Below are positions 1 through 64,000 of a stretch of 64,000 nt of DNA, piece by piece (position 1 is the first letter of the stretch; each line of letters begins with the position of its first letter). The notes below the pieces were generated by a model. That model did not search any database. It worked only from the letters and a program-made list of their open reading frames with translations, and had not been told where the DNA came from. Origin of the DNA: an uncultured Candidatus Cloacimonadota bacterium. Its GTDB lineage: Bacteria; Cloacimonadota; Cloacimonadia; JGIOTU-2. The translations under genes were made by a program, and so were the position numbers. The stretch spans positions 22,762 to 86,761 of the forward strand of contig CAYNOU010000002.1 of assembly GCA_964398885.1 (NCBI GenBank). Direction: 5' to 3'.

Positions 1-312
1 ATTTGCATAGTGACCTGTTCCACATCCAACATCAAGTAAAGAAACCTCCTGAAGGTCAATTCCTTCACGATTGCATAATTCAAGCATTAATCGACTGCCT
101 TCGTTGAGAATGCGTTGATTCTCTTCTTGTGATTTAATGCAACTTCCAACTCCACGCAAGTCAAAACCGTATTTTTTGTGGGTGTTTTTCCAAAAATATT
201 CTGCTTTATAATCATAATGTTTAGAATACCTAAACCATTTCAAAAAGACATAAATTCTATTAATCACTACGCGTATTGGATGTTTAAATAATTTAATAAG
301 CTTTTTATTCAT
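1..312 (-). CDS. Class I SAM-dependent methyltransferase, partial. The N-terminal part is present and the gene continues past the window start.
   Basis: Reverse-strand translation from the ATG at 310-312 gives MNKKLIKLFKHP...LLDVGCGTGHYAN, a SAM-binding motif I (GxGxG). The frame stays open to position 1. Confidence 0.55.
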   Translation of the reverse strand, partial: MNKKLIKLFKHPIRVVINRIYVFLKWFRYSKHYDYKAEYFWKNTHKKYGFDLRGVGSCIKSQEENQRILNEGSRLMLELCNREGIDLQEVSLLDVGCGTGHYAN

Positions 313-425
313 AGATTTCCTTTATAGTAATTTCTTTTAAATATCAATTTTATTCAAGTAAAAAAAATGTTTATTTCTGCGAGGTTGCGAAGTGCAACTT
401 TGAGTTAGGAAACCTTGATATACTT

Positions 426-2273
426 TTATTTAAAATCCGCTTCATAATATTTTTCAATACTACTTTTACCACACTCAAATTCTTCAATAATTGAAGTAAT
501 AGTAAATAATACATCAAGTTCTTGTTTACCATGCTTACTACAATTATCAGTTATATTTTTCAACTCTGAATATGATAAATACTCAAGGATCGATTTACAA
601 TCAATTGTCTGCTTTTGGATGCACCTAATTAAATTTGAGTTATGTTTATATGCACTTTTATATTCGACTTTCTTTCTAATTTTCAACATAATTTTCGGAT
701 AATTAGAAATAATCTTGGATAAGCAGCTTATTAAATATCGTTTAATCCTATATCTAATGGATGATATTGGTAAAGCTAAATTTGCCTCTATAATCCTAGA
801 CATTTTGGGAGATAACTTAATTAACATTTCACGGTATAAACGATTATTAATTTTTTGCTTTTCCGGGCAATTTATAGCATAAATAAAAAAGGGTGTTGAC
901 TCAAGAGGTGTTCTAACCCAGAAAAAAAATCTATTGCGGTCTATTCCTTCATAATGCCAATTAAAACATCTACTATAAATAACAAAGTGCTCATATTTCC
1001 CTTGTAGACTTTTTTCAGGGTATGATAAGAGATTTCTTTTTATCTCACCTTCAATTTCTTCTTTAGTAATCCGAGTTAAATTTTCAACTTCATTTATACT
1101 AATCATCGAATGCTTAGATATAATAAACTCAATAAGATGATTTATGTCTTTAATTCTTTTCGGCAAATTATGAGATCTTAGACAAAGACCTGTATCACCA
1201 GTAAAGTACGTGACTTTATTTCCAAAGTCTTTTTTTATTTGTCTGAAAAAAGGTAGAATAAAACTCATAAATAAATAGTTCATACCCCTTTTAATATCAA
1301 GTAATTTTATAAAATCCTTACCTTTGGGTGAACTAAGGGGAAATAAATGCCAATCAATATTCAATGAACTTGCCACTTTCTCTGCAATTTCTGTATCAAG
1401 TTTAAAAACTTTATCGAAATCAAGGTATGTAACGCCTGAAAATGGAATTGAGCATTTTCTTAATGCGGCAGCAACAATTCTTGAATCTAATCCTCCACTT
1501 AAAGATAATACATTAACAAAATTATCTTCAGTATTACTTTTATTGCCGCAAGTTGCATTGAGTAATGATATTAAATTTGTAACATTTTTATTAATTGTAT
1601 TTCTACAATGTGTTTTGCAATCAAAATTTAATTGATAAATATTCTTAATTTCAAAATGTGATTCTAAAGAGTTAATCTTTATTAAAGAAGAAGGTTCTAA
1701 ACGAAAAATGTTGTTAAATAATGTTTCTTTCCCTAATGTATAACTAAATAACAAATAATTCGCTAATGATATTTTATTAAAATTTTCCTTTTTGATAAAA
1801 TTTGCAATAAATTTTATTTCTCTTGAGATATATATTTCTGATTTGTTTTTATAATAATATAAAGGCAAATGACCTAAGGCATCATTTAAAAATGCAACTT
1901 CATATGATTTTTTATCTAAAATAAATATAATAAATTCACCATCAGTATTTAACAACCAATCTGAAATTTGCTTATTTGTATTAGTCTGATTCTGAAAAAT
2001 TAGTTCCGATAATTCATTTAACTCTGATTTTATAGTCTGATAGTCTTTCCCATATATTTTACCTTCAAGATAAATACAATATTTATTGGTTTCAAAAGAA
2101 ATAATTGGATATTCTTTATATTTTGTATAGCCTAAAAAATAGAACTTTTTTTTTAAAAGAATCTTTCGTTTATATTCCTCAAAATGAATCAGTGAATCTA
2201 ATGATTGTAAAATTATAGATTCTTTCTTTGAAATATCTTCTGTAAAATCATAGATAAAACTTAATCCTGGCAT
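426..2273 (-). CDS. Asparagine synthetase (AsnB)-family amidotransferase-like protein with a PP-loop ATP pyrophosphatase domain. It has no N-terminal catalytic Cys.
   Basis: 615 aa ORF with the SLSGGLDSRIVAAAL motif (SGGxDS PP-loop). The N-terminus is MPGLSF, not the MCG of a class II glutamine amidotransferase. It sits in polysaccharide-locus context. Confidence 0.65.
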   Translation of the reverse strand: MPGLSFIYDFTEDISKKESIILQSLDSLIHFEEYKRKILLKKKFYFLGYTKYKEYPIISFETNKYCIYLEGKIYGKDYQTIKSELNELSELIFQNQTNTNKQISDWLLNTDGEFIIFILDKKSYEVAFLNDALGHLPLYYYKNKSEIYISREIKFIANFIKKENFNKISLANYLLFSYTLGKETLFNNIFRLEPSSLIKINSLESHFEIKNIYQLNFDCKTHCRNTINKNVTNLISLLNATCGNKSNTEDNFVNVLSLSGGLDSRIVAAALRKCSIPFSGVTYLDFDKVFKLDTEIAEKVASSLNIDWHLFPLSSPKGKDFIKLLDIKRGMNYLFMSFILPFFRQIKKDFGNKVTYFTGDTGLCLRSHNLPKRIKDINHLIEFIISKHSMISINEVENLTRITKEEIEGEIKRNLLSYPEKSLQGKYEHFVIYSRCFNWHYEGIDRNRFFFWVRTPLESTPFFIYAINCPEKQKINNRLYREMLIKLSPKMSRIIEANLALPISSIRYRIKRYLISCLSKIISNYPKIMLKIRKKVEYKSAYKHNSNLIRCIQKQTIDCKSILEYLSYSELKNITDNCSKHGKQELDVLFTITSIIEEFECGKSSIEKYYEADFK

Positions 2274-2357
2274 CTTCTTAATATGTTAAACTTTTGTTTG
2301 TAATAGATAAAATAATTATAGTTGATAATAAAAATTCAAAAATTTGAATATTTCTAT

Positions 2358-4256
2358 TCATGTATTGAATAATATTTTTACTATCTTATTAGCAATAGAT
2401 TCAGGGTCTAATCCCTGCACTTTATATACTTCTTCATTTTTTCCAGAGACTCCATATCGTGTAACACCAAATTTTACTAATTTGCATTGAATTCCATATT
2501 CAACTAATTTTTCAGAAACAATGCTTCCCAAACCGGTATTCACATTATGGTCTTCATAAGTAAAGATATAACCTGTGGAAGCTGCACTTTCTAAATCTTC
2601 TTTGCAAATATCAGAAACGCATGATAGATTCCAAACTGAGATATTAATTCTTTTACTTTTTAAGATTTCATATACTTTTAATGCTTTTTCAACCATCCCC
2701 CCGGTAGAAATTATCGTTGCATCATTTCCAGACCTAAGTCGGTCTGCTTTACCATAACAAAATTGATAATTGTTACTGTAAAAAACTTCATTATTTTCAT
2801 CTAAAATAATTTCAGTTTTGGAACGTCCAAGTGGTACGAAAAAGTTACCATTTTCAGATGCAATATATCTTATAATCTTATCAGTTTGGTTCGCATCTGC
2901 AGGAATAATTATTTTAAATCCAAAGAGATTACGCATCACACCAATATAATCAATGCATTGATGAGTTTTGCCATCCTCACCTACATCTAAACCAACATGA
3001 GTAGTAATCAATTTCAGATTGGTATGATTAATATCATTCAATCTCTGCTGGTTATAAGTCTCGTCTACACCAAAGACACCAAAATCAGAGTAAAAAGTTA
3101 TAATGCCTTCTTTAGACATAGCACCTGCAATTACTGCTGTGTTATGCTCTTGAATTCCACCTTGATAAAAGTTGTCGGGATTCTCTTTTGCAAATTTATT
3201 AGTTTTGACGGAGCCAGCAAGATCACAATCAAAAACTGCGAAATCAACTATATCTTTGTTTACTCGGACTAAATCAGCTAAAGCATTTCCATAAGCATCA
3301 CGATTTGCAACCTTTTTATCCTTATCATATATTTTTGGCTTGCCTTTTTGAACATTTTGTTTGCTTTTTTCTTCGGGATTGTTTGGGGGAATAATAAAAC
3401 TTTCCCTTAAATTTTTATATTTATCCAAATCATTTTTTACATTCAATTCATTCAAGGCTTTTTCACATTGAGACTCATTTAAAGCTTTTCCGTGGAACTG
3501 TGCATCATTTTCCATAAAAGAAACTCCTTTACCCATAACAGTATGTGCTAATATTGCAACAGGAGAATCTTTATAGGAATTCGCTCTTTCTAACGCAGAA
3601 AAAATTTGGCGAAAATCATGACCATCAATTTCAACCACTTCCCAGCCATCTGAGAGATAATTCTCCTTGATATTTTGGGGCATTACATTGCAAATTTTTC
3701 CACTTATCTGAAGTTTGTTATAATCAATTAGCACAGTGATGTTATTAAGACCGTATTTTCTTACAAATCTTCGTGCTTCTGATATTTGACCTTTTTGCTG
3801 TTCACCGTCCCCCATAGCCACAAAAACATTGTATTGAAGTCCTCGTTGCTTTCCTGCTAAAGCAAATCCGCATCCTGCAGAAAGTCCCTGTCCTAAATTG
3901 CCGGTTGCCCATTCAATACCGGGCACACTTGGCTCAACATGTCCTTCAAATATGCTTCCCGCTTTCCTGAAATAAGCAATAGCGTCATCAATATTAAAAA
4001 ATCCGAATCGTCCTAAAACAGAGTAAATTCCAGGAGCAGTATGCCCATGACTGATAACAATCCTATCACGATGTATATCTTTGAGATTATTGGGAGATAT
4101 GTTTGCAAAAGAATATAATGCAAGATATAAATCTAAAGAAGACACTGAGCCACCTGGATGGCCACTCTGAGCTAATGTAGTCATTTTCAGTATATCACCT
4201 TTACAAATGTGACTTAATTCATTTAATTCAGCTAAATCGAGTTTATTTTTTTTCAT
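2358..4256 (-). CDS. tkt: Transketolase.
   Basis: HPGGSVSSLDLYLALY, GHTAPGIYSVLG and MGDGEQQKGQISEA motifs are typical of TPP-dependent transketolase. The start is set at the internal ATG (MKKNKLDLAELN) at 4254-4256. The stop is TGA at 2358-2360. Confidence 0.85.
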   Translation of the reverse strand: MKKNKLDLAELNELSHICKGDILKMTTLAQSGHPGGSVSSLDLYLALYSFANISPNNLKDIHRDRIVISHGHTAPGIYSVLGRFGFFNIDDAIAYFRKAGSIFEGHVEPSVPGIEWATGNLGQGLSAGCGFALAGKQRGLQYNVFVAMGDGEQQKGQISEARRFVRKYGLNNITVLIDYNKLQISGKICNVMPQNIKENYLSDGWEVVEIDGHDFRQIFSALERANSYKDSPVAILAHTVMGKGVSFMENDAQFHGKALNESQCEKALNELNVKNDLDKYKNLRESFIIPPNNPEEKSKQNVQKGKPKIYDKDKKVANRDAYGNALADLVRVNKDIVDFAVFDCDLAGSVKTNKFAKENPDNFYQGGIQEHNTAVIAGAMSKEGIITFYSDFGVFGVDETYNQQRLNDINHTNLKLITTHVGLDVGEDGKTHQCIDYIGVMRNLFGFKIIIPADANQTDKIIRYIASENGNFFVPLGRSKTEIILDENNEVFYSNNYQFCYGKADRLRSGNDATIISTGGMVEKALKVYEILKSKRINISVWNLSCVSDICKEDLESAASTGYIFTYEDHNVNTGLGSIVSEKLVEYGIQCKLVKFGVTRYGVSGKNEEVYKVQGLDPESIANKIVKILFNT

Positions 4257-4378
4257 ATGAAAATCCTTTCTAACCACAAAGACACGAAGGTACAAAGATA
4301 AATGTAAAATTACGAATTACAAGTACATTGCGCTGATTCTAACACCATTTTTAATGGTGTTTTAATAAACAGTCCGCT

Positions 4379-4437
4379 CATGCCAGAGGCAGATCCTTCG
4401 GACAGCTGGCGGAGAACTTTTCGCTTGTATTGGCATG
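4379..4437. repeat. GC-rich palindromic repeat element, family A (CATGCCAGAGGCAGATCC...GGCGGAG), lying in the structured rph-tkt intergenic region.
   Basis: The 18-nt block catgccagaggcagatcc is identical to 39638-39655 and related to the perfect palindrome at 9594-9621. It is flanked by the inverted repeat catgcca/tggcatg. Confidence 0.6.
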
Positions 4438-4488
4438 CTGAAAGTTCACACCGAATAAAATTCGGCATTCGTTTCAGCACTCCTTTTT

Positions 4489-5235
4489 TCATTTTGAACT
4501 AATATCCTCAAGAAGTAATTTCTTTTCTAATTCAATAATCTCTTTTATTCCCTTATCAGCTAATTTCAACATTTCCAATAATTGAGATTCTGAAAAAGTC
4601 TTATGCTCGCTTGCTCCTTGAATTTCAATATAATTGCCATCGTCATCTTTAACGATATTCATATCAACTTCAGCAATCAAATCTTCATCATAAGCTAGAT
4701 CAAGCATTATTTCACCATTAATAAGACCAACGCTAATTGCTCCCAAAAACTTATTTAATGGGAATTCACTTATCTTTTTTTCTTTTTTCATCTTTGTAAA
4801 AGCATCGTAAAGAGCGACAAAACATCCGTTTATTGCAGCAGTTCTCGTGCCTCCATCTGCTTGAATAACATCGCAATCAAGATATATAGTTCTATCTGGA
4901 AATAATGTAAGGTCAGTAACAGCACGAAGAGACCTACTAATCAATCGTTGTATTTCCTGACTTCTCCCTTTTATCCTTCCTTTGTATCTATCACGAATTA
5001 TCCTTTTTTTAGCGCTTCTGGGAAGCATATCATATTCAGCAGTTATCCAGCCTTGATTCTTGCCTTCTTCTCGTAAAAAATGTGGAAGTTTATATTCAAC
5101 AGATGCTGTACAAATAACCTTTGTATTACCCATTTCAATAAAAACAGAACCCTCTGGGTCCTGTAAATAGTTTCTTAAAATTTTGATGTTGCGAAGCTCA
5201 TCTGTCTTTCTTCCATCACTTCTCTGGTAACTCAT
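4489..5235 (-). CDS. rph: Ribonuclease PH.
   Basis: MSYQRSDGRKTDELRNIKILRNY...GNTKVICTAS...DCDVIQADGGTRTAAINGC aligns with RNase PH. The start is placed at the internal Met (M15 of the track ORF). Confidence 0.85.
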   Translation of the reverse strand: MSYQRSDGRKTDELRNIKILRNYLQDPEGSVFIEMGNTKVICTASVEYKLPHFLREEGKNQGWITAEYDMLPRSAKKRIIRDRYKGRIKGRSQEIQRLISRSLRAVTDLTLFPDRTIYLDCDVIQADGGTRTAAINGCFVALYDAFTKMKKEKKISEFPLNKFLGAISVGLINGEIMLDLAYDEDLIAEVDMNIVKDDDGNYIEIQGASEHKTFSESQLLEMLKLADKGIKEIIELEKKLLLEDISSK

Positions 5236-6238
5236 TATCTTCTTCCTTATTTTTATTGTCAGTCTCTCTGAAATCAATTAGTTTCTCTACTAACTTTAAC
5301 AGGTTTGCTTTATTAATATTTGCCTCTGAAAATTGTAGGCTTTTCAGTTCTTTTGAAATTTTATCATTTATTCCTTGTTCAATGGTTAATTTAAAAGTAA
5401 CTTTGTTTTTATGTTCTTTACCACTCTCTTTTATTGGTTTAAATCCTGAATAATATGAAACTATTTCCATACCAAAAAGGATAGCTACCCAGTTGAAATA
5501 CAGCCATATCATAAAAATTGGGAAAGACCCAAGTGTGCCATATACAGAACGGACATTTGTAAAAGTGGCAATATACCAATCAAAACCGAATTTTAGAACA
5601 ATCCATATTATACTTGTAAATGCTGCTCCAATAAGTGCGTGTATTGTTTTGGGATGTACAGATGTAACAAATTTATAAATTACAAATAGCAATAAATAAA
5701 TACCAAAATATGGTGTAATTTTTATAAAGACTGCCAAATTAGCAACCTTACTAATCACTGGAGCAGAAGTCGTGAAAAGCAGCGCAGCAACTATAACTAA
5801 TCCACCAATTATTGCAGCTACGAATCTTTCAAAATCTCTTAACAAAGAACCGTTTCTTTTATGATAAACTTTTAATATTTTATCAAAAGTATTTGAAATA
5901 GATTTAAAAAGAAAAAAAGAAGTGATTAAAAGCAAAATTAAACCAATGACATCAAGTCCAACTCTTCTTTCTAAAAGCTGATTGAATACTGTTCTCATAG
6001 TCTCTGCAGAGCTGGGCATAAAAGTTTTAAAGATAAACTCAATTATAGCTTCTCTGATTTTTACTACAGTAATATCAGGGGTAAACAAAAAAATTACCAT
6101 CAAAAATGGAATGAATCCAAGAAAAGTAATATATGCGAGAGACGATGCTCTAAGAAAGCATTGGTCAGAAACAAAACTTGAATATATTAGCTTCAGGCTT
6201 TTATAAAACCTTTTTAAAGCGTTTCCCAATTTATTCAT
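5216..6238 (-). CDS. YihY/BrkB family inner membrane protein.
   Basis: N-terminal ...CFLRASSLAYITFLGFIPFLMVIF followed by multiple TM helices is typical of YihY/BrkB (virulence factor BrkB family). It has a charged C-terminal tail. Confidence 0.55.
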   Translation of the reverse strand: MNKLGNALKRFYKSLKLIYSSFVSDQCFLRASSLAYITFLGFIPFLMVIFLFTPDITVVKIREAIIEFIFKTFMPSSAETMRTVFNQLLERRVGLDVIGLILLLITSFFLFKSISNTFDKILKVYHKRNGSLLRDFERFVAAIIGGLVIVAALLFTTSAPVISKVANLAVFIKITPYFGIYLLLFVIYKFVTSVHPKTIHALIGAAFTSIIWIVLKFGFDWYIATFTNVRSVYGTLGSFPIFMIWLYFNWVAILFGMEIVSYYSGFKPIKESGKEHKNKVTFKLTIEQGINDKISKELKSLQFSEANINKANLLKLVEKLIDFRETDNKNKEEDNELPEK

Positions 6239-7454
6239 ATCTTAATATCTTAATTGGGTCAGAACGGCTTGCATTGATTGCCGGGAAAATACCAGCTATT
6301 AAACCAATACCAATTGATAAAACTAAAGCAATAATAATCATTTGAAGATTCGCAGCTGTCGGTGATTGCAAAAAATTTCCTAATGTATTTAATAGCAATA
6401 AGCCTATAATTATTCCGATTAATCCGCCAATTAAACTAACCATAATAGTCTGAACTAAAAACTGAACTAATATATCTTTTCTTTTTGCTCCAACTGCCAT
6501 TCTAACTCCTATTTCCCTCAATCTCTCTTTCACAGATGCTAATATCACATTAGTGATAACAATTCCACCGACAATTAATGAAATTCCTCCAATCAATAGA
6601 AAAATTAACTGTGATTGACTTGATTGTTTTTCAATATCTGCAAGACGGTCACTATTAGCTCTTACTTCAAATATTTCCTCCTCATTGCGAAGAGCTAATA
6701 AGAACTTAGATAACCTTTCCTGTGTTGGTTTTACTAATTCTGATGAGGTTACTTGAAAATCTATTGAATTTAAAGGTTCTTCTCCATACAGTTTCTTAAC
6801 AACAGTATTAAGTGGAACAAAAGCCTGCCGATTCATCCACTCAAATGCATTATGAGCCCAACCACCCATAAACATCTCTTTGTTTTCCATTATTCCTACA
6901 ACAGTAAAATTTGTATTCCCTATAGTGATACTCTTTCCCAATGCGGGTTCATTCAAGAATAAAGCCTCTTTTGCTTTTGTGCCTAATACAACAACTTTAT
7001 TTGCTTCCTCAATATCAAATTCTGAAATAAATCGTCCTTTCTCAACAAAAAAATTTTCTGCATTTTGATATTCAGGATATACCCCGCTTAATCTACAATT
7101 GAACACATTGTCTTTATATTTCAATCTTAACCGTTTAGTAATTATTGGGCTGAAGTATTGCAAATCAGGAAAATATTGTCTTATTAATCTCATATCTTTA
7201 AGAGTTAATTTTTTTTGAGCAACTTCGTCTCGTTTCTCCAAATCAAAGGTCCATTTGGGATGGATAGATAGTTTAAGAACTCCACCTCTCTCTTCTAACC
7301 ATTTCAATGATTGTTCCCTACCTCCATTTACTATTGCTAAAACTGCAATAACTGACATTGTACCCAGAATAATTCCAAGCATAGTAATTAATGTTCTGCC
7401 AATGTTGTGGAGCATATCAACGATGCCCAATCTGACATTATAAAAGATACTCAT
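6231..7454 (-). CDS. ABC transporter permease, FtsX-like (MacB/LolCE type) with a periplasmic core domain.
   Basis: 407 aa with an N-terminal TM, a large periplasmic domain, and a C-terminal FtsX-like 3-TM bundle (...SVKERLREIGVRMAVGAKRKDIL...). It is adjacent to an ABC ATPase. Confidence 0.7.
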   Translation of the reverse strand: MSIFYNVRLGIVDMLHNIGRTLITMLGIILGTMSVIAVLAIVNGGREQSLKWLEERGGVLKLSIHPKWTFDLEKRDEVAQKKLTLKDMRLIRQYFPDLQYFSPIITKRLRLKYKDNVFNCRLSGVYPEYQNAENFFVEKGRFISEFDIEEANKVVVLGTKAKEALFLNEPALGKSITIGNTNFTVVGIMENKEMFMGGWAHNAFEWMNRQAFVPLNTVVKKLYGEEPLNSIDFQVTSSELVKPTQERLSKFLLALRNEEEIFEVRANSDRLADIEKQSSQSQLIFLLIGGISLIVGGIVITNVILASVKERLREIGVRMAVGAKRKDILVQFLVQTIMVSLIGGLIGIIIGLLLLNTLGNFLQSPTAANLQMIIIALVLSIGIGLIAGIFPAINASRSDPIKILRYE

Positions 7455-8119
7455 TATCCAACAATATTCCCATCAGTTAGTTCAATCACATTATTAGCCA
7501 TTTTGGCAATATTACTGTCGTGAGTTACAACAATAACAGTATTTCCATTTTTATACAAATAGTTAAATATATTCATAATACTGCTTCCAGAGGCGCTATC
7601 TAAGTTACCTGTAGGTTCATCTGCTAAAATAATTGATGGGTTATTTACTAAAGCCCTTGCGATTGCCGTTCTTTGCCGCTCTCCTCCAGACAATTCTGCA
7701 GGTTTGTGTTTAAGTCGTTTAAGTAAACCAACTTCATCAAGAACTTTTTCAGCCCTTTTTTTTCTTACTTTTTTGCTCATTCCAGCATAAAGTAAAGGCA
7801 GACATACATTTTCTAAAACATTCATATTAGGTAAGAGATTGAAAGTCTGAAATACAAAGCCTATCTTTTTGTTACGAATTTCTGCTAATTTATTATAACT
7901 TAATCCACTTACCTCTTTCTCATCCAAAAAATATTTCCCTCGGGTTGGTGTATCCAGGCAACCCAGGATATGCAATAAAGTAGATTTTCCGGAGCCGGAT
8001 GGCCCCATTATAGCAGTATAACTATTTTTTTCAATCTCAACAGATATACTATCTAAAGCAGTAACTTTTACTTTTCCCATTTGATATATTTTCTGCAAAT
8101 TTTCAATCTTGATAAGCAT
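7454..8119 (-). CDS. ABC transporter ATP-binding protein (MacB/LolD-like).
   Basis: Walker A GPSGSGKST, ABC signature LSGGERQR and Walker B ILADEP. Confidence 0.9.
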   Translation of the reverse strand: MLIKIENLQKIYQMGKVKVTALDSISVEIEKNSYTAIMGPSGSGKSTLLHILGCLDTPTRGKYFLDEKEVSGLSYNKLAEIRNKKIGFVFQTFNLLPNMNVLENVCLPLLYAGMSKKVRKKRAEKVLDEVGLLKRLKHKPAELSGGERQRTAIARALVNNPSIILADEPTGNLDSASGSSIMNIFNYLYKNGNTVIVVTHDSNIAKMANNVIELTDGNIVG

Positions 8120-8122
8120 AAA

Positions 8123-8998
8123 TTACTTCTTCCTCAAACTTAAAGTTCCACTCGGATAAACTTTCAGATAATAGCTGCATTTTAAGTCAATGTTTTTATG
8201 AAGCTTAGCCATCAAAGTGTAATGACGAATCTGTTTTTTATATTGTTTTATTTCTTCTTCAAAAAGAAACCATATATTTGCTGTACTTTCTATTGCACGA
8301 GAAATACAATCTTCAGTCAAATAGATAGATGTTTCCCATCTATCAGGTTTTACTTTACCTGGAGAAAGGAAATAACTATCAACTAATTTATCATAATATT
8401 TATTAGATTTATATATTTGACTATAAAAATATTCATCAATCCCCGTCCCCGCGGTCCCCGATCCAATCGGGGAGGGGATAGTCGGTGATTTAATTCTATA
8501 TCTCCGTTTTCCAATATTCAGATGGAGAGCCCCAAAATTTTTTCTCACATCAGCTTCATAAACTTTATGTGGAACTTCTTCATATTCAAAGCGATATTTC
8601 CCATCTGTATGAAATGGTTGATGAAGGTCTGCAACATAATGGGAAATAACTCCTAATTCAAATACAATTATTTTCAAAGGATTATCTATAATCTTCTTTA
8701 AATAACCAGCACATTTTGGGTGATAGATAAGTGAATTTTTATTGGATAAAATTTCATGAATTAATATTGTTTCTTTTTGAATTTTTTTTACTACTGAACC
8801 GTAATGATAACCTTTTTCGTTTGGTGTGCAATTATAGTAATGATTTGTTGTATCACAAAATATTTTGTCAGGACAGATGATACCAAGTTCAAAATACTCG
8901 GGATAAACATCTATTAGCAGATTAAATTGCCGAGACATCTTTCTTAATGCCAATCGGCATATTTTAATATGAGTTGATGGATTCCAGGTCCAAATCAT
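8123..8998 (-). CDS. S1/P1 nuclease or zinc-dependent phospholipase C family-like protein.
   Basis: N-terminal MIWTWNPSTH (Trp/His zinc ligands) and HYVADLHQPFH resemble the H-x-x-D-x-H-Q-P-x-H motif of P1 nuclease/PLC. It contains an in-frame GC-rich palindrome insertion at 8439-8480. Confidence 0.4.
   Translation of the reverse strand: MIWTWNPSTHIKICRLALRKMSRQFNLLIDVYPEYFELGIICPDKIFCDTTNHYYNCTPNEKGYHYGSVVKKIQKETILIHEILSNKNSLIYHPKCAGYLKKIIDNPLKIIVFELGVISHYVADLHQPFHTDGKYRFEYEEVPHKVYEADVRKNFGALHLNIGKRRYRIKSPTIPSPIGSGTAGTGIDEYFYSQIYKSNKYYDKLVDSYFLSPGKVKPDRWETSIYLTEDCISRAIESTANIWFLFEEEIKQYKKQIRHYTLMAKLHKNIDLKCSYYLKVYPSGTLSLRKK
8439..8480. repeat. Nested GC-rich palindrome (tccccgatccaatcgggga core) embedded in-frame inside CDS 8123..8998.
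   Basis: atccccgtccccgcggtccccgatccaatcggggaggggat. It is related to the TCCCCAAT..ATTGGGGA intergenic hairpins at 39844 and 63669. It encodes the Gly/Ser/Thr-rich peptide PSPIGSGTAGTGID. Confidence 0.55.
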
Positions 8999-9066
8999 AA
9001 TAAAAATTTATAAAAATTTGTAAAAATTCATAAAGACTTTTAAAGATTCATAAAGATTTATTATTC

Positions 9067-9519
9067 TCAATCTTTCAATCTTTTTAATCTTTCAATTTTT
9101 TTCATTTCTCTTTGAACATCTTTTTCTCTAATTTTTTCTCGTTTTTCATACATCTTTTTCCCTTTTGCTAATCCCAATTCAATCTTTGCTAAACCCTTTT
9201 TGTTAATATATAATCTAATTGGTATTAAAGTAAACCCTCTTTCTTGAACACTTTTTTCAAGTCTACTTATTTCATGTTTATTAAGGAGTAATTTTCTTGT
9301 CCGAGTTGGGCTATAATGCTGATAACTTCCTTTATTATATAGGCTAACATGCATATTATACAACCACACTTCACTATTTCTAATTGAAGCATAACTATCT
9401 TTGAAATTAACTTTTCCTGCACGAATTGATTTTATTTCATTTCCTGTAAGAACAATTCCAACTTCTAATGTCTTTAATATTTGATAGTCTCTTTTGGCTT
9501 TGCGGTTTCTAATTTCCAT
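9067..9519 (-). CDS. smpB: SsrA-binding protein SmpB.
   Basis: MEIRNRKAKRDYQILKTLEVGIVLTGNEIKSIRAGKVNFKDSYA... The length (150 aa) and conserved N-terminus match SmpB. Confidence 0.9.
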   Translation of the reverse strand: MEIRNRKAKRDYQILKTLEVGIVLTGNEIKSIRAGKVNFKDSYASIRNSEVWLYNMHVSLYNKGSYQHYSPTRTRKLLLNKHEISRLEKSVQERGFTLIPIRLYINKKGLAKIELGLAKGKKMYEKREKIREKDVQREMKKIERLKRLKD

Positions 9520-9591
9520 TGAATTAGTTGAATTGGTTGAATTTGTTGAATTGGTTGAATCAGTTAAATTAGTTCAACCAGTTTAACCAGT
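9520..9591. repeat. Eight tandem copies of a 9-bp unit (TGAATTNGT / TYAACCAGT) immediately upstream of the smpB start codon.
   Basis: tgaattagt tgaattggt tgaatttgt tgaattggt tgaatcagt taaattagt tcaaccagt ttaaccagt. The periodicity is seen directly. Confidence 0.7.
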
Positions 9592-9593
9592 TT

Positions 9594-9621
9594 CCGCCAG
9601 AGGCGGATCCGCCTCTGGCGG
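9594..9621. repeat. Perfect 28-bp palindrome ccgccagaggcggatccgcctctggcgg (repeat family A).
   Basis: It is a perfect inverted repeat. It shares GCCAGAGGCRGATCCGCC with the elements at 4379 and 39638. Confidence 0.7.
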
Positions 9622-9729
9622 ACAACCACTAGAATCTAATTTACTTTTTATAATATTTAATCATATCTGTGTTTATCTGTCCACCCTCCGTAGCATTGCT
9701 ATTGCGGAAGACGGGTGTAAATCTGTGGC

Positions 9730-10689
9730 TTATTTTTTGTAATATTCTATAATCTCTTTTAGGATATTATCCAGAGGAACTTTTGGTTCAAATCCTATAT
9801 CTTTTTTGGCTTTTGATATGTCAGGAACACGACGCCTCATATCTTCAAATCCCTCTTCATAAGCTTCATTATAAGGGATGAGCTTTATTACGGATAAACT
9901 ATTTGTTAGCTTTTTAATCTTTTTAGCAAGGTCCATAATAGTTATCTCTTTGTCTGAGCCTATATTATAGACTTCTCCAATGCATTTCTCTTCATTCATC
10001 AATTTAACTAACGCATTTACAATATCTCCAACATAGGTAAAGCAGCGAGATTGTTTGCCATCACCATAAACTGTTATAGGATGACCAAGCAGAGCCTGTT
10101 GAACAAACCTGGGGACGACCATTCCATATTGTCCTGTTTGACGAGGCCCGATGGTATTAAATAATCTTCCAATAACAACCGGAAGCTTCTTTTCGTGCCA
10201 ATATGCTAATGCCAAAAACTCATCAATTGCCTTTGCCTCTGCATAAGACCATCTGCGAATATTTGTAGAACCGTAAATTCTATCAGTGCCTTCCTTAAAT
10301 GGTAAAGAATTGGCTTTCCCGTATACCTCTGATGTGGATGCAATAAAAATCTTCTTTTTATACTGATTAGCTAACTGAATCATTATCTCGGTTCCGGCAA
10401 CATTCGTTTCAATGGTTTGAACGGGGTTATCCACAATAAAGCGAACCCCAACCGCAGCTGCTAAATGATAAACCTGCTCGCAATTTTTTATCAAGCTGTC
10501 CATCAGTTTTTTGTTGAAAATTGTATCAATATGGATTTCCAAATTTTCATTTCTATAAATTTGTCTGATGTTTGCCAATCTGCCTGTTGAAAGATTGTCA
10601 ACAATAGTAACCTGATGACCATTCTTAAGCAAATATTCAGCTAAATATGAACCTATAAACCCTGAGCCGCCTGTGATTAAAATTTTCAT
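9730..10689 (-). CDS. NAD-dependent epimerase/dehydratase (SDR family; UDP-sugar 4-epimerase or UDP-glucuronate decarboxylase-like).
   Basis: N-terminal Rossmann fold MKILITGGSGFIGSYLAEYL and the catalytic YAEAK (YxxxK). Confidence 0.75.
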   Translation of the reverse strand: MKILITGGSGFIGSYLAEYLLKNGHQVTIVDNLSTGRLANIRQIYRNENLEIHIDTIFNKKLMDSLIKNCEQVYHLAAAVGVRFIVDNPVQTIETNVAGTEIMIQLANQYKKKIFIASTSEVYGKANSLPFKEGTDRIYGSTNIRRWSYAEAKAIDEFLALAYWHEKKLPVVIGRLFNTIGPRQTGQYGMVVPRFVQQALLGHPITVYGDGKQSRCFTYVGDIVNALVKLMNEEKCIGEVYNIGSDKEITIMDLAKKIKKLTNSLSVIKLIPYNEAYEEGFEDMRRRVPDISKAKKDIGFEPKVPLDNILKEIIEYYKK

Positions 10690-10786
10690 ACCATCTCTCC
10701 TAACTTAATATCATCTCAAAACTTTACTCAAATTTACTGCATAAGATGAGAATAAATTTTTTAGGCAAGTTTTTCAGAAGGAAAGA

Positions 10787-11809
10787 TTAAAATGTGTAAT
10801 AAATTGAGTGAATGTTATAAAAAAGATATTTATTTTTTTTCTTAAGATTCTTCAAATACCATTTACAGGTTTTTCTTATTTCATCTTCAATTGTATGTTT
10901 TTGAACATATCCCATTTCGCGAATTTTTTCAGAATAGTATTCTGTTGATGTATCAAATTTTTTCATTCTGTCACTATTTATTGGTAAATCTTTTTTTGTA
11001 ATAAAAGCTAATATATCGAAAATTTTGCCGCCGAAAACAGCAAAAAATAATGGAATTCTAATAATTGGTAAACGGAATCCATCATTTAATGCAATAATTT
11101 CCATTAATCTTTTTACTGAAATATATGGTTTATCTAATGTATTGAAAATCTGCAAACCTGGCTTCATCCTTGATATTATAAAATCAGTCATCTCCACAAG
11201 ATTTTCCAATGAAATCATTGATTTAATATGTTTTCCATTTCCAATTGTTATCCAGGGTTTACGATGCATCATATTAATTAAATTATACATATTTGCGTAA
11301 TTATATGGACCATAAATTATTGATGGTCTTAAAAAGATAACTTGCCTTTTACTATCTTGCTTTAACCATTTTTCAATAACCTTTTCTCCAGCAAGTTTAC
11401 TTGCACCATATTCATTATCAGGTTGGAGCTTACCTGTTTCATCACAGGGAACAGATTTATGACCATATACAGAAACGGTACTGTAGTAAATGACTTTATT
11501 AATTTTTTGTTCAGAAGCGTATTCCATTAAAACTTTTGTGCCATATTCATTATTACTATAGTAGCTTTCTTTTGTGATTCCCCAATCGTGTTTCGCCGCC
11601 GCACAATGAATTATCAAATTAAAATGTTTATCATTAAATTTTCGTAAATCTTTTATATTCCGTATGTCCCCAATTATTGTATGTGGATGTTTTTCTCGTA
11701 AACAAATATCACTGTTATCTATCCCCCAAATCTCATGCCCTTTTTCCTCAAGGAACCACATCAATCTGGAACCGACAAATCCGTTTGAACCTGTGATAAA
11801 TATGTTCAT
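10787..11809 (-). CDS. NAD-dependent epimerase/dehydratase (SDR family).
   Basis: MNIFITGSNGFVGSRLMWFLEEKGHEIWGIDNS is a Rossmann GxxGxxG motif, and the size is SDR-like. Confidence 0.65.
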   Translation of the reverse strand: MNIFITGSNGFVGSRLMWFLEEKGHEIWGIDNSDICLREKHPHTIIGDIRNIKDLRKFNDKHFNLIIHCAAAKHDWGITKESYYSNNEYGTKVLMEYASEQKINKVIYYSTVSVYGHKSVPCDETGKLQPDNEYGASKLAGEKVIEKWLKQDSKRQVIFLRPSIIYGPYNYANMYNLINMMHRKPWITIGNGKHIKSMISLENLVEMTDFIISRMKPGLQIFNTLDKPYISVKRLMEIIALNDGFRLPIIRIPLFFAVFGGKIFDILAFITKKDLPINSDRMKKFDTSTEYYSEKIREMGYVQKHTIEDEIRKTCKWYLKNLKKKNKYLFYNIHSIYYTF

Positions 11810-11816
11810 TTTCCTC

Positions 11817-13043
11817 TTAATCTGCTTTCAATTCTAATAGAATTCTTTCAATTTTTTCTGCTAACTTTCTTCTATCATAAAATCTCTCAACGAACTTTCT
11901 GCCATTTTTACCCATCTGAGTTCTTATATTAGGATGATTTTTTAGCCAAAGGATTTGCTTTGACAGCTCATAATAATTCTCAGGCTCGTAAAAAAGACCG
12001 CCTCTACTTTCTTCCAAAATCTCTCTTGCTTCTCCAGCTACGCCTAATAAAACAGGAAGTTCACAAGCCATATAATCAAACAATTTAGAAGGAACGGTGC
12101 CAGAAAAAACTTTAGATTTTTTAAGAGGAACAACTCCACAGTGAGCAATTGATAGATATTTAGAAATTTCTTCTTTGGGCACTTCATCAAAAAACATAAC
12201 ATTTCTCAAATTTCGTGTTTCAGTAATAGTTTTCAATCTATCGTTTTCTAGCCCATCACCGATTAATAAAAAAAGTATATCTTCCTCATTCTTTAATTCG
12301 TTTGCAGAATATAGAAGTGTTTCCAATCCCTGAGCAAGTCCTAAGTTGCCAGCATATAGTACAACAAACTTGTTATTTAATCCTAATCGGTCACTAATAT
12401 TTTCATCATTAACTTTAATCCAATTGCTGACATCAGTACCGTTTCTGACAACTACGATTTTCTCTTTATTAATTCTCTTTTTGATAATTTCCTGCTTAAA
12501 GAAATTAGTAGCAGTAATAATTTTATCAGATATTATATAACACGCTCGTTCCAGTCGTCTGCTAAGTTTTATGAAGATTTTATTTTTTAACTCATTTAAT
12601 GCAATTGCTGCATCTGGCCAAAGGTCACGCACCTCAAATATAAATTTTGTTTTAGGAAAAATATGCTTTAATGCTATTCCAATTGCACCAACAAATAAAG
12701 GTGGAGAAGTTACATAAACAGTATCATATTGCTTCCAATTTATCATTGCATATATAAATCCCAAAATCATAAAACTGATATAAAATAGCAACCTTGTAAT
12801 AAAATTTTTATTAGGTGTAGCATAAACCCAAACCCGTAATACATCAAACCCATCCATTTTTTCATGACAAAAGATTTTTCTTCTGTATGCATCAAAGATT
12901 ACTCCTTTAGGATGATTGGGCATTTCAGTAAGAATAACGACTTTATGTCCTTTCTGCGATAAATATTTTGCATTAGCATAAGCTCTATTTGGCGGAGCAC
13001 AAGCTTCAGGTATAAAATATTGGGTAATATAAAGGATTCTCAC
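11817..13043 (-). CDS. Glycosyltransferase family 4 (WbuB-like).
   Basis: MRILYITQYFIPEACAPPNRAYANAKYLSQKGHKVVILT is typical of WbuB-type GT4. It has a C-terminal GT-B domain. Confidence 0.7.
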   Translation of the reverse strand: MRILYITQYFIPEACAPPNRAYANAKYLSQKGHKVVILTEMPNHPKGVIFDAYRRKIFCHEKMDGFDVLRVWVYATPNKNFITRLLFYISFMILGFIYAMINWKQYDTVYVTSPPLFVGAIGIALKHIFPKTKFIFEVRDLWPDAAIALNELKNKIFIKLSRRLERACYIISDKIITATNFFKQEIIKKRINKEKIVVVRNGTDVSNWIKVNDENISDRLGLNNKFVVLYAGNLGLAQGLETLLYSANELKNEEDILFLLIGDGLENDRLKTITETRNLRNVMFFDEVPKEEISKYLSIAHCGVVPLKKSKVFSGTVPSKLFDYMACELPVLLGVAGEAREILEESRGGLFYEPENYYELSKQILWLKNHPNIRTQMGKNGRKFVERFYDRRKLAEKIERILLELKAD

Positions 13044-14617
13044 TGATTCTTTCTAATAGTCGTAATTAATGTTTTTTTGTTTTCAAATGTTCCATAAATT
13101 TTAACTGTTTGTTTACTATCTTTCTGATACATTTTAGGGAAATAAGGTGTTGTAACTATTGAAAATTCATCGTCCGGAAATTCAAATACTATCTCATCAT
13201 TTATTATTAATTCATTTTTATTCCTTTTTAAAACAAGCATTTGAGTAAAATGAAAGTATAACTCAAAACTGTGATAATTTTTTCCGAACAAACGATCTTG
13301 TATCAAGAATCCATTATCTTTCTTCTTTATAATCCGTTGATGAATAATAGCCTTGTCCTTATAACAATTATATGAACATTGGAGGAAATCTTTACTAATT
13401 TTTTTATTAAAAAGTTTACCTCTTTTCCCAATTCTAAACACTTTCCAAAGTTCACATTGATTCTTTCCATCAATTACGATTGTATTGTGTGCAGATGTAG
13501 AACGGGCATACATCCTTTCTGCACTTTCTTCATAATCATAATTGCCTGTATCAATTAAAATGGGTTTGCCATTATCCCATAATAATATTGATAACATATC
13601 AGCATGTGAATGAGCAGGATTATACGCTGGATTTATTGGAGCACAATATAACATAATTTTTAAATCATTATTTTCAAGTATTGGATAATATTTTGAGATT
13701 TTATCATTAATAGACTTATCTTCTTCAATTTCTAGATTTGAAGCATATTCTTTTAATTGAGAAGGCAAAGGACATCCTTCATAGTTAACATCATTTATTT
13801 GCAAATATTTTTTATCTTCACTAAAATAATCTAACCAATGTAAACCTTTCTGAATTTTTTCAGATAATGCTTCTAAAAAATCCTCATATAATCCTTTAGC
13901 ATTGTTTTTAATAAGATTGTAAATATCTAATAAATCTTTTGTAAAAAGAGCGTGATATGTTGGAGAAAATTCAAAATGACAACCCTCATCATTTATCTGT
14001 TCATCAATTTGCTTTTTTAATTCATTCAATGCCCAATTTTCCCATTTCTTTACATTAAATAGAAATCCCAAATAAAGCAAAGCAACTATATTTTTAAAAA
14101 GATGATTTGTCAATAAACGATATTCTCTTTGATAGAAAAGCCAATACCCTTGAAGTAATAATGAATCAAAAATCTTTTTATCATAAATTGAATATTTAAT
14201 TATGAATTTTATCCAATTTACAACCCTTAACGATATAGGATAAGGTTCCCATCCCGATGATGATAAACTTGGGGGAGTTGATTCTATCCATTGATAAATT
14301 ATCTTTATTCCTTTTTCTTTATCAAAATTTTCAAGAAAATCAAAATAATGTAGTTGATAAATCCATAATTTGGGAATAGAGCTTTCTGCCCATTTTACTT
14401 CGTCAATTTTTATTTTCTTATTAAAAATTGTTATAGAATTTTTTATTTTTCTATTCAGAATTTTTAATTTCGGAATATCTTGAACATCATAACTCTTCTT
14501 GAATTTTTTATATCTCAAGCATAATTTATTTATTTTAATAACAAATGTCCAATAAATTTGAATTGGTTTCAAATATTTAATAGTTGATATGGAGCGAGAA
14601 ATTCTTTTTATGAACAT
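13040..14617 (-). CDS. Heparinase II/III-like family protein.
   Basis: 525 aa. The assignment is by weak resemblance of the Trp-rich N-terminal half to heparinase II/III-like proteins and by its conserved position between a GT4 and a bi-domain oxidoreductase, as recalled from capsule loci. Confidence 0.45.
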   Translation of the reverse strand: MFIKRISRSISTIKYLKPIQIYWTFVIKINKLCLRYKKFKKSYDVQDIPKLKILNRKIKNSITIFNKKIKIDEVKWAESSIPKLWIYQLHYFDFLENFDKEKGIKIIYQWIESTPPSLSSSGWEPYPISLRVVNWIKFIIKYSIYDKKIFDSLLLQGYWLFYQREYRLLTNHLFKNIVALLYLGFLFNVKKWENWALNELKKQIDEQINDEGCHFEFSPTYHALFTKDLLDIYNLIKNNAKGLYEDFLEALSEKIQKGLHWLDYFSEDKKYLQINDVNYEGCPLPSQLKEYASNLEIEEDKSINDKISKYYPILENNDLKIMLYCAPINPAYNPAHSHADMLSILLWDNGKPILIDTGNYDYEESAERMYARSTSAHNTIVIDGKNQCELWKVFRIGKRGKLFNKKISKDFLQCSYNCYKDKAIIHQRIIKKKDNGFLIQDRLFGKNYHSFELYFHFTQMLVLKRNKNELIINDEIVFEFPDDEFSIVTTPYFPKMYQKDSKQTVKIYGTFENKKTLITTIRKNQ

Positions 14618-14619
14618 TA

Positions 14620-16758
14620 CTAAATTGACAATGCTAATCCAGTTTTAATTGATTCAATTATTCTGAATGTTGAAAGGGTTGTTAAATAGAGCGATTTGAA
14701 CGATATAGGTGAAGGATTGTTGGTGATTATTGAATCAAAGAATTGCTGATATTCTTGTGCAAATCCCTTGTCTTGCCCTTTTGAGTGGTATTTTGATTTA
14801 TGTCCGTTTTTGTAAAATTCAGTAATATAGAAATTATACATCTTAACAGTTTTATTATCCGCACTTACTTCAAAGAATTCTTTGGGGAGAGATTTATCTC
14901 CTACTGCATGATATGTAATGTTTCCAATAGAACCATCTTCATAACTTATACATATATGAACAGAATCGTCATTTTCAAATTTCTTATTATCAGTTTTTAA
15001 TGAGATAGCAAAAACACGATTGGGTTTGCTATTAGAAATAAACTGCAGAAAATCAAGAAAATGACATACTTCGCCAATGATTCTTCCGCCACCTACCTCA
15101 GGATTTTGCACCCAATGTTCTGAAGGAATATCACCAGCATTTACAACATAATTCATAACTAATGGAGTAAATTTTTTATAAAAGAATTCTTTTATTTTTT
15201 TTGCATGTGATGAAAATCTTCTGTTAAAGCCAACCATTAAATGTTTAGGAAATTTTTCATACACTTTTTTAATCGCTTCCAAATCCTCTTCCTTGATAGC
15301 TAAAGGCTTTTCAACAAATACATTCTTATTAGATTTCAAGCATTCCATAACTAATTTTGAATGACTGTTATGAGGAGTAGTAATCATTACAGTATTAATT
15401 TTTTCATCTTTCAGAATATCTTCTAATGAGGAGGATATTTTATTAAATTGATATTTCTTCCCAATATGTGAAGATATAGTGCTATTGTAATCAACTAATG
15501 AATTAAGATTTACCTTCAGATTTTTTAAAGTAGGCAAAGCGATTGATTGTGAAAAATTACCTGCACCAACTAAAGCTAATTCAATTTTTGATACCATTTT
15601 TTTATTAGAAATTTTGATTATTGTTTCCTTTTTTATATCTTCGTCATAATTAAGGATTATACCCAAATAGGGTTCTTTTGTTTCACCGGTTAATAATTTA
15701 TAAGCATCAATAGCATCATTGAATTTAAATCTATGAGTAATAAGTTTATCAGGTGTAATTTTTCTTTGTTCAATTAATCTGATAATTGTTTTTAGGTTCC
15801 TTTGTTCTGTCCATCTAACATAAGAAATAGGATAATCAATTCCTTGTTCTTCATATATTGGGTCATATCTACCAGGACCGTAAGACATAGAAAGTTTACA
15901 CTCTAACTCCTTTTTATAATAAATATCCCTTGGTATCTCAATGGGAAACATGCCAACAATTATTATTCTTCCCTTAACTCTGCAGATTTCTCCGGCATTA
16001 TGCATAATTCGTTTTGACTTGGTTGAAGCAGTTAGAATTACACCATCAACTCCAATACCATTTGTAAAATCTTCTATAATGAAGAACATATCACTATAAA
16101 GTGCGGTTTTATCAGCCCCCATCTCCATGGCTAATGCTAATTTACTCTTGTCAATATCAACAGCAATCACATCACATCCATTAGCTTTGAGCAATTGAAT
16201 TGTTATTTGCCCAATCAAACCAGAACCAATAACAGCAATTTTTTCTCCGATTGTCGGATTTAATTGTCTTACGCCTTGCAAGGCAATGGCACCGACTGTA
16301 GCAAAAGATGCATTTTCAAATGAGACAGAATCTGGAATTTTTGTAAACAGATTTTTCGGAATGAAATTAATTTCTGAATGACTTGCATAACCAGCACCAG
16401 CACATGCAACTCTATCACCTTTTGAAACGCCCATAATATTCTTACCTGACATAATTACCTCACCAGCACAAGAATAGCCTAATGGAACAGGAGAATCTAA
16501 TTTTGTAAATACCTTTTTTATCGTTGGTCGCAATCCATCTCTTTTTACTTTCTCCAAAACTTGTTTAACTAAATCTGGTCTTGATTTTGCTTTTCCTAAT
16601 AATGACTTTTTAGCTAAATCAATCATCAATTTCTCTGTACCTGCAGAAACTAAAGACGATTTTGTTTGAATTAAAATTCCATCGTTTCCACACCCTGGTA
16701 TTGGCACTTCTGTCAAAATCATCTTTCCTGTTTTGTAGGATTGGATTATTTGTTTCAT
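14620..16758 (-). CDS. Bi-domain oxidoreductase. The N-terminal domain is a zinc-binding alcohol dehydrogenase (MDR) and the C-terminal domain is a Gfo/Idh/MocA NAD-binding oxidoreductase.
   Basis: The N-terminus has LVSAGTEKL...GxGxxG (IAVIGSGLIGQ). The C-terminal half has LVGAGNFSQS...TPHNSHSKLVMECLKSNKNVFVEKPLA (Gfo/Idh/MocA). Confidence 0.7.
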   Translation of the reverse strand: MKQIIQSYKTGKMILTEVPIPGCGNDGILIQTKSSLVSAGTEKLMIDLAKKSLLGKAKSRPDLVKQVLEKVKRDGLRPTIKKVFTKLDSPVPLGYSCAGEVIMSGKNIMGVSKGDRVACAGAGYASHSEINFIPKNLFTKIPDSVSFENASFATVGAIALQGVRQLNPTIGEKIAVIGSGLIGQITIQLLKANGCDVIAVDIDKSKLALAMEMGADKTALYSDMFFIIEDFTNGIGVDGVILTASTKSKRIMHNAGEICRVKGRIIIVGMFPIEIPRDIYYKKELECKLSMSYGPGRYDPIYEEQGIDYPISYVRWTEQRNLKTIIRLIEQRKITPDKLITHRFKFNDAIDAYKLLTGETKEPYLGIILNYDEDIKKETIIKISNKKMVSKIELALVGAGNFSQSIALPTLKNLKVNLNSLVDYNSTISSHIGKKYQFNKISSSLEDILKDEKINTVMITTPHNSHSKLVMECLKSNKNVFVEKPLAIKEEDLEAIKKVYEKFPKHLMVGFNRRFSSHAKKIKEFFYKKFTPLVMNYVVNAGDIPSEHWVQNPEVGGGRIIGEVCHFLDFLQFISNSKPNRVFAISLKTDNKKFENDDSVHICISYEDGSIGNITYHAVGDKSLPKEFFEVSADNKTVKMYNFYITEFYKNGHKSKYHSKGQDKGFAQEYQQFFDSIITNNPSPISFKSLYLTTLSTFRIIESIKTGLALSI

Positions 16759-16997
16759 ATATTTTACTCCAGTAAAATTTTTATTAAAAGAATATTTATT
16801 CTTTATCTACGCTCCAATAATTTTCATCAGTAATTGTTTTTCTTTTGCTATCAAATTTGCTGTAGAAATTTAATCATACGCTATGGAATCTAATTTACCA
16901 TTTTTTACCATAACAACTTCTTTACTCATAGTTGCAGGCTTTTTGAGTATCTGAAGTTTCCAAAAATTTGGATGCCCTGATTTTTATTCATAAATTT

Positions 16998-19519
16998 CTA
17001 TCTTATTATAATCATCTTCTTTATTTCATTGTAACTCTCAGTTTTCAGTTGATAAAAGTAAATACCATTAGAAAGTGGACTACCATTTTCATCTTTTCCA
17101 TCCCAGATGATATTAGTCATTTGACATTGATTATTAGTCATTTGGTAAAGAGTTCTCACCAACTGACCTTTTATATTATAGATTTTTATATTTGATAATC
17201 TATGTAAACCTGGGGCTAAAAAGGAAATAGTAGTGGAAGTGCTAAAAGGATTAGGATAATTCTGATATAATAATATATCTGATGAAGATGTATAGAAATC
17301 ATCAATACCTTCCCCTTGCCATTCATAACAACCCATATCAACAATACTATTATATATTCTTGGATTTCCATCCAAATCAAATGGTGGTAGATTAAGACCT
17401 GTTGTATCAGGATTACCAGCATCAATACAGGGAGAATCATAATATAAATGATAATTGCTATTTAGTGTATCTACAAACTGCGGGTCAACAAACAAGTTAT
17501 AATAGATGTCGCATGAATCCTCATTTGCATTGACCGTAACAATTACTCCGAAATATGGGGGCACTCCAAAACCATTTATATCATTTTGCCAAAATAGATT
17601 ATATTCCAAAGTAGTAAGGATAGAATCCGCATAAATCCCATAACCATAATCTTCTCCATTATTACTAAAAACTATATTGTTTAAAATATTAGGAGAAGAT
17701 GAATTGGTTCTAATTCCATATCCATAACCATAACCATAACCACTATTACTAGAATGATACATACTCCCACCATCACCTTTCCCTGCATTATCACCTATCG
17801 TGTTATTATTTATAATTGGAGAAGAATTATTACAATTTATACCAAAGCCATATCCCTTACCCCCAGAACAATATCCCTCACCAATTCCACCATCTCCGCC
17901 ATTATCACTTATAATATTATCGTTAATACTTGGATAGGATGAATTAACACAGTATATTCCTGAACCATAACCATCTTCTGCAGGCCAACTTAAAGACTTA
18001 CCGGCATTACCACCATTTTTAATAATTGTATTATTACTAATATTCGGAGATGAATTATCACAATAGATTCCATATCCATTACCAGAACCACTTGATGGTG
18101 TCCTACTTTCACTACCATTACCATTATTATTGCTTATAATATTGAAACCATATCCTTTACTACCTAAAAACTGATAATAATAATCTCCACCTTCACCGCC
18201 ATTATTACCTATAATATTATTGTTAATATCTGGACAAGATGAATTTACACAGTATATTCCTGAGCCATAACCATCTCCAGGAGGATTTCCATCACCACCA
18301 TCACGACCATTATTAATTATTGTGTTATTGCTAATACTTGGAGAAGATGCATCACAATAAATCCCATAAGTTGCATATTCAACTTTAGAGTATGAGATTA
18401 AACTATTGGAAGAAGAATTCCCTTCAAATTTAATATGATTCCAATCGTTATGACGAGGTTCCTGTTCTCCTGAAGTAAAAAGAATAGAATCTGTTTCTGT
18501 TCCTTCCGCAAATAAGGTGCCATAAATAGTAAAAGAATAAAAACCCATAAACTTAATAGTAACACCATGTTCAATTATTAAAGTATCACTGAAATTAACA
18601 GAAATATCACCAACTACATTGTATGTTTCACCTGTTGACCAAATACCACTTTGTGAGCCTATTACTTCAAGGCTGAGTGTTACATTAGCAAGCGTTGTAT
18701 CTTCAACAAATTCAATTTCCTCAGGAATAGTATAAGGTTCCCAACCTTCATGAGAATAATGAACAGTATAAATTCCTGCTGAAAGCATAATAGCAAATGA
18801 GCCATCTTCATTTGTAAAGGTGCTGTCTGTTGTTGCTGAAGGATTTACACCAGAAAATAGAACTTTTGTTCCTAAATGATTGCTCATTCCTGCTAAATAG
18901 CAGAAGCCATCAACAGTAATACAATCATGATTTAGTGTAATTCCCGTTAATGTTGTATCTTCAAGAAGTTCAATTTCACCAGGAATAGTATAAGATTCCC
19001 AATACTTATGAGAATATTGCACAGTATAAGTTCCCGAAGAAATCTCTATAGCAAATGAGCCATCTTCATTTGTAAAGGTGCTGTCTGTAAAAGCAGGTGG
19101 AGATACTGCATTGAACAATACCTTTGTTCCTGAATGGTCACTCATTCCTGCTAAATAGCAGAAGCCATCAATGGTAACATCAACACTATAGAGGGTAATG
19201 TCTGGCAAAGTAGTATCTTCAAAAAATGCAATTTGACCAGGTATAGTATAGGATCCCCAACCTTCATGGGAATAATGTACAGTATAAATTCCTTCTGAAA
19301 GCACTATAGCAAATGAGCCATCTTCATTTGTAAAGGTGCTATCTGTAACAGCGGAAGGACTAACAGCATATAAAAGAGAACCTTGGTTCCCGAATGGTCG
19401 CTCATTCCTGCTAAATAGCAGAAGCCATCAACAGTAACTGACCGTGTTTGTGCCATTGCATTATTACCAATAATTAAAGGTAATAATAGCAAGAATGTTA
19501 GAATTACAATTTTTTTCAT
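16998..19519 (-). pseudogene. T9SS-sorted secreted protein with three CarboxypepD_reg-like repeats and beta-helix repeats. It is disrupted by a frameshift near 19370-19385, which separates the signal peptide.
   Basis: The 71-aa ORF (19304..19519) carries the signal peptide plus the first GFCYLAGMSDHSGTKVLF repeat. The 768-aa ORF continues in another frame with the same repeat twice more, NNxI beta-helix repeats, and a C-terminal NYPNPF...KKMIIIR sorting domain. The three repeats are near-identical at DNA level, so an assembly artifact is possible. Confidence 0.55.
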
Positions 19520-19609
19520 TGTATCCTCCTTCTTTTAATAATTCTAAAATTCAGTATTTTCATTCCGAAATAATAATTACTAATTTTTTTTAATTATATT
19601 TAAAAATTC

Positions 19610-20986
19610 TCACTTTTCACAATTTACACAACCAGAACTAATTACATAATCACGAGTAGTAGTTGGTTCGCAAATAACTATTGGAGCTATCTTATTACCT
19701 TCAAGAAAATTTGTTCCAATATGATTATGGCAATTATTTTTCGTAATATAAACTCCATAATCCTGGGTTTTATTTTCATCAACTCTATCATCATAACATC
19801 TATTACCAACTATGTAATTATAAGTAGAATAAACAGGTGGTACTCCATAATTATGCACAAATATTCCAACTCTTTTATATCCTATGGGAAGTCCCTCAGC
19901 ATATAAACAATTATTGTATACAATGTTGTTCGCTATTAGGCAATTATCTGATGCATATACTGCTATTCCTTTAGTATTATTGCAGCTTACAATATTTTCT
20001 GTGACAATAACTCTTTTTGATCTCCAAAGGCAGATTCCTATATCTCCTCCACCTGAAACATGGTTTCCGCGGACAAAACTATTCTTACAATCATACATTG
20101 CTATCATATCAGCGTTACCATCAGTTGAATCTGCATCAAAATATGTAAAGTTTCCAAATATGTTATTATCGAAAACTCTTATATTATCATTCTTTACCAT
20201 ATTACCATTAGTTGTGAAAAAAATTGGGTAGCCACTATAACCTATTCCACCTAATTCTGATAAAGTATTTCTTTTAACGGTTATCTTCCTGCAATAATCA
20301 CCCTGAGTACATCCAACATATATTCCTCCACTTTTAATACCATAAAAATGGTTATTAATGATGTCTATTAATTCTGCCTTTCTAGTAATTACAATACCTC
20401 TAAAAAAATGTTGTAATTTACAATCTTCAATTATTATATATTGGCAATTACTAAAAACTGCTCCTCCACGAATCCATATTGCCATATCACCGCTTACTAA
20501 GTTACCCAATTTTCGTATATAACATTTTTTTACTTTTATCTCTGATGTCCTGATAGTATCATTGTCAGAACGGATCTCCAGGGCAGTGATTCGTTTTGTT
20601 AAATTATCACAAATAACATCTAAGTTTTCAATGATAATATTGCTTTGATCTATTATAAGGATACATGCATCGGAACCTGGCACACTCATAAATTTCAATG
20701 TTGCGCCCATGCCAATCGAGAATAATCTGGTATTTTGGGGCATACAAACAGGCTTATTTAATAACAATGTCATATTTTCAGAAATATAGACAGAACCACC
20801 GCCTGCTGAATCAGCAGTAGATATAGCTTTCAATAAAGCAGCAGTATCAACATTTTTATCACCCGTTCCTACATTTTCACCAAAATCTCTCACATCAAAA
20901 ATATCATCATCAATTCCAGCAAAAATGAAATTAGTAAAGGAGACTAAAATTAAAACAAGTAATAGCTTTTTCATTTTTTCTTCCAA
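19610..20986 (-). CDS. Secreted right-handed parallel beta-helix repeat protein (pectate-lyase fold), possibly a polysaccharide-modifying enzyme.
   Basis: Signal peptide MKKLLLVLILVSFTNFIFA. Repeated NNxxxG/NNIVYNN/RGNHVSG beta-helix turn motifs. Confidence 0.5.
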   Translation of the reverse strand: MEEKMKKLLLVLILVSFTNFIFAGIDDDIFDVRDFGENVGTGDKNVDTAALLKAISTADSAGGGSVYISENMTLLLNKPVCMPQNTRLFSIGMGATLKFMSVPGSDACILIIDQSNIIIENLDVICDNLTKRITALEIRSDNDTIRTSEIKVKKCYIRKLGNLVSGDMAIWIRGGAVFSNCQYIIIEDCKLQHFFRGIVITRKAELIDIINNHFYGIKSGGIYVGCTQGDYCRKITVKRNTLSELGGIGYSGYPIFFTTNGNMVKNDNIRVFDNNIFGNFTYFDADSTDGNADMIAMYDCKNSFVRGNHVSGGGDIGICLWRSKRVIVTENIVSCNNTKGIAVYASDNCLIANNIVYNNCLYAEGLPIGYKRVGIFVHNYGVPPVYSTYNYIVGNRCYDDRVDENKTQDYGVYITKNNCHNHIGTNFLEGNKIAPIVICEPTTTRDYVISSGCVNCEK

Positions 20987-21025
20987 TAATTTTTTATTTG
21001 TAACATTATAAAATTTATACCTTCT

Positions 21026-21850
21026 CTAATATTCAATTGATGTATATTTCTCCAAGATCCTTCCTAATTCATCTTTGGATAAACTTTTCCTAGCTACCCA
21101 GCCAGGTTTCTTCTTCGCAACAAGCAACCAGGAATCTCTCCAACCTGTAAAAATTTTTGTTAATGCAAGATAAAATGGCTTAACAAAAGTAGAAATCTTT
21201 CTTAGCATGTGATGACAACTCCTCAGTTCAAGTATTTCTAGGTTGAGATACTTTGCAAGCTTAACCAAATCGTCTTTTGTATATTCACGAATATGTCCTC
21301 TCCAATGTCCAGGAAACCAGTAATATGATTCAAATGAAGGGAGGTTGGTTTTTCCAAAGAATACATCGATTCGTTTTCTAACATTAACAAGGTTTGGAAC
21401 AATTACGAAGAGAAGACCTTCTGGTTTGAGTAACTCAAGTAAATCATTTAGAAGATCACGAGGAGAATCATGAAGATGTTCTAGTACACTATGCATCATA
21501 ATCATATCAAAATAATTCTTTTCAAAAGGTAAAGTTTCATCAATTGCAAGTTTAAAATCAATTCCAATATCCTTTGTGAAAGCGAGAATTTTCTCCCTAT
21601 TTCCTTTTATCTTGTGCCAGTAATCTTGTAAATCATCATAAGCAGAACACTTAAAACCAAGTAGTTGCAAAACTGCTGTCTTATCACATGGTCCGCAACC
21701 GAAATCAAGAATCTTGCTCCCAGGCTGTAAATAACGCAAAACTGTCTTTTCAATGTCAAGGAATACATCTTTTGCAGCTAAAATATATCCTTCAAACGGA
21801 AACCGTTCACGAACCAACTGTATTGCTTTTTCTGTTGTCATTTTCATCAC
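21026..21850 (-). CDS. Class I SAM-dependent methyltransferase.
   Basis: ILDFGCGPCDKTAVL is motif I, followed by an acidic residue and motif II-like segments. Confidence 0.7.
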   Translation of the reverse strand: MMKMTTEKAIQLVRERFPFEGYILAAKDVFLDIEKTVLRYLQPGSKILDFGCGPCDKTAVLQLLGFKCSAYDDLQDYWHKIKGNREKILAFTKDIGIDFKLAIDETLPFEKNYFDMIMMHSVLEHLHDSPRDLLNDLLELLKPEGLLFVIVPNLVNVRKRIDVFFGKTNLPSFESYYWFPGHWRGHIREYTKDDLVKLAKYLNLEILELRSCHHMLRKISTFVKPFYLALTKIFTGWRDSWLLVAKKKPGWVARKSLSKDELGRILEKYTSIEY

Positions 21851-21983
21851 TTTTTATAAACTATATTTGCTCATAATGATTATCAAGTCCATAAAGGAGA
21901 AATCATAGTATTAATTATCTCCATTTAATACTAATCATAATTTCAATTTCTATTATTTTTGAACCAATATAAAATAAGTAAAA

Positions 21984-23114
21984 TCATCCTAATTTCTCAA
22001 ATATTTGAATTAGTTTTTTAACATGATTTTCCCATTTGTAGATTTTTGCTCTGCTTTTACCTATCGCACTCAATTTATTCTTTAAGTCTTGGTTACCATT
22101 TAATAATAATATTTTTTCTGCTAATTCATTTGAATCAAAAGGTGAGAAATAGAGAGCAGCTTCAGCACAAATTTCATGATTTATTGGCGTATCAGCCGCA
22201 ATTATGGGTAGTCCAGCACTCATAGCTTCAATAATAGGATGTCCAAATGACTCCATAAATGAAGGAAAAATAAATATGTCAGCATTTTGGTATAAGCTTT
22301 GTATTTTTTCATAATTCTCTGAACCTAATATGATATTATCTTTTATTTCAACATTAAATAATGCTTCATAATCATCCTTCCAAGTTACATACCTTTTTGC
22401 ATGATCTGATTCCATATCCATAGATATTCTTGCAAGTACTTTATAGCCTCTATCTTTAATAATTTTAATAGCCTTTGCCATTATACCTGGATTTTTATGA
22501 GCATAATAAACGGAAACATAAAGTAATTTAATGATAGTTTCATTTATATTCTTTTTTTTATAAACATTATTAAACTTGCTCTCTAAGGTTCCATAATAAT
22601 TTACATAACATTTAGGTAAAAATTTAGGATAAAACCGAAGAAAATCCTCTTTCATAGAATTGGAAGGGAAAACAATAATATTGCTGTATTTTGCTGAAAT
22701 TCTGATTAATATTCTCCTTATTTTATTTTCTATTTGCTGTATCTTTGATAAATGTGGCCATATTATTTCATAATACATTCTGTTAAATGATATTAGGCGG
22801 CGTATCAATAATACTTGGTTTAGACTCTTGCCAAAAATTCCGAAGTTAGCTGAAGAAAAAAGCACATTTGCTTTAATATGATGAATTTCCTTTTTTAATA
22901 TAAACTGTTCATAAAAAAATCTTCTTATAAAATTATAATCTGATGCTTTTACTTTATGCAAAATCACATTACCATTTCCTCTAAAATCACCGTTGTAAGA
23001 TACCCAGAAATGAAAAATATGTTCTTTATAATTGGCAAATGAATTTATAAGATTTCTCGTATATGTAAGAATACCACCAGATTTTGCCGAAATAGCATTA
23101 ATTGCCACAATCAT
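21984..23114 (-). CDS. Glycosyltransferase family 4 (GT-B).
   Basis: C-terminal FIFPSFMESFGHPIIEAMSAGLPIIAA is an EX7E-type GT4 motif. Confidence 0.75.
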   Translation of the reverse strand: MIVAINAISAKSGGILTYTRNLINSFANYKEHIFHFWVSYNGDFRGNGNVILHKVKASDYNFIRRFFYEQFILKKEIHHIKANVLFSSANFGIFGKSLNQVLLIRRLISFNRMYYEIIWPHLSKIQQIENKIRRILIRISAKYSNIIVFPSNSMKEDFLRFYPKFLPKCYVNYYGTLESKFNNVYKKKNINETIIKLLYVSVYYAHKNPGIMAKAIKIIKDRGYKVLARISMDMESDHAKRYVTWKDDYEALFNVEIKDNIILGSENYEKIQSLYQNADIFIFPSFMESFGHPIIEAMSAGLPIIAADTPINHEICAEAALYFSPFDSNELAEKILLLNGNQDLKNKLSAIGKSRAKIYKWENHVKKLIQIFEKLG

Positions 23115-24616
23115 TTAAACTTCCTTATCATCTGTAAATCAAATAATTTCTTCTTTGATAATGTAAGAAGAAAGAAAAATATTAATAATAGAGAAACTAA
23201 TAATGACAGAATATTATTAACCTGAATTCTAATAAAATAAAATTTTAATATTAATGAAATAATAAAAAATAGAAATCCAAAGAATAAAATTTTTTTATTT
23301 AATAAAGCAGAATATTCTAAAAATATCTTACATTTCAGGATATAAAATAAATAGATAACCACTGCCACCGAATATGCCCAATATGCTATGGGTAAGATAT
23401 AACTCTTCAAGGAATTAGTAAATAAAATAATCGCTATTAAATATGATACCAACCCCAAAATATTAGCAGCAACAAGCTGATTTACTTGTTGAATAGCAAA
23501 AAATAATTTAAGTAAAATTGTATAAAAGAATAAAGTGCAAATAGCAAACGAATACATAACGAGATAAGTAGATATATTGCTAAGTTCATTTTTAGAAATA
23601 CCTGTAAGTCCATACACTAAGCTTGTAAGTAAGCTTCCATTAAATAGGACTACAACAAGAAATGGGAATAGTATAACAGTTACAAATTTAAGGGATTTTT
23701 TTGTTATATCAAATATTCTACTAAAATTATCCTTCCCAAATTGTTTAGAAAGTTTTGGCAATAACAAAATACTTAAAGGAGTAATCAAAATAATTGAAAA
23801 GATAAGTACTAATCTAAAAGCAAGATTTAGTTCGCTTATTGTTCCCTCTGTAAAACGAGAAGCAACTATTTTTTCAATTACAAGAGTAACATTAGAAAGA
23901 AATATTATTGCTATAGCTGGGATTGAAAATTTAATTAGCTTTACCAAATAATTATCAAAAAAACGAATCATATTTCCAATGCTTAAATATTTTATAGTAA
24001 AAGGTAAATGGATTAGGAACCATAAGAAGAAGCCCAAACTTGTTCCCACTGCAGCTGACAAAATACCCCATTTATTGTAAAAAAGAAATGTTATGACAAT
24101 TGTAGTACTATTTGCAATAAACAATCCCAAAGAAGGGGCAAGGAAGTCTTCTAAGACATGCATTGCTCCCCTTAAAACTGCAGCGAATCCAATAAATATA
24201 ACTCCTGGGGCAAGAATCTTGAAAATTTTGGATAGTAGAACATATTGAATTTCTGTGAATCCAGGTGCTATAATTACACCAATTTTATATGAAAATATAT
24301 ATAAAGCTATTGCGATTAAAAATAATACACCCCCTATTACTAAGAATGAAGAACTTACAAATTCTGAGAATTTTCTATTCCCATATTTAACTAAAATCTC
24401 ACTTAAAATCGGAATTAATGCACCGGATAACAATCCTGCTATAAGTATATTAATTGTCATCTCAGATATTGTATTAGCTATAAAAAAAGCGTCTGTTTGG
24501 TAATTAAGTCCAAATAATTTAACAATAGTAAAATGCTTGAAAAAGCCAGCAAATTTACCCAAAATTAAGCCTATTGTAATATAGCTAATAGATTTTAAAT
24601 TTTTGTTAATTTCCAT
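23111..24616 (-). CDS. wzx: Polysaccharide flippase (Wzx/MOP superfamily).
   Basis: 501 aa with about 12-14 predicted TM helices. It lies in a GT/Wzy/Wzz context. Confidence 0.6.
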   Translation of the reverse strand: MEINKNLKSISYITIGLILGKFAGFFKHFTIVKLFGLNYQTDAFFIANTISEMTINILIAGLLSGALIPILSEILVKYGNRKFSEFVSSSFLVIGGVLFLIAIALYIFSYKIGVIIAPGFTEIQYVLLSKIFKILAPGVIFIGFAAVLRGAMHVLEDFLAPSLGLFIANSTTIVITFLFYNKWGILSAAVGTSLGFFLWFLIHLPFTIKYLSIGNMIRFFDNYLVKLIKFSIPAIAIIFLSNVTLVIEKIVASRFTEGTISELNLAFRLVLIFSIILITPLSILLLPKLSKQFGKDNFSRIFDITKKSLKFVTVILFPFLVVVLFNGSLLTSLVYGLTGISKNELSNISTYLVMYSFAICTLFFYTILLKLFFAIQQVNQLVAANILGLVSYLIAIILFTNSLKSYILPIAYWAYSVAVVIYLFYILKCKIFLEYSALLNKKILFFGFLFFIISLILKFYFIRIQVNNILSLLVSLLLIFFFLLTLSKKKLFDLQMIRKFK

Positions 24617-24676
24617 TACAAAATTAATATAATAATATAGTTTACTTGTGGCTGCAGAGGTCCAGTAGAATAGCCG

Positions 24677-26335
24677 TCAAATGAAGCGTTTGGGTAGGCA
24701 TTCTTTACTCTGTAAACAAGCAGAGTGCTCTAATTGACTAAGCCAAAGATTTGTAAACACAGCTACCCAAATGAAATTGTAAGTCTGAGATGGTAACGGT
24801 GCTTCATCTACAATAATCTTTCGCAATTGATTCATTTTAACTAAGTCAAGGACATCTGTTAAAACGGATTTGGAATTCAGAAGTTGATCAAATGCTTTGA
24901 GAAATTCTAACTGTGAAAACTTTTGCCTGATTGGGGCGATAAAGGCACTCTTAGACCGATAAACCATATCCTGTGGCACATGAGAAGCAAGAATGGATTT
25001 GAGTACCCACTTAGGTTGCTTGCTACCAGGCCAGTAACAGGCTCTTTGAAGTGCTAATTCAACCATGCGATGATCAAGGAATGGATAAATGATTTGTCGA
25101 GAGTGAGCATCAAAAATGGATTTGTTTTTTTGTGCAAATATCTCACTACATACTAATGCTAGATCAATTGCACTCAATCGGACTTTATCATTATCTGAAG
25201 GGATAGTAGATTTCATCCATCGTTCTATTAGATCTAAAACATTAAAATAAATGGAGTCTTGAACATGATAAGTAATCCCTAATAGAGGATTTTGGGCAAT
25301 ACTTGCTTGTAACATAGGCATCTGAACTGAACGCCGACATAGTCGAAGAAAGTATTCAATACGAGATACATTTTTCCAGTACCCTTTTGCTTTGTAAAGA
25401 TATCCCATTACTTTACGGAATGTTCTTGGAATACTATATAGTTTTCGAAAATCTGAAGTCTTACCGAATAATCCAAAAGCTCCATCAGCCCCTGTTCCAT
25501 CTATGATTACTCTTGATTTGGAAAAATTCTCCAATACTGCAAAAGAAAGGTTATAGGTCGGTAATGAAGAATGATCACCAAATGGACACCTAAATGTATT
25601 TGCAATTCTATTAAGCATTTCAAAAGAATTATAGTCCCTGTCATTGATTCGCAAGAAACTTAGCCCTAAGTGTTTTGCCATATTTTCAGCTAGAAAAGAT
25701 TCTTTGTCATCATTACCCATGCAATAGTTTATCAACTTAGTCTTCTTCCATCCCATAGCTGATGTGCGAGCAGCTAGCACCCCTGAGTCAACGCCTCCGC
25801 TAAATAGAATTATAGGATCTTTATAAGGACAGGACTCTATTAGAATTTTGTCTATCAGTTTTATTAGCATCTCTTGTTGCAAGTTGGCATTCAAAAAATA
25901 ATCTACCTTTTTAGTAGTTGGCCAAGTAATAGCAGCTTTTTGCTCGATAACATTCAAAGTATTAATGTCAATTATAAATCGTTTTCCAGGAGTAAATCGT
26001 TTCACATCGGTCCAAATACTTAAGGGTGGTACAATGGCACCGAATTGTAAGAGGGAATACAACCCACGAATATCAATTTCCATACCATTTCTGAATAGGC
26101 TTCGGGGATCGTTACTAATGGAGAGTTTTTGAAGATCACGACTAAAATAGAGTTGATCTGGTGAAGCAAGTGGTATCTCTACCTTCAATAGACTTTTTGT
26201 CTTTACTAAAAAGATCTGTGCTTGTCCAACAGTAAATTCAACCTTTGATTGGTCGTTTTGAGTAATAAAAAACTCTGCTTCTTGATTTATTACTGGTCTC
26301 TCTCCAAGCTTGATAGTTAAATTAAATGAATGCAT
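24677..26335 (-). CDS. Asparagine synthetase (AsnB)-family protein lacking the N-terminal nucleophile Cys.
   Basis: DPIILFSGGVDSGVLAA is an SGGxDS PP-loop. The N-terminus MHSFNL has no Cys2. Confidence 0.65.
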   Translation of the reverse strand: MHSFNLTIKLGERPVINQEAEFFITQNDQSKVEFTVGQAQIFLVKTKSLLKVEIPLASPDQLYFSRDLQKLSISNDPRSLFRNGMEIDIRGLYSLLQFGAIVPPLSIWTDVKRFTPGKRFIIDINTLNVIEQKAAITWPTTKKVDYFLNANLQQEMLIKLIDKILIESCPYKDPIILFSGGVDSGVLAARTSAMGWKKTKLINYCMGNDDKESFLAENMAKHLGLSFLRINDRDYNSFEMLNRIANTFRCPFGDHSSLPTYNLSFAVLENFSKSRVIIDGTGADGAFGLFGKTSDFRKLYSIPRTFRKVMGYLYKAKGYWKNVSRIEYFLRLCRRSVQMPMLQASIAQNPLLGITYHVQDSIYFNVLDLIERWMKSTIPSDNDKVRLSAIDLALVCSEIFAQKNKSIFDAHSRQIIYPFLDHRMVELALQRACYWPGSKQPKWVLKSILASHVPQDMVYRSKSAFIAPIRQKFSQLEFLKAFDQLLNSKSVLTDVLDLVKMNQLRKIIVDEAPLPSQTYNFIWVAVFTNLWLSQLEHSACLQSKECLPKRFI

Positions 26336-26386
26336 GATATTTATTGTTTTTTATCTGACCAACTCTTTATGATCATAGTTAGAAGC

Positions 26387-27853
26387 TTATAATTTAAATA
26401 TCGCGGGGATCTTAAATATAAAAATCACAAAAGATAGCACAAAGGCAACGGTATAAGCTAAGGATGACATCAAATCTCCTCTTAACATAAAAAAGAAAAA
26501 TCCTAACAAAAATGGATATAATACCTTATAAATAGTCAACCTTGTAGAATCCTTTACTGAAACATAATATAAACAATCTAATGCTGCTATTATTTTCCCA
26601 AATATAAAAGCAAAAACTAAGATGCCAAAGATTCCAAAATTTATATATCCTTCGGATAGAAGAGGATTAGATATATTTGCATAAGTTAGCCCATAGTTAT
26701 TTTGTAGGTATTTTCCTATTACAAATCCCGAACCTTTTGGTTTATTTTGCCATATTTGTCTTGGTATAAAAAATAATAATGAACCGATTAATTGTCTACC
26801 GTATGTAATACCATCAATCTTAGATAACTCTATAGTATGACAGGTATTTTCATAAGCATCAAAGGTTCCACTTGTCAATAAATCTTTAGGTGTAATCGTT
26901 TTGAGCTCCAAAGTTTGATAGCCCCATGATTTACTAATAAAAAGCCGTCTTCCAACATCTAAAGCAGGAAAAACAAAAAGTAAACCAATTAGCATTAATA
27001 ACAAGAAAACAGCACCATTTTTACATTTTCTTAAAATAATTAAACAAAAATACCCTAAATAAATTGCAGCAACCCAGTTCCTTGCAGCGCCTAATGGATT
27101 TGTTACTATAATAGTTAATATAATCAGTATTGCTATTAACGGATACCATATTATTTTCTTGTTTAGCTTCTTCTTAATGGGAAACAGTAATAAAGCACCA
27201 ATTGTAATTGCAGGAAATGATCTTAGAAATTGCCGGCTCATTAATAATAATGGCTTACTCTGAATCTTTTGTTGAGCAATTTCTCCAAACAATCCTCTTG
27301 TAAGAAATGCTCTTATGCCCATCCAAACTACTAAGATAATTGATACAGCAATTGAAATTATTATAGCTGTTTTTATATTACGCTCATTTATCTTTTTCAA
27401 ACTTAATCGCTTAATAGCTTTATGAAATAAGGACTTTTTCCCATCAAATGTGTGATAAACTATCATAAAAATAAACGACCATAACAAAATAAGGATGTTG
27501 GTTAATAGTAACAAATGGGGAGCAGTTAAATTACTAAATGTGCCTTTAGTAAGAGGATAAGTATTCGTTAAATAGCTAGTTAAAGGTGACAAAAAAAAGA
27601 AAGTTAAATTGAATAACCAAAATATGGCATTTAAAGAGAAAGGTCTCCATTCAAGCTCTTGTAATAAGTTTATAATTGATATAAATCCAATCAATAAATA
27701 GGTTGCAACTATAGGAAAAACCAATTCTCTGCTAAGGAGATTTGGAGGTAGCTTAATAAAAAAAAAGAAGTATAAAAAAAGTAACAAAAAGAATAAACTA
27801 ACAGTTAAGGGGAATAACAAAACTTTCTGTTTCATAAAGTTACTATTTATCAA
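26387..27853 (-). CDS. Wzy-like oligosaccharide repeat-unit polymerase / O-antigen ligase family membrane protein.
   Basis: 488 aa polytopic membrane protein with a large loop near the C-terminal third. It lies between wzx and wzz. Confidence 0.5.
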   Translation of the reverse strand: MINSNFMKQKVLLFPLTVSLFFLLLFLYFFFFIKLPPNLLSRELVFPIVATYLLIGFISIINLLQELEWRPFSLNAIFWLFNLTFFFLSPLTSYLTNTYPLTKGTFSNLTAPHLLLLTNILILLWSFIFMIVYHTFDGKKSLFHKAIKRLSLKKINERNIKTAIIISIAVSIILVVWMGIRAFLTRGLFGEIAQQKIQSKPLLLMSRQFLRSFPAITIGALLLFPIKKKLNKKIIWYPLIAILIILTIIVTNPLGAARNWVAAIYLGYFCLIILRKCKNGAVFLLLMLIGLLFVFPALDVGRRLFISKSWGYQTLELKTITPKDLLTSGTFDAYENTCHTIELSKIDGITYGRQLIGSLLFFIPRQIWQNKPKGSGFVIGKYLQNNYGLTYANISNPLLSEGYINFGIFGILVFAFIFGKIIAALDCLYYVSVKDSTRLTIYKVLYPFLLGFFFFMLRGDLMSSLAYTVAFVLSFVIFIFKIPAIFKL

Positions 27854-27870
27854 AAAATAAAGAAGATTAA

Positions 27871-28977
27871 CTAATCTATTTTATTCCTTCTGATATTGTC
27901 ACCAGCAATAATAGTCGTAATCTCTAAAAAGAGTGTTATAAAGAGAGCGAAGAAGACTATCATCTTTCTTTTTGGTTTATTTTTCTTCTCTGGTCTTACA
28001 GCTTTATCCAAAACCTGCACCGTAGGAACATCTTTAGCTTCTTCGATTTTTGCCTGCTCATATTGGGGACCTAAATATTCTAAAAGTTTAGCATAATATT
28101 CTGCTTTTCTTTTAAGTTGTAAATATTCCTTCTGCATATCTGGAATTTTATCAAAATTGAGAAAGAGTTTCTCTGACGAAGCTTCTGAATAAAATTCATT
28201 AAACTTTTTCCGTAAAATCACCAACTCGCTCTCTAATGATCCTACTTCAGGACTTTTTATACTAAGCACTCTTTTTTTAACTTCCAATTCAACCTCTTTT
28301 GCCATAATTCCAGCTTTCATATCTGCTGCTTTTTCTACAGCTGTTTTCATCTGGTCAGAAATGCTTATTATACCTTTTTTCTGCATAAACATACTAATTT
28401 CATTTTCCAATTTATTTAGACTATCCCTTACAATTTCTATTCTATTCTCAATAAATTCTCTGCTGCTTTTTGCTTTGCTGGCTGTTAATGTTATATTTAA
28501 ATTGTCTAAACAATAAACAATATAATTTGCCATATCAGCCACTATATCCTGGTCTTTATCCAATATTGAAACAACAATCTGCTCTTCTTCTTCAACCTTT
28601 ATATTTATTTTTCCCCGCAATGCTTTTATAGTACTTTCCAAGTTTTTTGTTTTGTATCGTTTCTGTAAATCAAATTTCTTATTCATTGCTTCTAATAAAG
28701 TTCTACTCTTCAAAATTGCTAAGAATCTCATCTGGCTTTCGCTTCCACCAAACATACCACCCAATCCAAATGCACCCAGATTAGCACTTATTCCAGCCAA
28801 TTTGCTTTCCTCTGTCTCGGGGGGCATAATAACAGCAGTTGCTTTATACCATTTGGGCAGAAGCAGGCTAATAATCACAGATAATACCGTAACAATGGTA
28901 ACAGTAATGATAATAAATTTTCTCTTTTTCCAGATTATATTCCAATAATCAATTAAGTTAATTTCTTTTTCTTGCAT
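27871..28977 (-). CDS. wzz: Polysaccharide chain-length determinant protein (Wzz/PCP family, no kinase domain).
   Basis: N-terminal ...LIDYWNIIWKKRKFII + TM + coiled-coil region + C-terminal TM (MIVFFALFITLFLEITTII). Confidence 0.65.
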   Translation of the reverse strand: MQEKEINLIDYWNIIWKKRKFIIITVTIVTVLSVIISLLLPKWYKATAVIMPPETEESKLAGISANLGAFGLGGMFGGSESQMRFLAILKSRTLLEAMNKKFDLQKRYKTKNLESTIKALRGKINIKVEEEEQIVVSILDKDQDIVADMANYIVYCLDNLNITLTASKAKSSREFIENRIEIVRDSLNKLENEISMFMQKKGIISISDQMKTAVEKAADMKAGIMAKEVELEVKKRVLSIKSPEVGSLESELVILRKKFNEFYSEASSEKLFLNFDKIPDMQKEYLQLKRKAEYYAKLLEYLGPQYEQAKIEEAKDVPTVQVLDKAVRPEKKNKPKRKMIVFFALFITLFLEITTIIAGDNIRRNKID

Positions 28978-28991
28978 ATTACCTCTTTATT

Positions 28992-29020
28992 TTGCCACAG
29001 AGACACAAAGACACAGAGAA
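28992..29020. repeat. Repeat family B, TTGCCACAGAGACAC...ACAGAGA, upstream of the wzz start.
   Basis: ttgccacagagacacaaagacacagagaa. The same module recurs at 34378-34411 and 39619-39683, and in a TTGCCACGAA variant at 39376 and 59052. Confidence 0.6.
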
Positions 29021-29246
29021 AAAATTATTTAAAATAACTTTGCGATTTCTGCGACTTTGCGGTGAGAGAGTTCACCCTATCGTCTTTCATACAAGACGAT
29101 ATCCTGTCATTATCGTCTTATATACTTGCCAATAGAGAAGGGAACAATATTAAAATCGCAAACATAATTTCTTTTTCTTCCATAAATTCCTCACTTTTCT
29201 CATTCCCAAACTCAATTTGGAAATGAGAAATCTATATAGTTATCAT

Positions 29247-30854
29247 TTACCATTTCACATTTTGAATTACAATAAGAACGGTTGCAATATCAGCGGCAAC
29301 TCTCATCACATCCTTTGCAATCTGCCAATAATCATACTCTTTCTTCTCAGGAATAAAAATCATATCACCAACCTCAATTTTAGTATTCTTATCTGGCTTT
29401 AACCATTCACCAGTTACAGCCTTAATTAACCTTATTTTACTCTTGCGGGCTCGCCAGGCAAAACCACCAGCTTTATTGATATAATATAGATAGTTTCTAC
29501 CTTGAATAAATGTAATAAGTCCAGGACTTTTTACTTGACCCGAGACAGTTATAGTAATGGTTTTGTCTGGAATATAGATGAAATCACCGCTTTTCAATAA
29601 AATGTCTGCACCTTTATCCTTATCAAGCAAAAGTTTCCCAAAATCAATAGGGACCATTCCTTTTAATTCTCGGGACTTGGTTTTAAAATATTCATACTCC
29701 ATATCAGTCATATCTTCAACCAACATCAATTTTAATCTTTCAAATTCCGGGTCAACTATATCTACACTTCTTCTTCGCTGGAGATAGGCATTTTTCAAGT
29801 CAGCCTTATCAGTTGGTCTGCCGCATTTTTCAAGAATTTCAGCAAGGTATGTTTTGCCCTCTTCTATTGAGTATGCACCCGGGAATCTAACCTCTCCTGA
29901 AACGGTTACACCTTTCTTTTCATGAAATTCAGGAATTGAGCGAATGAAAATTCTGTCATCATTTTTTAATAATATGTTGTCTTCGCATTCAGGCTTATCT
30001 ATTATTTTCTTCAAATTTACTGTTAGAATTTCAGTATCAATATGGTTCTCTTTGAACCTAACAACCTCAGCTTTTTCTAAATATGCATCATCTCGTAAAC
30101 CGCCAGAAACTGCTATTGCGTCAGATAATCTATATCCTTCGGTTAAGTTATATTCATCAGGATTTTTTACTGCACCAGATACAGTAACTTTTAACTCTTC
30201 TCTTTTGTGATATTCAGGAATTGCTTTAATAAAAATCCTATCGTCATTTTTAAGCAAAACATTATCAGTAGATGCGGGATTATCTATCACATTTTGCAAA
30301 TTAATGGTTAATATTTCTGTATCAATATGATTATCTTTAAATCTAACAACCTCAGCTTTTTCTAAATATGCATCATCTCGGAGTCCCATTGCAAGTTCAA
30401 TTATATCACTGATTTTATCACCTTTTACCAATTCATAGGTGCCGACTCTGTTTACAGCTCCATAGATGGATATAGTCTTATCCCTAACCGGAACGAAGAT
30501 AACATCTCCGTCCTGCAGATATGGATTATCTTCTTCAGAGCCCAGAATAAGAAATCTTGCTAAGTCCAGTTTAATTTCAGAGTTATCCCTTCTTAATAAT
30601 ACCTTTCTTTTAGAGGCATTAGACAAAAAGCCAGTCCTTATGGTATCTGAGAAAGAAGCATATTTTATTGCTGTAAGGACTCTATCAGAGGATGGTAACT
30701 TATATACACCAGGATTTTGAACTGCACCTACCACTGAGACGCTATAATAGACTTCAACTCTTTGAGGCATAGTTTGTGCAGTCAAAATGCCATTTGCTAT
30801 AATGAAACACAATAGGTAAATTAAGACTGCATTTTTTTTGTAGTGTTTAGTCAT
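29247..30854 (-). CDS. Polysaccharide export protein (Wza-like) with multiple SLBB domains.
   Basis: Signal peptide. Repeated GDVIFVP/DRIFI motifs. Two near-identical internal ~80-aa repeats (GLRDDAYLEKAEVVRFK[DE]NHIDTEILT...). Confidence 0.7.
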   Translation of the reverse strand: MTKHYKKNAVLIYLLCFIIANGILTAQTMPQRVEVYYSVSVVGAVQNPGVYKLPSSDRVLTAIKYASFSDTIRTGFLSNASKRKVLLRRDNSEIKLDLARFLILGSEEDNPYLQDGDVIFVPVRDKTISIYGAVNRVGTYELVKGDKISDIIELAMGLRDDAYLEKAEVVRFKDNHIDTEILTINLQNVIDNPASTDNVLLKNDDRIFIKAIPEYHKREELKVTVSGAVKNPDEYNLTEGYRLSDAIAVSGGLRDDAYLEKAEVVRFKENHIDTEILTVNLKKIIDKPECEDNILLKNDDRIFIRSIPEFHEKKGVTVSGEVRFPGAYSIEEGKTYLAEILEKCGRPTDKADLKNAYLQRRRSVDIVDPEFERLKLMLVEDMTDMEYEYFKTKSRELKGMVPIDFGKLLLDKDKGADILLKSGDFIYIPDKTITITVSGQVKSPGLITFIQGRNYLYYINKAGGFAWRARKSKIRLIKAVTGEWLKPDKNTKIEVGDMIFIPEKKEYDYWQIAKDVMRVAADIATVLIVIQNVKW

Positions 30855-30990
30855 CTTTCTACCTCAGTAATTATTTAATTTCACTCAAAATTTTAGTTAG
30901 TTATTTTTCGCACACTAACAGCTTTTTATTACTTTTTCCATTTGGACTGAAAATATTAAGATAATTTGTATTCTTAAAATTTTCACCATA

Positions 30991-31671
30991 CTATTTTTCG
31001 GACTCAAGTTCATTGATAAGTTCTTCTGCCTTTTTAAGAAAAAATTCTTTTAATTCTTTAATAGTAACTTTTTTAATCATTCTGGGCAGTTTTTCTATTT
31101 TTCTAATTTCAAATAAAGATTGAGCTAACCAATGCTTTTCAATTCCGATATGCTTCTTTCTGGCATTTTCATAAATCTTATCAAATGATAAATATTCTTT
31201 ATCAATGAAATATATATCTACAAAATCCTTTGCATCATGTCTATCGAAAAGAGCAGAAAATTTATTACAAGCAATATCCAATAAGTTATCTACATAAATA
31301 CTAAACTCGTCGTTCATTTGAATAGGAGCTAAGCGATATGGAGAGTCAACAGCAAAGTCCATTTTCACTATTTCTTTCAGCTTTTCTTTATTTATTGCCC
31401 AACATTCAATAAATGTAGAGTATTCCCGCCGAAATTCAGCTTTTGCCCCAACTTTATCCAAAATATCAGGAAGTTGTGCTTTTGCAACCAGAATTGCCTT
31501 TGAATCGGTTGTAAAAAAATCAAGGTCTTCTGAAAAGCGATGTTTTAAGTAAAAGGCAGATAATGCACTACCGCCTGTGAAAAAGAAAAGTTTTCCAACC
31601 TCACTCTTACCTAATCCTTTAAGTATCTTCTTTTGAAAATTAGTGAGAATTCCCATATTTTTTTCTAACAT
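30991..31671 (-). CDS. Pol-beta superfamily nucleotidyltransferase, AbiEii/DUF1814-like (putative toxin), copy 1.
   Basis: FTGGSALSAFYLKHRFSEDLDFF has the hG[GS] motif and the [DE]h[DE]h motif. It is a paralog of 31914..32579. Confidence 0.55.
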   Translation of the reverse strand: MLEKNMGILTNFQKKILKGLGKSEVGKLFFFTGGSALSAFYLKHRFSEDLDFFTTDSKAILVAKAQLPDILDKVGAKAEFRREYSTFIECWAINKEKLKEIVKMDFAVDSPYRLAPIQMNDEFSIYVDNLLDIACNKFSALFDRHDAKDFVDIYFIDKEYLSFDKIYENARKKHIGIEKHWLAQSLFEIRKIEKLPRMIKKVTIKELKEFFLKKAEELINELESEK

Positions 31672-31921
31672 CTGGTAATGAAAAATACCATTCCCAGAAC
31701 TCTCTATGTGAACAACTAAGATTTAATTCTTTTAAATACTTAAATATATTTTTTGTACCAATTTCCTGTAAATCCTTGTCAGTTCCTCGTTCTAATACTC
31801 TTACGATATACCATTTTAGAAACATTTCCGATTTGAGTTCTTTCTCGGAAAAATCGTAATCCCAGATAAGCTTCTTGTTTATTTTCATTTTTTGCGAAAA
31901 ATTACCAAAATTTTTACTCAT
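31640..31921 (-). CDS. Small (93 aa) partner protein of the nucleotidyltransferase (putative antitoxin/regulator), copy 1.
   Basis: Overlaps the downstream NTase by 32 nt. Shares the IWDYD...W..W pattern with 32572..32856. Confidence 0.4.
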   Translation of the reverse strand: MSKNFGNFSQKMKINKKLIWDYDFSEKELKSEMFLKWYIVRVLERGTDKDLQEIGTKNIFKYLKELNLSCSHREFWEWYFSLPDVRKKYGNSH

Positions 31922-32579
31922 TTATTTCAATCAATTTATCTGCAATATTTTCTATGTCTTGAATCAAGGTACCGAAATCAGGCATTTCTATCCATTTTAT
32001 TATAGAAAAATTCTGTCTCTCTGCTAAGTATAAAATCCGAGCCACATCAAGAGGAAATATTCCAGCAGCTTTACTACCAGCATTTTTTATTGCTTTAGAT
32101 AATGATAGACCCATTTTAGTACAGAATGCCCAAATATCAACAATATCCTTTGGCTCGTTTCTATCAACAAGTGCTGTAACTTTATTAGCCAATATATTCT
32201 CGGGACTATCAATTCTGCCAAGAATCGGATGATTTCTTATAAGTCCGATATGAGATGGCACATCATTTACAAATTCTATCTTCAGTTCAATTTCTTTATC
32301 CACAATTACACATCTGGCAAAACGGTCTTCTCGTAACAAAATATCTAACTTCCATTCTTTGTTTTTTGTTATTGCATTGAAAATTCTATCAACCCACAGA
32401 CTAAATTCAGGTTTATCGTTCACAAAGAAATCAAGGTCATCAGAAAAACGATGATGTAAAAAAACTCTTGATGCAACTGTTCCATCTGTCAGATAAAATT
32501 TTTGATCTATTTTTTGTATAACCGAAAGAAAACTATCTTGCAAAGGATACAGTTTGTTGAAATAAAAATTCTTATCCAT
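31914..32579 (-). CDS. Pol-beta superfamily nucleotidyltransferase, AbiEii/DUF1814-like (putative toxin), copy 2.
   Basis: LTDGTVASRVFLHHRFSDDLDFFV. The downstream part is similar to copy 1 (KDFVDIY / KDIVDIW). Confidence 0.55.
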   Translation of the reverse strand: MDKNFYFNKLYPLQDSFLSVIQKIDQKFYLTDGTVASRVFLHHRFSDDLDFFVNDKPEFSLWVDRIFNAITKNKEWKLDILLREDRFARCVIVDKEIELKIEFVNDVPSHIGLIRNHPILGRIDSPENILANKVTALVDRNEPKDIVDIWAFCTKMGLSLSKAIKNAGSKAAGIFPLDVARILYLAERQNFSIIKWIEMPDFGTLIQDIENIADKLIEINE

Positions 32580-32856
32580 TGAGCTTCTCTGGATGTAGCT
32601 CTGTTAGCCATTTTAGTAAAAAGTCATACCCTCGTCGTCGGCTATTAGACCTAATTCTGTTTCTTACCTGCGGCCATCTCTTTACAAATTCAGGAAAACC
32701 TAATAATTTTATAACATCTTGATAATAAGCATATTCTAATAATCTTTGTGTTGCCCAAAGATAGTCTAAATTACCAATATGCATTTTATGATTTAAAATA
32801 TCAATAAATGTTCTTTCATCTATGTCATAATCCCATATCCAGTAAATACTTTTCAC
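32572..32856 (-). CDS. Small (94 aa) partner protein of the nucleotidyltransferase, copy 2.
   Basis: MKSIYWIWDYDIDERTF... Overlaps the NTase by 8 nt. It is a paralog of 31640..31921. Confidence 0.4.
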   Translation of the reverse strand: MKSIYWIWDYDIDERTFIDILNHKMHIGNLDYLWATQRLLEYAYYQDVIKLLGFPEFVKRWPQVRNRIRSNSRRRGYDFLLKWLTELHPEKLNG

Positions 32857-33109
32857 TAAAGTTCTCCTTAGGCTTACACTTGAATGAATTCTGCAAAAAT
32901 ATGGAAAATTCCCCTAACTTGCCGTTCTCGTGATCCCCGCATCCGCGAGGAGGGAATCCAGTAGAAATACTTGTCCTCACGAAAGTGGGGAAAGGACTGT
33001 GGATTTCCAATAGATTCCCAATCAAGTTGGGAATGACAATGTTGGGAATGACATGCGTATGCCATTTTGCAGATCTCATTTACAATTTAAAACAGTGCAA
33101 AAAAACCTT

Positions 33110-34366
33110 TTAATGAGAGTTGTTAAATACAACTCTTCCCTTTTTGATAAGCATCTCCACACAATTACTTCCAAGATGGTAAGGAAGATATTTATATGAA
33201 GGCATATCCATAATTAAAATATCTGCTTGTTTACCCACTTCAATTGAACCAATTTTATCACCTAATTCTAAGGAATAAGCAGCATTAATCGTAGATGCAG
33301 TAATGGCTTCAGAAGGCAGTAAACCCATTTCTATGCAAGCTAAACTAATTACGGTTTGCATAGAATCACAATGACAGGAGCCAGGATTAAAATCAGTAGC
33401 AAGAGCAATTGGCAATCCAGAGTCAGTCATTTTTCTGGCTGGAGCATATCTTTTCAGCCCTAAACTGAAAGTCGTGGCCGGAAGCAAAATTGGAATTACA
33501 TCTGCTTCTTTCAGCTTTTGAATTCCATTATCTAAAACAGCGACAAGGTGGTCAGCAGTAACTGCACCGATTTCTGCGGCAAGTTCTGCACCTCCGATTG
33601 GCTCTAATTCATCAGCATGCATACGAATCTTAAAGCCTAATTTTTTCGCTTCTGACAGAATTCTTCTGGATTGCTCAACATTAAAAACATGTTTCTCACA
33701 AAAAATATCACAATATTCGGCAAGATTTCGCTTTTTAACTTCCGGTAGCATTTCATCAATTAAAATCCTTATGTATTCTTCTTGATTGTTTTTATATTCT
33801 TCAGGAAATTCGTGTGCACCTAAAAAAGTGGGAATTATGTCCATTTCTGAGATTTTATCTATTTTCTGGATAGCTTCCAGCATTTTTATTTCTGACTCTA
33901 CGGAAAGTCCATATCCGCTTTTTGCTTCTATAGTGGTTGTTCCCATTTCAAGCATTTTAGTTATTCTCTTCAGACCGAGTTCTACCAGTTCTGCTTTTGA
34001 AGCTTTTCTGACATCATTTATACTTGAACGAATGCCACCACCGGATTGGGAAATTTCCTGGTAAGATTTTCCAAGAATGCGTATCTCAAACTCATTTTCA
34101 CGGGTTTTAACAAATATTGGATGAGTATGAGGGTCTACAAAACCAGGCATTACTACTTTTCCTGAAGCATCAATAACATTTTCGGAAATAAAATTTTCTG
34201 TAATTTCTTTTATAGTGCCAACCCCTGCTATTTTTTCACCAAGAACAGCAACAGCCCCATCTTGAATGATACCAAGATTTTGCATTTCAATACCAGTTTT
34301 GGGACTATCTGACTTAAGTGTCAATAGTTGATTTGCATTCTTGATTATTAAATCTGCTTTTTTCAT
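33110..34366 (-). CDS. hutI: Imidazolonepropionase.
   Basis: Amidohydrolase motifs VVMPGFVDPHTHPIF and IRMHADELEPIGGAELAAEIGAVTADHL. The start is placed at ATG 34364-34366 (MKKADLIIKN), because the upstream GTG lies inside the family-B repeat. Confidence 0.8.
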   Translation of the reverse strand: MKKADLIIKNANQLLTLKSDSPKTGIEMQNLGIIQDGAVAVLGEKIAGVGTIKEITENFISENVIDASGKVVMPGFVDPHTHPIFVKTRENEFEIRILGKSYQEISQSGGGIRSSINDVRKASKAELVELGLKRITKMLEMGTTTIEAKSGYGLSVESEIKMLEAIQKIDKISEMDIIPTFLGAHEFPEEYKNNQEEYIRILIDEMLPEVKKRNLAEYCDIFCEKHVFNVEQSRRILSEAKKLGFKIRMHADELEPIGGAELAAEIGAVTADHLVAVLDNGIQKLKEADVIPILLPATTFSLGLKRYAPARKMTDSGLPIALATDFNPGSCHCDSMQTVISLACIEMGLLPSEAITASTINAAYSLELGDKIGSIEVGKQADILIMDMPSYKYLPYHLGSNCVEMLIKKGRVVFNNSH

Positions 34367-34377
34367 ATTAAAAATTC

Positions 34378-34411
34378 TTTGCCACAGAGACACGGAGAAC
34401 ACAGAGATAAT
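34378..34411. repeat. Repeat family B copy upstream of hutI.
   Basis: tttgccacagagacacggagaacacagagataat. Confidence 0.6.
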
Positions 34412-34413
34412 TT

Positions 34414-34890
34414 TTACAACTCTTCAATAATCAAAGCCACAGCATAAACCTTTACACCTTCACCTTTTCCTACAAATCCCAATCCTTCCTCTCTTGTGGC
34501 TTTGATGGAGATTTGGGTTATTTCAATGTCAAGTTTATCAGCAATGTTGTATTTCATTTCTGGAATATAAATCTGTAACTTAGGTTTTTCAAGAACAATT
34601 GTTGAATCAATATTAATTATATGAAATTTTTTGTTAGCCAAAATCTTACCTGTTTCTTGTAATAAAATCAAACTGGATATATCTTTGTATTTTGAATTAG
34701 TATCTGGAAAATAGGAGCCAATATCACCAAGCGATGCTGCACCCAAAAGTGCATCAATAATGGCATGTATTAATGCATCACCATCAGAATGTCCTAAAAG
34801 TCCTTTTTCAAATGGAATTTCAACTCCACCTAAGATAAGTTTTCTATCCTTTGTTAAAGGATGAACATCGTAACCAAATCCTATTTTCAT
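34414..34890 (-). CDS. ispF: 2-C-methyl-D-erythritol 2,4-cyclodiphosphate synthase.
   Basis: [12 protein letters not shown]...[26 protein letters not shown] is the IspF signature. Confidence 0.9.
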
Positions 34891-35082
34891 TTTTTTATTT
34901 TAATTCGACGTAGAAAAACGCTGAATATGCTGAAAAACGCTGATGAAGACATATCTTTTTTCAATGATAATCAGTGGCTTTAGGCAGAGTTCTTCTGCCC
35001 GCTATTAAACGCAAACCATTGCGAAGGTCTGACGACCATTCGCAAGGTTTTGAAATCAGCGTTATCCTGCGTGCTATTATAT

Positions 35083-37866
35083 CTAATCCACAGTAATTGA
35101 TTTTGAAACATTTTTTGGTACATCGGGATGGACGCCATGTCTGGGCACATGGAGTTTATTAAGATATTTCATCTTTTTTATACTCATTCTCAAAGCTAAA
35201 AGTTGTAATACAACAATGCTTGAGAAAACTGTTAGAAGAGTATCACCGGTTTTTGGAAGTTCAATATAACCCCATTTATAGTCTGGATGTGCAGATGGAA
35301 TTGAACTAATGTTCTGGAGTAAGTCATCATTTTCTTCGGCAATAAGAAAGCTATTGGCACCCCGAATTTTATGTGTATTAATTTGCGAAATTGTTAATCT
35401 AACATCTCGCTCTTCAGGGCCAGTGATATAGATTAAAGGATAGTTTCTATATAGAGATGCAAAGAAATCAAATTCTTTAACTGCCTGTTCAAAGAGTTTC
35501 AAGGAATGAGGTAATAAATTAAAAGGTCTAACCCTATCAAAAATATAATCACCAAGCGCGGTTATCACTTTTGGAATATCTTCCTCAGTTATCACATCAT
35601 CGCTTTGGGTTTCAGAGTAGATAAATTCAATTGCTTTATTATACTTTTTCATCAAAGATTCTATATTCCATATTCCAAAAACTGTATTTTCTCCCAGTAT
35701 TGTATTTGGTCCGTGTTTAAATTCCGCTCCTTCTCTTCCTTCTGTATGATTCAAAACTGTTTCACGGATTTTTAAAGCGCCTTCTTGTGCAACGGGGCTT
35801 AACTTTGTTGCCAAAATATGTATGCTGGGCTCAAGAAAAATTTGTTCGGCGACATTTTCAATCTGAGCCTGGGTTGTATTAATCGTTTCGCTTATAATGT
35901 TTGGAATATAATCAAGTGTCTCAAAACGCTGAGTAATCTGTTGCTCTAATTGCTCTATTTCCTTCTTATCATACGAATTAGCCTTCATATGTTTAAGTCT
36001 AACTTCAGCGGTTCGTATTGCTAAATAATATAAAAGAGTAATTTGATTGATGTAACTTTTTGTTGCAGGCACTGCCATTTCTGGACCACATCTAATAGGC
36101 AGACAGAGTTGTGATTTCTCCTGTCCAAGAGTGGAATTTACATTATTTACAATGGCAATTCTATAAATATCTTTGCCCAATTTTTCTACATCGCTAAAAA
36201 TATCTATTAAATCTTTTGTTTCGCCACTTTGACTTATGCCAATGATTATGTCCTTATCTCGCAATGACTTTGAATATTGGCCGCGGAAATCACCTGGTAT
36301 AATAGGTATTATCTCAACTCCGGCGATTTCGTTAAAAAACAGGGCAGCGGTTTTGCTAGCATGATAGGAAGTACCGCAAGATGCAGCGTAAATATTACAA
36401 TGTTTATCCCAGGTATTAGTTATCATTTCAAGAAAACGATCTATTTTTTTCTGAAAATTTAAAGTTTCACTCTGCTCATCAATGGCGTCCATTATTTTAG
36501 CTAATAAAAGATAGTCTTCAGAAATTTCATTCCCAATTATATCTAAAAAAACAGTTGAATTTTCGGAATAGAATTCATCTTTGGTAAAATCTGGGTCAGT
36601 AAATTTATCAAACAATTCTGGAATCTCTTTCTTGCATTCTCTTTTTATCTCTATAAAGGATTTATCAGAAAGGAAATTTTGGAAAATTTTTGTCGGTTTT
36701 TCAAAGTCAGATGTTTCGGTGATACTTTTGCAAATTGTTTGATAGTTCTTTAACACCTTACTATCTTTTAAAATGCTACAAATTTTTTTGCTGTCTTCAC
36801 TTCCATTCTTTATAAATTGAATAAGCTTCCTACTACTTTCTACCTCAGCGTAAATTTCTTGTTCCATAAAATATTTAAATGGAGGTGAAAGCTTAATATC
36901 TTCAGCTCTTAACTTACTACGCTTCGGTTTAACATTTATCTTCTCACCTTCTTTGTAATGTTTATAAGTTCCATCCGCCAGACCCGATTCTATCCCCGAT
37001 ACATTCCCGATATATCGGGAGAGCTGGCGGATTGTTAAATCTTTTAATGCATATATTTGATATCTGTCGTGAGAAAATTCAATAAACTCATTTTCATATA
37101 TTTTGATTAATACTTTTGTATAATGTAAAATTGCAGTTAAGTCAGAGGATGCAAGAATAAATCTGTTACCTTCATATTCTCCGACACCCATATAAAGACT
37201 GCTTCCAGCCTTAATTGCGTAAACAATTTCTGTAACAGGGTCAACTATTACAGCAGCATAAGAACCTTCTAACTTTTTGTTTGCCTCAATTATTGCCTTT
37301 CGCATAGAATCCTTGCGAATCTGTGGTTCTAAATGTCTTTTATCTGGAAATTTCTCAATATACATATCAAAATATTGCTCAACAGTATGAACCAGTATTT
37401 CTCCATCATTATTACTTATAACATCATGTCCTTCATCAATAAGAAACTGTTTTAATGCGCAGGTATTGGTAATATTTCCATTATGAGCCCCGTAGATATG
37501 CTTTTTGCACTTTACTTCATGAGGTTGAGAATTTTCCTTGTTAACTGAACCGAAAGTTGCCCATCTAACCTGCCCACAGAATATTTTTCCTGATAGTTTT
37601 TCTATTCCCAAAGTTTTAACAAGTTCAGAAGGTGCACCTACATCTTTCCTGACTACAATTTTTCCTTTATCATCCTGAACAATAGCACCAGTTGAGTCAT
37701 AACCACGATATTCAAGACTTTTTAAAAGTTGGGCTGCTATCTTTCCCATTTTAATGGTCTGTTTGGCAAAGACTAAGCCAAGAACTCCACAACCAATTCC
37801 AATAACTGGGATTCTGATTTGAAAATCTTTTAATTTACTTAATATCTTTATTAATAATTTTTTCAT
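35083..37866 (-). CDS. glmS: Glutamine--fructose-6-phosphate aminotransferase (isomerizing), long form with insertions and a 25-aa N-terminal extension.
   Basis: CGVLGLV (Ntn Cys), LEYRGYDSTG, RWATFG and AHNGNITN match the GlmS glutaminase domain. SIS domains (ASCGTSYHAS...). The C-terminal ...KHGP...PKNVSKSITVD matches the GlmS C-terminus. 927 aa versus about 610 aa typical. Confidence 0.65.
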   Translation of the reverse strand: MKKLLIKILSKLKDFQIRIPVIGIGCGVLGLVFAKQTIKMGKIAAQLLKSLEYRGYDSTGAIVQDDKGKIVVRKDVGAPSELVKTLGIEKLSGKIFCGQVRWATFGSVNKENSQPHEVKCKKHIYGAHNGNITNTCALKQFLIDEGHDVISNNDGEILVHTVEQYFDMYIEKFPDKRHLEPQIRKDSMRKAIIEANKKLEGSYAAVIVDPVTEIVYAIKAGSSLYMGVGEYEGNRFILASSDLTAILHYTKVLIKIYENEFIEFSHDRYQIYALKDLTIRQLSRYIGNVSGIESGLADGTYKHYKEGEKINVKPKRSKLRAEDIKLSPPFKYFMEQEIYAEVESSRKLIQFIKNGSEDSKKICSILKDSKVLKNYQTICKSITETSDFEKPTKIFQNFLSDKSFIEIKRECKKEIPELFDKFTDPDFTKDEFYSENSTVFLDIIGNEISEDYLLLAKIMDAIDEQSETLNFQKKIDRFLEMITNTWDKHCNIYAASCGTSYHASKTAALFFNEIAGVEIIPIIPGDFRGQYSKSLRDKDIIIGISQSGETKDLIDIFSDVEKLGKDIYRIAIVNNVNSTLGQEKSQLCLPIRCGPEMAVPATKSYINQITLLYYLAIRTAEVRLKHMKANSYDKKEIEQLEQQITQRFETLDYIPNIISETINTTQAQIENVAEQIFLEPSIHILATKLSPVAQEGALKIRETVLNHTEGREGAEFKHGPNTILGENTVFGIWNIESLMKKYNKAIEFIYSETQSDDVITEEDIPKVITALGDYIFDRVRPFNLLPHSLKLFEQAVKEFDFFASLYRNYPLIYITGPEERDVRLTISQINTHKIRGANSFLIAEENDDLLQNISSIPSAHPDYKWGYIELPKTGDTLLTVFSSIVVLQLLALRMSIKKMKYLNKLHVPRHGVHPDVPKNVSKSITVD

Positions 37867-37904
37867 ATTCCTTAATTTCCATTAAAGCTTGAGTGACTTT
37901 AAAA

Positions 37905-38306
37905 TTAATCCTTTTCTTCAATCATTTTCATCATCGTTTTTTCTGCTTGATTAATAAATCTTTCTGCATTTTTAATTTGATGTTCTGCGTCTTCTTTACT
38001 TATTTCTACAAAATCTCTATAATCCGCATCTTCTCTAATATTTTTGGCTGTTGGCAACAATTTACTCAATTCCTTAGGAAAAAATCCTTCTTTAACAATA
38101 TACCTATTAAACAAGGAAATAACGCCTGAGTGTTTACTTGAATCCAACTCCTTCAATGCGAGTAATGCCTTTGTTGCGGAAAACATTGCATAATAACTTC
38201 TATTTGTAGACAATTTATAATGCCCATGTTGTAAACTATCTTTTGATTCAATAAGAATTTCCTTCGCTCGTTCCATCCTATATTTTGCTAATTCTATTCT
38301 ACTCAT
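37905..38306 (-). CDS. HEPN domain protein (HepT-like toxin of a MNT-HEPN module).
   Basis: 133 aa all-helical with ...NIREDADYRDF... (R-x-x-x-x-Y, HEPN-like). Overlaps the upstream MNT gene by 4 nt. Confidence 0.55.
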   Translation of the reverse strand: MSRIELAKYRMERAKEILIESKDSLQHGHYKLSTNRSYYAMFSATKALLALKELDSSKHSGVISLFNRYIVKEGFFPKELSKLLPTAKNIREDADYRDFVEISKEDAEHQIKNAERFINQAEKTMMKMIEEKD

Positions 38307-38644
38307 AAAGTTACTCCTTCTTTTTCTACTTTTTCAAGGAAAAATGACTTTAACTCCTTATTTTTCTTATATTCAAAAACACTGGATACAACAGGAGATA
38401 TTGGAATATCAGTTTCATAAAAATATTCAGCCGAAATGTCACTTATCTTATCTCTTACACCTTTTTTCCTTTTAACTAAAATAAAGATATCAATATCAGA
38501 ATCTTTGTTAAAGTCACCTCTAACTTTAGAGCCAAAAAGTTTGATAAAAACTATCTCATTCCCTAATTTTTCTCTTAACTCTTTAACAAAAGATGATACT
38601 ACCCTTGCCTCTTTTTTTGTTAAATATTTATATTTTTTTTGCAT
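38303..38644 (-). CDS. Minimal nucleotidyltransferase (MntA-like antitoxin of a MNT-HEPN module).
   Basis: LFGSKVRGDFNKDSDIDIFILV shows the GS...DxD pol-beta NTase motifs. 113 aa. Confidence 0.65.
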   Translation of the reverse strand: MQKKYKYLTKKEARVVSSFVKELREKLGNEIVFIKLFGSKVRGDFNKDSDIDIFILVKRKKGVRDKISDISAEYFYETDIPISPVVSSVFEYKKNKELKSFFLEKVEKEGVTL

Positions 38645-38669
38645 TTCAAAACCATATATTTATTCTTTC

Positions 38670-39362
38670 CTAATTATTCCTTAATATAGCTTCAGCAATT
38701 TTCAAATCAAACTTATCAGTTATCTTAATATTTTGGGGGGAACCCTGCAAAACAAATACATCTTCTCCAAGAATTTCCACTAATTCTGCATCATCATTTA
38801 CTTTGAGTTTTTTGCTTTCCGCATTTTTATGTGCTTTATAAATTAAGTCATAATAGAATGCTTGAGGTGTAAAAATTTCCCATAACTGTTTTCTATCTAA
38901 AGTGGATATGACTCTATTCTGCTTAATTCTCTTAATGGTATTTTTTGCTGGTATGCCGAGTGTAACTGCTCTTTTTTCTTCAGTCAGTTTAACAATTTCC
39001 TGAATTTCTTTAACCTTTACGAGAGGTCTAACCCCATCGTGAATTACAACATAATCAGTTGCTTCGGGGCACATTTTTAATGCATTAAATACGGATTGTT
39101 GTCTTGTTACGCCTCCATCAACAATGATAAATTTCTTTTTAGGAAGATTATATTCAGAAAAGAGTATTTTTTCAGCAAGTTTTCTATCTTCTGAACTGAT
39201 TGTGATAATTACTTTATCAAAAATTTCCGCTTTTAAAAATTTCTCTACTGTATGGACTATAATTGGTTTACCCGCAAGTGGCATAAACTGCTTTTTTATA
39301 GGTGGGTTCATCCTTTCACCTTTTCCTGCGGCTGTAATGATGGCTGATATTTTGTTTTTCAT
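38670..39362 (-). CDS. ispD: 2-C-methyl-D-erythritol 4-phosphate cytidylyltransferase.
   Basis: MKNKISAIITAAGKGERMN...KQF is the IspD N-terminal signature. 230 aa. Confidence 0.85.
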   Translation of the reverse strand: MKNKISAIITAAGKGERMNPPIKKQFMPLAGKPIIVHTVEKFLKAEIFDKVIITISSEDRKLAEKILFSEYNLPKKKFIIVDGGVTRQQSVFNALKMCPEATDYVVIHDGVRPLVKVKEIQEIVKLTEEKRAVTLGIPAKNTIKRIKQNRVISTLDRKQLWEIFTPQAFYYDLIYKAHKNAESKKLKVNDDAELVEILGEDVFVLQGSPQNIKITDKFDLKIAEAILRNN

Positions 39363-39555
39363 CTGAAAATAGCTTTTTTGCCACGAACCACACGAACTAA
39401 TCGGTCTCGGCCAGTCTTGGCTAGGCCAAGCCTAGACAGGCGCCCAGACGGACACGAACAATATTTTGTTCATAAAATTAAATCCGTTTAAAATTGTTTA
39501 CCCTGTGGAATAAAATCAAAGATTTTAATGCAAAGCATTATTCCACAGGGTGAAT

Positions 39556-39616
39556 AATTTTCATAATCCTTTGTGTCCGATTTGTTTTCGGGACATGTAT
39601 GTTTCATATGAAAATA
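39556..39616. repeat. About 60-bp direct repeat, copy 1, containing the hairpin gtccgatttgttttcgggac.
   Basis: aattttcataatcctttgtgtccgatttgttttcgggacatgtatgtttcatatgaaaat. A second copy lies at 39728-39785. Confidence 0.7.
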
Positions 39617-39618
39617 CC

Positions 39619-39683
39619 TTGCCACAGAGACACATCATGCCAGAGGCAGATCCGCCTTAGGCGGAGAGAACACAGAGATAATT
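39619..39683. repeat. Composite repeat: a family-B element (ttgccacagagacac ... agaacacagagataat) interrupted by a family-A palindrome (catgccagaggcagatccgccttaggcggag).
   Basis: Direct comparison with 28992-29020, 34378-34411, 4379-4396 and 9594-9621. Confidence 0.65.
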
Positions 39684-39727
39684 TCTATTTCTTTTTTGAT
39701 TATCCTCTGTTTCAAGCCTCTGTGTAT

Positions 39728-39785
39728 AATTTTCATACTCCTTTGTGTCCCGATTTATCGGGACATGTATGTTTCATATGAAAAT
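39728..39785. repeat. About 60-bp direct repeat, copy 2, containing the hairpin gtcccgatttatcgggac.
   Basis: aattttcatactcctttgtgtcccgatttatcgggacatgtatgtttcatatgaaaat. The hairpin also occurs at 59112-59129. Confidence 0.7.
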
Positions 39786-39975
39786 CACCTTTTTATTATT
39801 TCAATTCGGGATAAACCCGAATCTACCCACCAGTTGTCGGGTATCCCCAATTTAATTGGGGACAGGTTTATCCTGTTGCTGCAATAAAACAAGAAACTCA
39901 TCTTTAATCTTGATTCATCTTTTTAGGCCCTTGTAGTTATCACTTTTTTTCACAAATTCTTTGGTGAAAAATCTT

Positions 39976-40212
39976 TTATAGGTCACCAAAGACCTCATCT
40001 TCAGTTTCTATATTTCCGACCTCAAAATCCTTAAAACCTTTTCTAATTGAGTTCATAAGTTCCGCATTAAGATTTATATCAATTGTTTCTATTAGCTTTA
40101 TAAAATCATCAATATTGATTAATACAGACTTAATCTCATTATTTGAATAAATATATTCTACTTTAGGAATATTATACTGTCTTGTAATCTTCATAAGTTC
40201 ACTTGGTAACAT
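39976..40212 (-). CDS. Small protein, possibly a Phd/YefM-type antitoxin, orphan.
   Basis: 78 aa. ...ITRQ...EIKSVLINIDDFIKLIETIDINLNAELMNSIRKG... resembles the Phd/YefM fold pattern. No partner toxin ORF lies downstream, only the repeat hotspot. Confidence 0.3.
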   Translation of the reverse strand: MLPSELMKITRQYNIPKVEYIYSNNEIKSVLINIDDFIKLIETIDINLNAELMNSIRKGFKDFEVGNIETEDEVFGDL

Positions 40213-40270
40213 TGTTGTTCCTTTCTCTCCGATTGGAGTAATTTTTATAAAAAATCTAAAATTCTAGAAA

Positions 40271-41209
40271 TTAAGTCAAGTTTCTAATATCAATTATACA
40301 TCTTGCAATGCTTTCATCTAACTTTATTTGCTCAATAAGTTCTTCTTTATCTGCGAATTTTTTTTCATCACGAATTCTTCTTATAAAAAAGAGTTCTATC
40401 TCTTGCGAATAAACCTCTTTATCAAAATCAAAAATATAAGTTTCAATAAATTTTTTTCTATTATTCTTTTTTATAGTTGGTTTTTTGCCAATATTTGTTA
40501 GTCCCCACCCTTTTTTTCCTTTCAATTTAATTTTTGTAAGATACACCCCACATTGTGGAAGTAGCTTTCTTGGTTCTAATGGCTCAAGGTTCGTGGTTGG
40601 AAATCCTAATTGCCTGCCAATTTTATCGCCTGGAACGACCTTACCTAAAATAGAATAATTTCTACCTAACATTTTTTGAGCAGACTCTATTTTCCCATCT
40701 CTAATATATTCCCGAATTTTAGTGCTGGATACAATTTTCTTTCCCCTCCTTACTTCTTTTACAATATCCGTTTTATAACTATATGACTTTTCATACTTTT
40801 TCAATAGATGATAATCACCTGTTCTGTCCTTCCCAAAATGCCAATCATAACCAACTATGATTTCTTTAGCTACTAACTTATCAACAAAATACGCTTTAAT
40901 AAAATCTTCAGGTGAAAGATTTGCTAACTTTGTATCAAAGTCAAGCCAGAGCACATAATCAATGCCCATATTTTTGAGAAATTCTTCTTTTTTTACCTTT
41001 TCTGTAAGGAGATATGGAAAATGCCTATTATTTAGAATTTCCAATGGGTGTGGATGATAGGTCATAACGACTGATACTCCACCAATTGCTTTTGCTCTTT
41101 TCACAAGAGTTTGCATAATCTTCTGATGTCCAAGATGCACTCCATCAAAAGTGCCAACAGTAACAACAGGATTTTTCAATTTATGCTTCATTTTGTGTAT
41201 GCTTTTCAT
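40271..41209 (-). CDS. ribF: Bifunctional riboflavin kinase / FMN adenylyltransferase.
   Basis: VVTVGTFDGVHLGHQKIMQTLVKRA...VMTYHPHP is the RibF N-terminal FAD synthetase signature. Confidence 0.85.
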   Translation of the reverse strand: MKSIHKMKHKLKNPVVTVGTFDGVHLGHQKIMQTLVKRAKAIGGVSVVMTYHPHPLEILNNRHFPYLLTEKVKKEEFLKNMGIDYVLWLDFDTKLANLSPEDFIKAYFVDKLVAKEIIVGYDWHFGKDRTGDYHLLKKYEKSYSYKTDIVKEVRRGKKIVSSTKIREYIRDGKIESAQKMLGRNYSILGKVVPGDKIGRQLGFPTTNLEPLEPRKLLPQCGVYLTKIKLKGKKGWGLTNIGKKPTIKKNNRKKFIETYIFDFDKEVYSQEIELFFIRRIRDEKKFADKEELIEQIKLDESIARCIIDIRNLT

Positions 41210-41249
41210 AATATCTTTTTAATTTGATGGAAACGAGTCCCAAACTTTG

Positions 41250-41280
41250 TTGCGTTCCCAAGCTGGGCTTGGGAACGAGA
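41250..41280. repeat. Palindromic repeat family D: TTGCGTTCCCAA-[hairpin]-TTGGGAACGAGA.
   Basis: ttgcgttcccaagctgggcttgggaacgaga. The same outer arms enclose a different inner hairpin at 63657-63704. Confidence 0.65.
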
Positions 41281-41365
41281 GGGGAATTGCGGCGAAAAGA
41301 AATATAATAATAAAAAGAAATTTGAATAATTTCATATAAATTATTTATTTATATTTGATACAGGA

Positions 41366-42064
41366 TTAACCTGTATCTACCCAATTTGTTATTGGTATTA
41401 TCAAATTTCCTATATTTTCCTTATTCAATTCCATCAATTTCAAAGCATCTTTTATGCGGAAATTACCAATTCGCATTCTTCTTAATTCTACTAAGTGCCC
41501 AACTGTGCCAAGTTTTTCCGCAATATCTTCTGCTAATGCTCTGATATAGGTTCCTTTAGAAACAACTGAAGAAAATTTCAAGAACGGTTTATTATACTCT
41601 AATAATTCCAATTCTTTGATTTCAACTCTCCGTGGCTCTCTTTCAATAGTTTTTCCCTTTCGCGCAAGTTTATAGAGACGAATTCCATCTTTTTTTATCG
41701 CTGAATACATTGGAGGAATTTGTCGAATTTTGCCAATAAAATTTTGGAAAACTGATTCTATTTGTGAGATTGATAACTCTGGAATAGATTTCTCCTCAAT
41801 GACTTTGCCTGTTAAATCTGCCGTATCAGTTTTTTCGCTAAGTTTGATTTTTGCATAATATTCTTTTTCTAAACCAGTAAATTCAGAAATCTGTTTAGTC
41901 GCTTCTCTTCCCACAAAAACCAGTAGAACTCCAGTTGCAAATGGGTCAAGCGTGCCTGAATGACCAACTTTCTTTACTCCTGTAAGATAACGGATTTTTC
42001 TAACCACATCAAAAGATGTAATGCCTGCTGGCTTATCTATGTTCAGGATACCATTCATACACAA
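41366..42064 (-). CDS. truB: tRNA pseudouridine(55) synthase.
   Basis: LNIDKPAGITSFDVVRKIRYLTGVKKVGHSGTLDPFATGVLLV is the TruB catalytic motif. Confidence 0.9.
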   Translation of the reverse strand: MCMNGILNIDKPAGITSFDVVRKIRYLTGVKKVGHSGTLDPFATGVLLVFVGREATKQISEFTGLEKEYYAKIKLSEKTDTADLTGKVIEEKSIPELSISQIESVFQNFIGKIRQIPPMYSAIKKDGIRLYKLARKGKTIEREPRRVEIKELELLEYNKPFLKFSSVVSKGTYIRALAEDIAEKLGTVGHLVELRRMRIGNFRIKDALKLMELNKENIGNLIIPITNWVDTG

Positions 42065-42164
42065 AATCCTAAATCCGAATTTCTAAATCCTAAATAAATT
42101 CAAAATTCAAATTCCAAATTAAAATGTGTGCCAAAAGCCTCATTTGGCATTTGACATTTGTAAT

Positions 42165-43184
42165 TTATTTGTAATTTGATATTTGAAATTTGTCATTTTT
42201 TTTGTGGTTGATCAATTCCACAAGTTTCTCCTTTAACTTCTTTAATTCCATTTCTGTCTCAAAACCAGCTGCAAGTTTATGTCCACCGCCGCCAAATTTT
42301 TCTGCAATTTTCTGGACATTCAAATCTTTTGACCTAAGGGAAACCCGATAATGGTCAGTATTTAATTCACGAAAATAAATAACAACATCTCGTTCATTAG
42401 AAGGCTTAACCTCTTTTGAGAAACCGTCTGTCAATTCCATATCTGCATTACAACCTTTTAGCATCTTCTGGGTCGTAATGTAAAAAGCAATGCTTACATT
42501 TCGTCCTATTTTGTGGAATTCCAATGTTGACAAAGTCTTACCCAGGAGTTTCAACTCATCTGTGCTTCTATTTTCAAAGATATTAAGAGAGCAGAGATTA
42601 TTATCTGCACCTATGGCAAGCAGTTCGCTCGCTACTGTAAATGTCTGGGGAGACACATTCTTATTTGCAAAATTATTGGTATCATAAATTAAGCCTGTAT
42701 AAAGACAATTAGCAAATTTTCTTTTCCAATAGGATGAAAAACCTTGAATTTCTTCTTGTAAGAGCAAATAGATAATCTCGCATACTGAAGAAGCATTTGT
42801 ATCAATGTAAAAAATGGTATTTGGTATCTCCTCTAATTTGTAATGATGGTCTATACATATCAACTGCTTACAGTTTTCAAATAAATTTTGAATTTTTTGT
42901 CCTGCTCTCTTTCTTTCATTATAGTCAAGCATAAAGACTATTTGATTGGTAGCGTTGGAGATTTGGGTTTCAACTTTATCTGATAAACCGAGAAAGTCAT
43001 ATTTATTTGAAGGAAGGTCTTGATTTATGATTCTAATACTTTTGCCATGTCCTTTTAGGAATAGATAAATGGCAAATTGTGCACCAATAGCGTCACCATC
43101 TGGATTCTCATGTGTTGTTATAACAAAATTTTGATTAGTATAAATAAGGTTTTTTAATTCAATCTTAAATTCATCTAATGTCAT
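42165..43184 (-). CDS. nrnA: Bifunctional oligoribonuclease / pAp phosphatase NrnA (DHH-DHHA1).
   Basis: DGDAIGA (DHH motif I) and GGGHKLAAGF (DHHA1). Confidence 0.8.
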   Translation of the reverse strand: MTLDEFKIELKNLIYTNQNFVITTHENPDGDAIGAQFAIYLFLKGHGKSIRIINQDLPSNKYDFLGLSDKVETQISNATNQIVFMLDYNERKRAGQKIQNLFENCKQLICIDHHYKLEEIPNTIFYIDTNASSVCEIIYLLLQEEIQGFSSYWKRKFANCLYTGLIYDTNNFANKNVSPQTFTVASELLAIGADNNLCSLNIFENRSTDELKLLGKTLSTLEFHKIGRNVSIAFYITTQKMLKGCNADMELTDGFSKEVKPSNERDVVIYFRELNTDHYRVSLRSKDLNVQKIAEKFGGGGHKLAAGFETEMELKKLKEKLVELINHKKNDKFQISNYK

Positions 43185-43527
43185 ATTTTTTTCGTTCTTC
43201 TTCTATGAGCCTTTCTATGGAGCGAGCATTTTGAGATATTGTATCATAAACAAAATTCAATTCTGGAGTATATTTTAGGTTAAGGGATTTAGCCAATCTC
43301 ATTCTGATATATTTCTTAGCTCTATCTAAACCTTTTTGAGCCAACTTTTTTCCCATATCACCATTTAAGATTGAAAAATATATTGTTGCATAATGCAAAT
43401 CTGCTGAGACTTTTACATCTTTAATTACAACACCTTTTACTCTTTTATCGCGTAAATCAAACCGAACTATTTTTGCAACGGTTTGCTTAATAAGAGAACT
43501 CAATCTATTCTGACGGAATTGTGCCAT
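43171..43527 (-). CDS. rbfA: Ribosome-binding factor A.
   Basis: 118 aa. The conserved ...VVIKDVKVSADLHYATIYFS... and its position after infB match RbfA. Confidence 0.85.
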   Translation of the reverse strand: MAQFRQNRLSSLIKQTVAKIVRFDLRDKRVKGVVIKDVKVSADLHYATIYFSILNGDMGKKLAQKGLDRAKKYIRMRLAKSLNLKYTPELNFVYDTISQNARSIERLIEEERKKYDIR

Positions 43528-43808
43528 TAATAATAATCCTCAATTTTAGTTATCTCAACATCCATATAAGTATCTTCAATAAAATGAATAACATCGGATA
43601 ATTTTCTTTCAATATATAACATTTCATTAGCAATTATAGAAATACCGATTGTAGCATTTTTCCATTTCTCATTATTATTAATCTCAGCAATTGAAACATT
43701 ATATTTATTATGGATTCTCTGTGTCATGCTTTTTACAATACTTCTTTTATTTTTTAAAGATTTTGATAAGGGCAGGTAAAGTTCAAGGATTATACTTTTT
43801 ACAGGCAT
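43527..43808 (-). CDS. DUF503 (YlxP-like) protein.
   Basis: Small protein between infB and rbfA, as in the Bacillus ylxP position. The start is placed at the internal Met (MPVKSIILELY). Confidence 0.55.
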   Translation of the reverse strand: MPVKSIILELYLPLSKSLKNKRSIVKSMTQRIHNKYNVSIAEINNNEKWKNATIGISIIANEMLYIERKLSDVIHFIEDTYMDVEITKIEDYY

Positions 43809-43973
43809 TAATGACTTTGTTGATTTAATGATTTGGAGATTTGGTGATTTTAATTTTAAGCTCCATAAATCGCCATACAAGCTCAAACTCCACTTGGAGG
43901 ATACATACAAGACTTCCGAAATTCAGTAAATTCTTGAAAAAATTGAATTAATCAACAGACTCATTAATTTAGG

Positions 43974-46298
43974 TTATTCTATTTTTTTTCTTTCTTCTGT
44001 TTTTACATAAGCATCTATGATATCATCAACCTTGATGTCATTAAAGTTTTCAATAACAATTCCACATTCCTGACCTTCGTGAACTTCTTTTACTTCATTC
44101 TGAAATCTTTTAAGAGAGGCTATTCTCCCCTCGTAAATTTTGATTTCTTCACGGAAAAGTCTTACAAAGGCATCATTAATAATTTTCCCCTCCATTACAT
44201 AGCATCCGGCGACAACGCCAACTTTAGATATTCTGAAGATTTGCTTAACCTTTGCTGTCCCAATAATTTCTTCGTGAATGACAGGTGCCAGTAAACCTTC
44301 AAGGGATTTTTTCACATCATCAATTGCTTCAAAAATAACATCATATAATCGTATTTCAACCTTATTGAGTTCAGCAGATTTTCTTGCTTCAGCATTTGGA
44401 CGGACATGAAAGCCGATAACTATTGCATTTGAAGCTGCTGCGAGGTCTGCATCAGCCTCAACGATTCCGCCAACTGCTTTGTGAACGATATTGACTTTTA
44501 TCTCTTTAGATTGTATTTTTTGAAGAGCATCGCAAATCGCTTCAACAGAACCATCAGTGTCTGCTTTTACGATAATATTAAGGACATTCAACTCACTTTG
44601 CTGAATTCGGTCAAAGAGATTATCCAAAGTTACACCTTTGCCACTTGCTATCTGTCGTTGTCTAATAATGTATTGTCTTTTAGATGTTATATCTCTTGCA
44701 ATTTTTTCATCAAGCACAACATTTAAAGTATCACCTGCTTGTGGAATTCCATTTAAACCTAAAATCTGAACAACTCCAGATGGATAGCAAATAGGCACAG
44801 GTTGCATTCGTTCATCAAGCAGTAACCGAATTTTTCCAAATTGAGCACCGCATATTACGATATCACCAGTTTTTAAAACACCATTTTGCACCAATATTGT
44901 AGCTACTGGTCCCTTGCCTTTGTCCAATTTTGCCTCAACAATAACCCCTTCTGCATTACCTGAATACTTTGCTGATAATTCTTCAACCTCAGCAACTAAT
45001 AAAATTGTTTCTAACAAATTATCAATTCCTTCTCCGGTTTTCGCAGAACATTCAACATACTCTACAGACCCACCCCAACCTTGCAATCTAATATTTTGCT
45101 TTACGAGTTGAACCTTCACTTTCTCTGGGTCTGCGTTAGGCAAATCAATTTTATTAATTGCTATAATTAAAGGTATATCCGCGGCTTTTGCATGGTCAAT
45201 CGCTTCAATTGTTTGAGGCATAACCCCATCGTCAGCAGCTATTACAATTATAGCAATATCAGTAATATCTGCACCTCTGGCTCTCATAGCAGTGAAAGCT
45301 TCGTGGCCTGGTGTATCAATAAAAGTAATTTTTTTATTCTTAAATTCTACTTGATATGCTCCTATATGCTGAGTTATTCCACCAGACTCACCAGCAATAA
45401 TATTACTTTTCCTTATGCAATCAAGTATTGATGTTTTCCCGTGGTCAACATGTCCCATAACAGCAACTACTGGTGGTCGTATTTTTATCTTTTCTTTCTT
45501 TGTCTCTTTTCGTTCTAAAGACAAAATATCCTTTCCGTATTGCTCAGCAAATTCAACTTCAAAATTAAATTCATCACAGATCATTATTAATGAATCTTTA
45601 TCCAACCTTTGATTGATCGTAATCATTTTCCCAAGTTCCATAAATTTGGCAACAATTTCAATTGAATTTTTACCCATAATTTTCGCTAATTCAGAAGCTG
45701 AAGTAAATTCGTTAACAACAATTTTTTGTGTTTTCTGTTCTCCTGCTATTTTTCCTTTCTTACGCTTTTTTATTTTTACATCCTTTGTAAGCGTTGCTTT
45801 AATATTTCCTTTTATCTGTTGCTGGTCAAAAAATTTTCTTTCTCGTTCTTCACGAAGTCTTGCTTTCTTGTCTTTGTATCTAACTTTTTCTTTTTTCTTC
45901 TCTTTTACAAACTCTGATGGATACGGCTTCTTTTTTGATATGGACGGTGCTTCCTTTACCTTTGTTATTTTAGGAGATGGTTTTGTGGTCTCTGTCTTTT
46001 TTGATGGTTCTCTTGGGATTTTAGTTTCAGTACCAGCAACCTTTGCTCTTTCATATTTTTTAGACTCTTGAAATCTTTTAGAACGCAACTGCTCCTGATA
46101 GCTTTTTCTTTGCTTTTGTCTTGCGCTTGCGGCTTTCATTTGCTCAGAAAACATTTTCCGAATCTTTTCAACAGACTTTTCATCAATGTAGCTCATATGG
46201 CTTTTTACAACCACTTTCATATCTTTTAGGATTGACATCAATGCTTGTGGGGAAATTTTTAATTCTCGCGCAAACTCATAAACTCTTATTTGATCCAT
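43974..46298 (-). CDS. infB: Translation initiation factor IF-2.
   Basis: G-domain [17 protein letters not shown]...DTPGHEAF...NKID. 774 aa. It follows nusA. Confidence 0.95.
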
Positions 46299-46307
46299 TT
46301 ATTTCCT

Positions 46308-46619
46308 TTAACTATCTAAAATTATCTTAAAACCTTTGGTAAAATCTTTGTTAATAATAGCTACTAATGTCAACTTTTGTCTGCCAAAAATCTTACTTAA
46401 TTCTTCATCTGGAAAAATGTAGGAAATTTGAATACCTTTTTGCTTATATATCTCACAGTTTCGTCTTAGAAAATTACTATTCTTTTTCCCGGAAAATATC
46501 AACCTGGTGTTACTGCCGGCAATACTCTTTTTCACTGCTATCCTGCCGAAAGCAACTGCTTTAGCCTTTCTTGCCAGTCTTAATAAGTTAGTTATTTTTT
46601 CTTTCTTTTTTTCATCCAT
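46308..46619 (-). CDS. L7Ae/L30e-family RNA-binding protein (YlxQ-like).
   Basis: 103 aa between ylxR and infB, which is the conserved position. KAKAVAFGRIAVKK is an L7Ae-like motif. Confidence 0.55.
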   Translation of the reverse strand: MDEKKKEKITNLLRLARKAKAVAFGRIAVKKSIAGSNTRLIFSGKKNSNFLRRNCEIYKQKGIQISYIFPDEELSKIFGRQKLTLVAIINKDFTKGFKIILDS

Positions 46620-46813
46620 TTTTCAAGTTTGTTCATACAATTTACATCTGAACAACAATAATATCCTCTGCCAGGCATTCTTTGTTTGTAATCGAAAACA
46701 ATAGAATCATTTTTTATTATAAATCTTACTAAATTTGATTTCTCTCTTTTTCTTTTGCAGATAACGCAAGTCCGCTTTGGAATATGTCCTGCATTACTTG
46801 CTTTATTCACCAT
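46592..46813 (-). CDS. YlxR/DUF448 family protein.
   Basis: IPKRTCVICKRKREKSNLVRF is the RTCxxC motif characteristic of YlxR. It lies immediately after nusA. Confidence 0.7.
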   Translation of the reverse strand: MVNKASNAGHIPKRTCVICKRKREKSNLVRFIIKNDSIVFDYKQRMPGRGYYCCSDVNCMNKLEKWMKKRKKK

Positions 46814-48049
46814 TTAAAAATACCTGGCAGATTCTTTAATTTTTTCAGCTATTTTTACACCAATACCTTCAATTCGGCAAAGTTCTTGCATAGAAGCAAG
46901 ATGGATATCTTGAACAGAGGTATAACCCGCATTATGTAATATCATTCCAATGTTTTCAGTAACACCTTCAAGTTCAAAGACTGTGCTTGTAATTCTGCGT
47001 TCATCAGCTGAGATTTCTTCATATTCATCTTCTAATAAAACATCCAATTTATAATTAGTAAGTTTTGCAGCTAATTTGATATTTTTACCACCTTTGCCAA
47101 TTGCAATATTTTTGTTTTTTTCATCAGTAATTATTTGAGCGAATTTTCCTTTATCAGCTAAATAGACCCTTTTTACCAACTCACTTCCAATACTATTCTT
47201 AATGAGTTGCTCATGATTTTCACTCCAAACAATTATATCAACCTGTTCTCCATGAAGTTCCTTTTTTATCTCTTCTATTCTCATACCTTTTGGTCCAACA
47301 CAACTTCCAAATGCATCAATATTTTTGTTAGTACTATAAACAGCAACTTTGGTTCTATATCCTGGCTCTCTTACGATTTTCTTAATCACAACATCCCCGT
47401 CCAAAATTTCTGGAATCTCACTTTCAAATAATTTTATTATAAACTCTGGCCTCCTTCTTGAAAGTATTACCCTTACTCTTCCTTTTTGATGTCTAATATT
47501 AGCAATATATGCTTTAATATAATCACCGGTTTTATAAAATTCAGTCTCAACTTGCTCTTCAGTTGGGAGTAGTCCTTCTGTGAAACCTATATCAACGATA
47601 TAACCATTATATTCCACTTTTTTTACAATACCGGATACAATTTGTCCTTTCTGTTTTTCATAATCAACTTTGATTTTTTTAGTTTCTGACTCCCTTATTT
47701 TGGTAATAATAGCCTGTCTTGCTGATTGAATTGTTTTCCTGCCAAATTCAGTAATAGGAATTTCAAATGGAATATAATCATCAATCTGGGCTGTTGGAAT
47801 AATCTTTTGAGCATCTTTAAGATTGATTTCATCAAAATTTTTCTTAACTTCTTCAACTACCTTTGCAGATAATCTGGCAACTACTTTGTTCTCCTCAAAA
47901 TCAATTTCAACAGATAGTTCACAATCTGGATTTAATTTCTTTAATAATGTTGCTTTTAAACTATCTTTAATAATATCTGCAATAACTTCTCTTTTTATCT
48001 GTTTAAGCCTTGCAAATTCATCAATAATTGCAATCAAATTAAATCCCAT
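46814..48049 (-). CDS. nusA: Transcription termination/antitermination factor NusA.
   Basis: N-terminal domain + S1 (GQIVSGIVKKVEYNGYIVDIG) + KH domains. 411 aa. It follows rimP. Confidence 0.9.
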   Translation of the reverse strand: MGFNLIAIIDEFARLKQIKREVIADIIKDSLKATLLKKLNPDCELSVEIDFEENKVVARLSAKVVEEVKKNFDEINLKDAQKIIPTAQIDDYIPFEIPITEFGRKTIQSARQAIITKIRESETKKIKVDYEKQKGQIVSGIVKKVEYNGYIVDIGFTEGLLPTEEQVETEFYKTGDYIKAYIANIRHQKGRVRVILSRRRPEFIIKLFESEIPEILDGDVVIKKIVREPGYRTKVAVYSTNKNIDAFGSCVGPKGMRIEEIKKELHGEQVDIIVWSENHEQLIKNSIGSELVKRVYLADKGKFAQIITDEKNKNIAIGKGGKNIKLAAKLTNYKLDVLLEDEYEEISADERRITSTVFELEGVTENIGMILHNAGYTSVQDIHLASMQELCRIEGIGVKIAEKIKESARYF

Positions 48050-48057
48050 CTTGCTCC

Positions 48058-48549
48058 CTAATTCTTTTTACTTTCTTTTTTAGAGAATTCAGAGGTCCAG
48101 TTAAAAACTGTTCTTGCGTTTTTTACCTGTTCATAAAATATATTAATATTTTTTTTCTCATCTAATTTAATAGAGATAGAGTATTCATCAGCCGATGCAA
48201 GAATGCCTTTTACTGTCTCTATTTCATCCTTATTATTCAGATATTTAAGCTTAACCAGTTCATCTACAGCGTCAATAAAATGCTGAGGAGTTCTTAAATT
48301 TCTACTAAGACCAGGAGATGAAACTTCCAAAACATATCTTGAATCAAATATGTCTCTCATATCCAATTCATCTCCAATCTCCTGGCTAACTGCTTGGCAA
48401 TCAACTAAAGTAATACCATTTTTCCGGGTTATATAGACGACCAGAGACTGATTATTACGAATTCCTCTTAATTTCCAATCATAGAGTTGCACATTCATTT
48501 TATTGCATACTTTTTTAATAATATCTTCTAAAATTTCATTATTTTTCAT
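48058..48549 (-). CDS. rimP: Ribosome maturation factor RimP.
   Basis: 163 aa, first gene of the nusA operon. The central ...VSSPGLSR... motif is conserved. Confidence 0.8.
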   Translation of the reverse strand: MKNNEILEDIIKKVCNKMNVQLYDWKLRGIRNNQSLVVYITRKNGITLVDCQAVSQEIGDELDMRDIFDSRYVLEVSSPGLSRNLRTPQHFIDAVDELVKLKYLNNKDEIETVKGILASADEYSISIKLDEKKNINIFYEQVKNARTVFNWTSEFSKKESKKN

Positions 48550-48565
48550 ACTGTATTTTTCTCAT

Positions 48566-48592
48566 ACAAAAAATGCTCCGATTAATCGGAGC
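48566..48592 (-). terminator. Intrinsic terminator-like hairpin plus a U-run in the rimP-nusA leader, about 25 nt upstream of the rimP ATG. Putative attenuator.
   Basis: The minus strand reads gctccgattaatcggagc followed by attttttg. It lies between the divergent promoter region and the rimP start. Confidence 0.45.
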
Positions 48593-49232
48593 TAACTCGC
48601 TCTGCTTTTTGTTAATTTTGTTAGTTTATAATTTATTTGTCAAATATTATAGGATTTTTCATAGGTTCCACTGTCGCTTATTGGGAAGTAGCCCTACATA
48701 AAAAAAGACAGAATAAAAAAAATATTCTGCCTTTTTAATCTTATACTTGTCCGAAAATTAGTCAATTACCAAATTTATTATTTCAATAACATCATCTTTT
48801 TAATTTTATATTATTATCCAGGTTTATAATTTACCCATTCGATAGCTATAATCATAAGATGATTAGAAAAAGGTTGATATTTTTTGAATACGATATTATT
48901 TATTTAAAAAATATTTGTTACACAAAAGAAACTTCATTTAGCATACAGTTTTCAACGAACATTTAACATATAACAACTTCTTTTCAAATTGAATATCATT
49001 ATGTTCATCATTTAGATGATTTTGTATGATATTTTTTAAGAAGAATTGATTAAAAAAAATTTAAAACTTGACACGAAAGTTAATCAGTTCTTCTAAAAAC
49101 ACCAAAATAAAAAATTAGAAATTTAAAAATAGTAAAAAGGAAATAATATTTTTATATTATTTTTTGTTGTTCTTTTAAGATGAAAATGATTCTATAAAAA
49201 GTTTTATGAAAAATTATTAATCGGAGGTATTT

Positions 49233-52175
49233 ATGAAAAAGGTATTTTTGTTAGTTTTTATACTATTCTTGTTTATTTTACCATTAACATTATTTTCAAT
49301 TGAAACTGGAAATATTGCAGGAAAAGTTTATATTCAAAAAACAGAAAAACCTCTTTTTCAGGCAAATGTTTATGTGGAAGATTTAAAAACAGGAATGCTA
49401 ACAAAGGAAGATGGTAGTTTCATAATGAAGAATATCCCAGTTGGTATTCATACTGTAACAGTAAGTTTTATGGGATATGAAAAGTTATCTGAAGAGGTTG
49501 AAGTAAAACCTAATTTGACGACAACTGTAATATTTTCATTAAGAATGAAACCTATAGGTATCGCAGGTATTACAGTTACTGCTACCCGTGCAATAAAAAG
49601 AGAAACTCCTATTGCCTTTACTGATATTGAGATGGCAGAGATTTCTGACAAATATACAACACAGGATATGCCGCAACTACTGGAAGATGTTCCGGGATTG
49701 TTCTCAAGTACAACAGGTATTGGAGATGCACAGATAACAATGCGTGGTTTTGAAGCTGATAAAATCCAGGTTCTCATAAATGGTATTCCAGTAAATGACC
49801 CAGAAAGTCAAAATGTATATTGGTCAAACTGGACAGGTCTTTCATCTAATGTAAAATCCGTTCAGGTGCAAAAAGGCTCAGGGTCTTCACTTTATGGTTC
49901 CGGAGCTTTCGGTGGTTCCTTAAATATAGAAACAATTGGATCTATCCCGAATAGAGAATTCACTTTTAGATCATCCTTTGGTGGATATTCCACAGAAGGT
50001 GATGTCGCTGATGGTAAAGGAGAGATTACAGATTATAATCCCATAAATTATAACGCACTTTTTCGATATAATTCCGGTAATCTTTATGGTGGAAAATTCA
50101 ATTATAATGTAATGTTGGAAAGAAAAGCTGGCGATTACTACCTTGCTGGCACAGACTATAATGGTTATTCTTTCGGATTAGAAACTCAAAACATAATTGG
50201 TCCGCATAAGATCAATCTTAGCTTCATTGGAGCCCCTCAATATCATAACCAGGTTTATTTCAAATCAGACAGAAATTTAATGGAAACTCTGGGTCGTGAG
50301 TATAACAGAAACAATCATGAATACCAGGAAAATTACTATTTCAAACCCCAGCTTTCACTCAGAGATGAATGGAAAATTTCTGATAAACAACTTCTGATGA
50401 CAAATGTTTTTGTAACAAAAGGAAATGGTGGAGGAAAATATCTCAGCCAGGATAATTTTGATGTGGAAACTGGAGATATCAGTTTCAAGGAAATTCATTC
50501 AGCAAACGAAGAAAACATTACTTTCGGCAGACATGCTCGGTATATTTATCAAATTACTGATTCAACTATTATATTTGATGGTTACAATCCTTCTGATTCG
50601 AATTATTATGGTTACCCAACTTATAACGGTAAGATAATCACCTCCGGGGCAGACTTTTTTTCATCACCGGATAGATACGATTACAGTTGGAGAAATAATA
50701 GCATAAGTGATCATTCCCAATTGGGATTGAACACATATTATCAACATGATATAAACCCTATGTTGAAACTGGTTGTTGGTGGAGAACTGCGAAGATGGGT
50801 TGCTGATCATTACAGAAAAACAGAGAACTTCAGACATTTTAATCCTGAATTTCCAGATAGTGTGGAAACTTATGATGAAATCCAAAGACAATATGATGAA
50901 ACATCTACTGTTACTAATCTATCAGGTTTTGCCCGTTTTAGCATAAAACCTATTAAAAACATAAATATCATGATTGATGGACAACTGGCAAGCTATAACT
51001 CAAAAGTAGAAGAAAATCCCATTGAAATTTATGATTTGGGAACTGGAGAACCTACCGGATATTATTTCTATTCAACCAAAGAAATTAAAGATGATGATGG
51101 AAATTTAAAATTTACGAAAGATGATTATAAGAAAACATATAACTTTTTCTCTCCGAAATTTGGTATAAACTATAATATTTCAAAATACTTTAATATAATG
51201 ACAAATTATTCAATTTCCTATAAAGAACCCAGAACAATGGAATGGTACAGTGGTTATGACGGACCCGATGGAAATCAGAGGTACACACAGAATCTCGTAG
51301 GTGAAGATGCTTCTGGTTATTATGAATATTCAGAAGAAACGTTTTATGGTGAACTGAAACCGGAGAAGATCAATACAATGGAATTTGGTGTTGGTTATGA
51401 TGGTATTATTTTTGATGTGAATGCTAATTATTATATTAGCGATTATATAGATAAGATTGAATATGTTGAAATTCCAATAACTAATTACTACTATGATGAG
51501 CAAAATGATTCAATATATACTGTCCAAAGGGATGAAAACCTTACATTAAATGCAGGTAAAGCACAGCACCAGGGTTTGGAATTAAGCACTTCAGTAAATT
51601 ATGCTGATTTCGATTTCTCTTCTTCATTAACATTGGCAAGGTTTCGTTGGACAAAGATGAATATAGAAGAGATTTTTGGCATCAGTGCAGAAGAAATGGA
51701 AGGAAAAGTTGTTCCTTTCTCTCCTGAGAAAATGGCAAATGGTTCTATTGGATATACCTTACAAGGGTTACCAATGGATGGAAGATTGCGTATTGGTTTC
51801 ACAGCTAAGTACTGGGATGACTATTATGCCAACTACACAAATGAATATGACTGCATTGAAGATTTAGATGGTGATTTTATTGCAGACACAACTTCAGTAA
51901 AAAGCACCAAGCTACCCCATTTCCTGGAATTTGGCAGCAACATCAAATATGCATTTAAGATTGGAAATAAAGATGCATTTATACGCCTGGATCTAAATAA
52001 TATTACTAATCGAAAGGATAACTATTCCTCAGCAAATGTAAATAAAGACTACAATCGTGGTTATTATAATGAAGAAGGTGAATTTGTAGATGATTACCTG
52101 ACTGATAACGATTATATGTATGTTACACCTGCCCCTTTGTTTAATATTTTTTTAACATTTGAAATTAAATTTTAA
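49233..52175 (+). CDS. TonB-dependent outer-membrane receptor with an N-terminal carboxypeptidase-regulatory-like domain.
   Basis: Signal peptide. CarboxypepD_reg-like segment (GKVYIQKTEKPL...NIPVGIHTVTVSFMGYE). Plug (ITVTATRAIKRETPIAFTDI). A 22-strand-size barrel ending with ...TFEIKF, an aromatic C-terminus. Confidence 0.8.
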   Translation: MKKVFLLVFILFLFILPLTLFSIETGNIAGKVYIQKTEKPLFQANVYVEDLKTGMLTKEDGSFIMKNIPVGIHTVTVSFMGYEKLSEEVEVKPNLTTTVIFSLRMKPIGIAGITVTATRAIKRETPIAFTDIEMAEISDKYTTQDMPQLLEDVPGLFSSTTGIGDAQITMRGFEADKIQVLINGIPVNDPESQNVYWSNWTGLSSNVKSVQVQKGSGSSLYGSGAFGGSLNIETIGSIPNREFTFRSSFGGYSTEGDVADGKGEITDYNPINYNALFRYNSGNLYGGKFNYNVMLERKAGDYYLAGTDYNGYSFGLETQNIIGPHKINLSFIGAPQYHNQVYFKSDRNLMETLGREYNRNNHEYQENYYFKPQLSLRDEWKISDKQLLMTNVFVTKGNGGGKYLSQDNFDVETGDISFKEIHSANEENITFGRHARYIYQITDSTIIFDGYNPSDSNYYGYPTYNGKIITSGADFFSSPDRYDYSWRNNSISDHSQLGLNTYYQHDINPMLKLVVGGELRRWVADHYRKTENFRHFNPEFPDSVETYDEIQRQYDETSTVTNLSGFARFSIKPIKNINIMIDGQLASYNSKVEENPIEIYDLGTGEPTGYYFYSTKEIKDDDGNLKFTKDDYKKTYNFFSPKFGINYNISKYFNIMTNYSISYKEPRTMEWYSGYDGPDGNQRYTQNLVGEDASGYYEYSEETFYGELKPEKINTMEFGVGYDGIIFDVNANYYISDYIDKIEYVEIPITNYYYDEQNDSIYTVQRDENLTLNAGKAQHQGLELSTSVNYADFDFSSSLTLARFRWTKMNIEEIFGISAEEMEGKVVPFSPEKMANGSIGYTLQGLPMDGRLRIGFTAKYWDDYYANYTNEYDCIEDLDGDFIADTTSVKSTKLPHFLEFGSNIKYAFKIGNKDAFIRLDLNNITNRKDNYSSANVNKDYNRGYYNEEGEFVDDYLTDNDYMYVTPAPLFNIFLTFEIKF

Positions 52176-52267
52176 GTAAAATGGGTGTGTATTAAATTTA
52201 AATAAAAATCTTTAAAAGTTCCTTATGACCACCCCATAGATTAAGAAATTAAGTAATACTTCCTTAA

Positions 52268-52300
52268 AACAAAAAAGCCCCGAGATAGTTCGGGGCTAAT
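52268..52300. terminator. Bidirectional intrinsic terminator between convergent genes.
   Basis: aaaaaagccccgagatagttcggggct. It is an 8-bp GC stem with an A-run on plus and a T-run on minus (agccccgaactatctcggggcttttttg). Confidence 0.65.
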
Positions 52301-52312
52301 TAAGTTATATAA

Positions 52313-53302
52313 CTACTTCATTAAAATCATTTTCTTGGCAGAATGATATTGTCCTGTGTTAATTAGGTAGTAATAAATGCCACTTGAAACAGAGTTTCCA
52401 TTCTCATCAGAGCCATCCCAAATAACAGTATATTCTTTTGCACTACAATTTCTATCTAAAAGTGTCCTGATTTTTTGACCACTTACATTATAAACAGCAA
52501 TAGTAACATGAGATGGTTTTTTTAGAGTGAAAGCAATTTTTGTTTCTGAATAGAATGGATTCGGAAAGTTTGCTTGAAATACCGTATTAGCATTAATAGC
52601 ATTATCATCAACTGAACCAGGTTCTATTAAGTCATCTGGAGTTCTGGGATTCAATCCATATTCATCATAGCTATAATCAACACAACCTCTTATTATTTCC
52701 CATACCATACCCACAGTAATTACAATAGGTGGAACAACCTCGTCTAAATAAAAGAATCCATCATCAATTTGAGCAATTCCAGTACCATCATGAACTAACC
52801 ATTGTCCATATAAGTCTGGTTCTTGGATAACAGTTACATCATTCAACTCAACCAAAACACCTTCATAGGGTTCTCCAACACCCTCTGGGGCAAGGTCAGC
52901 ACAAGTGATAGAAGTTGCATCAGGAATAGGATTACCTGAACTCAATAAGGTTATAGTAATGGGGTCACTATAACCAGAAATTTCAGTCATTCCATAATAT
53001 TCATCTACAGTTCCTGTTACTTCTATTTCATCACCAGGAACGAGTGTTGTATCACCTGCCATATAAACAAGGATACCTTTCCAAGCACCACCTTCTGGCA
53101 TTGAAATAAAAAAGTTATCCTTATAATGTGCCCATTCTATAGCAGTAACAATTCCTGAAACTGTAACTACCAGTCCATCATAAGTTGAAGGATATGTATT
53201 ATCACTACCAGGTTCAGTTGTGTATTGAACCTTATAAATCGTTAAGGCAGAAAGACTTCCGACAAATAAGAATAAAACCAAAGCCATAACACACTTTTTC
53301 AT
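52313..53302 (-). CDS. Secreted protein with a T9SS (Por) C-terminal sorting domain.
   Basis: Signal peptide MKKCVMALVLFLFVGSLSA. The C-terminus FPNPFYSETKIAF...GIYYYLINTGQYHSAKKMILMK matches the T9SS C-terminal sorting-domain consensus. Confidence 0.6.
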   Translation of the reverse strand: MKKCVMALVLFLFVGSLSALTIYKVQYTTEPGSDNTYPSTYDGLVVTVSGIVTAIEWAHYKDNFFISMPEGGAWKGILVYMAGDTTLVPGDEIEVTGTVDEYYGMTEISGYSDPITITLLSSGNPIPDATSITCADLAPEGVGEPYEGVLVELNDVTVIQEPDLYGQWLVHDGTGIAQIDDGFFYLDEVVPPIVITVGMVWEIIRGCVDYSYDEYGLNPRTPDDLIEPGSVDDNAINANTVFQANFPNPFYSETKIAFTLKKPSHVTIAVYNVSGQKIRTLLDRNCSAKEYTVIWDGSDENGNSVSSGIYYYLINTGQYHSAKKMILMK

Positions 53303-53424
53303 AAATACCTCCGTTTTTTATTTAATTCAATTTACATTTTTTGTAAAAGAGATGTCAAGCACTTTCTGTTATATACATATTTTTTCTTGGTGAAATGCAC
53401 CCACCAATAAATATAAAAATTAAC

Positions 53425-53467
53425 CAAAACCTACCTCCCTTGAATTTGGTTAAGGGAGGTTTTTATA
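53425..53467. terminator. Intrinsic terminator hairpin downstream of the minus-strand gene 53545..54597.
   Basis: acctcccttgaatttggttaagggaggt followed by tttttat. On the minus strand the same stem is followed by aggttttgg. Confidence 0.5.
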
Positions 53468-53544
53468 TTAACGAAATATTATTAATTATATTGTTGAATA
53501 AATTTTATATTATTACTAAATATATAATTTCAATTTTGGTGAGC

Positions 53545-54597
53545 TTATCTCATAATCACCATTTTCTTAACTTGAGAATTTTCTACACCACCGAGTTTAT
53601 AAAAATAAATTCCATTCTGAACTGGTATTCCATTATCATCCAGTCCATTCCAACCAACTGAACCAGAGTCGTTTTCTATCAGTAAGTTGCTGAATCCTTT
53701 AACCTTTTGTCCTTTAACATTATAAATTACAATATCTGCTTTTTGGGCCTGTTTTCTATTTAATCTATAGGAAATCACTGTAGTTGAATTAAATGGGTTT
53801 GGATAGTTTTGAATTAGTTTATATTCAGTTGAACTGATTGAGGTTTCATCAACATCTACAAAGGGTTGAGTAAGATATGAAAGATAAGAAGACATCAGAG
53901 TTGCTTTTGTATTGGGTCTGGCACCATCAATCATTGCTCCCAGAAGTGATGATGTAAAAATTGTATGATATTGACCTTCTCCGTCATAACAAACTCCACG
54001 ACCTTTTTCGTCCTGAGAAATGAAAAAGAGTGTACCTTTATCAGCCCCAATCTCATCAACTGAATAATCGGAGTCAGAACCATATTGATAATTAAACTCG
54101 TAGTCTTCTGCAAATGTTCCATCTACCCCAAACAAACTCTGAACATTATAAGCATAACCATCACCATCGTAATTACAACCGAAATAGCTAAAAAGGTCAG
54201 TAAAATAATGATCAGAAGCAAAGTCTACGCCCTCAACATAAACAGCTTTACCAGAATTCAAAAAATCAACAAGCCTTTGTTGCTCGACCGAGCCAATTAC
54301 TCCAGGAGGAGTAGAACCTCACCCCAAACACCAATGACCAAGTGTAACAAATATCAGGTCGTAATTTGATAGGTCTGAAGGTAAGTAAGAAAAAGTGGCA
54401 TAACTTTCACCATTAGTCATCAAAGCCTGTTGTAAAGCATATTGACAACCAACATATCCTGCTCCTTCTGGATCATTTATATAAGAACCATTATCGTTAT
54501 CCCAAATTAAAATTTCTAGTCCTATGACAATTTGAGGTATAATAAATAACATTATTACGAAACACAAAATTATTGAATATTGTTTAATAATTTTCAT
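53545..54597 (-). pseudogene. T9SS-sorted secreted protein interrupted by a single in-frame TGA (54319-54321). It is either a pseudogene or sequencing error, or a selenocysteine codon in a CLG-U context.
   Basis: The 92-aa ORF has a signal peptide and the 238-aa ORF has the T9SS C-terminal sorting domain. They are in the same frame and separated only by TGA: ...GHWCLG*GSTPPGVIG... It is adjacent to the sel operon. Confidence 0.5.
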
Positions 54598-54857
54598 GAT
54601 ACACCTCTTTTTGATTTTAATATCAAAATAAAAAACAAATTAATAAAATAATTGTCAAGAAAAATCTAACGATAAGCTTTCTAATAAAAAAATTTAACCC
54701 CAAATTTCGCGGAGTAGACACAAATTCACCCTGTTAGATGTTTACTATCTAACGGGGGAACCACAAAGATAATAAGTAACTCAGTGAATTCTGTCACGCA
54801 ATGTAGGGATTCTCTATGGTTAATTTCGGTTTATAGCTCTATAAATTTACTATCACT

Positions 54858-57056
54858 TTATTTAACAAAAATTTTTCCAGTGCCTTTGGAAATTACTTTT
54901 CCAATTTTTGAAAATCCTTGAATTCCCTTTTTCTGAAATTTGTCTATTAATTCTATACATTCATCTTCTGGAATAGAAACTAACAAACCACCAGAAGTTT
55001 GTGCATCGGATAAAAGAACTTTCTGAACATAAGAAATGGAAGAACTCCATTCTACAATTGGCTCAACAAATTTCAAATTGGATAAAGTCCCTCCAGGAAT
55101 GACATTTCCAGCTGCAAATTCAACTGCGCCATTAAGGAGTTTTACCTTGTCAGCAAATACTTCAACATTCACATCACTCGCTTTAGTCATTTCAGATAAA
55201 TGCCCCAATAAACCAAAACCCGTCACATCTGTGCATCCATGAACTGTAAAATCATTTAATATTTGAGATGTGTAATTATTCAAAGTTTCCATTGTCTCAA
55301 CTAATTCTGTTTTTTGACTTTCAGAAAGTAATCCTCTTTTTAAAGCAGTTGATAATATTCCTGTTCCAATTGGTTTTGTAAGAAGAATTACATCACCAAG
55401 TAGCATACCTACATTTTTCCAAATTTTTTCTGGATGAACAAGACCAACTACAACCATACCATATTTCGGTTCTGTATCTTCAATAGAATGTCCACCAATA
55501 ACAGTTATTCCCGCCTCTTTAGCTTTCTCATTTGCACCTTGTAAAATCTTCTCTAACACACTCATAGGTAACCGATTCGTAGGAAATCCAACTATATTCA
55601 ATCCAAATAATGGTTTTGCACCCATTGCATAAATGTCACTTAAGGCATTTGCTGTAGCTATCATTCCAAAATCAAAAGGATTATCTACAATAGGAGTAAA
55701 GAAATCCACAGTAACAACAACCGCAGTATTATCATCAATTTTATAAACAGCAGCATCATCAGCAGTATTTGTACTTACTAAAATATTAGTATCAACTGGA
55801 ATCGGCAATTTTTGTAATATTGTTTCCAATATCTGTGGTTCAATCTTACAAGCACATCCCATTCCGTGAGTAAAATGAGTTAATTTGATTTCTTCTCTCA
55901 TATCAATTATAATATGATCTTTCTTTGCTTGAAATTTTTGCACAGTTTTAATAATAATTTCTGCTGCTTGCTCAATTTCTTCTTCAGTTGTAAATTTACC
56001 CGTAGAAAATCGAATAGTTCCCATTGAATAATCGATAGGCACATTCATAGCTTGCAAAACAGCCGAAACATCTATCCTGTCAGAATGGCACGCAGCACCA
56101 GCAGAAGCTGCAACTCCACTCATTTCAGAAAGAATAGTGTTCGCTTCGATTTTATAAAATCCTAAACTTAAAGTATTAGGCAAACCTTTTTCTGGATGCC
56201 CATTCAAACGAAAATCAAGATTTGATTCAGTGAGCTTTTCATGTAACAGGTCCCTCATCTTCTTCATATGTTTACAATTTTTATCCAGATCATTACCTGC
56301 AATTTCGCATGCTTTACCTAAGCCAACAATTTCCAATACATTTTCTGTCCCGGGACGCAAATTCTGCTCCTGATTTGCTCCATGTATTAGTTTCTGCAAT
56401 CTTGTTCCTCTTTTTATATAAAGAGCACCAACACCTTTGGGTGCATATAATTTATGACCTGCAATTGAAAGGAGATCTACTCCTAATTCTTTTACATCCA
56501 CTTTAATTTTGCCCATAGATTGAGCTGCATCTGTATGGAAGTAAACATTGTATTTTTTTGCAACTTTTGATATGTCTTCAATTGGCTGAATCGTTCCAAC
56601 CTCATTATTTGCATGCATAATTGTAATCAAAATAGTTTGAGGAGTAATAGCTTTTTCAACATCATCTGGGTTAACCAAACCATATTCATCTACAGGTAGA
56701 TATGAAATATTGAGTCCCTGTGATTCTAAATATTCACAAACTTCTATTACTGAAGGATGCTCAATTGAAGAGGTTATAATATGATTTCCCCTATCTTTAT
56801 GAGACAATGCAATCCCTTTGATTGCAAAATTATTGGATTCAGAACCACCACTTGTAAAGATAATCTCATCAGAATGAGCATTAATCATATTTGCAACTTG
56901 TTTGCGTGCATTTTCAACAGCTTTTTTTGTTTGAATTCCATACCAGTGCATACTTGAAGGATTACCAAAATGATTATCTAAAAAAGGTCTCATAGCTTGT
57001 GCTACTTCAGGTGCAATTGGAGTTGTTGCATTATAATCTAAATATATTGGTTTCAT
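54858..57056 (-). CDS. selD: Fusion protein: NifS-like cysteine desulfurase / selenocysteine lyase (N-terminal) fused to selenide, water dikinase SelD (C-terminal).
   Basis: N-terminal half: LDYNATTP...SSMHWYG...FTSGGSESNN, a class V aminotransferase. C-terminal half: THGMGCACKIEP (the SelD GCxCK motif, Cys-type), then a PurM-like fold. 732 aa. Confidence 0.8.
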   Translation of the reverse strand: MKPIYLDYNATTPIAPEVAQAMRPFLDNHFGNPSSMHWYGIQTKKAVENARKQVANMINAHSDEIIFTSGGSESNNFAIKGIALSHKDRGNHIITSSIEHPSVIEVCEYLESQGLNISYLPVDEYGLVNPDDVEKAITPQTILITIMHANNEVGTIQPIEDISKVAKKYNVYFHTDAAQSMGKIKVDVKELGVDLLSIAGHKLYAPKGVGALYIKRGTRLQKLIHGANQEQNLRPGTENVLEIVGLGKACEIAGNDLDKNCKHMKKMRDLLHEKLTESNLDFRLNGHPEKGLPNTLSLGFYKIEANTILSEMSGVAASAGAACHSDRIDVSAVLQAMNVPIDYSMGTIRFSTGKFTTEEEIEQAAEIIIKTVQKFQAKKDHIIIDMREEIKLTHFTHGMGCACKIEPQILETILQKLPIPVDTNILVSTNTADDAAVYKIDDNTAVVVTVDFFTPIVDNPFDFGMIATANALSDIYAMGAKPLFGLNIVGFPTNRLPMSVLEKILQGANEKAKEAGITVIGGHSIEDTEPKYGMVVVGLVHPEKIWKNVGMLLGDVILLTKPIGTGILSTALKRGLLSESQKTELVETMETLNNYTSQILNDFTVHGCTDVTGFGLLGHLSEMTKASDVNVEVFADKVKLLNGAVEFAAGNVIPGGTLSNLKFVEPIVEWSSSISYVQKVLLSDAQTSGGLLVSIPEDECIELIDKFQKKGIQGFSKIGKVISKGTGKIFVK

Positions 57057-57058
57057 AA

Positions 57059-59002
57059 CTATCTTCCAATTTCTTTATACCCTTTTTCAGTAATAACTCT
57101 ATAATCCCCTTTTCGGATGGTAATACCTTCGCTATCAAATTGGGTAAGCATCAAAAGACATATTTTACGATTCCCTTCAATCAAATCGCGGAACTCAGAA
57201 ATTTTTATACCCTGAGGATTATCATTAAGATATTTTAATAGTTTTTCTCTTGCGCCATTAATAACAGAGGAATGAATAAAATTCCCATCAATATTACACA
57301 ACTTCCCTTTATTTATTAGCAATCCAATAATTTGTTTTATCTTCTTATCATTATAACCTTTTTTCTCAGCAATGGAGCATAAATCAGATAAGAGTGGGGT
57401 TTTCATCCCTGAATTTTTAAAGTAATTTTCCACAAATGCTATTTGCTTCTCATCATCTTTAGATATATTTAATTTATGGGTTTTCAAAGCCCATGTATTT
57501 TGGATTTGTTTTATTTTTCCTTCATCTTCAAGCTTTTTCATAATAATTTGAATCCATTTGTCATTTGATGAATCGTTTTTCATTCCAAACAAACCGACTA
57601 ATTCCTTAAAAGTTTTTCCCGTTTCTAAAAACGGATTTTTTTTATGATATTCTTTCAGATTTTCAAGAATCCTTTTTTCAGTTCTGCTTTTCTCTTCTTT
57701 TTTAAAAAGAAATATATTCTTATCTGATGATAGAATAGAAATATCTTCAGGTATAGACTTAAAAATTATCTCTCTAATTTTTTCTTCTGGTAAATTCAGT
57801 TTTTTTGCAATATATTCATAATTTAACGGATACAAACTTTTTCTAACTTCTGTAGCAATTAATTCAGATATATCACCAGAAGCAATTTTATAGAGCTTGT
57901 TAATTACATTTTCATTTCTTCTACGATGATGAAGTGGATGTGCATCAAGCACAATTCCCCCACCAAGAGTTAATTCGGACGAGGTATTTCGTAGAACAAA
58001 TTTATCACCGTAAAAAGCAATACAAGGAGAATCAAGATGTATCTGAACAATACCACTTTGTCTCGGTTTCAAAATTTCTTTATCAATAAGATGTATTTTT
58101 GCTTGTGCCTGCAATGTACCCAAAAGAAATATTGCTTGTGACCATCTGCCAAAACTGCTATTGTGATTAAACAAAGTAATTTTTGCATCAATCATATCTG
58201 TTGTCTGTAAAGGCATATTAGAGATAAGCATTCCTCTTGAAAAATTTTCTTTATTCAATCCTATCAGATTCAAAGAAGCTCTATCTCCAGCAGTTATTTC
58301 CTCAACCTGGGTTCCATGACGCTCCATTCTACGAATTCTCAACTTTTTTGCATTAGGCAGAAGATAAACTTTTTCATTATCTCTTAACTTACCACTAATA
58401 ACAGAGCCGTTTACAACGGTTCCAAAGCCTTTTACTGTAAATATCCTATCAATATACATTCTAAAAACATCACCAGTTGGTCGTTGTGGAATTTCTTCAC
58501 TAATTTTTACTAAAAGCTGCTTTAATTCCTCAATACCATATCCTGTTTTTGATGAAACTTTTATAATTGGAAATTCTTCAAGAAAAGTTCCTTTTATAAA
58601 ATCAGCAACTTCTTGTTCTACAATTTTGAGAAGCTCTTCATCTACAAGGTCAATCTTTGTTAAAGCTACAAATCCTTTTTTTATCCCAAGAATCTTCATA
58701 ACATTAAGATGCTCAACTGTTTGTGGCATAATTCCACTATCTGCAGCAATAACGAGCATAACAAAATCAATTCCGCTTGCTCCTGCAACCATAGTATTCA
58801 CAAAATCTTTATGACCAGGAACATCTATTATTCCAATACTCTGTCCATTTGGTAGCTCAATATGTGCGAAACCAAGATTAATGGTTATTCCTCTAATCTT
58901 TTCTTCTTTGTGAGTATCACATTCAATATTTGTTAAAGCTTTTATTAAAGCAGTTTTCCCATGGTCAATATGGCCTGCTGTTCCCATTATTAAATGTTTC
59001 AT
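57059..59002 (-). CDS. selB: Selenocysteine-specific translation elongation factor SelB.
   Basis: N-terminal G-domain MGTAGHIDHGKTALIKALT...DVPGHKDF...TKIDL. 647 aa with a C-terminal winged-helix extension. It lies between selA and selD. Confidence 0.85.
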   Translation of the reverse strand: MKHLIMGTAGHIDHGKTALIKALTNIECDTHKEEKIRGITINLGFAHIELPNGQSIGIIDVPGHKDFVNTMVAGASGIDFVMLVIAADSGIMPQTVEHLNVMKILGIKKGFVALTKIDLVDEELLKIVEQEVADFIKGTFLEEFPIIKVSSKTGYGIEELKQLLVKISEEIPQRPTGDVFRMYIDRIFTVKGFGTVVNGSVISGKLRDNEKVYLLPNAKKLRIRRMERHGTQVEEITAGDRASLNLIGLNKENFSRGMLISNMPLQTTDMIDAKITLFNHNSSFGRWSQAIFLLGTLQAQAKIHLIDKEILKPRQSGIVQIHLDSPCIAFYGDKFVLRNTSSELTLGGGIVLDAHPLHHRRRNENVINKLYKIASGDISELIATEVRKSLYPLNYEYIAKKLNLPEEKIREIIFKSIPEDISILSSDKNIFLFKKEEKSRTEKRILENLKEYHKKNPFLETGKTFKELVGLFGMKNDSSNDKWIQIIMKKLEDEGKIKQIQNTWALKTHKLNISKDDEKQIAFVENYFKNSGMKTPLLSDLCSIAEKKGYNDKKIKQIIGLLINKGKLCNIDGNFIHSSVINGAREKLLKYLNDNPQGIKISEFRDLIEGNRKICLLMLTQFDSEGITIRKGDYRVITEKGYKEIGR

Positions 59003-59188
59003 AATTTTTTACCGCGAATGTACGCTAATTTAAGCGAATATTTTTTCTTTGCCACGAATTTACCCCATGAAATCCTTCAAAGAAGGAATCCCAACACACC
59101 CGTTCTCCGTAGTCCCGATAAATCGGGACGAAGGATGAATCGGGATTATTTCACAGGGCAAGCACGAACTGGCACGAACATTTATGTA

Positions 59189-60577
59189 TCAATGTAAAAG
59201 GCATTTTTGTATTTCTTGTGATACATAATCTATATCTTCTTCATTAATTGTTAAAACATCAAAATGGATATTTCCTTCTCTGAGAATTCCAAGTATTGGC
59301 CTTTCTAAATGCAACAATTGTTTAAACAACTTTTCTGCAAAATTTTTCGTATTATCCTTGTTAATCAGCATTACTGAATAGCTATCTAATTTTAGACGAG
59401 GAAGGGTTCCTCCGCCACAATGTGCAATACTCTCTACTATTTCAGATTGTATATGAAATTTTGCTAACTCATTTTGTAATTTTTTTGCAATATTATAAAG
59501 CTCGGATTTACTTTTTTTTAGCATCCTATAAACAGGTATTTTTGTAAAAACATCTTCATCTTTAATATAATATCGCAACACTGTGGATAAAGCGGCAATA
59601 GTCATTTTACCCACTCGGAGTGCTCGCATAAGTGGAGCTTTTGAAAGTTTAGATATTAATTCCTTTTTACCTGCGATTATCCCTGCTTGAGGACCACCAA
59701 GTATTTTATCACAACTAAAAGTAACTAAATCTGTTCCGTAGTTTAGACTGGAAACAGCATCAGGTTCATTCCCAAAATGTAAATCTTTTTGTTTTCTTAT
59801 AAGTCCGGAGCCCAAATCATACATTAAAATCAGATTATATTTTCTTGCAAGCTTTGATAATTCTTTTAGTTCTACCTCTTCTGTAAAGCCTTCTATATAG
59901 TAATTTGATTTATGAACTTTTAAAATGATTCTTGTATCACCAGTAATTGCATTTTCATAATCTGATATTCTGGTTCTGTTTGTTGTGCCAACTTCAACCA
60001 TTTTTGCACCGCTTGCCTTCATTATATCAGGAATCCTGAAAGAACCACCAATTTCTATCAATTCTCCACGAGATATAATTGCTTCTTTATTTTCAGCAAA
60101 AGTTTTTAAACAGAGCAGGACTCCAGCGGCATTATTATTAACCACAACTGCATCTTCTGCTTTTGTAACAAATTTAATTAATTCTGAAATGTGTTTATTT
60201 CTCTGCCCTCTTTTACCTTTATCTAAATCAAATTCTAAATTAGAATATCCAAGTATGATTGGTTCTAATTCTTTTAGAACATCTTTACCAAGTGGAGCTC
60301 TTCCAAGATTTGTATGAAGTATAATTCCAGTTGCATTGACCATTGGTTTAAGTGATTTTTTGGTTATAGATTGGATAATAACTTTAATATCCTCAATAAT
60401 TTGGTTTAAGTTTTTTGCAGGCTTTGCTTTTAAAACATTTTTTCTATACTCATCCAAAATTTGTCTAATTGAATATGTAATCAAATCATTTCCAAATTTG
60501 TTTTTCAATTTCATTATTTCAGGATGATTTAATAATTTATCCACGCCGGGAATCTTTTTAAGTTCTTCTTTACACAT
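59189..60577 (-). CDS. selA: L-seryl-tRNA(Sec) selenium transferase (selenocysteine synthase).
   Basis: MCKEELKKIPGVDKLL...NATGIILHTNLGRAPL...NNNAAGVLL...RGELIEIGGSFRIPDIM...VGTTNRT are SelA hallmarks. The start is placed at ATG 60575-60577, because the track GTG lies inside a repeat. Confidence 0.85.
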   Translation of the reverse strand: MCKEELKKIPGVDKLLNHPEIMKLKNKFGNDLITYSIRQILDEYRKNVLKAKPAKNLNQIIEDIKVIIQSITKKSLKPMVNATGIILHTNLGRAPLGKDVLKELEPIILGYSNLEFDLDKGKRGQRNKHISELIKFVTKAEDAVVVNNNAAGVLLCLKTFAENKEAIISRGELIEIGGSFRIPDIMKASGAKMVEVGTTNRTRISDYENAITGDTRIILKVHKSNYYIEGFTEEVELKELSKLARKYNLILMYDLGSGLIRKQKDLHFGNEPDAVSSLNYGTDLVTFSCDKILGGPQAGIIAGKKELISKLSKAPLMRALRVGKMTIAALSTVLRYYIKDEDVFTKIPVYRMLKKSKSELYNIAKKLQNELAKFHIQSEIVESIAHCGGGTLPRLKLDSYSVMLINKDNTKNFAEKLFKQLLHLERPILGILREGNIHFDVLTINEEDIDYVSQEIQKCLLH

Positions 60578-60587
60578 AGTTAATCCT

Positions 60588-60648
60588 AAAAAATTTGCCA
60601 CAGATTTAGACCAATCAAAAAAATGATTACCTTTATTTCTGTGGCAAA
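60588..60648 (-). terminator. Hairpin (11-bp stem TTTGCCACAGA/TCTGTGGCAAA, about 32-nt loop) plus a U6 run between tRNA-Sec and the selA RBS. Terminator-like or a processing element.
   Basis: The minus strand reads tttgccacagaaataaaggtaatcatttttttgattggtctaaatctgtggcaaatttttt aggattaact ATG. It uses the family-B TTGCCACAGA motif as an inverted repeat. Confidence 0.4.
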
Positions 60649-60662
60649 CAATAAAATTATAA

Positions 60663-60757
60663 AGCCGAGAGGGCAGGAATCGAACCTGCCACAGACGGTT
60701 TTATCCGCCCACTACTGATTTTGAAGACCAGTTGGAACACCAGTTCCATCCTCTCAA
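60663..60757 (-). tRNA. selC: tRNA-Sec (selC), anticodon UCA.
   Basis: Minus-strand fold: 8-bp acceptor (TTGAGAGG/CCTCTCGG), 6-bp D-stem TGGAAC/GTTCCA with the 4-nt loop TGGT, 6-bp anticodon stem with loop CTTCAAA (UCA at 34-36), a long variable arm, and a 5-bp T-stem GCAGG/CCTGC with loop TTCGATT. About 94-95 nt. CCA is not encoded. Confidence 0.75.
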
Positions 60758-60795
60758 ATAAATTTTATGATATTATTTTATGATTCTTTGTGAGC

Positions 60796-62730
60796 TTATC
60801 GCATTATCACCATTTTTCTTACCTGAGATTTTTCAGAATTAGAAATTTTATAGAAATATACACCATTGCTAACTGCATTTCCATTTGTATCTGTTCCATC
60901 CCAGACAATCTCACCATAATTTCCTTCAAAAGGAAGGTTATTAAATTCTTTTACAATATCACCTTTAATATTATAAATAATGATTTTTGATTTTCTACTC
61001 GGCTTTATGTTATAAGAAATATTTGTCTCGGAGTTAAATGGATTTGGAAAATTCTGCAGCAAGCCTGAATTGTTATTTATCGCAGAATCAACACTATGTG
61101 GTTGATCAAAATATAAAGCACCCATATCTGCAACAGTTCCATCAGGGTCTGGTGGAGAAGCTGGATCTCCTGCGTCAATACACGGAGAACCTTCTAATAA
61201 ACTCCAGGATGCTTCAAGACCATTGTAACTCGTTCCACTTCCTGCTGTTGGATTCTCAAACATTGGGTCTTCATTGATATTTCCAGTTCCACTATAACCA
61301 CCTGATATACAAGTATAGGTTACATAAACAGTACTACCAAATAGATTGAATACATCTAAGTCGTCAATTAGGATACAATTGTTAACTGTTGCAGAAGAAG
61401 ATGCAAACCACATTGCTCCATAACCATAGGTAGATTCATTATTTGCTATTGTGTTGTTAATCATAGTCGGGTTTGATGAGTTTTTTAAACTAATTGCACC
61501 AGCGAAACCTGCAGTATTATTAACGATTATATTATGAGAAATCAGAGGATTTGCATTATCACAAACAATTCCTGCACAAAGAATTGAACTTGTATTATTG
61601 GCTATTAGGTTTTTATAAATATACACACTATCTAAACCAATTACATTAATTGCTGCGCCTTTCTGGGTTGTAGTTAAATTCTCATAAATAGTGTTTTCAA
61701 TAATATCAACTTTTGAATTTTCAATATCTACTGCACAATAAGTGGCATTAGTTATTTCACAATTCTGAATAAGATTGTCTTCCATAGTATTAAAGAATTG
61801 AATACCTTTCCAACTATCATTTGATGTGAAAATTATAGGACCTTTTCCAGAAGCATCAGCAACTATTTTTCCTTCAACTTTTATCTTGCTATTATTATTT
61901 GTAATTATTTGAACATCAGGTTCAATAGTAAGTTCACAGCCATCTGGAATTGATACATCATCAGTGATAGTATAAGGGCTAAAAGCTGTATTCCAGACAC
62001 CAGCAACAGTTCCCGAAATATTATTACTATTAGTAACAGTGATGTAGTCCTCTTGAGTAATACTTGCACTATCAGCACCACTCCAAACAGTTAGAGATAC
62101 ATCATAAGATCCAACATCAGTATAAAGGAAAAATGGATTTTCTTCGTTACTGTCAATTAAGCCATCACCATCAAGATCCCAAGCCCATGTATCTGCACTA
62201 CCCGCTGTACTATGGAATTGAACTCCTAATGAAGGAGGTCCTGTTTGTATACTTGCATCAAATCCTGCCATTAATCCTAAAGATGCAATCGCATCATCTA
62301 AATATGTTGAGAAATTTACATTATTCTCACCATAATATAGTTGATATTCACCACCAATAACTGCAAAGAATGGTACATAGCCATTACCATAATCCCAATA
62401 TAAAGAGCTAATATCAGAAGAATGATAAAATGTACAATTATAAGGTGGAATACTCCAATCATTTTCAGATAGGAAGTAAACATGTCCACCGGGGTTATAT
62501 GTTTGCCACATAGCTTCTAATTGCGGCGCCGCCGCAACACAGCCACCTCAACTATAACCTCCCCAGAAAAAGACTACCGCTTTTTCTGCGTTGATCAATT
62601 CATATATTGAATGCGGTGCTCCAGTATTATCAGTCCAACTAAAATCATCTACAACATCGCCTACTTGGTATACTGCAAACAATGAACTTGCAAATACCAA
62701 AAATGCGAAAAGGGTAATTGCTTTTTTCAT
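60796..62730 (-). CDS. Candidate selenoprotein. Order of domains: signal peptide, thioredoxin/TlpA-like redoxin domain with a U-x-x-C motif (Sec at the in-frame TGA 62548-62550), PKD-like domain, beta-helix repeats, T9SS C-terminal sorting domain.
   Basis: The signal-peptide ORF and the 571-aa ORF are in the same frame and separated only by TGA: ...EKAVVFFWGGYS-U-GGCVAAAPQLEAMWQTY..., a redoxin pattern with FW..xCxxC. A SECIS-like hairpin starts 10 nt downstream. sel genes lie immediately downstream. The C-terminus FPNPFNSE...KMVIMR is a T9SS sorting domain. Confidence 0.6.
62521..62537 (-). promoter_or_regulatory. Putative bacterial SECIS element: GC-rich hairpin 10 nt 3' of the in-frame UGA.
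   Basis: Plus strand ttgcggcgccgccgcaa (8-bp inverted repeat). The mRNA reads UGA GGUGGCUGUG UUGCGGCGGCGCCGCAA. It is a conspicuous 100% GC core in a roughly 30% GC genome. Confidence 0.45.
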
Positions 62731-62876
62731 CTTATACTCCTTTAATTTTATTTAATTCCATAAAATGAATTTTACACATCTTATGAAATCATTTTTTACT
62801 ATATTAGTCTTTTAAATAAAATTTTGTCAAAAAATATTATAATTTTTTTAAATTTATTTATGATTGATTTTGCAAT

Positions 62877-63617
62877 TTATCTCAAAAGTAGCATTTTTTT
62901 TGTTTCTTGATAACTCCCAACTTTTAATGAATAGAAATATATTCCGTTTGCAAGTTTTCTACCATTTGCATTTGTGCCATCCCATACAACTTCTTTAATT
63001 TTTTCCCGAGTATAATTGGGATTAATTTTTAATTCTTTTATTAGTTGCCCTTTCAGGTTGAATATTTCAACAATTGGGTCTTTATGTGTGGGTTTATCAA
63101 GATAAAATGAAATAGTTGTTGAAAAAGAAAAAGGATTGGGATAATTTTGTGATAAATTGCAAGTTAAGGGAATATTGACATCATCTATACTATTTTCTGT
63201 TGCATATGAAAAATTTATTGTATCTGGCTCACTAATTGAAGGGGACTCAAAGATGAACTGAAAGGTAAAACTTCCAGTAGAACTAACTGTTATGGTAAAA
63301 TCAAGATTAAGTGTATCACCACTTACAAATTCAAATTGCCATGGCCATCCGAGCATATGGCATACTCCTGAACCATGAAGTTCATGACACCAGATCATAG
63401 ACCAATCTGATGGTATATTTTGAGCTTCAACATTTACTGTGAATGTATCTGTTTGACCATTATTGATAACATAAAAAAAATCTGATGTAAAAATATAAGT
63501 GCTATCTGTATAAGGAGGTCCCACAACATTTGGATTGAATGGAATGTTAACTTCTAAGTCAGCAATGAGCAGATTTGCACAAAATAAGATTATTGATAAT
63601 GTTAATATTTTTTTCAT
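62877..63617 (-). CDS. Secreted protein with a T9SS C-terminal sorting domain.
   Basis: Signal peptide MKKILTLSIILFCANLLIA. C-terminus NYPNPFSFSTTISF...GIYFYSLKVGSYQETKKMLLLR. Confidence 0.6.
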   Translation of the reverse strand: MKKILTLSIILFCANLLIADLEVNIPFNPNVVGPPYTDSTYIFTSDFFYVINNGQTDTFTVNVEAQNIPSDWSMIWCHELHGSGVCHMLGWPWQFEFVSGDTLNLDFTITVSSTGSFTFQFIFESPSISEPDTINFSYATENSIDDVNIPLTCNLSQNYPNPFSFSTTISFYLDKPTHKDPIVEIFNLKGQLIKELKINPNYTREKIKEVVWDGTNANGRKLANGIYFYSLKVGSYQETKKMLLLR

Positions 63618-63656
63618 TATTCTCCTTTCATTTTTTTCTTAAAGAAATGCTGATTA

Positions 63657-63704
63657 TTGCGTTCCCAATCCCCAATTCAATTGGGGAGGGCTTTGGGAAC
63701 GAGA
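63657..63704. repeat. Palindromic repeat family D with a nested inner hairpin (tccccaattcaattgggga).
   Basis: ttgcgttcccaatccccaattcaattggggagggctttgggaacgaga. The outer arms are identical to 41250-41280. The inner hairpin recurs at 39844-39862. Confidence 0.65.
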
Positions 63705-63726
63705 AATCGCTTGGTTTACTATTACT

Positions 63727-64000
63727 AGAAAGAAGTTGTTAATTCCAATCTAAGCCCTTTGAATCTTAATTGATATCTGCAAATTCCATTCCTGCAAACT
63801 TTCCCGCTTTTTTCTTTTCCAGCAAAAAGAATCAAATCAGTATTTTCAAATATTGGTACTTTCACTTCAGCTCCAATCCATAAAGGGTTATCCCATAATT
63901 CGTCAAGGTTTTTATAACTATATTCAGCAATAATAGAGAAGGATATATCTTTGTATACACAATCACATTGTAATAAAGGTTCATAATGAGATTCGCTTAT
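63727..64000 (-). CDS. Hypothetical protein, partial (C-terminal part). The N-terminus lies beyond the window end.
   Basis: Open minus-strand frame from the window end to the stop near 63727. The C-terminus ...RFKGLRLELTTSF ends in an aromatic residue, which is OMP-like. Confidence 0.3.

What the first reader, a model, noticed from the sequence alone, without database searches (positions are those of the whole stretch)
30991..32856. Two tandem, diverged copies of a two-gene module: small ~93-aa protein + AbiEii/DUF1814-like nucleotidyltransferase
Four overlapping minus-strand genes form (small B)-(NTase B)-(small A)-(NTase A). Both NTases carry the pol-beta motifs hGGS/T-AL...HRFS[ED]DLDFF, as in the type IV TA toxin AbiEii. 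Both are only about 220 aa, shorter than canonical AbiEii. Each is preceded by, and translationally coupled to, a small protein sharing IWDYD...W...W motifs (MKSIYWIWDYDIDERTF / KKLIWDYDFSEKEL). These small proteins do not look like the canonical roughly 200-aa AbiEi antitoxin. The pairs share only about 25-30% identity, so this is an ancient duplication or an independent acquisition, not a recent repeat. The module sits between a polysaccharide export gene and hutI, next to a GC-rich repeat island. It is a possible uncharacterized TA or abortive-infection variant.
Basis: partly seen in the sequence, partly recalled or inferred. Interest (0 to 1): 0.65.

Follow-up and report, generated by a model that had tools for sequence, protein, structure and literature searches.

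The report
Two AbiEii-type toxin pairs, unusual partner
Two neighbouring gene pairs each couple an AbiEii/MenT-type nucleotidyltransferase (a known toxin family) to a small helical protein of an unstudied family that sits directly upstream of this enzyme clade across many phyla, so this is probably an undescribed partner (likely antitoxin) class for a known toxin.

Summary
Four overlapping minus-strand genes lie at 30991-32856 in a Candidatus Cloacimonadota genome, in the order small B, NTase B, small A, NTase A.

- **NTases:** both match Pfam AbiEii (PF08843; 68.5 and 47.0 bits, cut-off 22.5). Both keep the S-x-D-x-D, Lys and Asp catalytic residues.
- **Small proteins:** neither is AbiEi. They match no AbiEi model in Pfam or PADLOC, and the confident small A model has no solved structural relative. 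They are very diverged homologues of each other: a profile built from five unrelated intermediate sequences scores B at 32.9 bits and A at 18.1 bits, above all 2000 shuffles. The family is only loosely related to Pfam DUF6922.
- **Pairing:** in 77 of 80 metagenome loci found with the NTase, a member of the small family lies directly upstream, usually overlapping. None was found in 474 control segments. Two independent small-NTase fusions exist.
- **Orphans:** small genes without an intact NTase are common, whereas NTases without a small gene are rare. One sister genome keeps small A beside an internally deleted NTase A.

The best reading is two independently acquired toxin-antitoxin-like modules of the DUF1814 (AbiEii/MenT) kind with a new small partner. 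Toxicity and neutralisation are untested. I rate it a new variant of a known kind, of moderate interest.

The parts
32572..32856 (-). Small B: 94-aa helical protein, a diverged member of the small-partner family (IWDYD...W..R.LE...D...W...W). Probable antitoxin or regulator of NTase B.
   Evidence: ORF. GTG start preceded by AAGGAGA at 32863-32869. Orthologues at 79-95% identity. No Pfam, NCBIfam or PADLOC hit. Linked to the small A family by hhalign (Prob 81%) and by an intermediate HMM (32.9 bits, 0 of 2000 shuffles reach it). AF2 model is low confidence (pLDDT 57), but its helices are offset 9-10 residues from those of small A, matching the inserted segment in the hhalign alignment.
31914..32579 (-). 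NTase B: 221-aa AbiEii/DUF1814-family nucleotidyltransferase (putative toxin). Residues S46-D48-D50, K133 and D145/D148 are present. Carries a G32D change in the GG[ST] motif.
   Evidence: PF08843 at 47.0 bits against a cut-off of 22.5. PADLOC AbiEii models match. Motif positions. Orthologues have GGT. 8-nt overlap with small B.
31640..31921 (-). Small A: 93-aa ORF, with a likely true start at Met12 (31888) giving 82 aa. Member of a widespread family of small helical proteins distantly related to Pfam DUF6922. Probable antitoxin or regulator of NTase A.
30991..31671 (-). NTase A: 226-aa AbiEii/DUF1814-family nucleotidyltransferase (putative toxin). Residues G33-G34-S35, S47-D49-D51, K137 and D149/D152 are present.
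   Evidence: PF08843 at 68.5 bits. Closest solved relative is JHP933 (4O8S, profile E = 6e-8), then MenT4 (6Y56, E = 0.066). Catalytic residues are invariant in the 11-sequence alignment. 32-nt overlap with small A.
32857..33109 (.). 253-nt structured intergenic insert between the hutI-like gene and small B. It contains the Shine-Dalgarno of small B and probably the promoter region. It is context, not a component of the gene pairs.
   Evidence: Inverted-repeat ends at 32883-32898 and 33065-33080. RNA fold z-score -4.06. Absent from the sister genome, where hutI and small B are 15 nt apart. Only one copy in the window.

Best explanation
The region holds two independently acquired, adjacent two-gene modules of the DUF1814 (AbiEii/MenT) toxin-antitoxin kind. 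In each, a short (about 220 aa) nucleotidyltransferase is the growth-inhibiting component. By analogy with characterised family members, it would add nucleotides to tRNA 3'-CCA ends and block aminoacylation.

The small (about 82-94 aa) helical protein encoded just upstream and translationally coupled to it is the cognate neutralising partner. It replaces the canonical roughly 200-aa AbiEi (COG5340) antitoxin.

Neutralisation most likely needs direct binding of the small protein to the NTase. It may occlude the active site, or it may trigger auto-phosphorylation of the conserved Ser of the S-x-D-x-D loop (S47 in A, S46 in B), as shown for MenA1-MenT1, MenA3-MenT3 and AbiEi-AbiEii.

What is shown: family membership of the NTases, homology of the two small proteins, near-obligate gene pairing, and the decay and fusion patterns. 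What is inferred: toxicity, the target, direct binding and the mode of neutralisation.
For: 1. Both NTases exceed the Pfam AbiEii threshold. They keep every catalytic residue, and these residues are invariant in 11 homologues from about 8 phyla.
2. Pairing when searching from the NTase: 77 of 80 metagenome loci carry a small-family ORF directly upstream, mostly overlapping by 8-19 nt. The same HMMs found 0 hits in 474 control segments. The other 3 loci have look-alike small ORFs.
3. Pairing when searching from the small protein: distant subfamily members in Bipolaricaulota, an Armatimonadota-named cluster and a further MAG are also followed by an overlapping PF08843 gene.
4. Asymmetry of orphans. 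Of 14 genome loci found through the small protein, only 6 have an intact NTase. The rest are frameshifted, truncated or lack it. Only 3 of 80 NTase loci lack a detectable small gene. The sister genome L006 keeps small A but has a roughly 480-nt internal deletion of NTase A. A toxin should be lost first while its antitoxin persists, and this is the pattern seen.
5. The locus is mobile and patchy. The same hutI|SLBB site holds both pairs in this window and in NIOZ-UU1, and only a decayed pair A in RS_16_45. NTase A is closer to NTases of Actinomycetota, Planctomycetales and Aminicenantia (46-51%) than to NTase B (29%).
6. Physical coupling: two independent in-frame small-NTase fusions, P0080 and L038. 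One protein has a weak Phd/YefM antitoxin-like N-terminus followed by the small domain (P0114).
7. Partners co-diversify (Spearman 0.50, p = 3e-6).
8. Precedent: structurally unrelated antitoxins, including the 68-aa MenA1, neutralise DUF1814 toxins (PMC10435456, PMC11375011 and the 2026 preprint).
Against: - There is no experimental evidence for toxicity or neutralisation in this clade.
- The closest solved relative, JHP933, has no demonstrated toxin activity (my own knowledge).
- The modules sit among housekeeping genes rather than in defence islands. They are nearly absent from sequenced plasmids and viral contigs.
- The small protein has no recognisable DNA-binding domain, so autoregulation is unexplained.
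- In-frame fusions would also fit a non-toxic enzyme with a regulatory or specificity subunit.
- NTase B in this genome carries G32D in a Gly-rich motif that is otherwise conserved, and may be attenuated.
- The orphan asymmetry rests on small and differently selected samples.
Confidence: 0.65

Rival explanations
1. This is a non-toxic two-subunit enzyme. The NTase performs a regulated, non-lethal nucleotidyl transfer, such as modification of an RNA or a small molecule. The small protein is its obligate specificity or regulatory subunit, not an antitoxin.
For: Near-obligate pairing and two in-frame fusions are classic signs of subunits of one enzyme. The loci lie among housekeeping genes. The module is rare on plasmids and viral contigs. 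JHP933, the closest solved relative, has no shown toxicity (my own knowledge).
Against: Distribution is patchy and polymorphic between sister genomes. Decayed NTases sit next to intact small genes, whereas a subunit should be lost together with its enzyme. Every characterised PF08843 or DUF1814 member cited here (AbiEii, MenT1, MenT3, MenT4) inhibits growth. One small domain is fused to a Phd/YefM-like antitoxin N-terminus (weak).
Confidence: 0.2
2. This is a phage-defence (abortive infection) module in which the small protein is a sensor or trigger rather than a simple antitoxin. It would hold the NTase inactive and release it on infection, as in fused systems such as CapRel.
For: AbiE was first defined as an abortive-infection system. 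The 2026 preprint discusses AbiEi as a possible sensor. Fused small-NTase forms exist. Two diverged copies sit side by side, as is common for defence genes.
Against: There is no defence-island context. Only an MNT/HEPN pair lies 5 kb away. No PADLOC model matches the small proteins. No structural relative of the small A model was found among viral protein models, and a single weak partial NTase match was the only hit in viral contigs, so nothing points to phage interplay. This reading overlaps with the best explanation rather than excluding it.
Confidence: 0.1
3. This is a recent local tandem duplication of one module, or the small ORFs are chance reading frames.
For: The same gene order is repeated head to tail, and both small proteins share the IWDYD motif.
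Against: NTase A and B are only 29-32% identical. NTase A is 46-51% identical to NTases of other phyla. The sister genome has pair A only. The small ORFs are conserved across phyla: 112 clusters and 77 of 80 loci.
Confidence: 0.02

Closest known systems
AbiE (AbiEi-AbiEii) of Lactococcus and Streptococcus agalactiae; DUF1814-COG5340 modules
   Same: The NTase belongs to the same Pfam family, PF08843. It has the same S/T-x-D-x-D, Lys and Asp catalytic set. The operon has two genes with the partner gene upstream.
   Different: The partner is an 82-94-aa all-helical protein. It has no winged helix-turn-helix and no AbiEi C-terminal domain. No AbiEi model in Pfam or PADLOC matches it. PADLOC-type rules that require AbiEi would therefore not call this system.
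MenA1-MenT1 of Mycobacterium tuberculosis (PMC10435456, PMC11375011)
   Same: A short DUF1814 NTase is paired with a very small, non-COG5340 partner encoded upstream. The Ser/Thr phospho-acceptor position is conserved.
   Different: MenA1 (68 aa) is essentially one long helix plus a short second helix. The paper identified only 21 menA1 homologue genes, 15 of them upstream of a menT-like ORF. The family here is a predicted multi-helix bundle (six helices in the small A model) with an extended N-terminal WDYD segment. It shows no sequence match to any PDB chain and is spread over many phyla.
JHP933 of Helicobacter pylori (PDB 4O8S, 4OK0)
   Same: It is the closest solved relative of NTase A and its clade (profile E = 6e-8). 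It is of similar length (232 aa), and the RFSEDLDF motif is identical.
   Different: JHP933 is a plasticity-zone protein with no assigned partner or toxin function (my own knowledge). I did not test whether a small-family gene lies upstream of it.
Pfam DUF6922 (PF21956)
   Same: Small A and 26 of 66 family members hit this model over the N-terminal WDYD...WY..RVL region.
   Different: All hits fall below the gathering score (best E = 1.2e-6), and small B does not hit at all. The Pfam model has 52 positions and matches only the N-terminal part of the protein (model positions 1-39 in small A). No paper in the searched library mentions DUF6922.

Membership tests
AbiEii / DUF1814 nucleotidyltransferase (Pfam PF08843) | Profile match above Pfam's gathering score | tested here: met
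   NTase A scores 68.5 bits and NTase B 47.0 bits against a cut-off of 22.5. 20 and 17 PADLOC AbiEii models also match at E <= 1.
AbiEii / DUF1814 nucleotidyltransferase (Pfam PF08843) | Catalytic residues: Gly-rich motif, S/T-x-D-x-D loop, catalytic Lys, distal Asp (MenT1 T39, D41, K137, D152 in PMC10435456) | tested here: met
   A has G33-G34-S35, S47-D49-D51, K137 and D149/D152. B has S46-D48-D50, K133 and D145/D148. These residues are invariant in 11 homologues. One exception: B has D32 where its orthologues have Gly.
AbiEii / DUF1814 nucleotidyltransferase (Pfam PF08843) | Growth inhibition and tRNA 3'-end nucleotidylation | not testable with these tools
   This needs expression assays and tRNA sequencing.
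AbiE system (AbiEi + AbiEii; DUF1814-COG5340) | Cognate AbiEi/COG5340 antitoxin (winged HTH N-terminal domain plus C-terminal domain, about 200 aa or more) encoded next to the NTase | tested here: not met
MenAT1-type module (MenA1 small antitoxin) | Partner homologous to MenA1 (68 aa, one long helix binding two toxin protomers) | tested here: not met
   Profiles of both small families find no PDB chain at a significant E-value. The predicted fold is a multi-helix bundle, not a single long helix.
Pfam DUF6922 (PF21956) | Profile match above the gathering score (27 bits) | tested here: inconclusive
   Small A scores 23.9-24.5 bits, and 26 of 66 relatives hit weakly. Small B gives no hit, but is tied to the small A family through intermediates.
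Toxin-antitoxin module (generic) | Conserved adjacent, co-directional, overlapping gene pair with patchy, horizontally mobile distribution | tested here: met
   77 of 80 loci are paired against 0 of 474 controls, and overlaps are mostly 8-19 nt. The locus is polymorphic between sister genomes. NTase A is closer across phyla than to its neighbour.
Toxin-antitoxin module (generic) | The toxin is lethal or static alone and is neutralised by its partner | not testable with these tools
   Only indirect support is available: orphan small genes are common and orphan NTases are rare.

The most novel reading that the evidence does not exclude
The small WDYD-helical protein family would be a third, previously unrecognised and phylogenetically widespread class of cognate partner for DUF1814 (AbiEii/MenT) toxins. 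It is structurally unrelated to AbiEi/COG5340 and to MenA1. It would neutralise the toxin by binding through its extended acidic N-terminal WDYD segment and inducing auto-phosphorylation of the active-site Ser. The fused small-NTase forms would then be single-chain, self-inhibited toxins awaiting a trigger. If so, antitoxin-induced auto-phosphorylation has been reached by at least three unrelated antitoxin folds.
Probability: 0.3. Interest if true: 0.65.

Novelty: new variant of a known kind. Interest (0 to 1): 0.5.

Why it matters
DUF1814 nucleotidyltransferases (AbiEii, MenT) are a current model for tRNA-targeting toxins. They are also the model for an unusual regulatory principle: the antitoxin induces the toxin to phosphorylate itself.

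So far two antitoxin folds are known, COG5340 (AbiEi, MenA3) and the small MenA1 group (21 homologue genes in the paper's search). This window points to a further partner family that is nearly always paired with one clade of short AbiEii-type enzymes. That family is spread over many mostly uncultured phyla, including Cloacimonadota, Bipolaricaulota, Omnitrophota, Planctomycetota, Actinomycetota and Aminicenantia.

Rule-based defence finders that require an AbiEi gene would be expected to miss it, because no PADLOC model matches the small proteins. It offers a compact system of about 300 residues for testing whether auto-phosphorylation control is universal in the family. It also offers natural fusion proteins for studying self-inhibited toxins. 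If the NTase proves non-toxic, the pair would instead define a new two-subunit nucleotidyltransferase.

Tried and rejected
- **Joint MAFFT alignment of small A and B:** it misaligned the C-terminal halves, so I did not use it as a profile.
- **First family HMM:** it was built from an untrimmed alignment of 344 columns, and small B scored no better than shuffles. A trimmed HMM gave only 7 bits, reached by 6 of 2000 shuffles. Homology was settled only by hhalign and by the intermediate-sequence HMM.
- **Word-indexed homologue searches:** they returned only close relatives. The exhaustive search was needed.
- **The search for related loci with the broad alignment A5:** it failed because no stretch was conserved enough. 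A narrower alignment, A6, worked.
- **P0023 (687 aa, '12 stretches'):** this is a low-complexity tandem-repeat artefact, not a family member.
- **AFDB Foldseek library:** unavailable.
- **Small B structure model:** too poor to use for fold search (pLDDT 57).
- **Plasmid collection:** one weak NTase hit and no small-protein hit.
- **Viral contigs:** one weak partial hit.
- **Rfam on 30000-34000:** only a sub-threshold manA-II hit (27 bits against a gathering score of 100) on the intergenic insert.
- **Promoter and terminator scan:** no more sites than in shuffled sequence.
- **Literature:** a search for 'DUF6922' returned no papers.
- **Rejected hypotheses:** a canonical AbiE system and a recent tandem duplication (see rival explanations).
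Full report
**1. What is there**

Four minus-strand ORFs tile window 30991-32856 with no gaps:
- small B, 32572-32856, 94 aa
- NTase B, 31914-32579, 221 aa
- small A, 31640-31921, 93 aa
- NTase A, 30991-31671, 226 aa

Small B starts at a GTG six bases after an AAGGAGA Shine-Dalgarno. Small B and NTase B overlap by 8 nt (ATGGATAA), and small A and NTase A overlap by 32 nt. Small A probably begins at Met12 (31888). A 56%-identical homologue starts one residue before the equivalent Met, and a sister genome only has that start.

The flanks are a hutI-like amidohydrolase (33110-34402) and an SLBB polysaccharide-export gene (29247-30854). IspF, a 927-aa GATase+SIS protein, an MNT/HEPN pair and IspD lie further upstream. 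The organism is a Candidatus Cloacimonadota bacterium: the best genome loci carrying the small A gene (91-93% identical) are Cloacimonadota MAGs, and NIOZ-UU1 carries the whole block.

**2. The enzymes**

Both NTases exceed Pfam's AbiEii (PF08843) threshold, at 68.5 and 47.0 bits against a cut-off of 22.5. They also match many PADLOC AbiEii models. They are 32% identical to each other.

In an alignment with nine homologues (seven from other phyla, two close Cloacimonadota relatives), the residues corresponding to the MenT catalytic set are invariant:
- the Ser of the S-x-D-x-D loop (S47 in A, S46 in B)
- the two Asp residues of that loop
- the Lys (K137 in A, K133 in B)
- the distal Asp residues

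The MenT papers define these as the phospho-acceptor and the catalytic residues (PMC10435456 and PMC11375011).

The closest solved relative is H. pylori JHP933 (4O8S, profile E = 6e-8), followed by MenT4 (6Y56, E = 0.066). The window's NTase B has Asp where its two orthologues and the nine other aligned NTases have Gly in the GG[ST] motif. This could be an attenuating change.

**3. The small proteins**

Neither small protein matches any AbiEi model. Small A hits Pfam DUF6922 just below threshold. No paper in the searched library mentions that family.

An exhaustive profile search from small A found 112 clusters at 50% identity, most of them proteins of 70-110 aa. Their consensus is MKINKKLIWDYD...E.F..WY..RVL.RG...D....G...I..YLP.L.LP..IR.FWEWYF. 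Only 26 of 66 members hit DUF6922, all weakly.

BLASTP sees only the IWDYD motif between A and B, and a direct family HMM is marginal. Three results show that they are diverged homologues:
- hhalign aligns them along their full length (Prob 81%).
- The predicted helices of B are offset 9-10 residues from those of A, as that alignment predicts.
- An HMM built only from five independent intermediate sequences, found upstream of NTases in metagenomes, scores small B at 32.9 bits and small A at 18.1 bits. None of 2000 shuffles exceeds 11.2 bits.

**4. Is the pairing real?**

*Searching from the small protein.* In 14 genome loci from Cloacimonadota, Actinomycetota, Deltaproteobacteria, Aminicenantia, Planctomycetales, KSB1, Elusimicrobia, Omnitrophota and others:
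- 6 have an intact overlapping NTase of about 215-226 aa.
- 4 have a frameshifted or truncated NTase.
- 4 have no recognisable NTase. One of these (L006) retains fused 5' and 3' remnants of NTase A.

Three distant subfamily members (a Bipolaricaulaceae MAG, a cluster named from an Armatimonadetes MAG, and a further MAG) are each followed by an overlapping PF08843 gene, among housekeeping genes.

*Searching from the NTase.* A profile scan of metagenome contigs gave at least 517 confirmed matches, of which the best 80 were kept. In 77 of these 80, a small-family ORF lies immediately upstream. The same HMMs found nothing in 474 control segments taken from the opposite strand and from downstream. 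The overlap is usually 8-19 nt. The remaining three loci carry look-alike small ORFs (NWSxD...YG...LLW).

*Fusions.* There are two independent in-frame fusions of the small domain to the NTase: P0080 (332 aa, with PF08843 at residues 124-264) and L038. One protein joins a weak Phd/YefM-like N-terminus to the small domain (P0114).

*Co-variation.* Partner types co-vary with NTase types (Spearman 0.50, p = 3e-6).

**5. History of this locus**

NIOZ-UU1 (L001, L005) has the same four genes between hutI and the SLBB gene. RS_16_45 (L006) has, at the same site, only small A followed by fused 5' and 3' remnants of NTase A. About 480 nt are missing, corresponding to window 31591-31111. It has no pair B.

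NTase A is 46-51% identical to NTases of other phyla but only 29% identical to NTase B. The two pairs are therefore separate acquisitions or very old paralogues, not a local duplication. No further copies exist in the window.

**6. Interpretation**

All characterised PF08843/DUF1814 proteins cited here (AbiEii, MenT1, MenT3, MenT4) inhibit growth. MenT1, MenT3 and AbiEii are reported to add nucleotides to tRNAs (to the 3'-CCA end for the MenT toxins). Structurally unrelated antitoxins neutralise MenT1, MenT3 and AbiEii by inducing auto-phosphorylation of the loop Ser/Thr; MenA4 works in another, unknown way.

Five features fit a toxin-antitoxin module with the small protein as antitoxin:
- conserved catalytic and acceptor residues
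- the upstream overlapping partner
- patchy, cross-phylum distribution
- decay of the NTase while the small gene is kept
- excess of orphan small genes over orphan NTases

I put this at about 0.65. The specific mode of neutralisation, binding through the WDYD segment and induced auto-phosphorylation, is inference only.

The main rival, at about 0.2, is a non-toxic enzyme with a regulatory subunit. The fusions, the housekeeping context and the rarity on plasmids and viral contigs fit that reading as well. A phage-defence role is possible but has no support from context.

**7. Comparison and novelty**

The NTases are members of the AbiEii family. The system is not AbiE, because the defining AbiEi partner was tested for and is absent. 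It works like MenAT1 in having a small non-COG5340 partner, but that partner is unrelated to MenA1.

I found no description of this partner family in the literature available to me. It is a new variant of a known kind: widespread, and likely to be missed by defence-finder rules that require AbiEi. It is conceptually anticipated by MenAT1, so I rate the interest as moderate (0.5).

Noticed in passing
window 32857-33109: A 253-nt intergenic element between the hutI-like gene and small B. It has 16-nt inverted-repeat ends (32883-32898 and 33065-33080), a tandem GTTGGGAATGACA repeat and a stable fold (z = -4.06). It is absent from the sister genome NIOZ-UU1, where the gap is 15 nt. It looks like a MITE-type insertion. 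Rfam gives only a sub-threshold manA-II hit. There is one copy in the window.
   Followed up: partly
window 37905-38644 (minus strand): An MNT (113 aa; NTP_transf_2 and Polbeta) plus HEPN (133 aa) pair lies just downstream of ispD on the minus strand. An MNT+HEPN pair (113 and 157 aa) follows ispD in the sister genome (L001 3674-4485) too. It is a second TA-type module, 5 kb from the finding.
   Followed up: partly
window 33110-39362 compared with L001 2940-7044: The ispD-ispF-hutI stretch varies between sister genomes. This window has a 927-aa GATase+SIS gene (35083-37866) between HEPN and ispF that L001 lacks. L001 to L003 and L006 have a DUF433+PIN pair between ispF and hutI that this window lacks. 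The region behaves as a hot spot where TA-type modules accumulate.
   Followed up: partly
L006 4001-4549 (Cloacimonadota RS_16_45): At the same hutI|SLBB site, small A is intact. NTase A is reduced to fused 5' and 3' remnants, with about 480 nt missing (window 31591-31111). Pair B and the intergenic insert are absent.
   Followed up: yes
window 32486-32488 (codon 32 of NTase B): NTase B of this genome reads L-T-D-G-T, where its orthologues (L003, L004) read L-T-G-G-T and nine of the ten other aligned NTases also have Gly-Gly-Thr (NTase A has Gly-Gly-Ser). This is a G32D change in the Gly-rich nucleotidyltransferase motif and may attenuate the enzyme.
   Followed up: partly
P0080 (332 aa); L038 about 2300-3142: Two independent natural in-frame fusions of the small domain to the AbiEii-type NTase, one in each small-protein subfamily.
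   Followed up: partly
P0114 (169 aa); P0077 (182 aa): P0114 joins a weak Phd/YefM antitoxin-like N-terminus (E = 4.5e-4, below threshold) to the small domain. P0077 carries two tandem copies of the small domain.
   Followed up: partly
window 29247-30854: The SLBB export protein is 535 aa here against 443 aa in NIOZ-UU1. It contains an internal duplicated segment: window about 30379-30186 and 30101-29908 cross-match in blastn.
   Followed up: no

Follow-up and report, generated by a model that had tools for sequence, protein, structure and literature searches.

A gap of 613 nt (39363-39975) separates a 78-aa ORF from ispD in the genome of an uncultured Cloacimonadota bacterium. What fills this gap, and how it came to be there, was asked over the window, that is, the whole 64-kb stretch of DNA that was analysed. 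An earlier note on the same DNA had offered REP/MITE-like accumulation, a decayed gene (for example a missing toxin partner) or an sRNA locus. It is considered probable here, with some reserve, that the gap arose recently, and specifically in this lineage, by the stacking of gene-less repeat modules that are all of one general kind, and whose spread and role would be as proposed below.

Anatomy of the gap and dispersal of its modules

The window sequence was re-examined, and each of the repeats and hairpins that had been listed in the earlier note was recovered (Table 1). The description of the gap as GC-rich held in a relative sense only (38% GC, against about 31% in the window). The gap is exceptional mainly through its length; its hairpin density is only about twice the intergenic average of this genome. 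Perfect GC-containing hairpins occurred window-wide at 4.5 per kb of intergenic DNA and 0.21 per kb of coding DNA. Folding of the whole gap was compared with that of shuffles, yielding z = -8.3 for the minus strand and z = -7.8 for the plus strand. The gap sequence was identical across five metagenome contigs, each assembled independently, and an assembly artefact was therefore ruled out. A CRISPR array was also rejected: the 60-nt repeat is present in two copies only, 172 nt apart, and the "spacer" is itself built of dispersed repeats. DnaA boxes were not enriched in the AT-rich region 48550-49232.

Table 1. Modules of the ispD gap and related features of the window (strand in brackets; a point marks features without strand).
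Feature	Position	Strand	Sequence	Remarks
ispD leader, 15 nt	39363-39377	(-)	gene sense aaaagctattttcag-ATG	between word arm and ispD ATG
CACGAAC-variant word arm	39378-39397	(-)	TTGCCACGAACCACACGAAC; plus strand TTGCCACGAAC-CACACGAAC; gene sense GTTCGTGTGGTTCGTGGCAA	tandem words CACGAAC-CACACGAAC at 39382-39397
GC-rich segment inserted in CACGAAC array	39398-39450	(.)		holds the hairpin of the next line
Hairpin	39416-39430		cttggctaggccaag (cttggc-tag-gccaag)	inside CACGAAC-array insert
Resumed CACGAAC array beyond insert	39451-39459	(-)	GACACGAAC	selA-selB spacer split likewise
Long hairpin	39490-39561	(.)	core ACCCTGTGGAATAA...TTATTCCACAGGGT	arms 39490-39513 and 39538-39561, 24 nt, 92% complementary
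Direct repeat copy 1	39554-39615	(-)	gene sense ATATGAAACATACATGTCCCGAnnnnTCGGGACACAAAGGAGTATGAAAATT	conserved 52-nt module
CACAGAG-variant right arm, outer part	39619-39633	(-)	plus strand TTGCCACAGAGACAC	
Insertion splitting right arm	39634-39666	(.)	palindrome GCCAGAGGCAGATCCGCCTTAGGCGG at 39639-39664	about 31 nt
Same right arm, inner part	39667-39682	(-)	AGAACACAGAGATAAT	identical to 34396-34411
Partner (left) arm, inverted	39699-39725	(-)	gene sense ACACAGAGGCTTGAAACAGAGGATAAT	with 39619-39682, an ORF-less hairpin cassette
Direct repeat copy 2	39726-39785	(-)		intact nested hairpin, z = -6.4
Copy 2 stems	inner 39746-39765		outer ATTTTCATAT/ATATGAAAAT; inner TGTCCCGA/TCGGGACA	inner stem perfect
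Four abutting small hairpins	39805-39875	(.)	ttcgggataaacccgaa, tacccaccagttgtcgggta, tccccaatttaattgggga, caggtttatcctg	39805-39821, 39824-39843, 39844-39862, 39863-39875; z = -3.6
Weak hairpin	39946-39971	(-)	tttttcaccaaagaatttgtgaaaaa	directly past 78-aa ORF stop
Tandem words	9519-9574		(TTGAATTAG)x6	
Solo right arm	28992-29022	(-)	TTGCCACAGAGACACAAAGACACAGAGA	14 nt before ATG of Wzz-family gene
Tandem words	28996-29019		CACAGAGA-CACAAAGA-CACAGAGA	
Uninterrupted solo right arm	34379-34411	(-)		fills 45-nt ispF-amidohydrolase spacer, 12 nt from ATG
Further arrays	42070-42202			
Split CACGAA arm	59049-59179	(-)	GTCCCGATAAATCGGGAC at 59112-59129	selA-selB spacer; pieces 59049-59059 and 59162-59179; 100-nt nested hairpin inside
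Minimal hairpin	60595-60647	(.)	TTGCCACAGA...TCTGTGGCAA	tRNA-Sec to selA spacer
Arm DNA			TTGCCACAGAG.../...CTCTGTGGCAA	

Several modules recurred across the window far more often than chance predicts, and the contrary possibility that they are unique to this locus was not borne out. TTGCCACAGAGACAC gave 3 exact matches and 5 matches at up to 3 mismatches (0.67 expected), the palindrome called family A gave 4 matches (0.01 expected), GTCCCGATAAATCGGGAC gave 6 strand-matches at 3 sites (0.00 expected) and TCCCCAATTTAATTGGGGA gave 4 strand-matches at 2 sites (0.02 expected). The word arm nearest to ispD carries a TTGCCAC terminus that is common to other arms; at 28992, 34379, 39619, 59049 and 60595 this terminus also lies 11-46 nt from minus-strand start codons. 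TTGCCACAGAGACAC and AGAACACAGAGATAAT are contiguous in the arm at 34379 and split in the ispD gap, where the insertion appears as a gap in the alignment with 34379, 28992 and four GxxExxY arms (see below). Further copies of GCCAGAGGCAGATCCGCCTTAGGCGG were found at 4382 and 9593-9622.

The modules differed in folding. The CACGAAC module before ispD folded no better than shuffles (z = -0.9), and its words are direct, not inverted. The long hairpin folded strongly (z = -7.2); it has a half-copy at about 59150, and a member of its family (ACCCTGTGAAAT...ATTTCACAGGGT) lies inside the word array upstream of ribF in the relative L127. The two direct repeats are 90% identical over 63 columns; the inner hairpin of copy 1 is degraded (39575-39594) and its fold is weak (z = -1.5). 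A hairpin with an inverted array was formed at 39619-39725, at 28985-29125 (z = -4.4), where a CGCAAAG-type array lies further upstream of the solo arm, and at 60595-60647; none was formed by the solo arm at 34379. In the first of these, outer and inner arms were paired (39615-39730, minus strand, -37.2 kcal/mol, z = -3.1). The selA-selB spacer structure reached -60 kcal/mol (z = -5.95). Of the small hairpins, tccccaattNaattgggga is also present at 63669-63687 and in L127:565-586, and caggtttatcctg in L130:4114-4128.

Comparison with related Cloacimonadota

In the relatives the 78-aa ORF and ispD lie closer together: they are 122 nt apart both in L127 (ispD 87% identical) and in L128 (71%), and 94 nt apart in L130/L131 (72%). 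Among named organisms, 'Candidatus Cloacimonetes' gave the best ispD matches (71-72% identity). Of the gap, just the first ~40 nt are also present in the relatives' spacers. In the relatives a native leader with aatgatcaacgacaaaaataactaaATG in common is kept before the ispD ATG; in the window arm sequence stands in its place, and gttcgtggcaaaaaagctattttcagATG is found instead. The weak hairpin past the 78-aa ORF is kept in L128, L130 and L131 (89-95%), with a fold that was not significant (z = -1.4); on these alignments it is ancestral and lies outside the insertion. Compared in this way, the 613-nt gap is shown to be a lineage-specific expansion.

The gap's modules are carried by the relatives at other loci. 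At L125/L126, copy 1 of the direct repeat was matched at 95% over 56 nt, at another locus, and copy 2 at 91%. The 52-nt module was found at unrelated loci, keeps 91-95% identity between species with ispD proteins just 82% identical, and is split by an insertion in L054. The small palindromes act as insertions as well: one splits the arm in the gap, one is present in the arm upstream of ribF in L127 and absent from it in L130, and an 18-nt one (GTCCCGATTAAATCGGGA) breaks the GxxExxY reading frame in L054. Small palindromes and 52-nt module are tied to the word arms by co-location and insertion only and have no sequence in common with them. In L128 the SLBB-Wzz spacer, the ortholog of window 28978-29246, holds a four-helix-bundle gene between GTCAGAAAG-type arms; the window has arms alone there. 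Some hairpin cassettes, those at DHH-truB and glmS-ispF, persist at the same spacer across species with ispD 71-87% identical to that of the window, which is also compatible with a host function.

These spacers bear on the proposal of a decayed gene. It is hardly credible that the gap is what remains of a gene, be it a toxin partner of the 78-aa ORF or a lost GxxExxY or four-helix-bundle gene, with the repeats secondary. Each direct repeat does hold an SD-like AAAGGAG followed by ATG, ORFs of 14-45 aa begin at the repeated TTTCAT-ATG, and a 46-aa ORF is annotated on the same module in a relative. The short ORFs differ in frame from copy to copy, however, and in the relatives no partner gene stands between the 78-aa ORF and ispD, which are 94-122 nt apart. 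When GxxExxY and four-helix-bundle proteins were used in tblastn, the gap gave noise, and no protein remnant was found. The earlier observation that the minus strand holds no ORF of 60 aa or more stood, the longest there being 45 aa. The 78-aa ORF had been called Phd/YefM-like; no Pfam or NCBIfam match was obtained, and the best solved-structure match was the RelB antitoxin (E = 0.057), a faint likeness that would suit a toxin-antitoxin origin.

It is very unlikely that small regulatory RNAs, one or several, are encoded in the gap, as had also been suggested. The strong local structure and the conservation of the 52-nt module beyond that of ispD would fit such RNAs, but both strands fold equally well, and the module recurs at unrelated loci and is itself interrupted in L054. 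At the gathering threshold, Rfam found tRNA-Sec alone in the whole window, and no rRNA; a permissive search of the gap returned sub-threshold generic hairpins (eukaryotic miRNA and snoRNA models) and none at threshold, and thus lent the proposal no support. Promoter- and terminator-consensus sites in the gap were barely more frequent than in shuffled sequence (9 vs 4.6 and 2 vs 0.6).

Another reading would separate the palindromes and the 52-nt module from the word arms, as REP/REPIN or IS200/IS605-derived elements (PATEs) moved by a HUH tyrosine transposase that is encoded elsewhere. The palindromes are short, perfect or imperfect and, in this AT-rich genome, G+C-containing, with intergenic DNA enriched for them about 20-fold; they are dispersed, common to related species, uniformly oriented with the gene strand, and inserted into other repeats and once into a gene. 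This reading is nevertheless quite unlikely. The palindromes are abundant, but they have many sequences, not one or two families, and no common GTAG-like head; no Y1 transposase was found among the window's annotated genes or at the relatives' loci; and the insertions repeatedly fall inside word arrays. More generally, no transposase, RAYT or integrase was seen in either set, with ORFs 2358-4256 and 59189-60577 covered by protein-family search, and no target-site duplication was visible at cassette flanks.

Word arms frame two small protein families in many phyla

The stack of gene-less modules proposed here draws on cassettes that were found well beyond Cloacimonadota. The ORFs of these cassettes belong to two families: GxxExxY, a PD-(D/E)XK protein (PF13366/TIGR04256), and the four-helix-bundle '23S rRNA IVS protein' (PF05635/TIGR02436). 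Both are about 120-aa proteins, and neither is a known transposase. The test sample comprised 80 metagenome loci picked solely by GxxExxY protein similarity, 76 of them with both flanks. The arm words were tandem C-R-C-N-R-A-G. Two or more words in the expected orientation were present on at least one side in 62/76 loci and on both sides in 37/76, against 5/723 background windows. The dominant word variant was the same in both arms in 35 of the 37 two-armed cassettes. Arm pairing was measured by a simple alignment score; RNA duplex energies were dropped, as their absolute values were implausibly large. A complementarity score of at least 14 was reached by 46% of arm pairs from the same cassette, 13% from different cassettes and 0% of shuffled pairs (p = 2e-13). 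The upstream flank was richer in purines than the downstream flank in 64/76 loci (p = 9e-9), and neighbours were co-oriented with the cassette ORF upstream in 44/60 cases and downstream in 45/63.

The window's three CACAGAG arms (28992, 34379 and 39619) aligned with right arms of GxxExxY cassettes from Cloacimonadota (L054), Geobacteraceae, Verrucomicrobiota and Gammaproteobacteria, so that 39619-39633 has counterparts in four phyla. CACAGAG arms are carried by the Geobacteraceae loci L048 and L118, in L048 with a GxxExxY gene between them. When loci were instead selected by words, all GxxExxY ORFs found (6/6) adjoined such arms, and the sites with at least three words (n = 72) comprised 39 solo arms, 29 hairpins (arms at most 160 nt apart) and 4 with room for an ORF. 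The 15-mer TTGCCACAGAGACAC was found in at least 119 stretches in 596 Gb of genomes, where about 1,100 chance matches are expected; the raw count is therefore not evidence, and the weight rests on continued word arrays and multi-copy genomes.

The second family was framed in the same manner. Arms lie beside a four-helix-bundle gene in L208 and in viral contig L212; two scans of viral contigs, one run with the four-helix-bundle protein and one with a two-sequence alignment, gave one and the same truncated gene. Among ten plasmid four-helix-bundle genes (cultured cyanobacteria, Riemerella, Azospirillum), STRR-like arrays were present on at least one side in 9/10 and as inverted complementary arrays in 7/10; on Nostoc, Anabaena, Geminocystis and Picosynechococcus plasmids such arrays frame the genes. 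No paper describing an association of tandem-word arms with either family was found in the searchable literature.

Arms of this kind might instead be cis-regulatory sites that adjust how well the downstream gene, here ispD, is translated or how stable its mRNA is, when bound by the ribosome or by a protein such as S1, a cold-shock protein, CsrA or another global regulator; the small ORFs would then merely have the same type of leader. The position of the window's arms 11-46 nt from start codons suits this reading, as do a credible gene start within 30 nt in at least 20 word-selected loci, the fixed polarity about the ORF, whose upstream side is rich in purines and SD-like and whose downstream side is rich in pyrimidines, and the retention of some cassettes at orthologous spacers. 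The idea has precedents in proposals on TAACTGA repeats (PMC4679880) and on Geobacter metallireducens, whose octa- and heptanucleotide repeats are tandem and paired (PMC2700814). It was nonetheless judged unlikely. The genes downstream are unrelated in function (ispD, the Wzz-family gene, the amidohydrolase gene, selB, nuoG, trpC, pheT and others), presence and absence turn over rapidly among close relatives, arms are broken by insertions, and an identical 15-mer is met across many phyla alongside a gene prone to horizontal transfer (PMC3424549). Word variants differ between cassettes yet match within the two arms of one cassette, and pairing or inverted repeats therefore fit better than one binding protein.

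Known systems and a proposed origin

Heptamers called STRRs form hairpins between genes of one operon in cyanobacteria, with function unknown (PMC2670836), and a title cited in PMC2858038 places STRRs inside a structural RNA helix, that of RNase P RNA. The window's intergenic DNA likewise holds tandem 7-9-nt words, and a hairpin with an inverted array was formed by some of these and not by others, as given above. STRRs, however, have been described for heterocystous cyanobacteria, and the words here, in a member of the Cloacimonadota, are of 7-9 nt and of other sequences (CACAGAG, CACGAAC). No connection of STRRs with the cassette ORFs was found in the searchable literature.

The Coxiella 23S IVS carries an S23p ORF, tandem GACAGAT heptamers before its ATG and a 28-bp terminal-inverted-repeat stem whose cleavage by RNase III was shown experimentally; such IVSs vary in copy number between strains, and their ORF decays in some (PMC4990558). 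The stem of terminal inverted repeats and the tandem heptamers just before the ATG match the cassette architecture, and the IVS protein is of the family that word arms enclose in L128, L208, L212 and plasmids. IVSs lie in helix 25 or 45 of 23S rRNA, whereas the window's elements lie between protein-coding genes and are ORF-less: an IVS-type ORF between terminal inverted repeats was absent from the gap and the 64-kb window and was found in the orthologous spacer of L128.

TAACTGA repeats (MacGregor 2015, PMC4679880), known from Beggiatoaceae, Cyanobacteria and Bacteroidetes, are also tandem heptamers directly upstream of the start codons of unrelated genes, patchy across phyla and suspected of horizontal spread by a mechanism not known. 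They differ in consisting of a single heptamer, nearly always direct and with no inverted partner, in ending 1 nt before the ATG, and in having no reported ORF family. The Geobacter metallireducens repeats (PMC2700814) resemble the arms as intergenic arrays of 4-5 tandem 7-8-nt words in opposite-strand pairs; their words are others (GTTGCTYN, MTYCTGA), and they were read by the authors as 'global regulator binding sites', bound by protein.

Of the explanations in the earlier note, REP/MITE-like accumulation came closest, in that the modules are dispersed in the window and in relatives, the gap is lineage-specific and the termini are those of ORF-bearing cassettes. REP/BIME, BOX-type mosaic elements and MITEs such as Correia are short, intergenic, hairpin-forming, modular and nested, and their ORF-less copies far outnumber coding relatives. 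The window's modules are like them in these respects and are ORF-less, but tandem words make up their arms, and the word variant is not the same in every copy. Termini in common with an ORF-bearing element, a mark of MITEs, are present at 28992, 34379 and 39619, including in comparison with a Cloacimonadota relative; a target-site duplication at cassette flanks, or a transposase among cassette ORFs to act on those termini, was not found. With neither a GTAG-type head nor a RAYT seen in the window and the examined loci, the modules are probably not REPs in the strict sense, and they fit STRR/IVS-type tandem-word stem cassettes better.

The following origin is proposed. The basic unit, seen in many phyla, would be a small intergenic cassette. 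Tandem purine-rich words of 7-9 nt, such as (C-R-C-N-R-A-G)n, would make up its left arm; an ORF of about 120 aa from either family would be optional; and its right arm would consist of complementary words and often end in ...GTGGCAA, 10-25 nt before the next start codon. What the window holds would be derivatives with no ORF: a right arm standing alone ahead of each of ispD, the Wzz-family gene, the amidohydrolase gene and selB, a single full arm-loop-arm hairpin (39619-39725), palindromes inserted into arms, and the 52-nt nested-hairpin module twice. Serial insertions and one local duplication may have stretched the spacer from about 100-120 nt to its present 613 nt and put other sequence in place of ispD's own leader. 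The evidence for mobility consists of presence/absence comparisons, from which we infer that the modules spread as DNA. Tblastn with both proteins against the 64-kb window gave noise only, with no intact gene or remnant, and a 'parent' element in this genome is accordingly putative.

The modules are probably co-transcribed with the flanking same-strand genes, and the mRNA would then contain stems. RNase III may cut these stems, a step proposed by analogy with the intervening sequences of 23S rRNA, and the cut would part the ispD transcript from the nusA-infB-truB-ribF transcript. Against pairing at the RNA level, a wobble-bias test was negative, with 60 G·U-compatible arm mismatches in sense and 73 in antisense (p = 0.30); given this and the equal folding of both strands, the arms look like DNA inverted repeats. 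The modules themselves are probably largely neutral or selfish and not a dedicated regulator of ispD.

A wider claim is held at a little below even confidence, namely that word arrays, STRRs, 23S IVS heptamers, the Geobacter paired sites and orphan GxxExxY and four-helix-bundle genes form one unrecognised, cross-phylum class of mobile mini-cassettes. An inverted pair of tandem-word arms would be a frame filled by varied small ORFs. It would spread horizontally without a canonical transposase, possibly by nuclease-driven homing through the PD-(D/E)XK protein, and would insert with precision after a stop codon and ahead of the ribosome-binding site that follows. Operon spacers would be reshaped by the hairpins and solo arms, free of ORFs, that it left behind, and in the 613-nt gap a small graveyard of these elements would be seen.

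Insertion accounts for the odd space of 613 nt among housekeeping genes that are otherwise tightly packed, and repeat-derived sequence has taken the place of ispD's native leader. For Cloacimonadota, gene calling, operon prediction and MAG assembly are affected, because spacers are full of near-identical short repeats. The association of tandem-word arms with PF13366/TIGR04256 and PF05635/TIGR02436, in many phyla and on cyanobacterial plasmids, concerns two widespread families of small proteins of unknown function. If this association holds, the nature of STRRs, the origin of rRNA intervening sequences and the scatter of the two families between unrelated genes, including inside cas operons, would be joined in one testable object. 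It also opens the way to direct experiments on what may be a new way of moving DNA or of processing mRNA.

Setting and composition of the ispD spacer

The window is AT-rich (G+C about 31%), and its minus strand carries almost all of its genes. The spacer under study (the gap) covers 613 nt (39363-39975) of a minus-strand string which, labelled by Pfam and read in gene sense, runs rimP, nusA, ylxR, infB, DUF503, rbfA, DHH phosphoesterase, truB, ribF and a 78-aa ORF before the gap, and ispD, a nucleotidyltransferase/HEPN pair, a 927-aa GATase/SIS protein and ispF after it. The best named relatives of ispD were found in 'Candidatus Cloacimonetes' MAGs (71-72% identity), and the organism was therefore assigned to Cloacimonadota. 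Five independently assembled JGI metagenome contigs carry the same sequence, with the gap free of a single difference, which rules out an assembly artefact. A CRISPR array in the gap was rejected by repeat analysis.

Neighbourhoods of Cloacimonadota relatives were compared at ispD identities of 87% (L127), 82% (L125/L126), 72% (L130/L131) and 71% (L128/L129). In relatives that have the 78-aa ORF, its distance to ispD is 122 nt (L127, L128) or 94 nt (L130/L131). Just the ~40 nt after the ORF stop, a weak hairpin, are common to window and relatives. The 27 nt before the ispD ATG are conserved among the relatives; the window instead has ...GTTCGTGTGGTTCGTGGCAAaaaagctattttcagATG. Given these short spacers and the replaced leader, ~500-570 nt are new in the lineage of the window. 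Other spacers of the string also vary widely in size between the genomes compared (DHH-truB measures 29, 100, 140, 226 or >650 nt), and those that vary contain the same kinds of modules as the gap. The longest of these (L128:4740-5391, NIOZ-UU1) holds a duplicated truB 5' fragment (MNGILNIDKPAGITSFDVV...) and a duplicated repeat module of ~110 nt, so partial duplication of a gene start accompanies the modules there; it resembles the pseudo-starts in the direct repeats of the window.

The 78-aa ORF (39976-40212) has no family match in Pfam or NCBIfam, and its top solved-structure match is the RelB antitoxin (E = 0.057). Its position is kept in L127, L128 and L130/L131, and in L125/L126 a 208-aa methyltransferase gene stands in its place. 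Genes of toxin-antitoxin or abortive-infection type (the nucleotidyltransferase/HEPN pair, two AbiEii genes and DUF6922-like small ORFs) are interleaved with ispD and ispF (30991-33079 and 37905-38644); their content varies by relative, with a PIN_10/DUF433 pair in L128 and DUF6577 in L125. Gene strand switches only once in the window, at a 683-nt spacer of 22% G+C that separates rimP from the divergent gene for a TonB-dependent receptor (48550-49232), and cumulative GC skew makes a local turn at the same place; window-wide, DnaA boxes were not enriched (22 matches, 25 expected). A 258-nt unit repeated 2.9 times at 80% matches (18694-19438) lies in a gene for a 768-aa T9SS-sorted (Por_Secre_tail) beta-helix/CarboxypepD_reg protein and extends into the next ORF (71 aa).

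Features of the gap, ordered in gene sense with the side of the 78-aa ORF first and that of ispD last, and of the selenocysteine gene set
Feature	Position	Strand	Remark
1: weak hairpin	39946-39971		ancestral
2: four small palindromes	39805-39875		in a run
3: direct repeat 2	39726-39785		nested hairpin
4: ORF-less cassette, left arm ACACAGAGGCTTGAAACAGAGGATAAT	39725-39699		short loop next
4: ORF-less cassette, right arm ATTATCTCTGTGTTCT...GTGTCTCTGTGGCAA	39682-39619		arm split by palindrome at 39634-39666
5: direct repeat 1	39554-39615		degraded copy of repeat 2
6: long ACCCTGTGGAATAA hairpin	39490-39561
7: CACGAAC-type arm	39459-39378		split by GC-rich insert; abuts new 15-nt leader of ispD
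tRNA-Sec	60667-60755	-
selA	59189-60577	-
selB	57059-59002	-
732-aa fusion	54858-57056	-	class-V aminotransferase (NifS/SCL-like) + AIR-synthase-type SelD domain

All repeats and hairpins listed for the gap in the earlier note are present, and its modules do recur elsewhere in the window, at counts well above shuffled expectation. The gap had been called GC-rich, which at 38% G+C holds only relative to the genome. Described as a hotspot, it is exceptional mainly in length; small G+C-containing hairpins are general in the spacers of this genome (4.5/kb intergenic vs 0.21/kb coding). The 52-nt core of the direct repeats is 95% and 91% identical to one copy at another locus of L125/L126, between a DUF6922-like ORF and an SLBB gene, and in L054, a further Cloacimonadota locus, an insertion splits it. 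Short ORFs start in this core, and since their frame differs from copy to copy the core is not coding. The longest minus-strand ORF of the gap has 45 aa, in agreement with the claim that none reaches 60 aa. Hardly any credence is given to the proposal that the gap is a decayed gene. Folding of the gap is much stronger than that of shuffles (z = -8.3 and -7.8 on its two strands), as an sRNA locus might; the two strands fold equally well, with no strand preference, and such a locus is judged very improbable.

Tandem-word arms at gene starts

The plus strand of the window has TTGCCAC leading into tandem words (CACAGAGA, CACAAAGA or CACGAAC) at 28992, 34379, 39378, 39619, 59049 and 60595. A minus-strand gene has its start codon 11-46 nt from each of these sites; for the site at 39619, that 'start' is a pseudo-start within direct repeat 1. 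Read in gene sense, the arms have the form (CTCTGTG)n-GTGGCAA-N-ATG. An exact 15-mer scanned in one genome per species matched at least 119 stretches, a count that means little alone (by our own arithmetic ~1,100 chance matches are expected). Among the matches listed, most continue as the same word array and several genomes have many copies; they come from Acidobacteriota, Chloroflexota, Calditrichia, Leptospiraceae, Geobacteraceae, Verrucomicrobiota, Bacteroidia, Nitrospinota, KSB1, Stahlbacteria, Gammaproteobacteria (including cultured Endozoicomonas acroporae) and two Cloacimonadota. At 72 sites with at least three words, again among the matches listed, a solo arm beside a gene start was seen in 39, an arm-loop-inverted arm hairpin without room for a gene in 29, and arms around a small ORF, by a strict rule, in four.

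Such positions would suit cis-regulatory sites, and paired tandem octa- and heptanucleotide repeats of G. metallireducens were catalogued as putative regulator sites (PMC2700814). TAACTGA repeats just upstream of start codons were described in Beggiatoaceae, Cyanobacteria and Bacteroidetes as a distribution without mechanism (PMC4679880). A cis-regulatory reading of the word arrays is considered unlikely, and neutral or selfish accumulation more likely than a dedicated role in regulating ispD.

Further arrays were observed in the window. In the smpB leader (9519-9622), about six tandem 9-nt words (TTGAATTAG, plus strand) reach the start codon. Before them stands a perfect 30-nt palindrome (TCCGCCAGAGGCGGATCCGCCTCTGGCGGA) with GGATCC at its centre; upstream of both, a hairpin (9690-9729) splits a CACAGAT-type array. 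A composite module (GCAATGyACTTGTAATTCGTAATTTTACATTTATCT, then CTyTGT words) lies in the leader of a transketolase-like gene (4268-4335) and, in the 82% relative L125, in an unrelated spacer (17775-17825). GAACTTTTCGC / GCTGAAAGTTC stems enclose small hairpins at 4415-4485 and in several L125, L128 and L130 spacers. The selenocysteine gene set is complete (minus strand, 54858-60755) and has repeat hairpins in both internal spacers (60595-60647 and selA-selB). The selA-selB spacer, of 186 nt, folds at -60 kcal/mol (z = -5.95).

Cassettes around two small-gene families

GxxExxY ORFs (PF13366 PDDEXK_3 / TIGR04256) in the word-selected loci listed were framed alike in 6/6. The upstream stop is followed by (TT)GCCACAGAG-N-CACAGAG and the ATG of the ORF; its stop is followed after 10-60 nt by CTCTGTG-N-CTCTGTGTCTCTGTGGCAA and, 10-25 nt on, the ATG of the next gene. 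The three CACAGAG arms of the window match right arms of these cassettes from four phyla in a column-by-column alignment, in which the arm at 39619 has a 31-nt insertion. Because word-selected loci are biased towards words, 80 metagenome loci were picked by GxxExxY protein similarity only, and 76 had both flanks. At least two C-R-C-N-R-A-G words in the expected orientation were present on at least one side in 62/76 and on both sides in 37/76, against a background of 5/723 windows. The word variant changed from cassette to cassette (CACAGAG, CGCAGAG, CACGAAG, CGCAAAG, CACAAAG), and both arms shared the dominant one in 35/37 cassettes. Arms of the same cassette are much more complementary than arms of different cassettes, which still exceed shuffled sequence; arms within a cassette are mutually complementary and polar relative to the ORF. 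Purine content was higher in the upstream than the downstream flank in 64/76 loci. Most flanking genes share the orientation of the cassette ORF.

Arms also frame genes for the four-helix-bundle 23S rRNA IVS protein (PF05635/TIGR02436). The L128 gene lies between CAGAAAGGCAAAAGTCAAAAGTCAGAAAG... and inverted CCGACTTTCACCTTTCCGACTTTCA..., followed by aaaataataaaggagtaatATG of a Wzz-family gene; the orthologous window spacer (28978-29246) is without ORF and ends ...CTCTGTGTCTTTGTGTCTCTGTGGCAaaataaagaggtaatATG. Arms are present at two further loci (L208 and viral contig L212), in still other word variants. A tblastn search of plasmids with this protein found mainly heterocystous cyanobacteria. 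Tandem-word arrays stood on at least one side in 9/10 plasmid regions and as inverted complementary pairs in 7/10 (Nostoc, GGGAAAAGGGGAAAGGG / CCCTTTTCCCCTTCCCC; N. punctiforme, CAGGAGTCAGGAGTCAG / CTCCTGACTTCTGA; Azospirillum, ACAGAGGACGGAGGACAG / CCGTCCTCTGTCTTCTGT). These arrays are the STRRs of the cyanobacterial literature, where heptamer hairpins between hupS and hupL were given as of unknown function (PMC2670836). The arms of the window are the same objects as those framing two small-gene families across phyla.

Several plasmid regions sit between cas genes, and 23S_rRNA_IVP genes were noted scattered within cas loci (PMC3936711). On a Pseudanabaena galeata plasmid (NZ_CP112875.1, 45965-46912) a four-helix-bundle gene lies between cas6 and cas4. 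Its arrays are very long, with (AAAGCTA)n on the upstream side and (AAAGCCA)n on the downstream side, and their shared orientation breaks the inverted-arm rule. PDDEXK_3 has been catalogued as a family with multiple transfers whose function is unknown (PMC3424549). In the openly accessible literature, no paper was found that ties word arrays to GxxExxY genes or STRRs to the IVS protein.

Proposed mobility, transcription and class of the elements

The modules are dispersed, and several small palindromes are common to the gap and relatives (tccccaattaaattgggga also upstream of truB in L127, tcccgatttatcggga twice in L128). The ACCCTGTG...CACAGGGT palindromes and the one at 39634-39666 sit in word arrays that have no interruption at other sites or in other species, and therefore behave as insertions preferring arrays. 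In L054 (NIOZ-UU1, 2313-2330) the 18-nt palindrome GTCCCGATTAAATCGGGA, whose family also includes window 39746-39765 and 59112-59129, breaks a GxxExxY reading frame after ...EKIIGC; it is a small hairpin inserted into coding sequence. Movement of the modules as DNA is inferred from presence/absence comparisons; neither target-site duplication nor transposase was seen in the cassette flanks and window genes inspected. That the palindromes are REP/RAYT- or IS200/IS605-type elements is quite doubtful.

The 23S IVS of Coxiella burnetii has two or three tandem GACAGAT heptamers before the S23p ORF, their number varying by strain, and terminal inverted repeats that form a 28-bp stem, with an RNase III cut at the first repeat (PMC4990558). 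By analogy, the modules would be co-transcribed with the operon, and their stems would form in mRNA and might then be cleaved by RNase III. The one sequence-level test of such pairing in RNA gave a negative result: arm-to-arm transitions were not G·U-biased on the sense strand (60 vs 73, p = 0.30), and the strands of the gap fold equally well. Purine/pyrimidine polarity and co-orientation do point to some part played by transcription or translation, one possibility being that the cassette ORF has its ribosome-binding sequence in the purine-rich words.

The elements of the gap are probably ORF-less members of a class of STRR/IVS-like tandem-word stem cassettes, and they form a stack within an insertion specific to the lineage; REP/MITE-like accumulation, one of the explanations first proposed, was broadly right but imprecise. 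The wider association that the gap exposed is a more interesting result than the locus itself.

What the first reader, a model, noticed from the sequence alone, without database searches (positions are those of the whole stretch)
53545..54597. Second T9SS cargo gene broken only by an in-frame TGA (CLG-U context), on the other side of the sel cluster
The 92-aa signal-peptide ORF and the 238-aa C-terminal-sorting-domain ORF are in the same frame and separated by a single TGA at 54319-54321 (...FVTLGHWCLG-TGA-GSTPPGVIGSVEQQRL...). A Cys lies three residues upstream (CxxU-like). No convincing SECIS hairpin lies at the canonical spacing. The downstream hairpins are a 6-bp stem 5 nt after the UGA and GCUC-GGUC-GAGC about 26 nt after it. 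It is therefore ambiguous: a Sec codon, a recent nonsense mutation (TGG to TGA, Trp is plausible) or a sequencing error. TGA is a bona fide stop elsewhere in the window, for example tkt.
Basis: partly seen in the sequence, partly recalled or inferred. Interest (0 to 1): 0.55.

Follow-up and report, generated by a model that had tools for sequence, protein, structure and literature searches.

The report
Secreted selenoprotein gene, new family
The "broken" gene is intact: its in-frame TGA encodes selenocysteine in a Cys-x-x-Sec motif, and it belongs to an apparently unlisted family of secreted selenoproteins in Cloacimonadota bacteria, encoded next to the selenocysteine machinery.

Summary
Observation confirmed. 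One gene on the minus strand (54597..53545) is interrupted only by TGA at 54321..54319, in the context HWCLG-U-GSTPPG.

It is neither a pseudogene nor an error.
- 25 distinct homologues (32-92% identity) carry TGA, and only TGA, at this column. Protein conservation runs across it.
- 17 further database proteins end exactly before this column, and about 54 start just after it.
- Seven full-length relatives have Cys there (CxxC-G-x-x-PPG).
- One database entry shows Trp, but its DNA is TGA.
- selA, selB, a NifS-SelD fusion and tRNA-Sec lie immediately upstream. TGA ends 9 of 39 long ORFs in the window.

A hairpin follows the UGA in every homologue and covaries. The window uses GCUC-GGUC-GAGC (loop 30 nt after the UGA), built from four rare codons.

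The product has a signal peptide, a roughly 220-aa domain with no Pfam or NCBIfam model, and a T9SS sorting domain. A model of a Cys homologue gives a class I glutamine-amidotransferase/ThuA-like fold, with CxxU in the loop after strand 3.

The family matches none of the 119 families in a 2026 inventory. Its function, probably a surface thiol/selenol redox or metal-binding site, is inferred only.

The parts
53545..54597 (-). Complete selenoprotein gene: 350 codons plus TAA stop. ATG at 54597..54595, TAA at 53547..53545.
   Evidence: Continuous homology to full-length Cys homologues.
54602..54610 (-). Shine-Dalgarno-like AAAGAGGTG a few bases before the ATG.
   Evidence: Read directly. Inference only.
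54520..54597 (-). N-terminal signal-peptide-like segment, residues 1-26: MKIIKQYSIILCFVIMLFIIPQIVIG.
   Evidence: Sequence features only: basic N-terminus and hydrophobic core. Homologues have equivalent segments. No signal-peptide predictor was available.
53854..54519 (-). Uncharacterised domain of about 220 aa (residues 27-248) with a class I glutamine-amidotransferase/ThuA-like fold. It spans the UGA.
54328..54330 (-). Cys90 codon (TGT), first residue of the CxxU motif.
   Evidence: Cys is present in all 25 TGA homologues and all CxxC homologues.
54319..54321 (-). UGA codon 93, read as selenocysteine.
   Evidence: TGA in 25 distinct homologues. TGC in L011 and P0011/L035. Sec machinery is adjacent.
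54272..54301 (-). Best SECIS candidate in this gene: extended hairpin AGU..UUG-GCUC[GGUC]GAGC..CAA..GCU. The core is 54293..54282 and the apical loop GGUC starts 30 nt after the UGA.
   Evidence: -7.0 kcal/mol with the first 12 nt blocked. The same architecture occurs in L002 and the same core in L013, with a G-C to A-U exchange in the outer stem of L002. The codons GGC UCG GUC GAG are used at 12.7, 2.8, 7.1 and 23.6% in the window.
54290..54302 (-). Weak remnant (GAGU-AAUUG-GCUC, 4 bp) of the hairpin most homologues use. It is mutually exclusive with the hairpin above.
   Evidence: Helix at +16..+21 with +25..+30 in alignments A4 and A6. Covariation score 0.273 against 0.144 +/- 0.025 in shuffles. 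In the window the loop codon is AUU rather than GUN.
53554..53805 (-). T9SS type A C-terminal sorting domain, residues 265-348.
   Evidence: PF18962 E 2.7e-7, 31.2 bits (cut-off 27). TIGR04183 33.2 bits (cut-off 23)..
54858..57056 (-). NifS-like cysteine desulfurase fused to selenophosphate synthetase SelD. Context: immediately upstream on the same strand.
   Evidence: TIGR00476 selD 374.7 bits (cut-off 125). NifS/IscS models over residues 4-377.
57059..59002 (-). selB, the Sec-specific elongation factor (context).
   Evidence: TIGR00475 362.3 bits, cut-off 242.
59189..60601 (-). selA, selenocysteine synthase (context).
   Evidence: TIGR00474 551.7 bits, cut-off 268.
60664..60757 (-). tRNA-Sec, anticodon UCA (context).
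   Evidence: ARAGORN. Rfam RF01852 58.3 bits, gathering score 47. Fold.

Best explanation
This is one intact gene for a secreted selenoprotein.

How the UGA is read (inferred from conservation and context): UGA at 54321..54319 is decoded as selenocysteine by the tRNA-Sec/SelA/SelB/SelD system encoded directly upstream. An mRNA hairpin inside the coding sequence, 54301..54272 with a GGUC apical loop 30 nt after the UGA, most likely acts as the bacterial SECIS that recruits SelB.

What the product is:
- a signal peptide;
- a roughly 220-aa alpha/beta domain of the class I glutamine-amidotransferase/ThuA-like fold;
- a type A T9SS sorting domain, so it should be exported across the outer membrane and probably stay attached to the cell surface.

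The Cys-Leu-Gly-Sec motif sits in the flexible loop after beta-strand 3, at the C-terminal edge of the sheet where enzymes of this fold carry their active sites.

Most likely function (inference, about 45%): a selenenylsulfide/selenol-thiol redox centre acting on extracellular substrates such as disulfides, polysulfide or peroxides. A high-affinity metal or metalloid site is the main alternative.

The gene belongs to a Sec-dominated clade, mostly Cloacimonadota, of a large uncharacterised domain superfamily.
For: Conserved recoding signal:
- TGA, and never TAA or TAG, at the same column in 25 distinct homologues of 32-92% identity. The motif is LG-x-[WYF]-C-x-x-U-G-x-x-PPG, and protein conservation holds on both sides.
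- 17 further N-terminal database fragments end at ...C-x-x. About 54 C-terminal fragments start just after the column.
- The stretch between the TGA and the first possible restart codon (GSTPPGVIGSVEQQRLVDF) is among the most conserved parts.

Cys/Sec pair:
- L011 has WCLGCGSTPPG. P0011, P0036, P0038, P0042, P0061 and P0065 have C-x-x-C in the same loop, followed by PP.

Machinery and genetic code:
- tRNA-Sec, and selA, selB and selD above their curated cut-offs, are adjacent.
- Family members also sit beside NifS-SelD and tRNA-Sec in L002, and beside tRNA-Sec in L026.
- TGA terminates 9 of 39 long ORFs in the window.

RNA structure:
- In all 22 distinct sequences tested, the 33 nt downstream of the UGA fold better than the gene background. 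The percentile is 0.23 or lower, median 0.03.
- The helix at +16..21 with +25..30 covaries: score 0.273 against 0.144 +/- 0.025, 0 of 500 shuffles reach it, and it is the best of seven registers.
- In L036 and L037 an otherwise conserved Gly codon is replaced (Tyr, Thr) while pairing is kept.
- The window, L008, L002 and L013, which have AUY at the loop codon, all carry GCUC-GG(U/G)C-GAGC instead. In the window it is made of rare codons, joint frequency 6e-5.

Export: PF18962 and TIGR04183 are above their cut-offs.
Against: - There is no direct evidence of selenium incorporation or of expression.
- The window's own hairpin is short: a 4-bp core, -7 kcal/mol for the extended form, z-scores only about -1 against shuffles, and the 8th percentile of the gene background. 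Its loop lies 9 nt further from the UGA than in most homologues.
- RNAalifold found no consensus helix, because the register differs between subgroups.
- The two Cys homologues whose DNA I could read keep an equally strong hairpin at the same place (percentiles 0.007 and 0.033). The hairpin is therefore not specific to UGA-containing genes. It may partly reflect coding constraints on G-x-V-G-S/T, or be a fossil.
- The structure is a model of a 32%-identical Cys homologue, not of this protein. The CxxC loop itself has pLDDT below 70, and below 50 at residues 78-82.
- The redox function rests only on the CxxU motif. Most members of the wider superfamily have no Cys at all, so the scaffold's ancestral function is not redox. 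No reductant for a surface-exposed CxxU is known.
Confidence: 0.88

Rival explanations
1. Recent nonsense mutation (TGG or TGC to TGA) or sequencing/assembly error. On this reading the locus is a pseudogene or an artefact.
For: A single in-frame stop in an otherwise open frame is what a fresh nonsense mutation looks like. The window's own downstream hairpin is weak by shuffle statistics.
Against: - The same TGA is present in 25 distinct homologues down to 32% identity, from different samples and lineages, with purifying selection on both sides.
- A separately built assembly of a sequencing run (Logan SRR9700624) is 100% identical over 2,722 bp, including the TGA. Whether that run is the window's own source sample is unknown.
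- No homologue has TGG. The only 'W' in the protein library is a TGA translated with the wrong code table.
Confidence: 0.01
2. UGA is read as a standard amino acid (Trp, Gly or Cys), either through a reassigned code or through SECIS-independent read-through. Alternatively, termination at the UGA is the normal outcome, and the 92-aa peptide and a re-initiated C-terminal protein are made separately.
For: Gene callers split the gene into two ORFs in every database entry. One pipeline translated a homologue with TGA = Trp.
Against: - TGA terminates 9 of 39 long ORFs, and long genes contain no in-frame TGA, so the code is standard.
- A dedicated tRNA-Sec with selA, selB and selD lies next door.
- The aligned residue in TGA-free homologues is Cys, in a CxxC motif.
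- There is no conserved start codon or ribosome-binding site after the TGA, while the codons immediately after it are highly conserved.
- In the model, the TGA falls inside a single folded domain, between strand 3 and helix 3. Neither half would fold alone.
Confidence: 0.04
3. A genuine selenoprotein in which the Cys-x-x-Sec pair is not a redox couple. It would instead be a high-affinity ligand pair for a metal or metalloid (Hg, Cu, Ni, As, or a Se/S species) at the cell surface, or Sec would be a catalytic nucleophile of a hydrolase- or transferase-type enzyme on the GATase1-like scaffold.
For: - The fold belongs to the class I amidotransferase/DJ-1/ThuA group, whose members use a nucleophile at the C-terminal edge of the sheet.
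- Several selenoprotein families in the 2026 inventory are metal-related and carry CxxU, C/SxxU or CU motifs.
- A surface-exposed redox couple has no obvious reductant.
- Relatives lacking Cys often have His or Tyr at the Sec column and Ser or Pro at the Cys column, so the loop is a variable functional site.
Against: - CxxU and UxxC motifs are, in most families studied, redox motifs (review PMC13188914).
- The motif follows strand 3, not the nucleophile elbow after strand 4, where amidotransferases place their Cys (secondary structure compared with textbook GATase topology; my inference).
- No conserved His/Glu partners specific to the Sec clade were identified.
Confidence: 0.35

Closest known systems
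Bacterial selenoproteins with a CxxU redox motif (SelW-like, AhpD-like, glycine reductase protein A, and others in Table 1 of PMC13188914)
   Same: In-frame UGA; a Cys three residues upstream; Cys-for-Sec homologues; a hairpin immediately downstream within the ORF; dependence on selA, selB, selC and selD.
   Different: The fold is amidotransferase/ThuA-like rather than thioredoxin-like or AhpD-like. The Sec-bearing domain matches no Pfam or NCBIfam model. The protein has a signal peptide and a T9SS sorting domain. In the searches run here, Sec forms far outnumber Cys forms.
Class I glutamine-amidotransferase-like / ThuA-like / GH42 middle-domain structures (PDB 4jqs, 3rht, 1t0b, 3tts)
   Different: Only 10-16% identity and no detectable sequence homology. 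No Cys-His-Glu triad was identified. The CxxU lies after strand 3, not at the nucleophile elbow.
[quoted passage not shown]
   Same: A selenoprotein on an amidotransferase-type fold.
   Different: The GxUxG motif suggests to me that Sec replaces the catalytic Cys there; the source gives only the motif. Here the motif is CxxU in a different loop. NF004836 was not among the NCBIfam hits. That protein carries no export signals that I know of.
T9SS type A cargo proteins (Por_Secre_tail, TIGR04183/PF18962)
   Same: The C-terminal 85 residues match above the curated cut-offs. Neighbouring genes at 52313..53302, 60796..62730 and 62877..63617 carry the same tail.
   Different: My literature searches found no description of T9SS cargo containing selenocysteine.
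E. coli fdhF SECIS (from my own knowledge, not tested here)
   Same: A stem-loop within the ORF just 3' of the UGA, with a GGUC apical loop. In most homologues a GU lies in the loop about 22-24 nt after the UGA.
   Different: The core stem in the window is only 4 bp, about 10 bp with internal loops. The loop lies 30 nt after the UGA rather than about 20. Sequence and register vary between homologues.

Membership tests
Bacterial selenoprotein gene (UGA = Sec) | In-frame UGA conserved in orthologues, with protein conservation on both sides | tested here: met
   25 distinct homologues, all TGA. Fragments end or start at this column.
Bacterial selenoprotein gene (UGA = Sec) | Homologues with Cys at the aligned position | tested here: met
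   L011 (TGC), P0011 (TGC), P0036, P0038, P0042, P0061, P0065.
Bacterial selenoprotein gene (UGA = Sec) | Sec-decoding machinery in the same genome (tRNA-Sec, SelA, SelB, SelD) | tested here: met
   All four lie within 6.5 kb upstream on the same strand.
Bacterial selenoprotein gene (UGA = Sec) | SECIS-type stem-loop directly downstream, with the apical loop (containing G) roughly 16-37 nt from the UGA. This is the bSECISearch criterion as I recall it. | tested here: inconclusive
   A hairpin is present in every homologue and covaries. The window's version has a GGUC loop at +30 and uses rare codons. However, it is weak on its own, and the Cys homologues keep a hairpin too. No bacterial SECIS predictor or Rfam model was available (one search returned only the tRNA-Sec).
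Bacterial selenoprotein gene (UGA = Sec) | Selenium demonstrably incorporated (75Se labelling or mass spectrometry) | not testable with these tools
   Needs an experiment.
T9SS type A cargo | C-terminal sorting domain matching TIGR04183/PF18962 above the cut-off | tested here: met
   33.2 bits (cut-off 23) and 31.2 bits (cut-off 27).
T9SS type A cargo | N-terminal Sec-pathway signal peptide | tested here: inconclusive
   A typical basic and hydrophobic N-terminus is read from the sequence. No predictor was run.
T9SS type A cargo | T9SS core genes (porK/L/M/N, sov, porU/V) in the genome | not tested
   Only a 64-kb window is available. Many neighbouring genes carry the same tail.
Class I glutamine amidotransferase (enzymatic family) | GATase1-type alpha/beta fold | tested here: met
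Class I glutamine amidotransferase (enzymatic family) | Cys-His-Glu triad with Cys at the nucleophile elbow after strand 4 (G-x-C-x-G) | tested here: not met
   After strand 4 the family has (V/I)Y(V/I)EG-x-D/N with no Cys. The Cys/Sec pair follows strand 3. There is no hit to any GATase Pfam or NCBIfam model.
Any of the 119 prokaryotic selenoprotein families in PMC13188914 Table 1 | Match to that family's Pfam, NCBIfam or CDD model | tested here: not met
   There are no Pfam-A or NCBIfam 20.0 hits at E <= 1 outside the sorting domain. The few families defined only by CDD or PANTHER ids are thioredoxin-like, CopZ, BtuF or Fe-S proteins, and are not this fold. CDD itself could not be searched.

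The most novel reading that the evidence does not exclude
Cloacimonadota may export a small "surface selenoproteome" through the T9SS, encoded around the sel operon. It would include this Sec-dominated CxxU family on an amidotransferase-like scaffold, plus thioredoxin/peroxiredoxin-like UxxC proteins (window 62730..60796 and L002:7737-9896). On this reading, selenium-based redox or metal chemistry takes place outside the cell in anaerobic digesters and sediments, and this family is a selenoprotein family missing from current inventories.
Probability: 0.5. Interest if true: 0.62.

Novelty: new member of a known kind. Interest (0 to 1): 0.52.

Why it matters
- **Annotation.** Every public copy I retrieved is annotated as two fragments (or, in one case, with Trp). 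A whole family of exported proteins is therefore invisible or mis-annotated in Cloacimonadota genomes, which are abundant in anaerobic digesters.
- **A new family.** It adds a selenoprotein family on a fold not otherwise known to carry a CxxU motif.
- **Sec dominance.** Sec forms greatly outnumber Cys forms, which argues that selenium gives a real advantage at this site.
- **Location.** It points to selenium chemistry at the outer surface of the cell, which I found no description of in T9SS organisms.
- **Testability.** The tight linkage with selA, selB, selD and tRNA-Sec, seen in three lineages, gives a compact set of parts for testing non-E. coli SECIS recognition.

Tried and rejected
- **Structure of the window protein itself.** I modelled the Cys homologue P0011 instead.
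- **Foldseek against afdb50.** The library was unavailable.
- **Family and structure searches by sequence.** Pfam, NCBIfam and a PDB sequence search of the N-domain found nothing.
- **Rfam.** The gathering-threshold scan of the window returned only the tRNA-Sec.
- **RNAalifold on the 21-sequence alignment.** It found only the invariant CC/GG pairs of the Pro-Pro-Gly codons. The real helix shifts register between subgroups, so I tested a named helix instead.
- **The 6-bp stem 5 nt after the UGA.** Rejected as the SECIS. It is not conserved and is too close to the codon being decoded.
- **Trp at the Sec column (P0044).** Rejected after reading its DNA.
- **Gene neighbourhoods of homologues.** Searches show no conserved operon partner apart from the recurrent sel genes and tRNA-Sec, so they give no functional clue.
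- **Literature searches.** Searches for selenoproteins in Cloacimonadota, for T9SS with selenocysteine, and for ThuA-like selenoproteins found nothing relevant.

Full report
**1. The observation**

On the minus strand a 92-aa ORF (54597..54319, including its TGA stop codon) and a 238-aa ORF (54261..53545) share one frame. The frame between them is open except for TGA at 54321..54319. Read-through gives a 350-residue protein with ...IFVTLGHWCLG-U-GSTPPGVIGSVEQQRL..., so a Cys lies three residues before the TGA.

The C-terminal 85 residues match the T9SS type A sorting domain above the curated cut-offs. A systematic scan finds only one other plausible ORF pair joined by a single TGA in the window, at 62550..62548.

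**2. Context**

Directly upstream on the same strand lie four genes of the Sec machinery:
- a NifS-SelD fusion (54858..57056);
- selB (57059..59002);
- selA (59189..60601);
- tRNA-Sec (60664..60757).

All are identified above curated thresholds.

TGA ends 9 of 39 ORFs of 200 aa or more, and ORFs up to 984 aa have no internal TGA. The genetic code is therefore standard, with a dedicated Sec system. The window has 31.8% G+C. Its closest relatives are Cloacimonadota MAGs.

**3. Orthologue test**

The first protein search returned ten homologues, and every one covered only the part after the TGA. Reading their contigs showed a roughly 92-aa ORF just upstream in the same frame, separated by TGA.

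Scans of genome and metagenome collections raised this to 25 distinct sequences of 32-92% identity. In all of them the aligned codon is TGA, never TAA or TAG, while the terminal stops are mostly TAA or TAG. The motif is LG-x-[WYF]-C-x-x-U-G-x-x-PPG.

Further support comes from database fragments:
- A profile search found 17 more N-terminal fragments that end exactly at ...C-x-x.
- An exhaustive HMM search found about 54 proteins that begin just after the column.

Seven uninterrupted relatives have Cys at the column, in C-x-x-C followed by PP: L011, P0011, P0036, P0038, P0042, P0061 and P0065. The single library entry with Trp (P0044) has TGA in its DNA and had been translated with a TGA = Trp table.

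A separately built assembly of a sequencing run (Logan SRR9700624) is 100% identical to the window over 2,722 bp, including the TGA. Whether that run is the window's own source sample is unknown.

These results meet the classical criteria for a selenoprotein gene. They exclude a nonsense mutation, a sequencing error and Trp.

**4. The hairpin**

In all 22 distinct TGA sequences tested, the 33 nt from +12 to +45 fold better than the same-sized windows of the rest of the gene. The percentile is 0.23 or lower, with a median of 0.03.

Most homologues form a 5-6 bp helix. It pairs nt +16..+21 with +25..+30, around a loop that is the Val codon GUN. Examples are GGUUCC-GUC-GGAACU, GGCUCC-GUG-GGAGCU, GGAGCC-GUU-GGCUCU and GGUGC-AGUUG-GCACC.

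On the 23-sequence alignment this helix gives:
- a covariation score of 0.273, against 0.144 +/- 0.025 in shuffles (0 of 500 shuffles reach it);
- the best score of seven slid registers;
- four of six pairs with changes on both sides.

In L036 and L037 an otherwise conserved Gly codon is replaced (UAC, ACU) in a way that keeps the pairing.

The window, its 92% relative L008, L002 and the distant L013 (37% identity) have AUY instead of GUN at the loop codon. All four carry a different hairpin 9 nt further on, GCUC-GG(U/G)C-GAGC. In the window and L002 it extends to about 10 bp, with a G-C to A-U exchange between them.

In the window this hairpin is encoded by GGC UCG GUC GAG. These codons are used for only 12.7, 2.8, 7.1 and 23.6% of their amino acids in the window, a joint frequency of 6e-5. 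That argues for selection on the RNA.

Three caveats apply:
- The window's hairpin is not impressive by itself (z about -1).
- RNAalifold finds no consensus helix.
- The two Cys homologues with readable DNA keep a strong hairpin at the same place. This could be a fossil SECIS or a coding constraint.

I therefore treat the SECIS assignment as probable but not proven.

**5. The protein**

The roughly 220-residue domain carrying the motif matches nothing in Pfam, NCBIfam or PDB sequences. This holds for the window protein and for the full-length relatives.

The TGA falls inside this single domain, between strand 3 and the next helix. The two ORFs therefore cannot be independent proteins.

The CxxC/CxxU loop follows strand 3 and is modelled with low confidence, so it is probably flexible. 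The amidotransferase nucleophile elbow after strand 4 is occupied by the invariant YxEG motif with no Cys, so this is not an amidotransferase.

The wider superfamily is large: 2,154 representatives at E <= 1e-3. It consists mostly of giant multidomain proteins with LGIY[SP]xNN[HY] in place of CxxU. The Cys/Sec pair is thus an innovation of one clade. In that clade, Sec forms outnumber Cys forms roughly nine to one among the sequences retrieved.

Domain architectures vary, with additions of CARDB, PKD or CarboxypepD_reg domains. All have signal-peptide-like N-termini, and most have T9SS tails.

**6. Mechanism**

- **Shown:** the conserved UGA/Cys column, the adjacent Sec machinery, a conserved and covarying downstream hairpin, the export domain, and the fold (by proxy model).
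- **Inferred:** SelB with Sec-tRNA-Sec is recruited by the hairpin and inserts Sec at codon 93. The protein crosses the inner membrane by the Sec pathway and the outer membrane by the T9SS. C90 and U93 form a reversible selenenylsulfide that acts on extracellular substrates.

The main functional rival is metal or metalloid binding, which I put at about 35%. Nothing here discriminates between the two.

**7. Comparison with what is known**

A May 2026 review compiles 119 prokaryotic selenoprotein families, each with a Pfam, NCBIfam, CDD or PANTHER identifier (PMC13188914). The domain here hits none of the Pfam or NCBIfam models. None of the listed families is a ThuA/GATase1-like CxxU protein. 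The one amidotransferase entry (NF004836, GxUxG) has a different motif.

Neither that review, the deep-Sep paper nor the BSepDB paper mentions T9SS or Cloacimonadota. Full-text searches linking selenoproteins with Cloacimonadota or with type IX secretion found nothing relevant.

I conclude this is a new family of an established kind. It is not a new mechanism.

**8. Verdict**

Interest is moderate, for four reasons: a well-supported and apparently unlisted family, Sec-dominated, exported by the T9SS, and linked to the sel operon in three lineages. The recoding mechanism itself is conventional, and the function remains unknown.

Noticed in passing
window 60796..62730 (-), UGA at 62550..62548: A second T9SS selenoprotein gene on the other side of the sel cluster. 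It has a signal peptide, an AhpC/TSA-Redoxin-like domain with FFWGGYS-U-GGC (UxxC), a PKD domain and a Por_Secre_tail. A strong hairpin, UUGCGGC-GGC-GCCGCAA, starts 10 nt after the UGA.
   Followed up: partly
L002:7737-9896 and L002:9939-10035: In a related contig, a third kind of T9SS selenoprotein (FSTSSG-U-PYCPSA, a thioredoxin-like UxxC, plus PKD and the sorting tail) lies between a family member and a tRNA-Sec. A NifS-SelD fusion sits upstream. Several exported selenoproteins therefore cluster with the sel genes in this group.
   Followed up: partly
L026:5034-5126: A tRNA-Sec gene sits about 200 nt after the stop of a 42%-identical family member. This is a third lineage in which the family is linked to Sec machinery.
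   Followed up: no
P0044 / L037:251-1285: The protein library holds a homologue with Trp at the Sec column, but its DNA has TGA. The gene caller evidently used a TGA = Trp table. This is a database artefact that could mislead Cys/Sec/Trp comparisons.
   Followed up: yes
L011:6001-8802 and L035:8001-8957: The Cys-containing homologues (TGC) keep a strong hairpin at the SECIS position: GGUGC-GGUCG-GCACC and GGCGC-GGUCG-GCGCC, at percentiles 0.033 and 0.007. This could be a fossil SECIS after Sec-to-Cys conversion or a coding constraint.
   Followed up: partly
window 60664..60757 (-): The tRNA-Sec folds with a 7-bp acceptor stem, a 5-bp T stem and a single-nucleotide linker to a 6-bp D stem. This fits the 12-bp 'Cloacimonetes type' mentioned in PMC5330540.
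   Followed up: partly
window 54858..57056 (-): SelD is fused to a NifS-like cysteine desulfurase and has Cys, not Sec, in its N-terminal loop (GMGCACK). The same fusion sits next to family members in L002 and L034.
   Followed up: no
protein library, P0035-P0180: The domain belongs to a large superfamily with no Pfam model: 2,154 representatives at 50% identity with E <= 1e-3. Many are 1,000-2,300-aa proteins with two or three copies and an LGIY[SP]xNN[HY] loop in place of CxxU.
   Followed up: partly
window 52313..53302 (-), 62877..63617 (-): The flanking genes are also small proteins with signal peptides and T9SS sorting tails. The sel cluster is therefore embedded in a run of T9SS cargo genes.
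   Followed up: no
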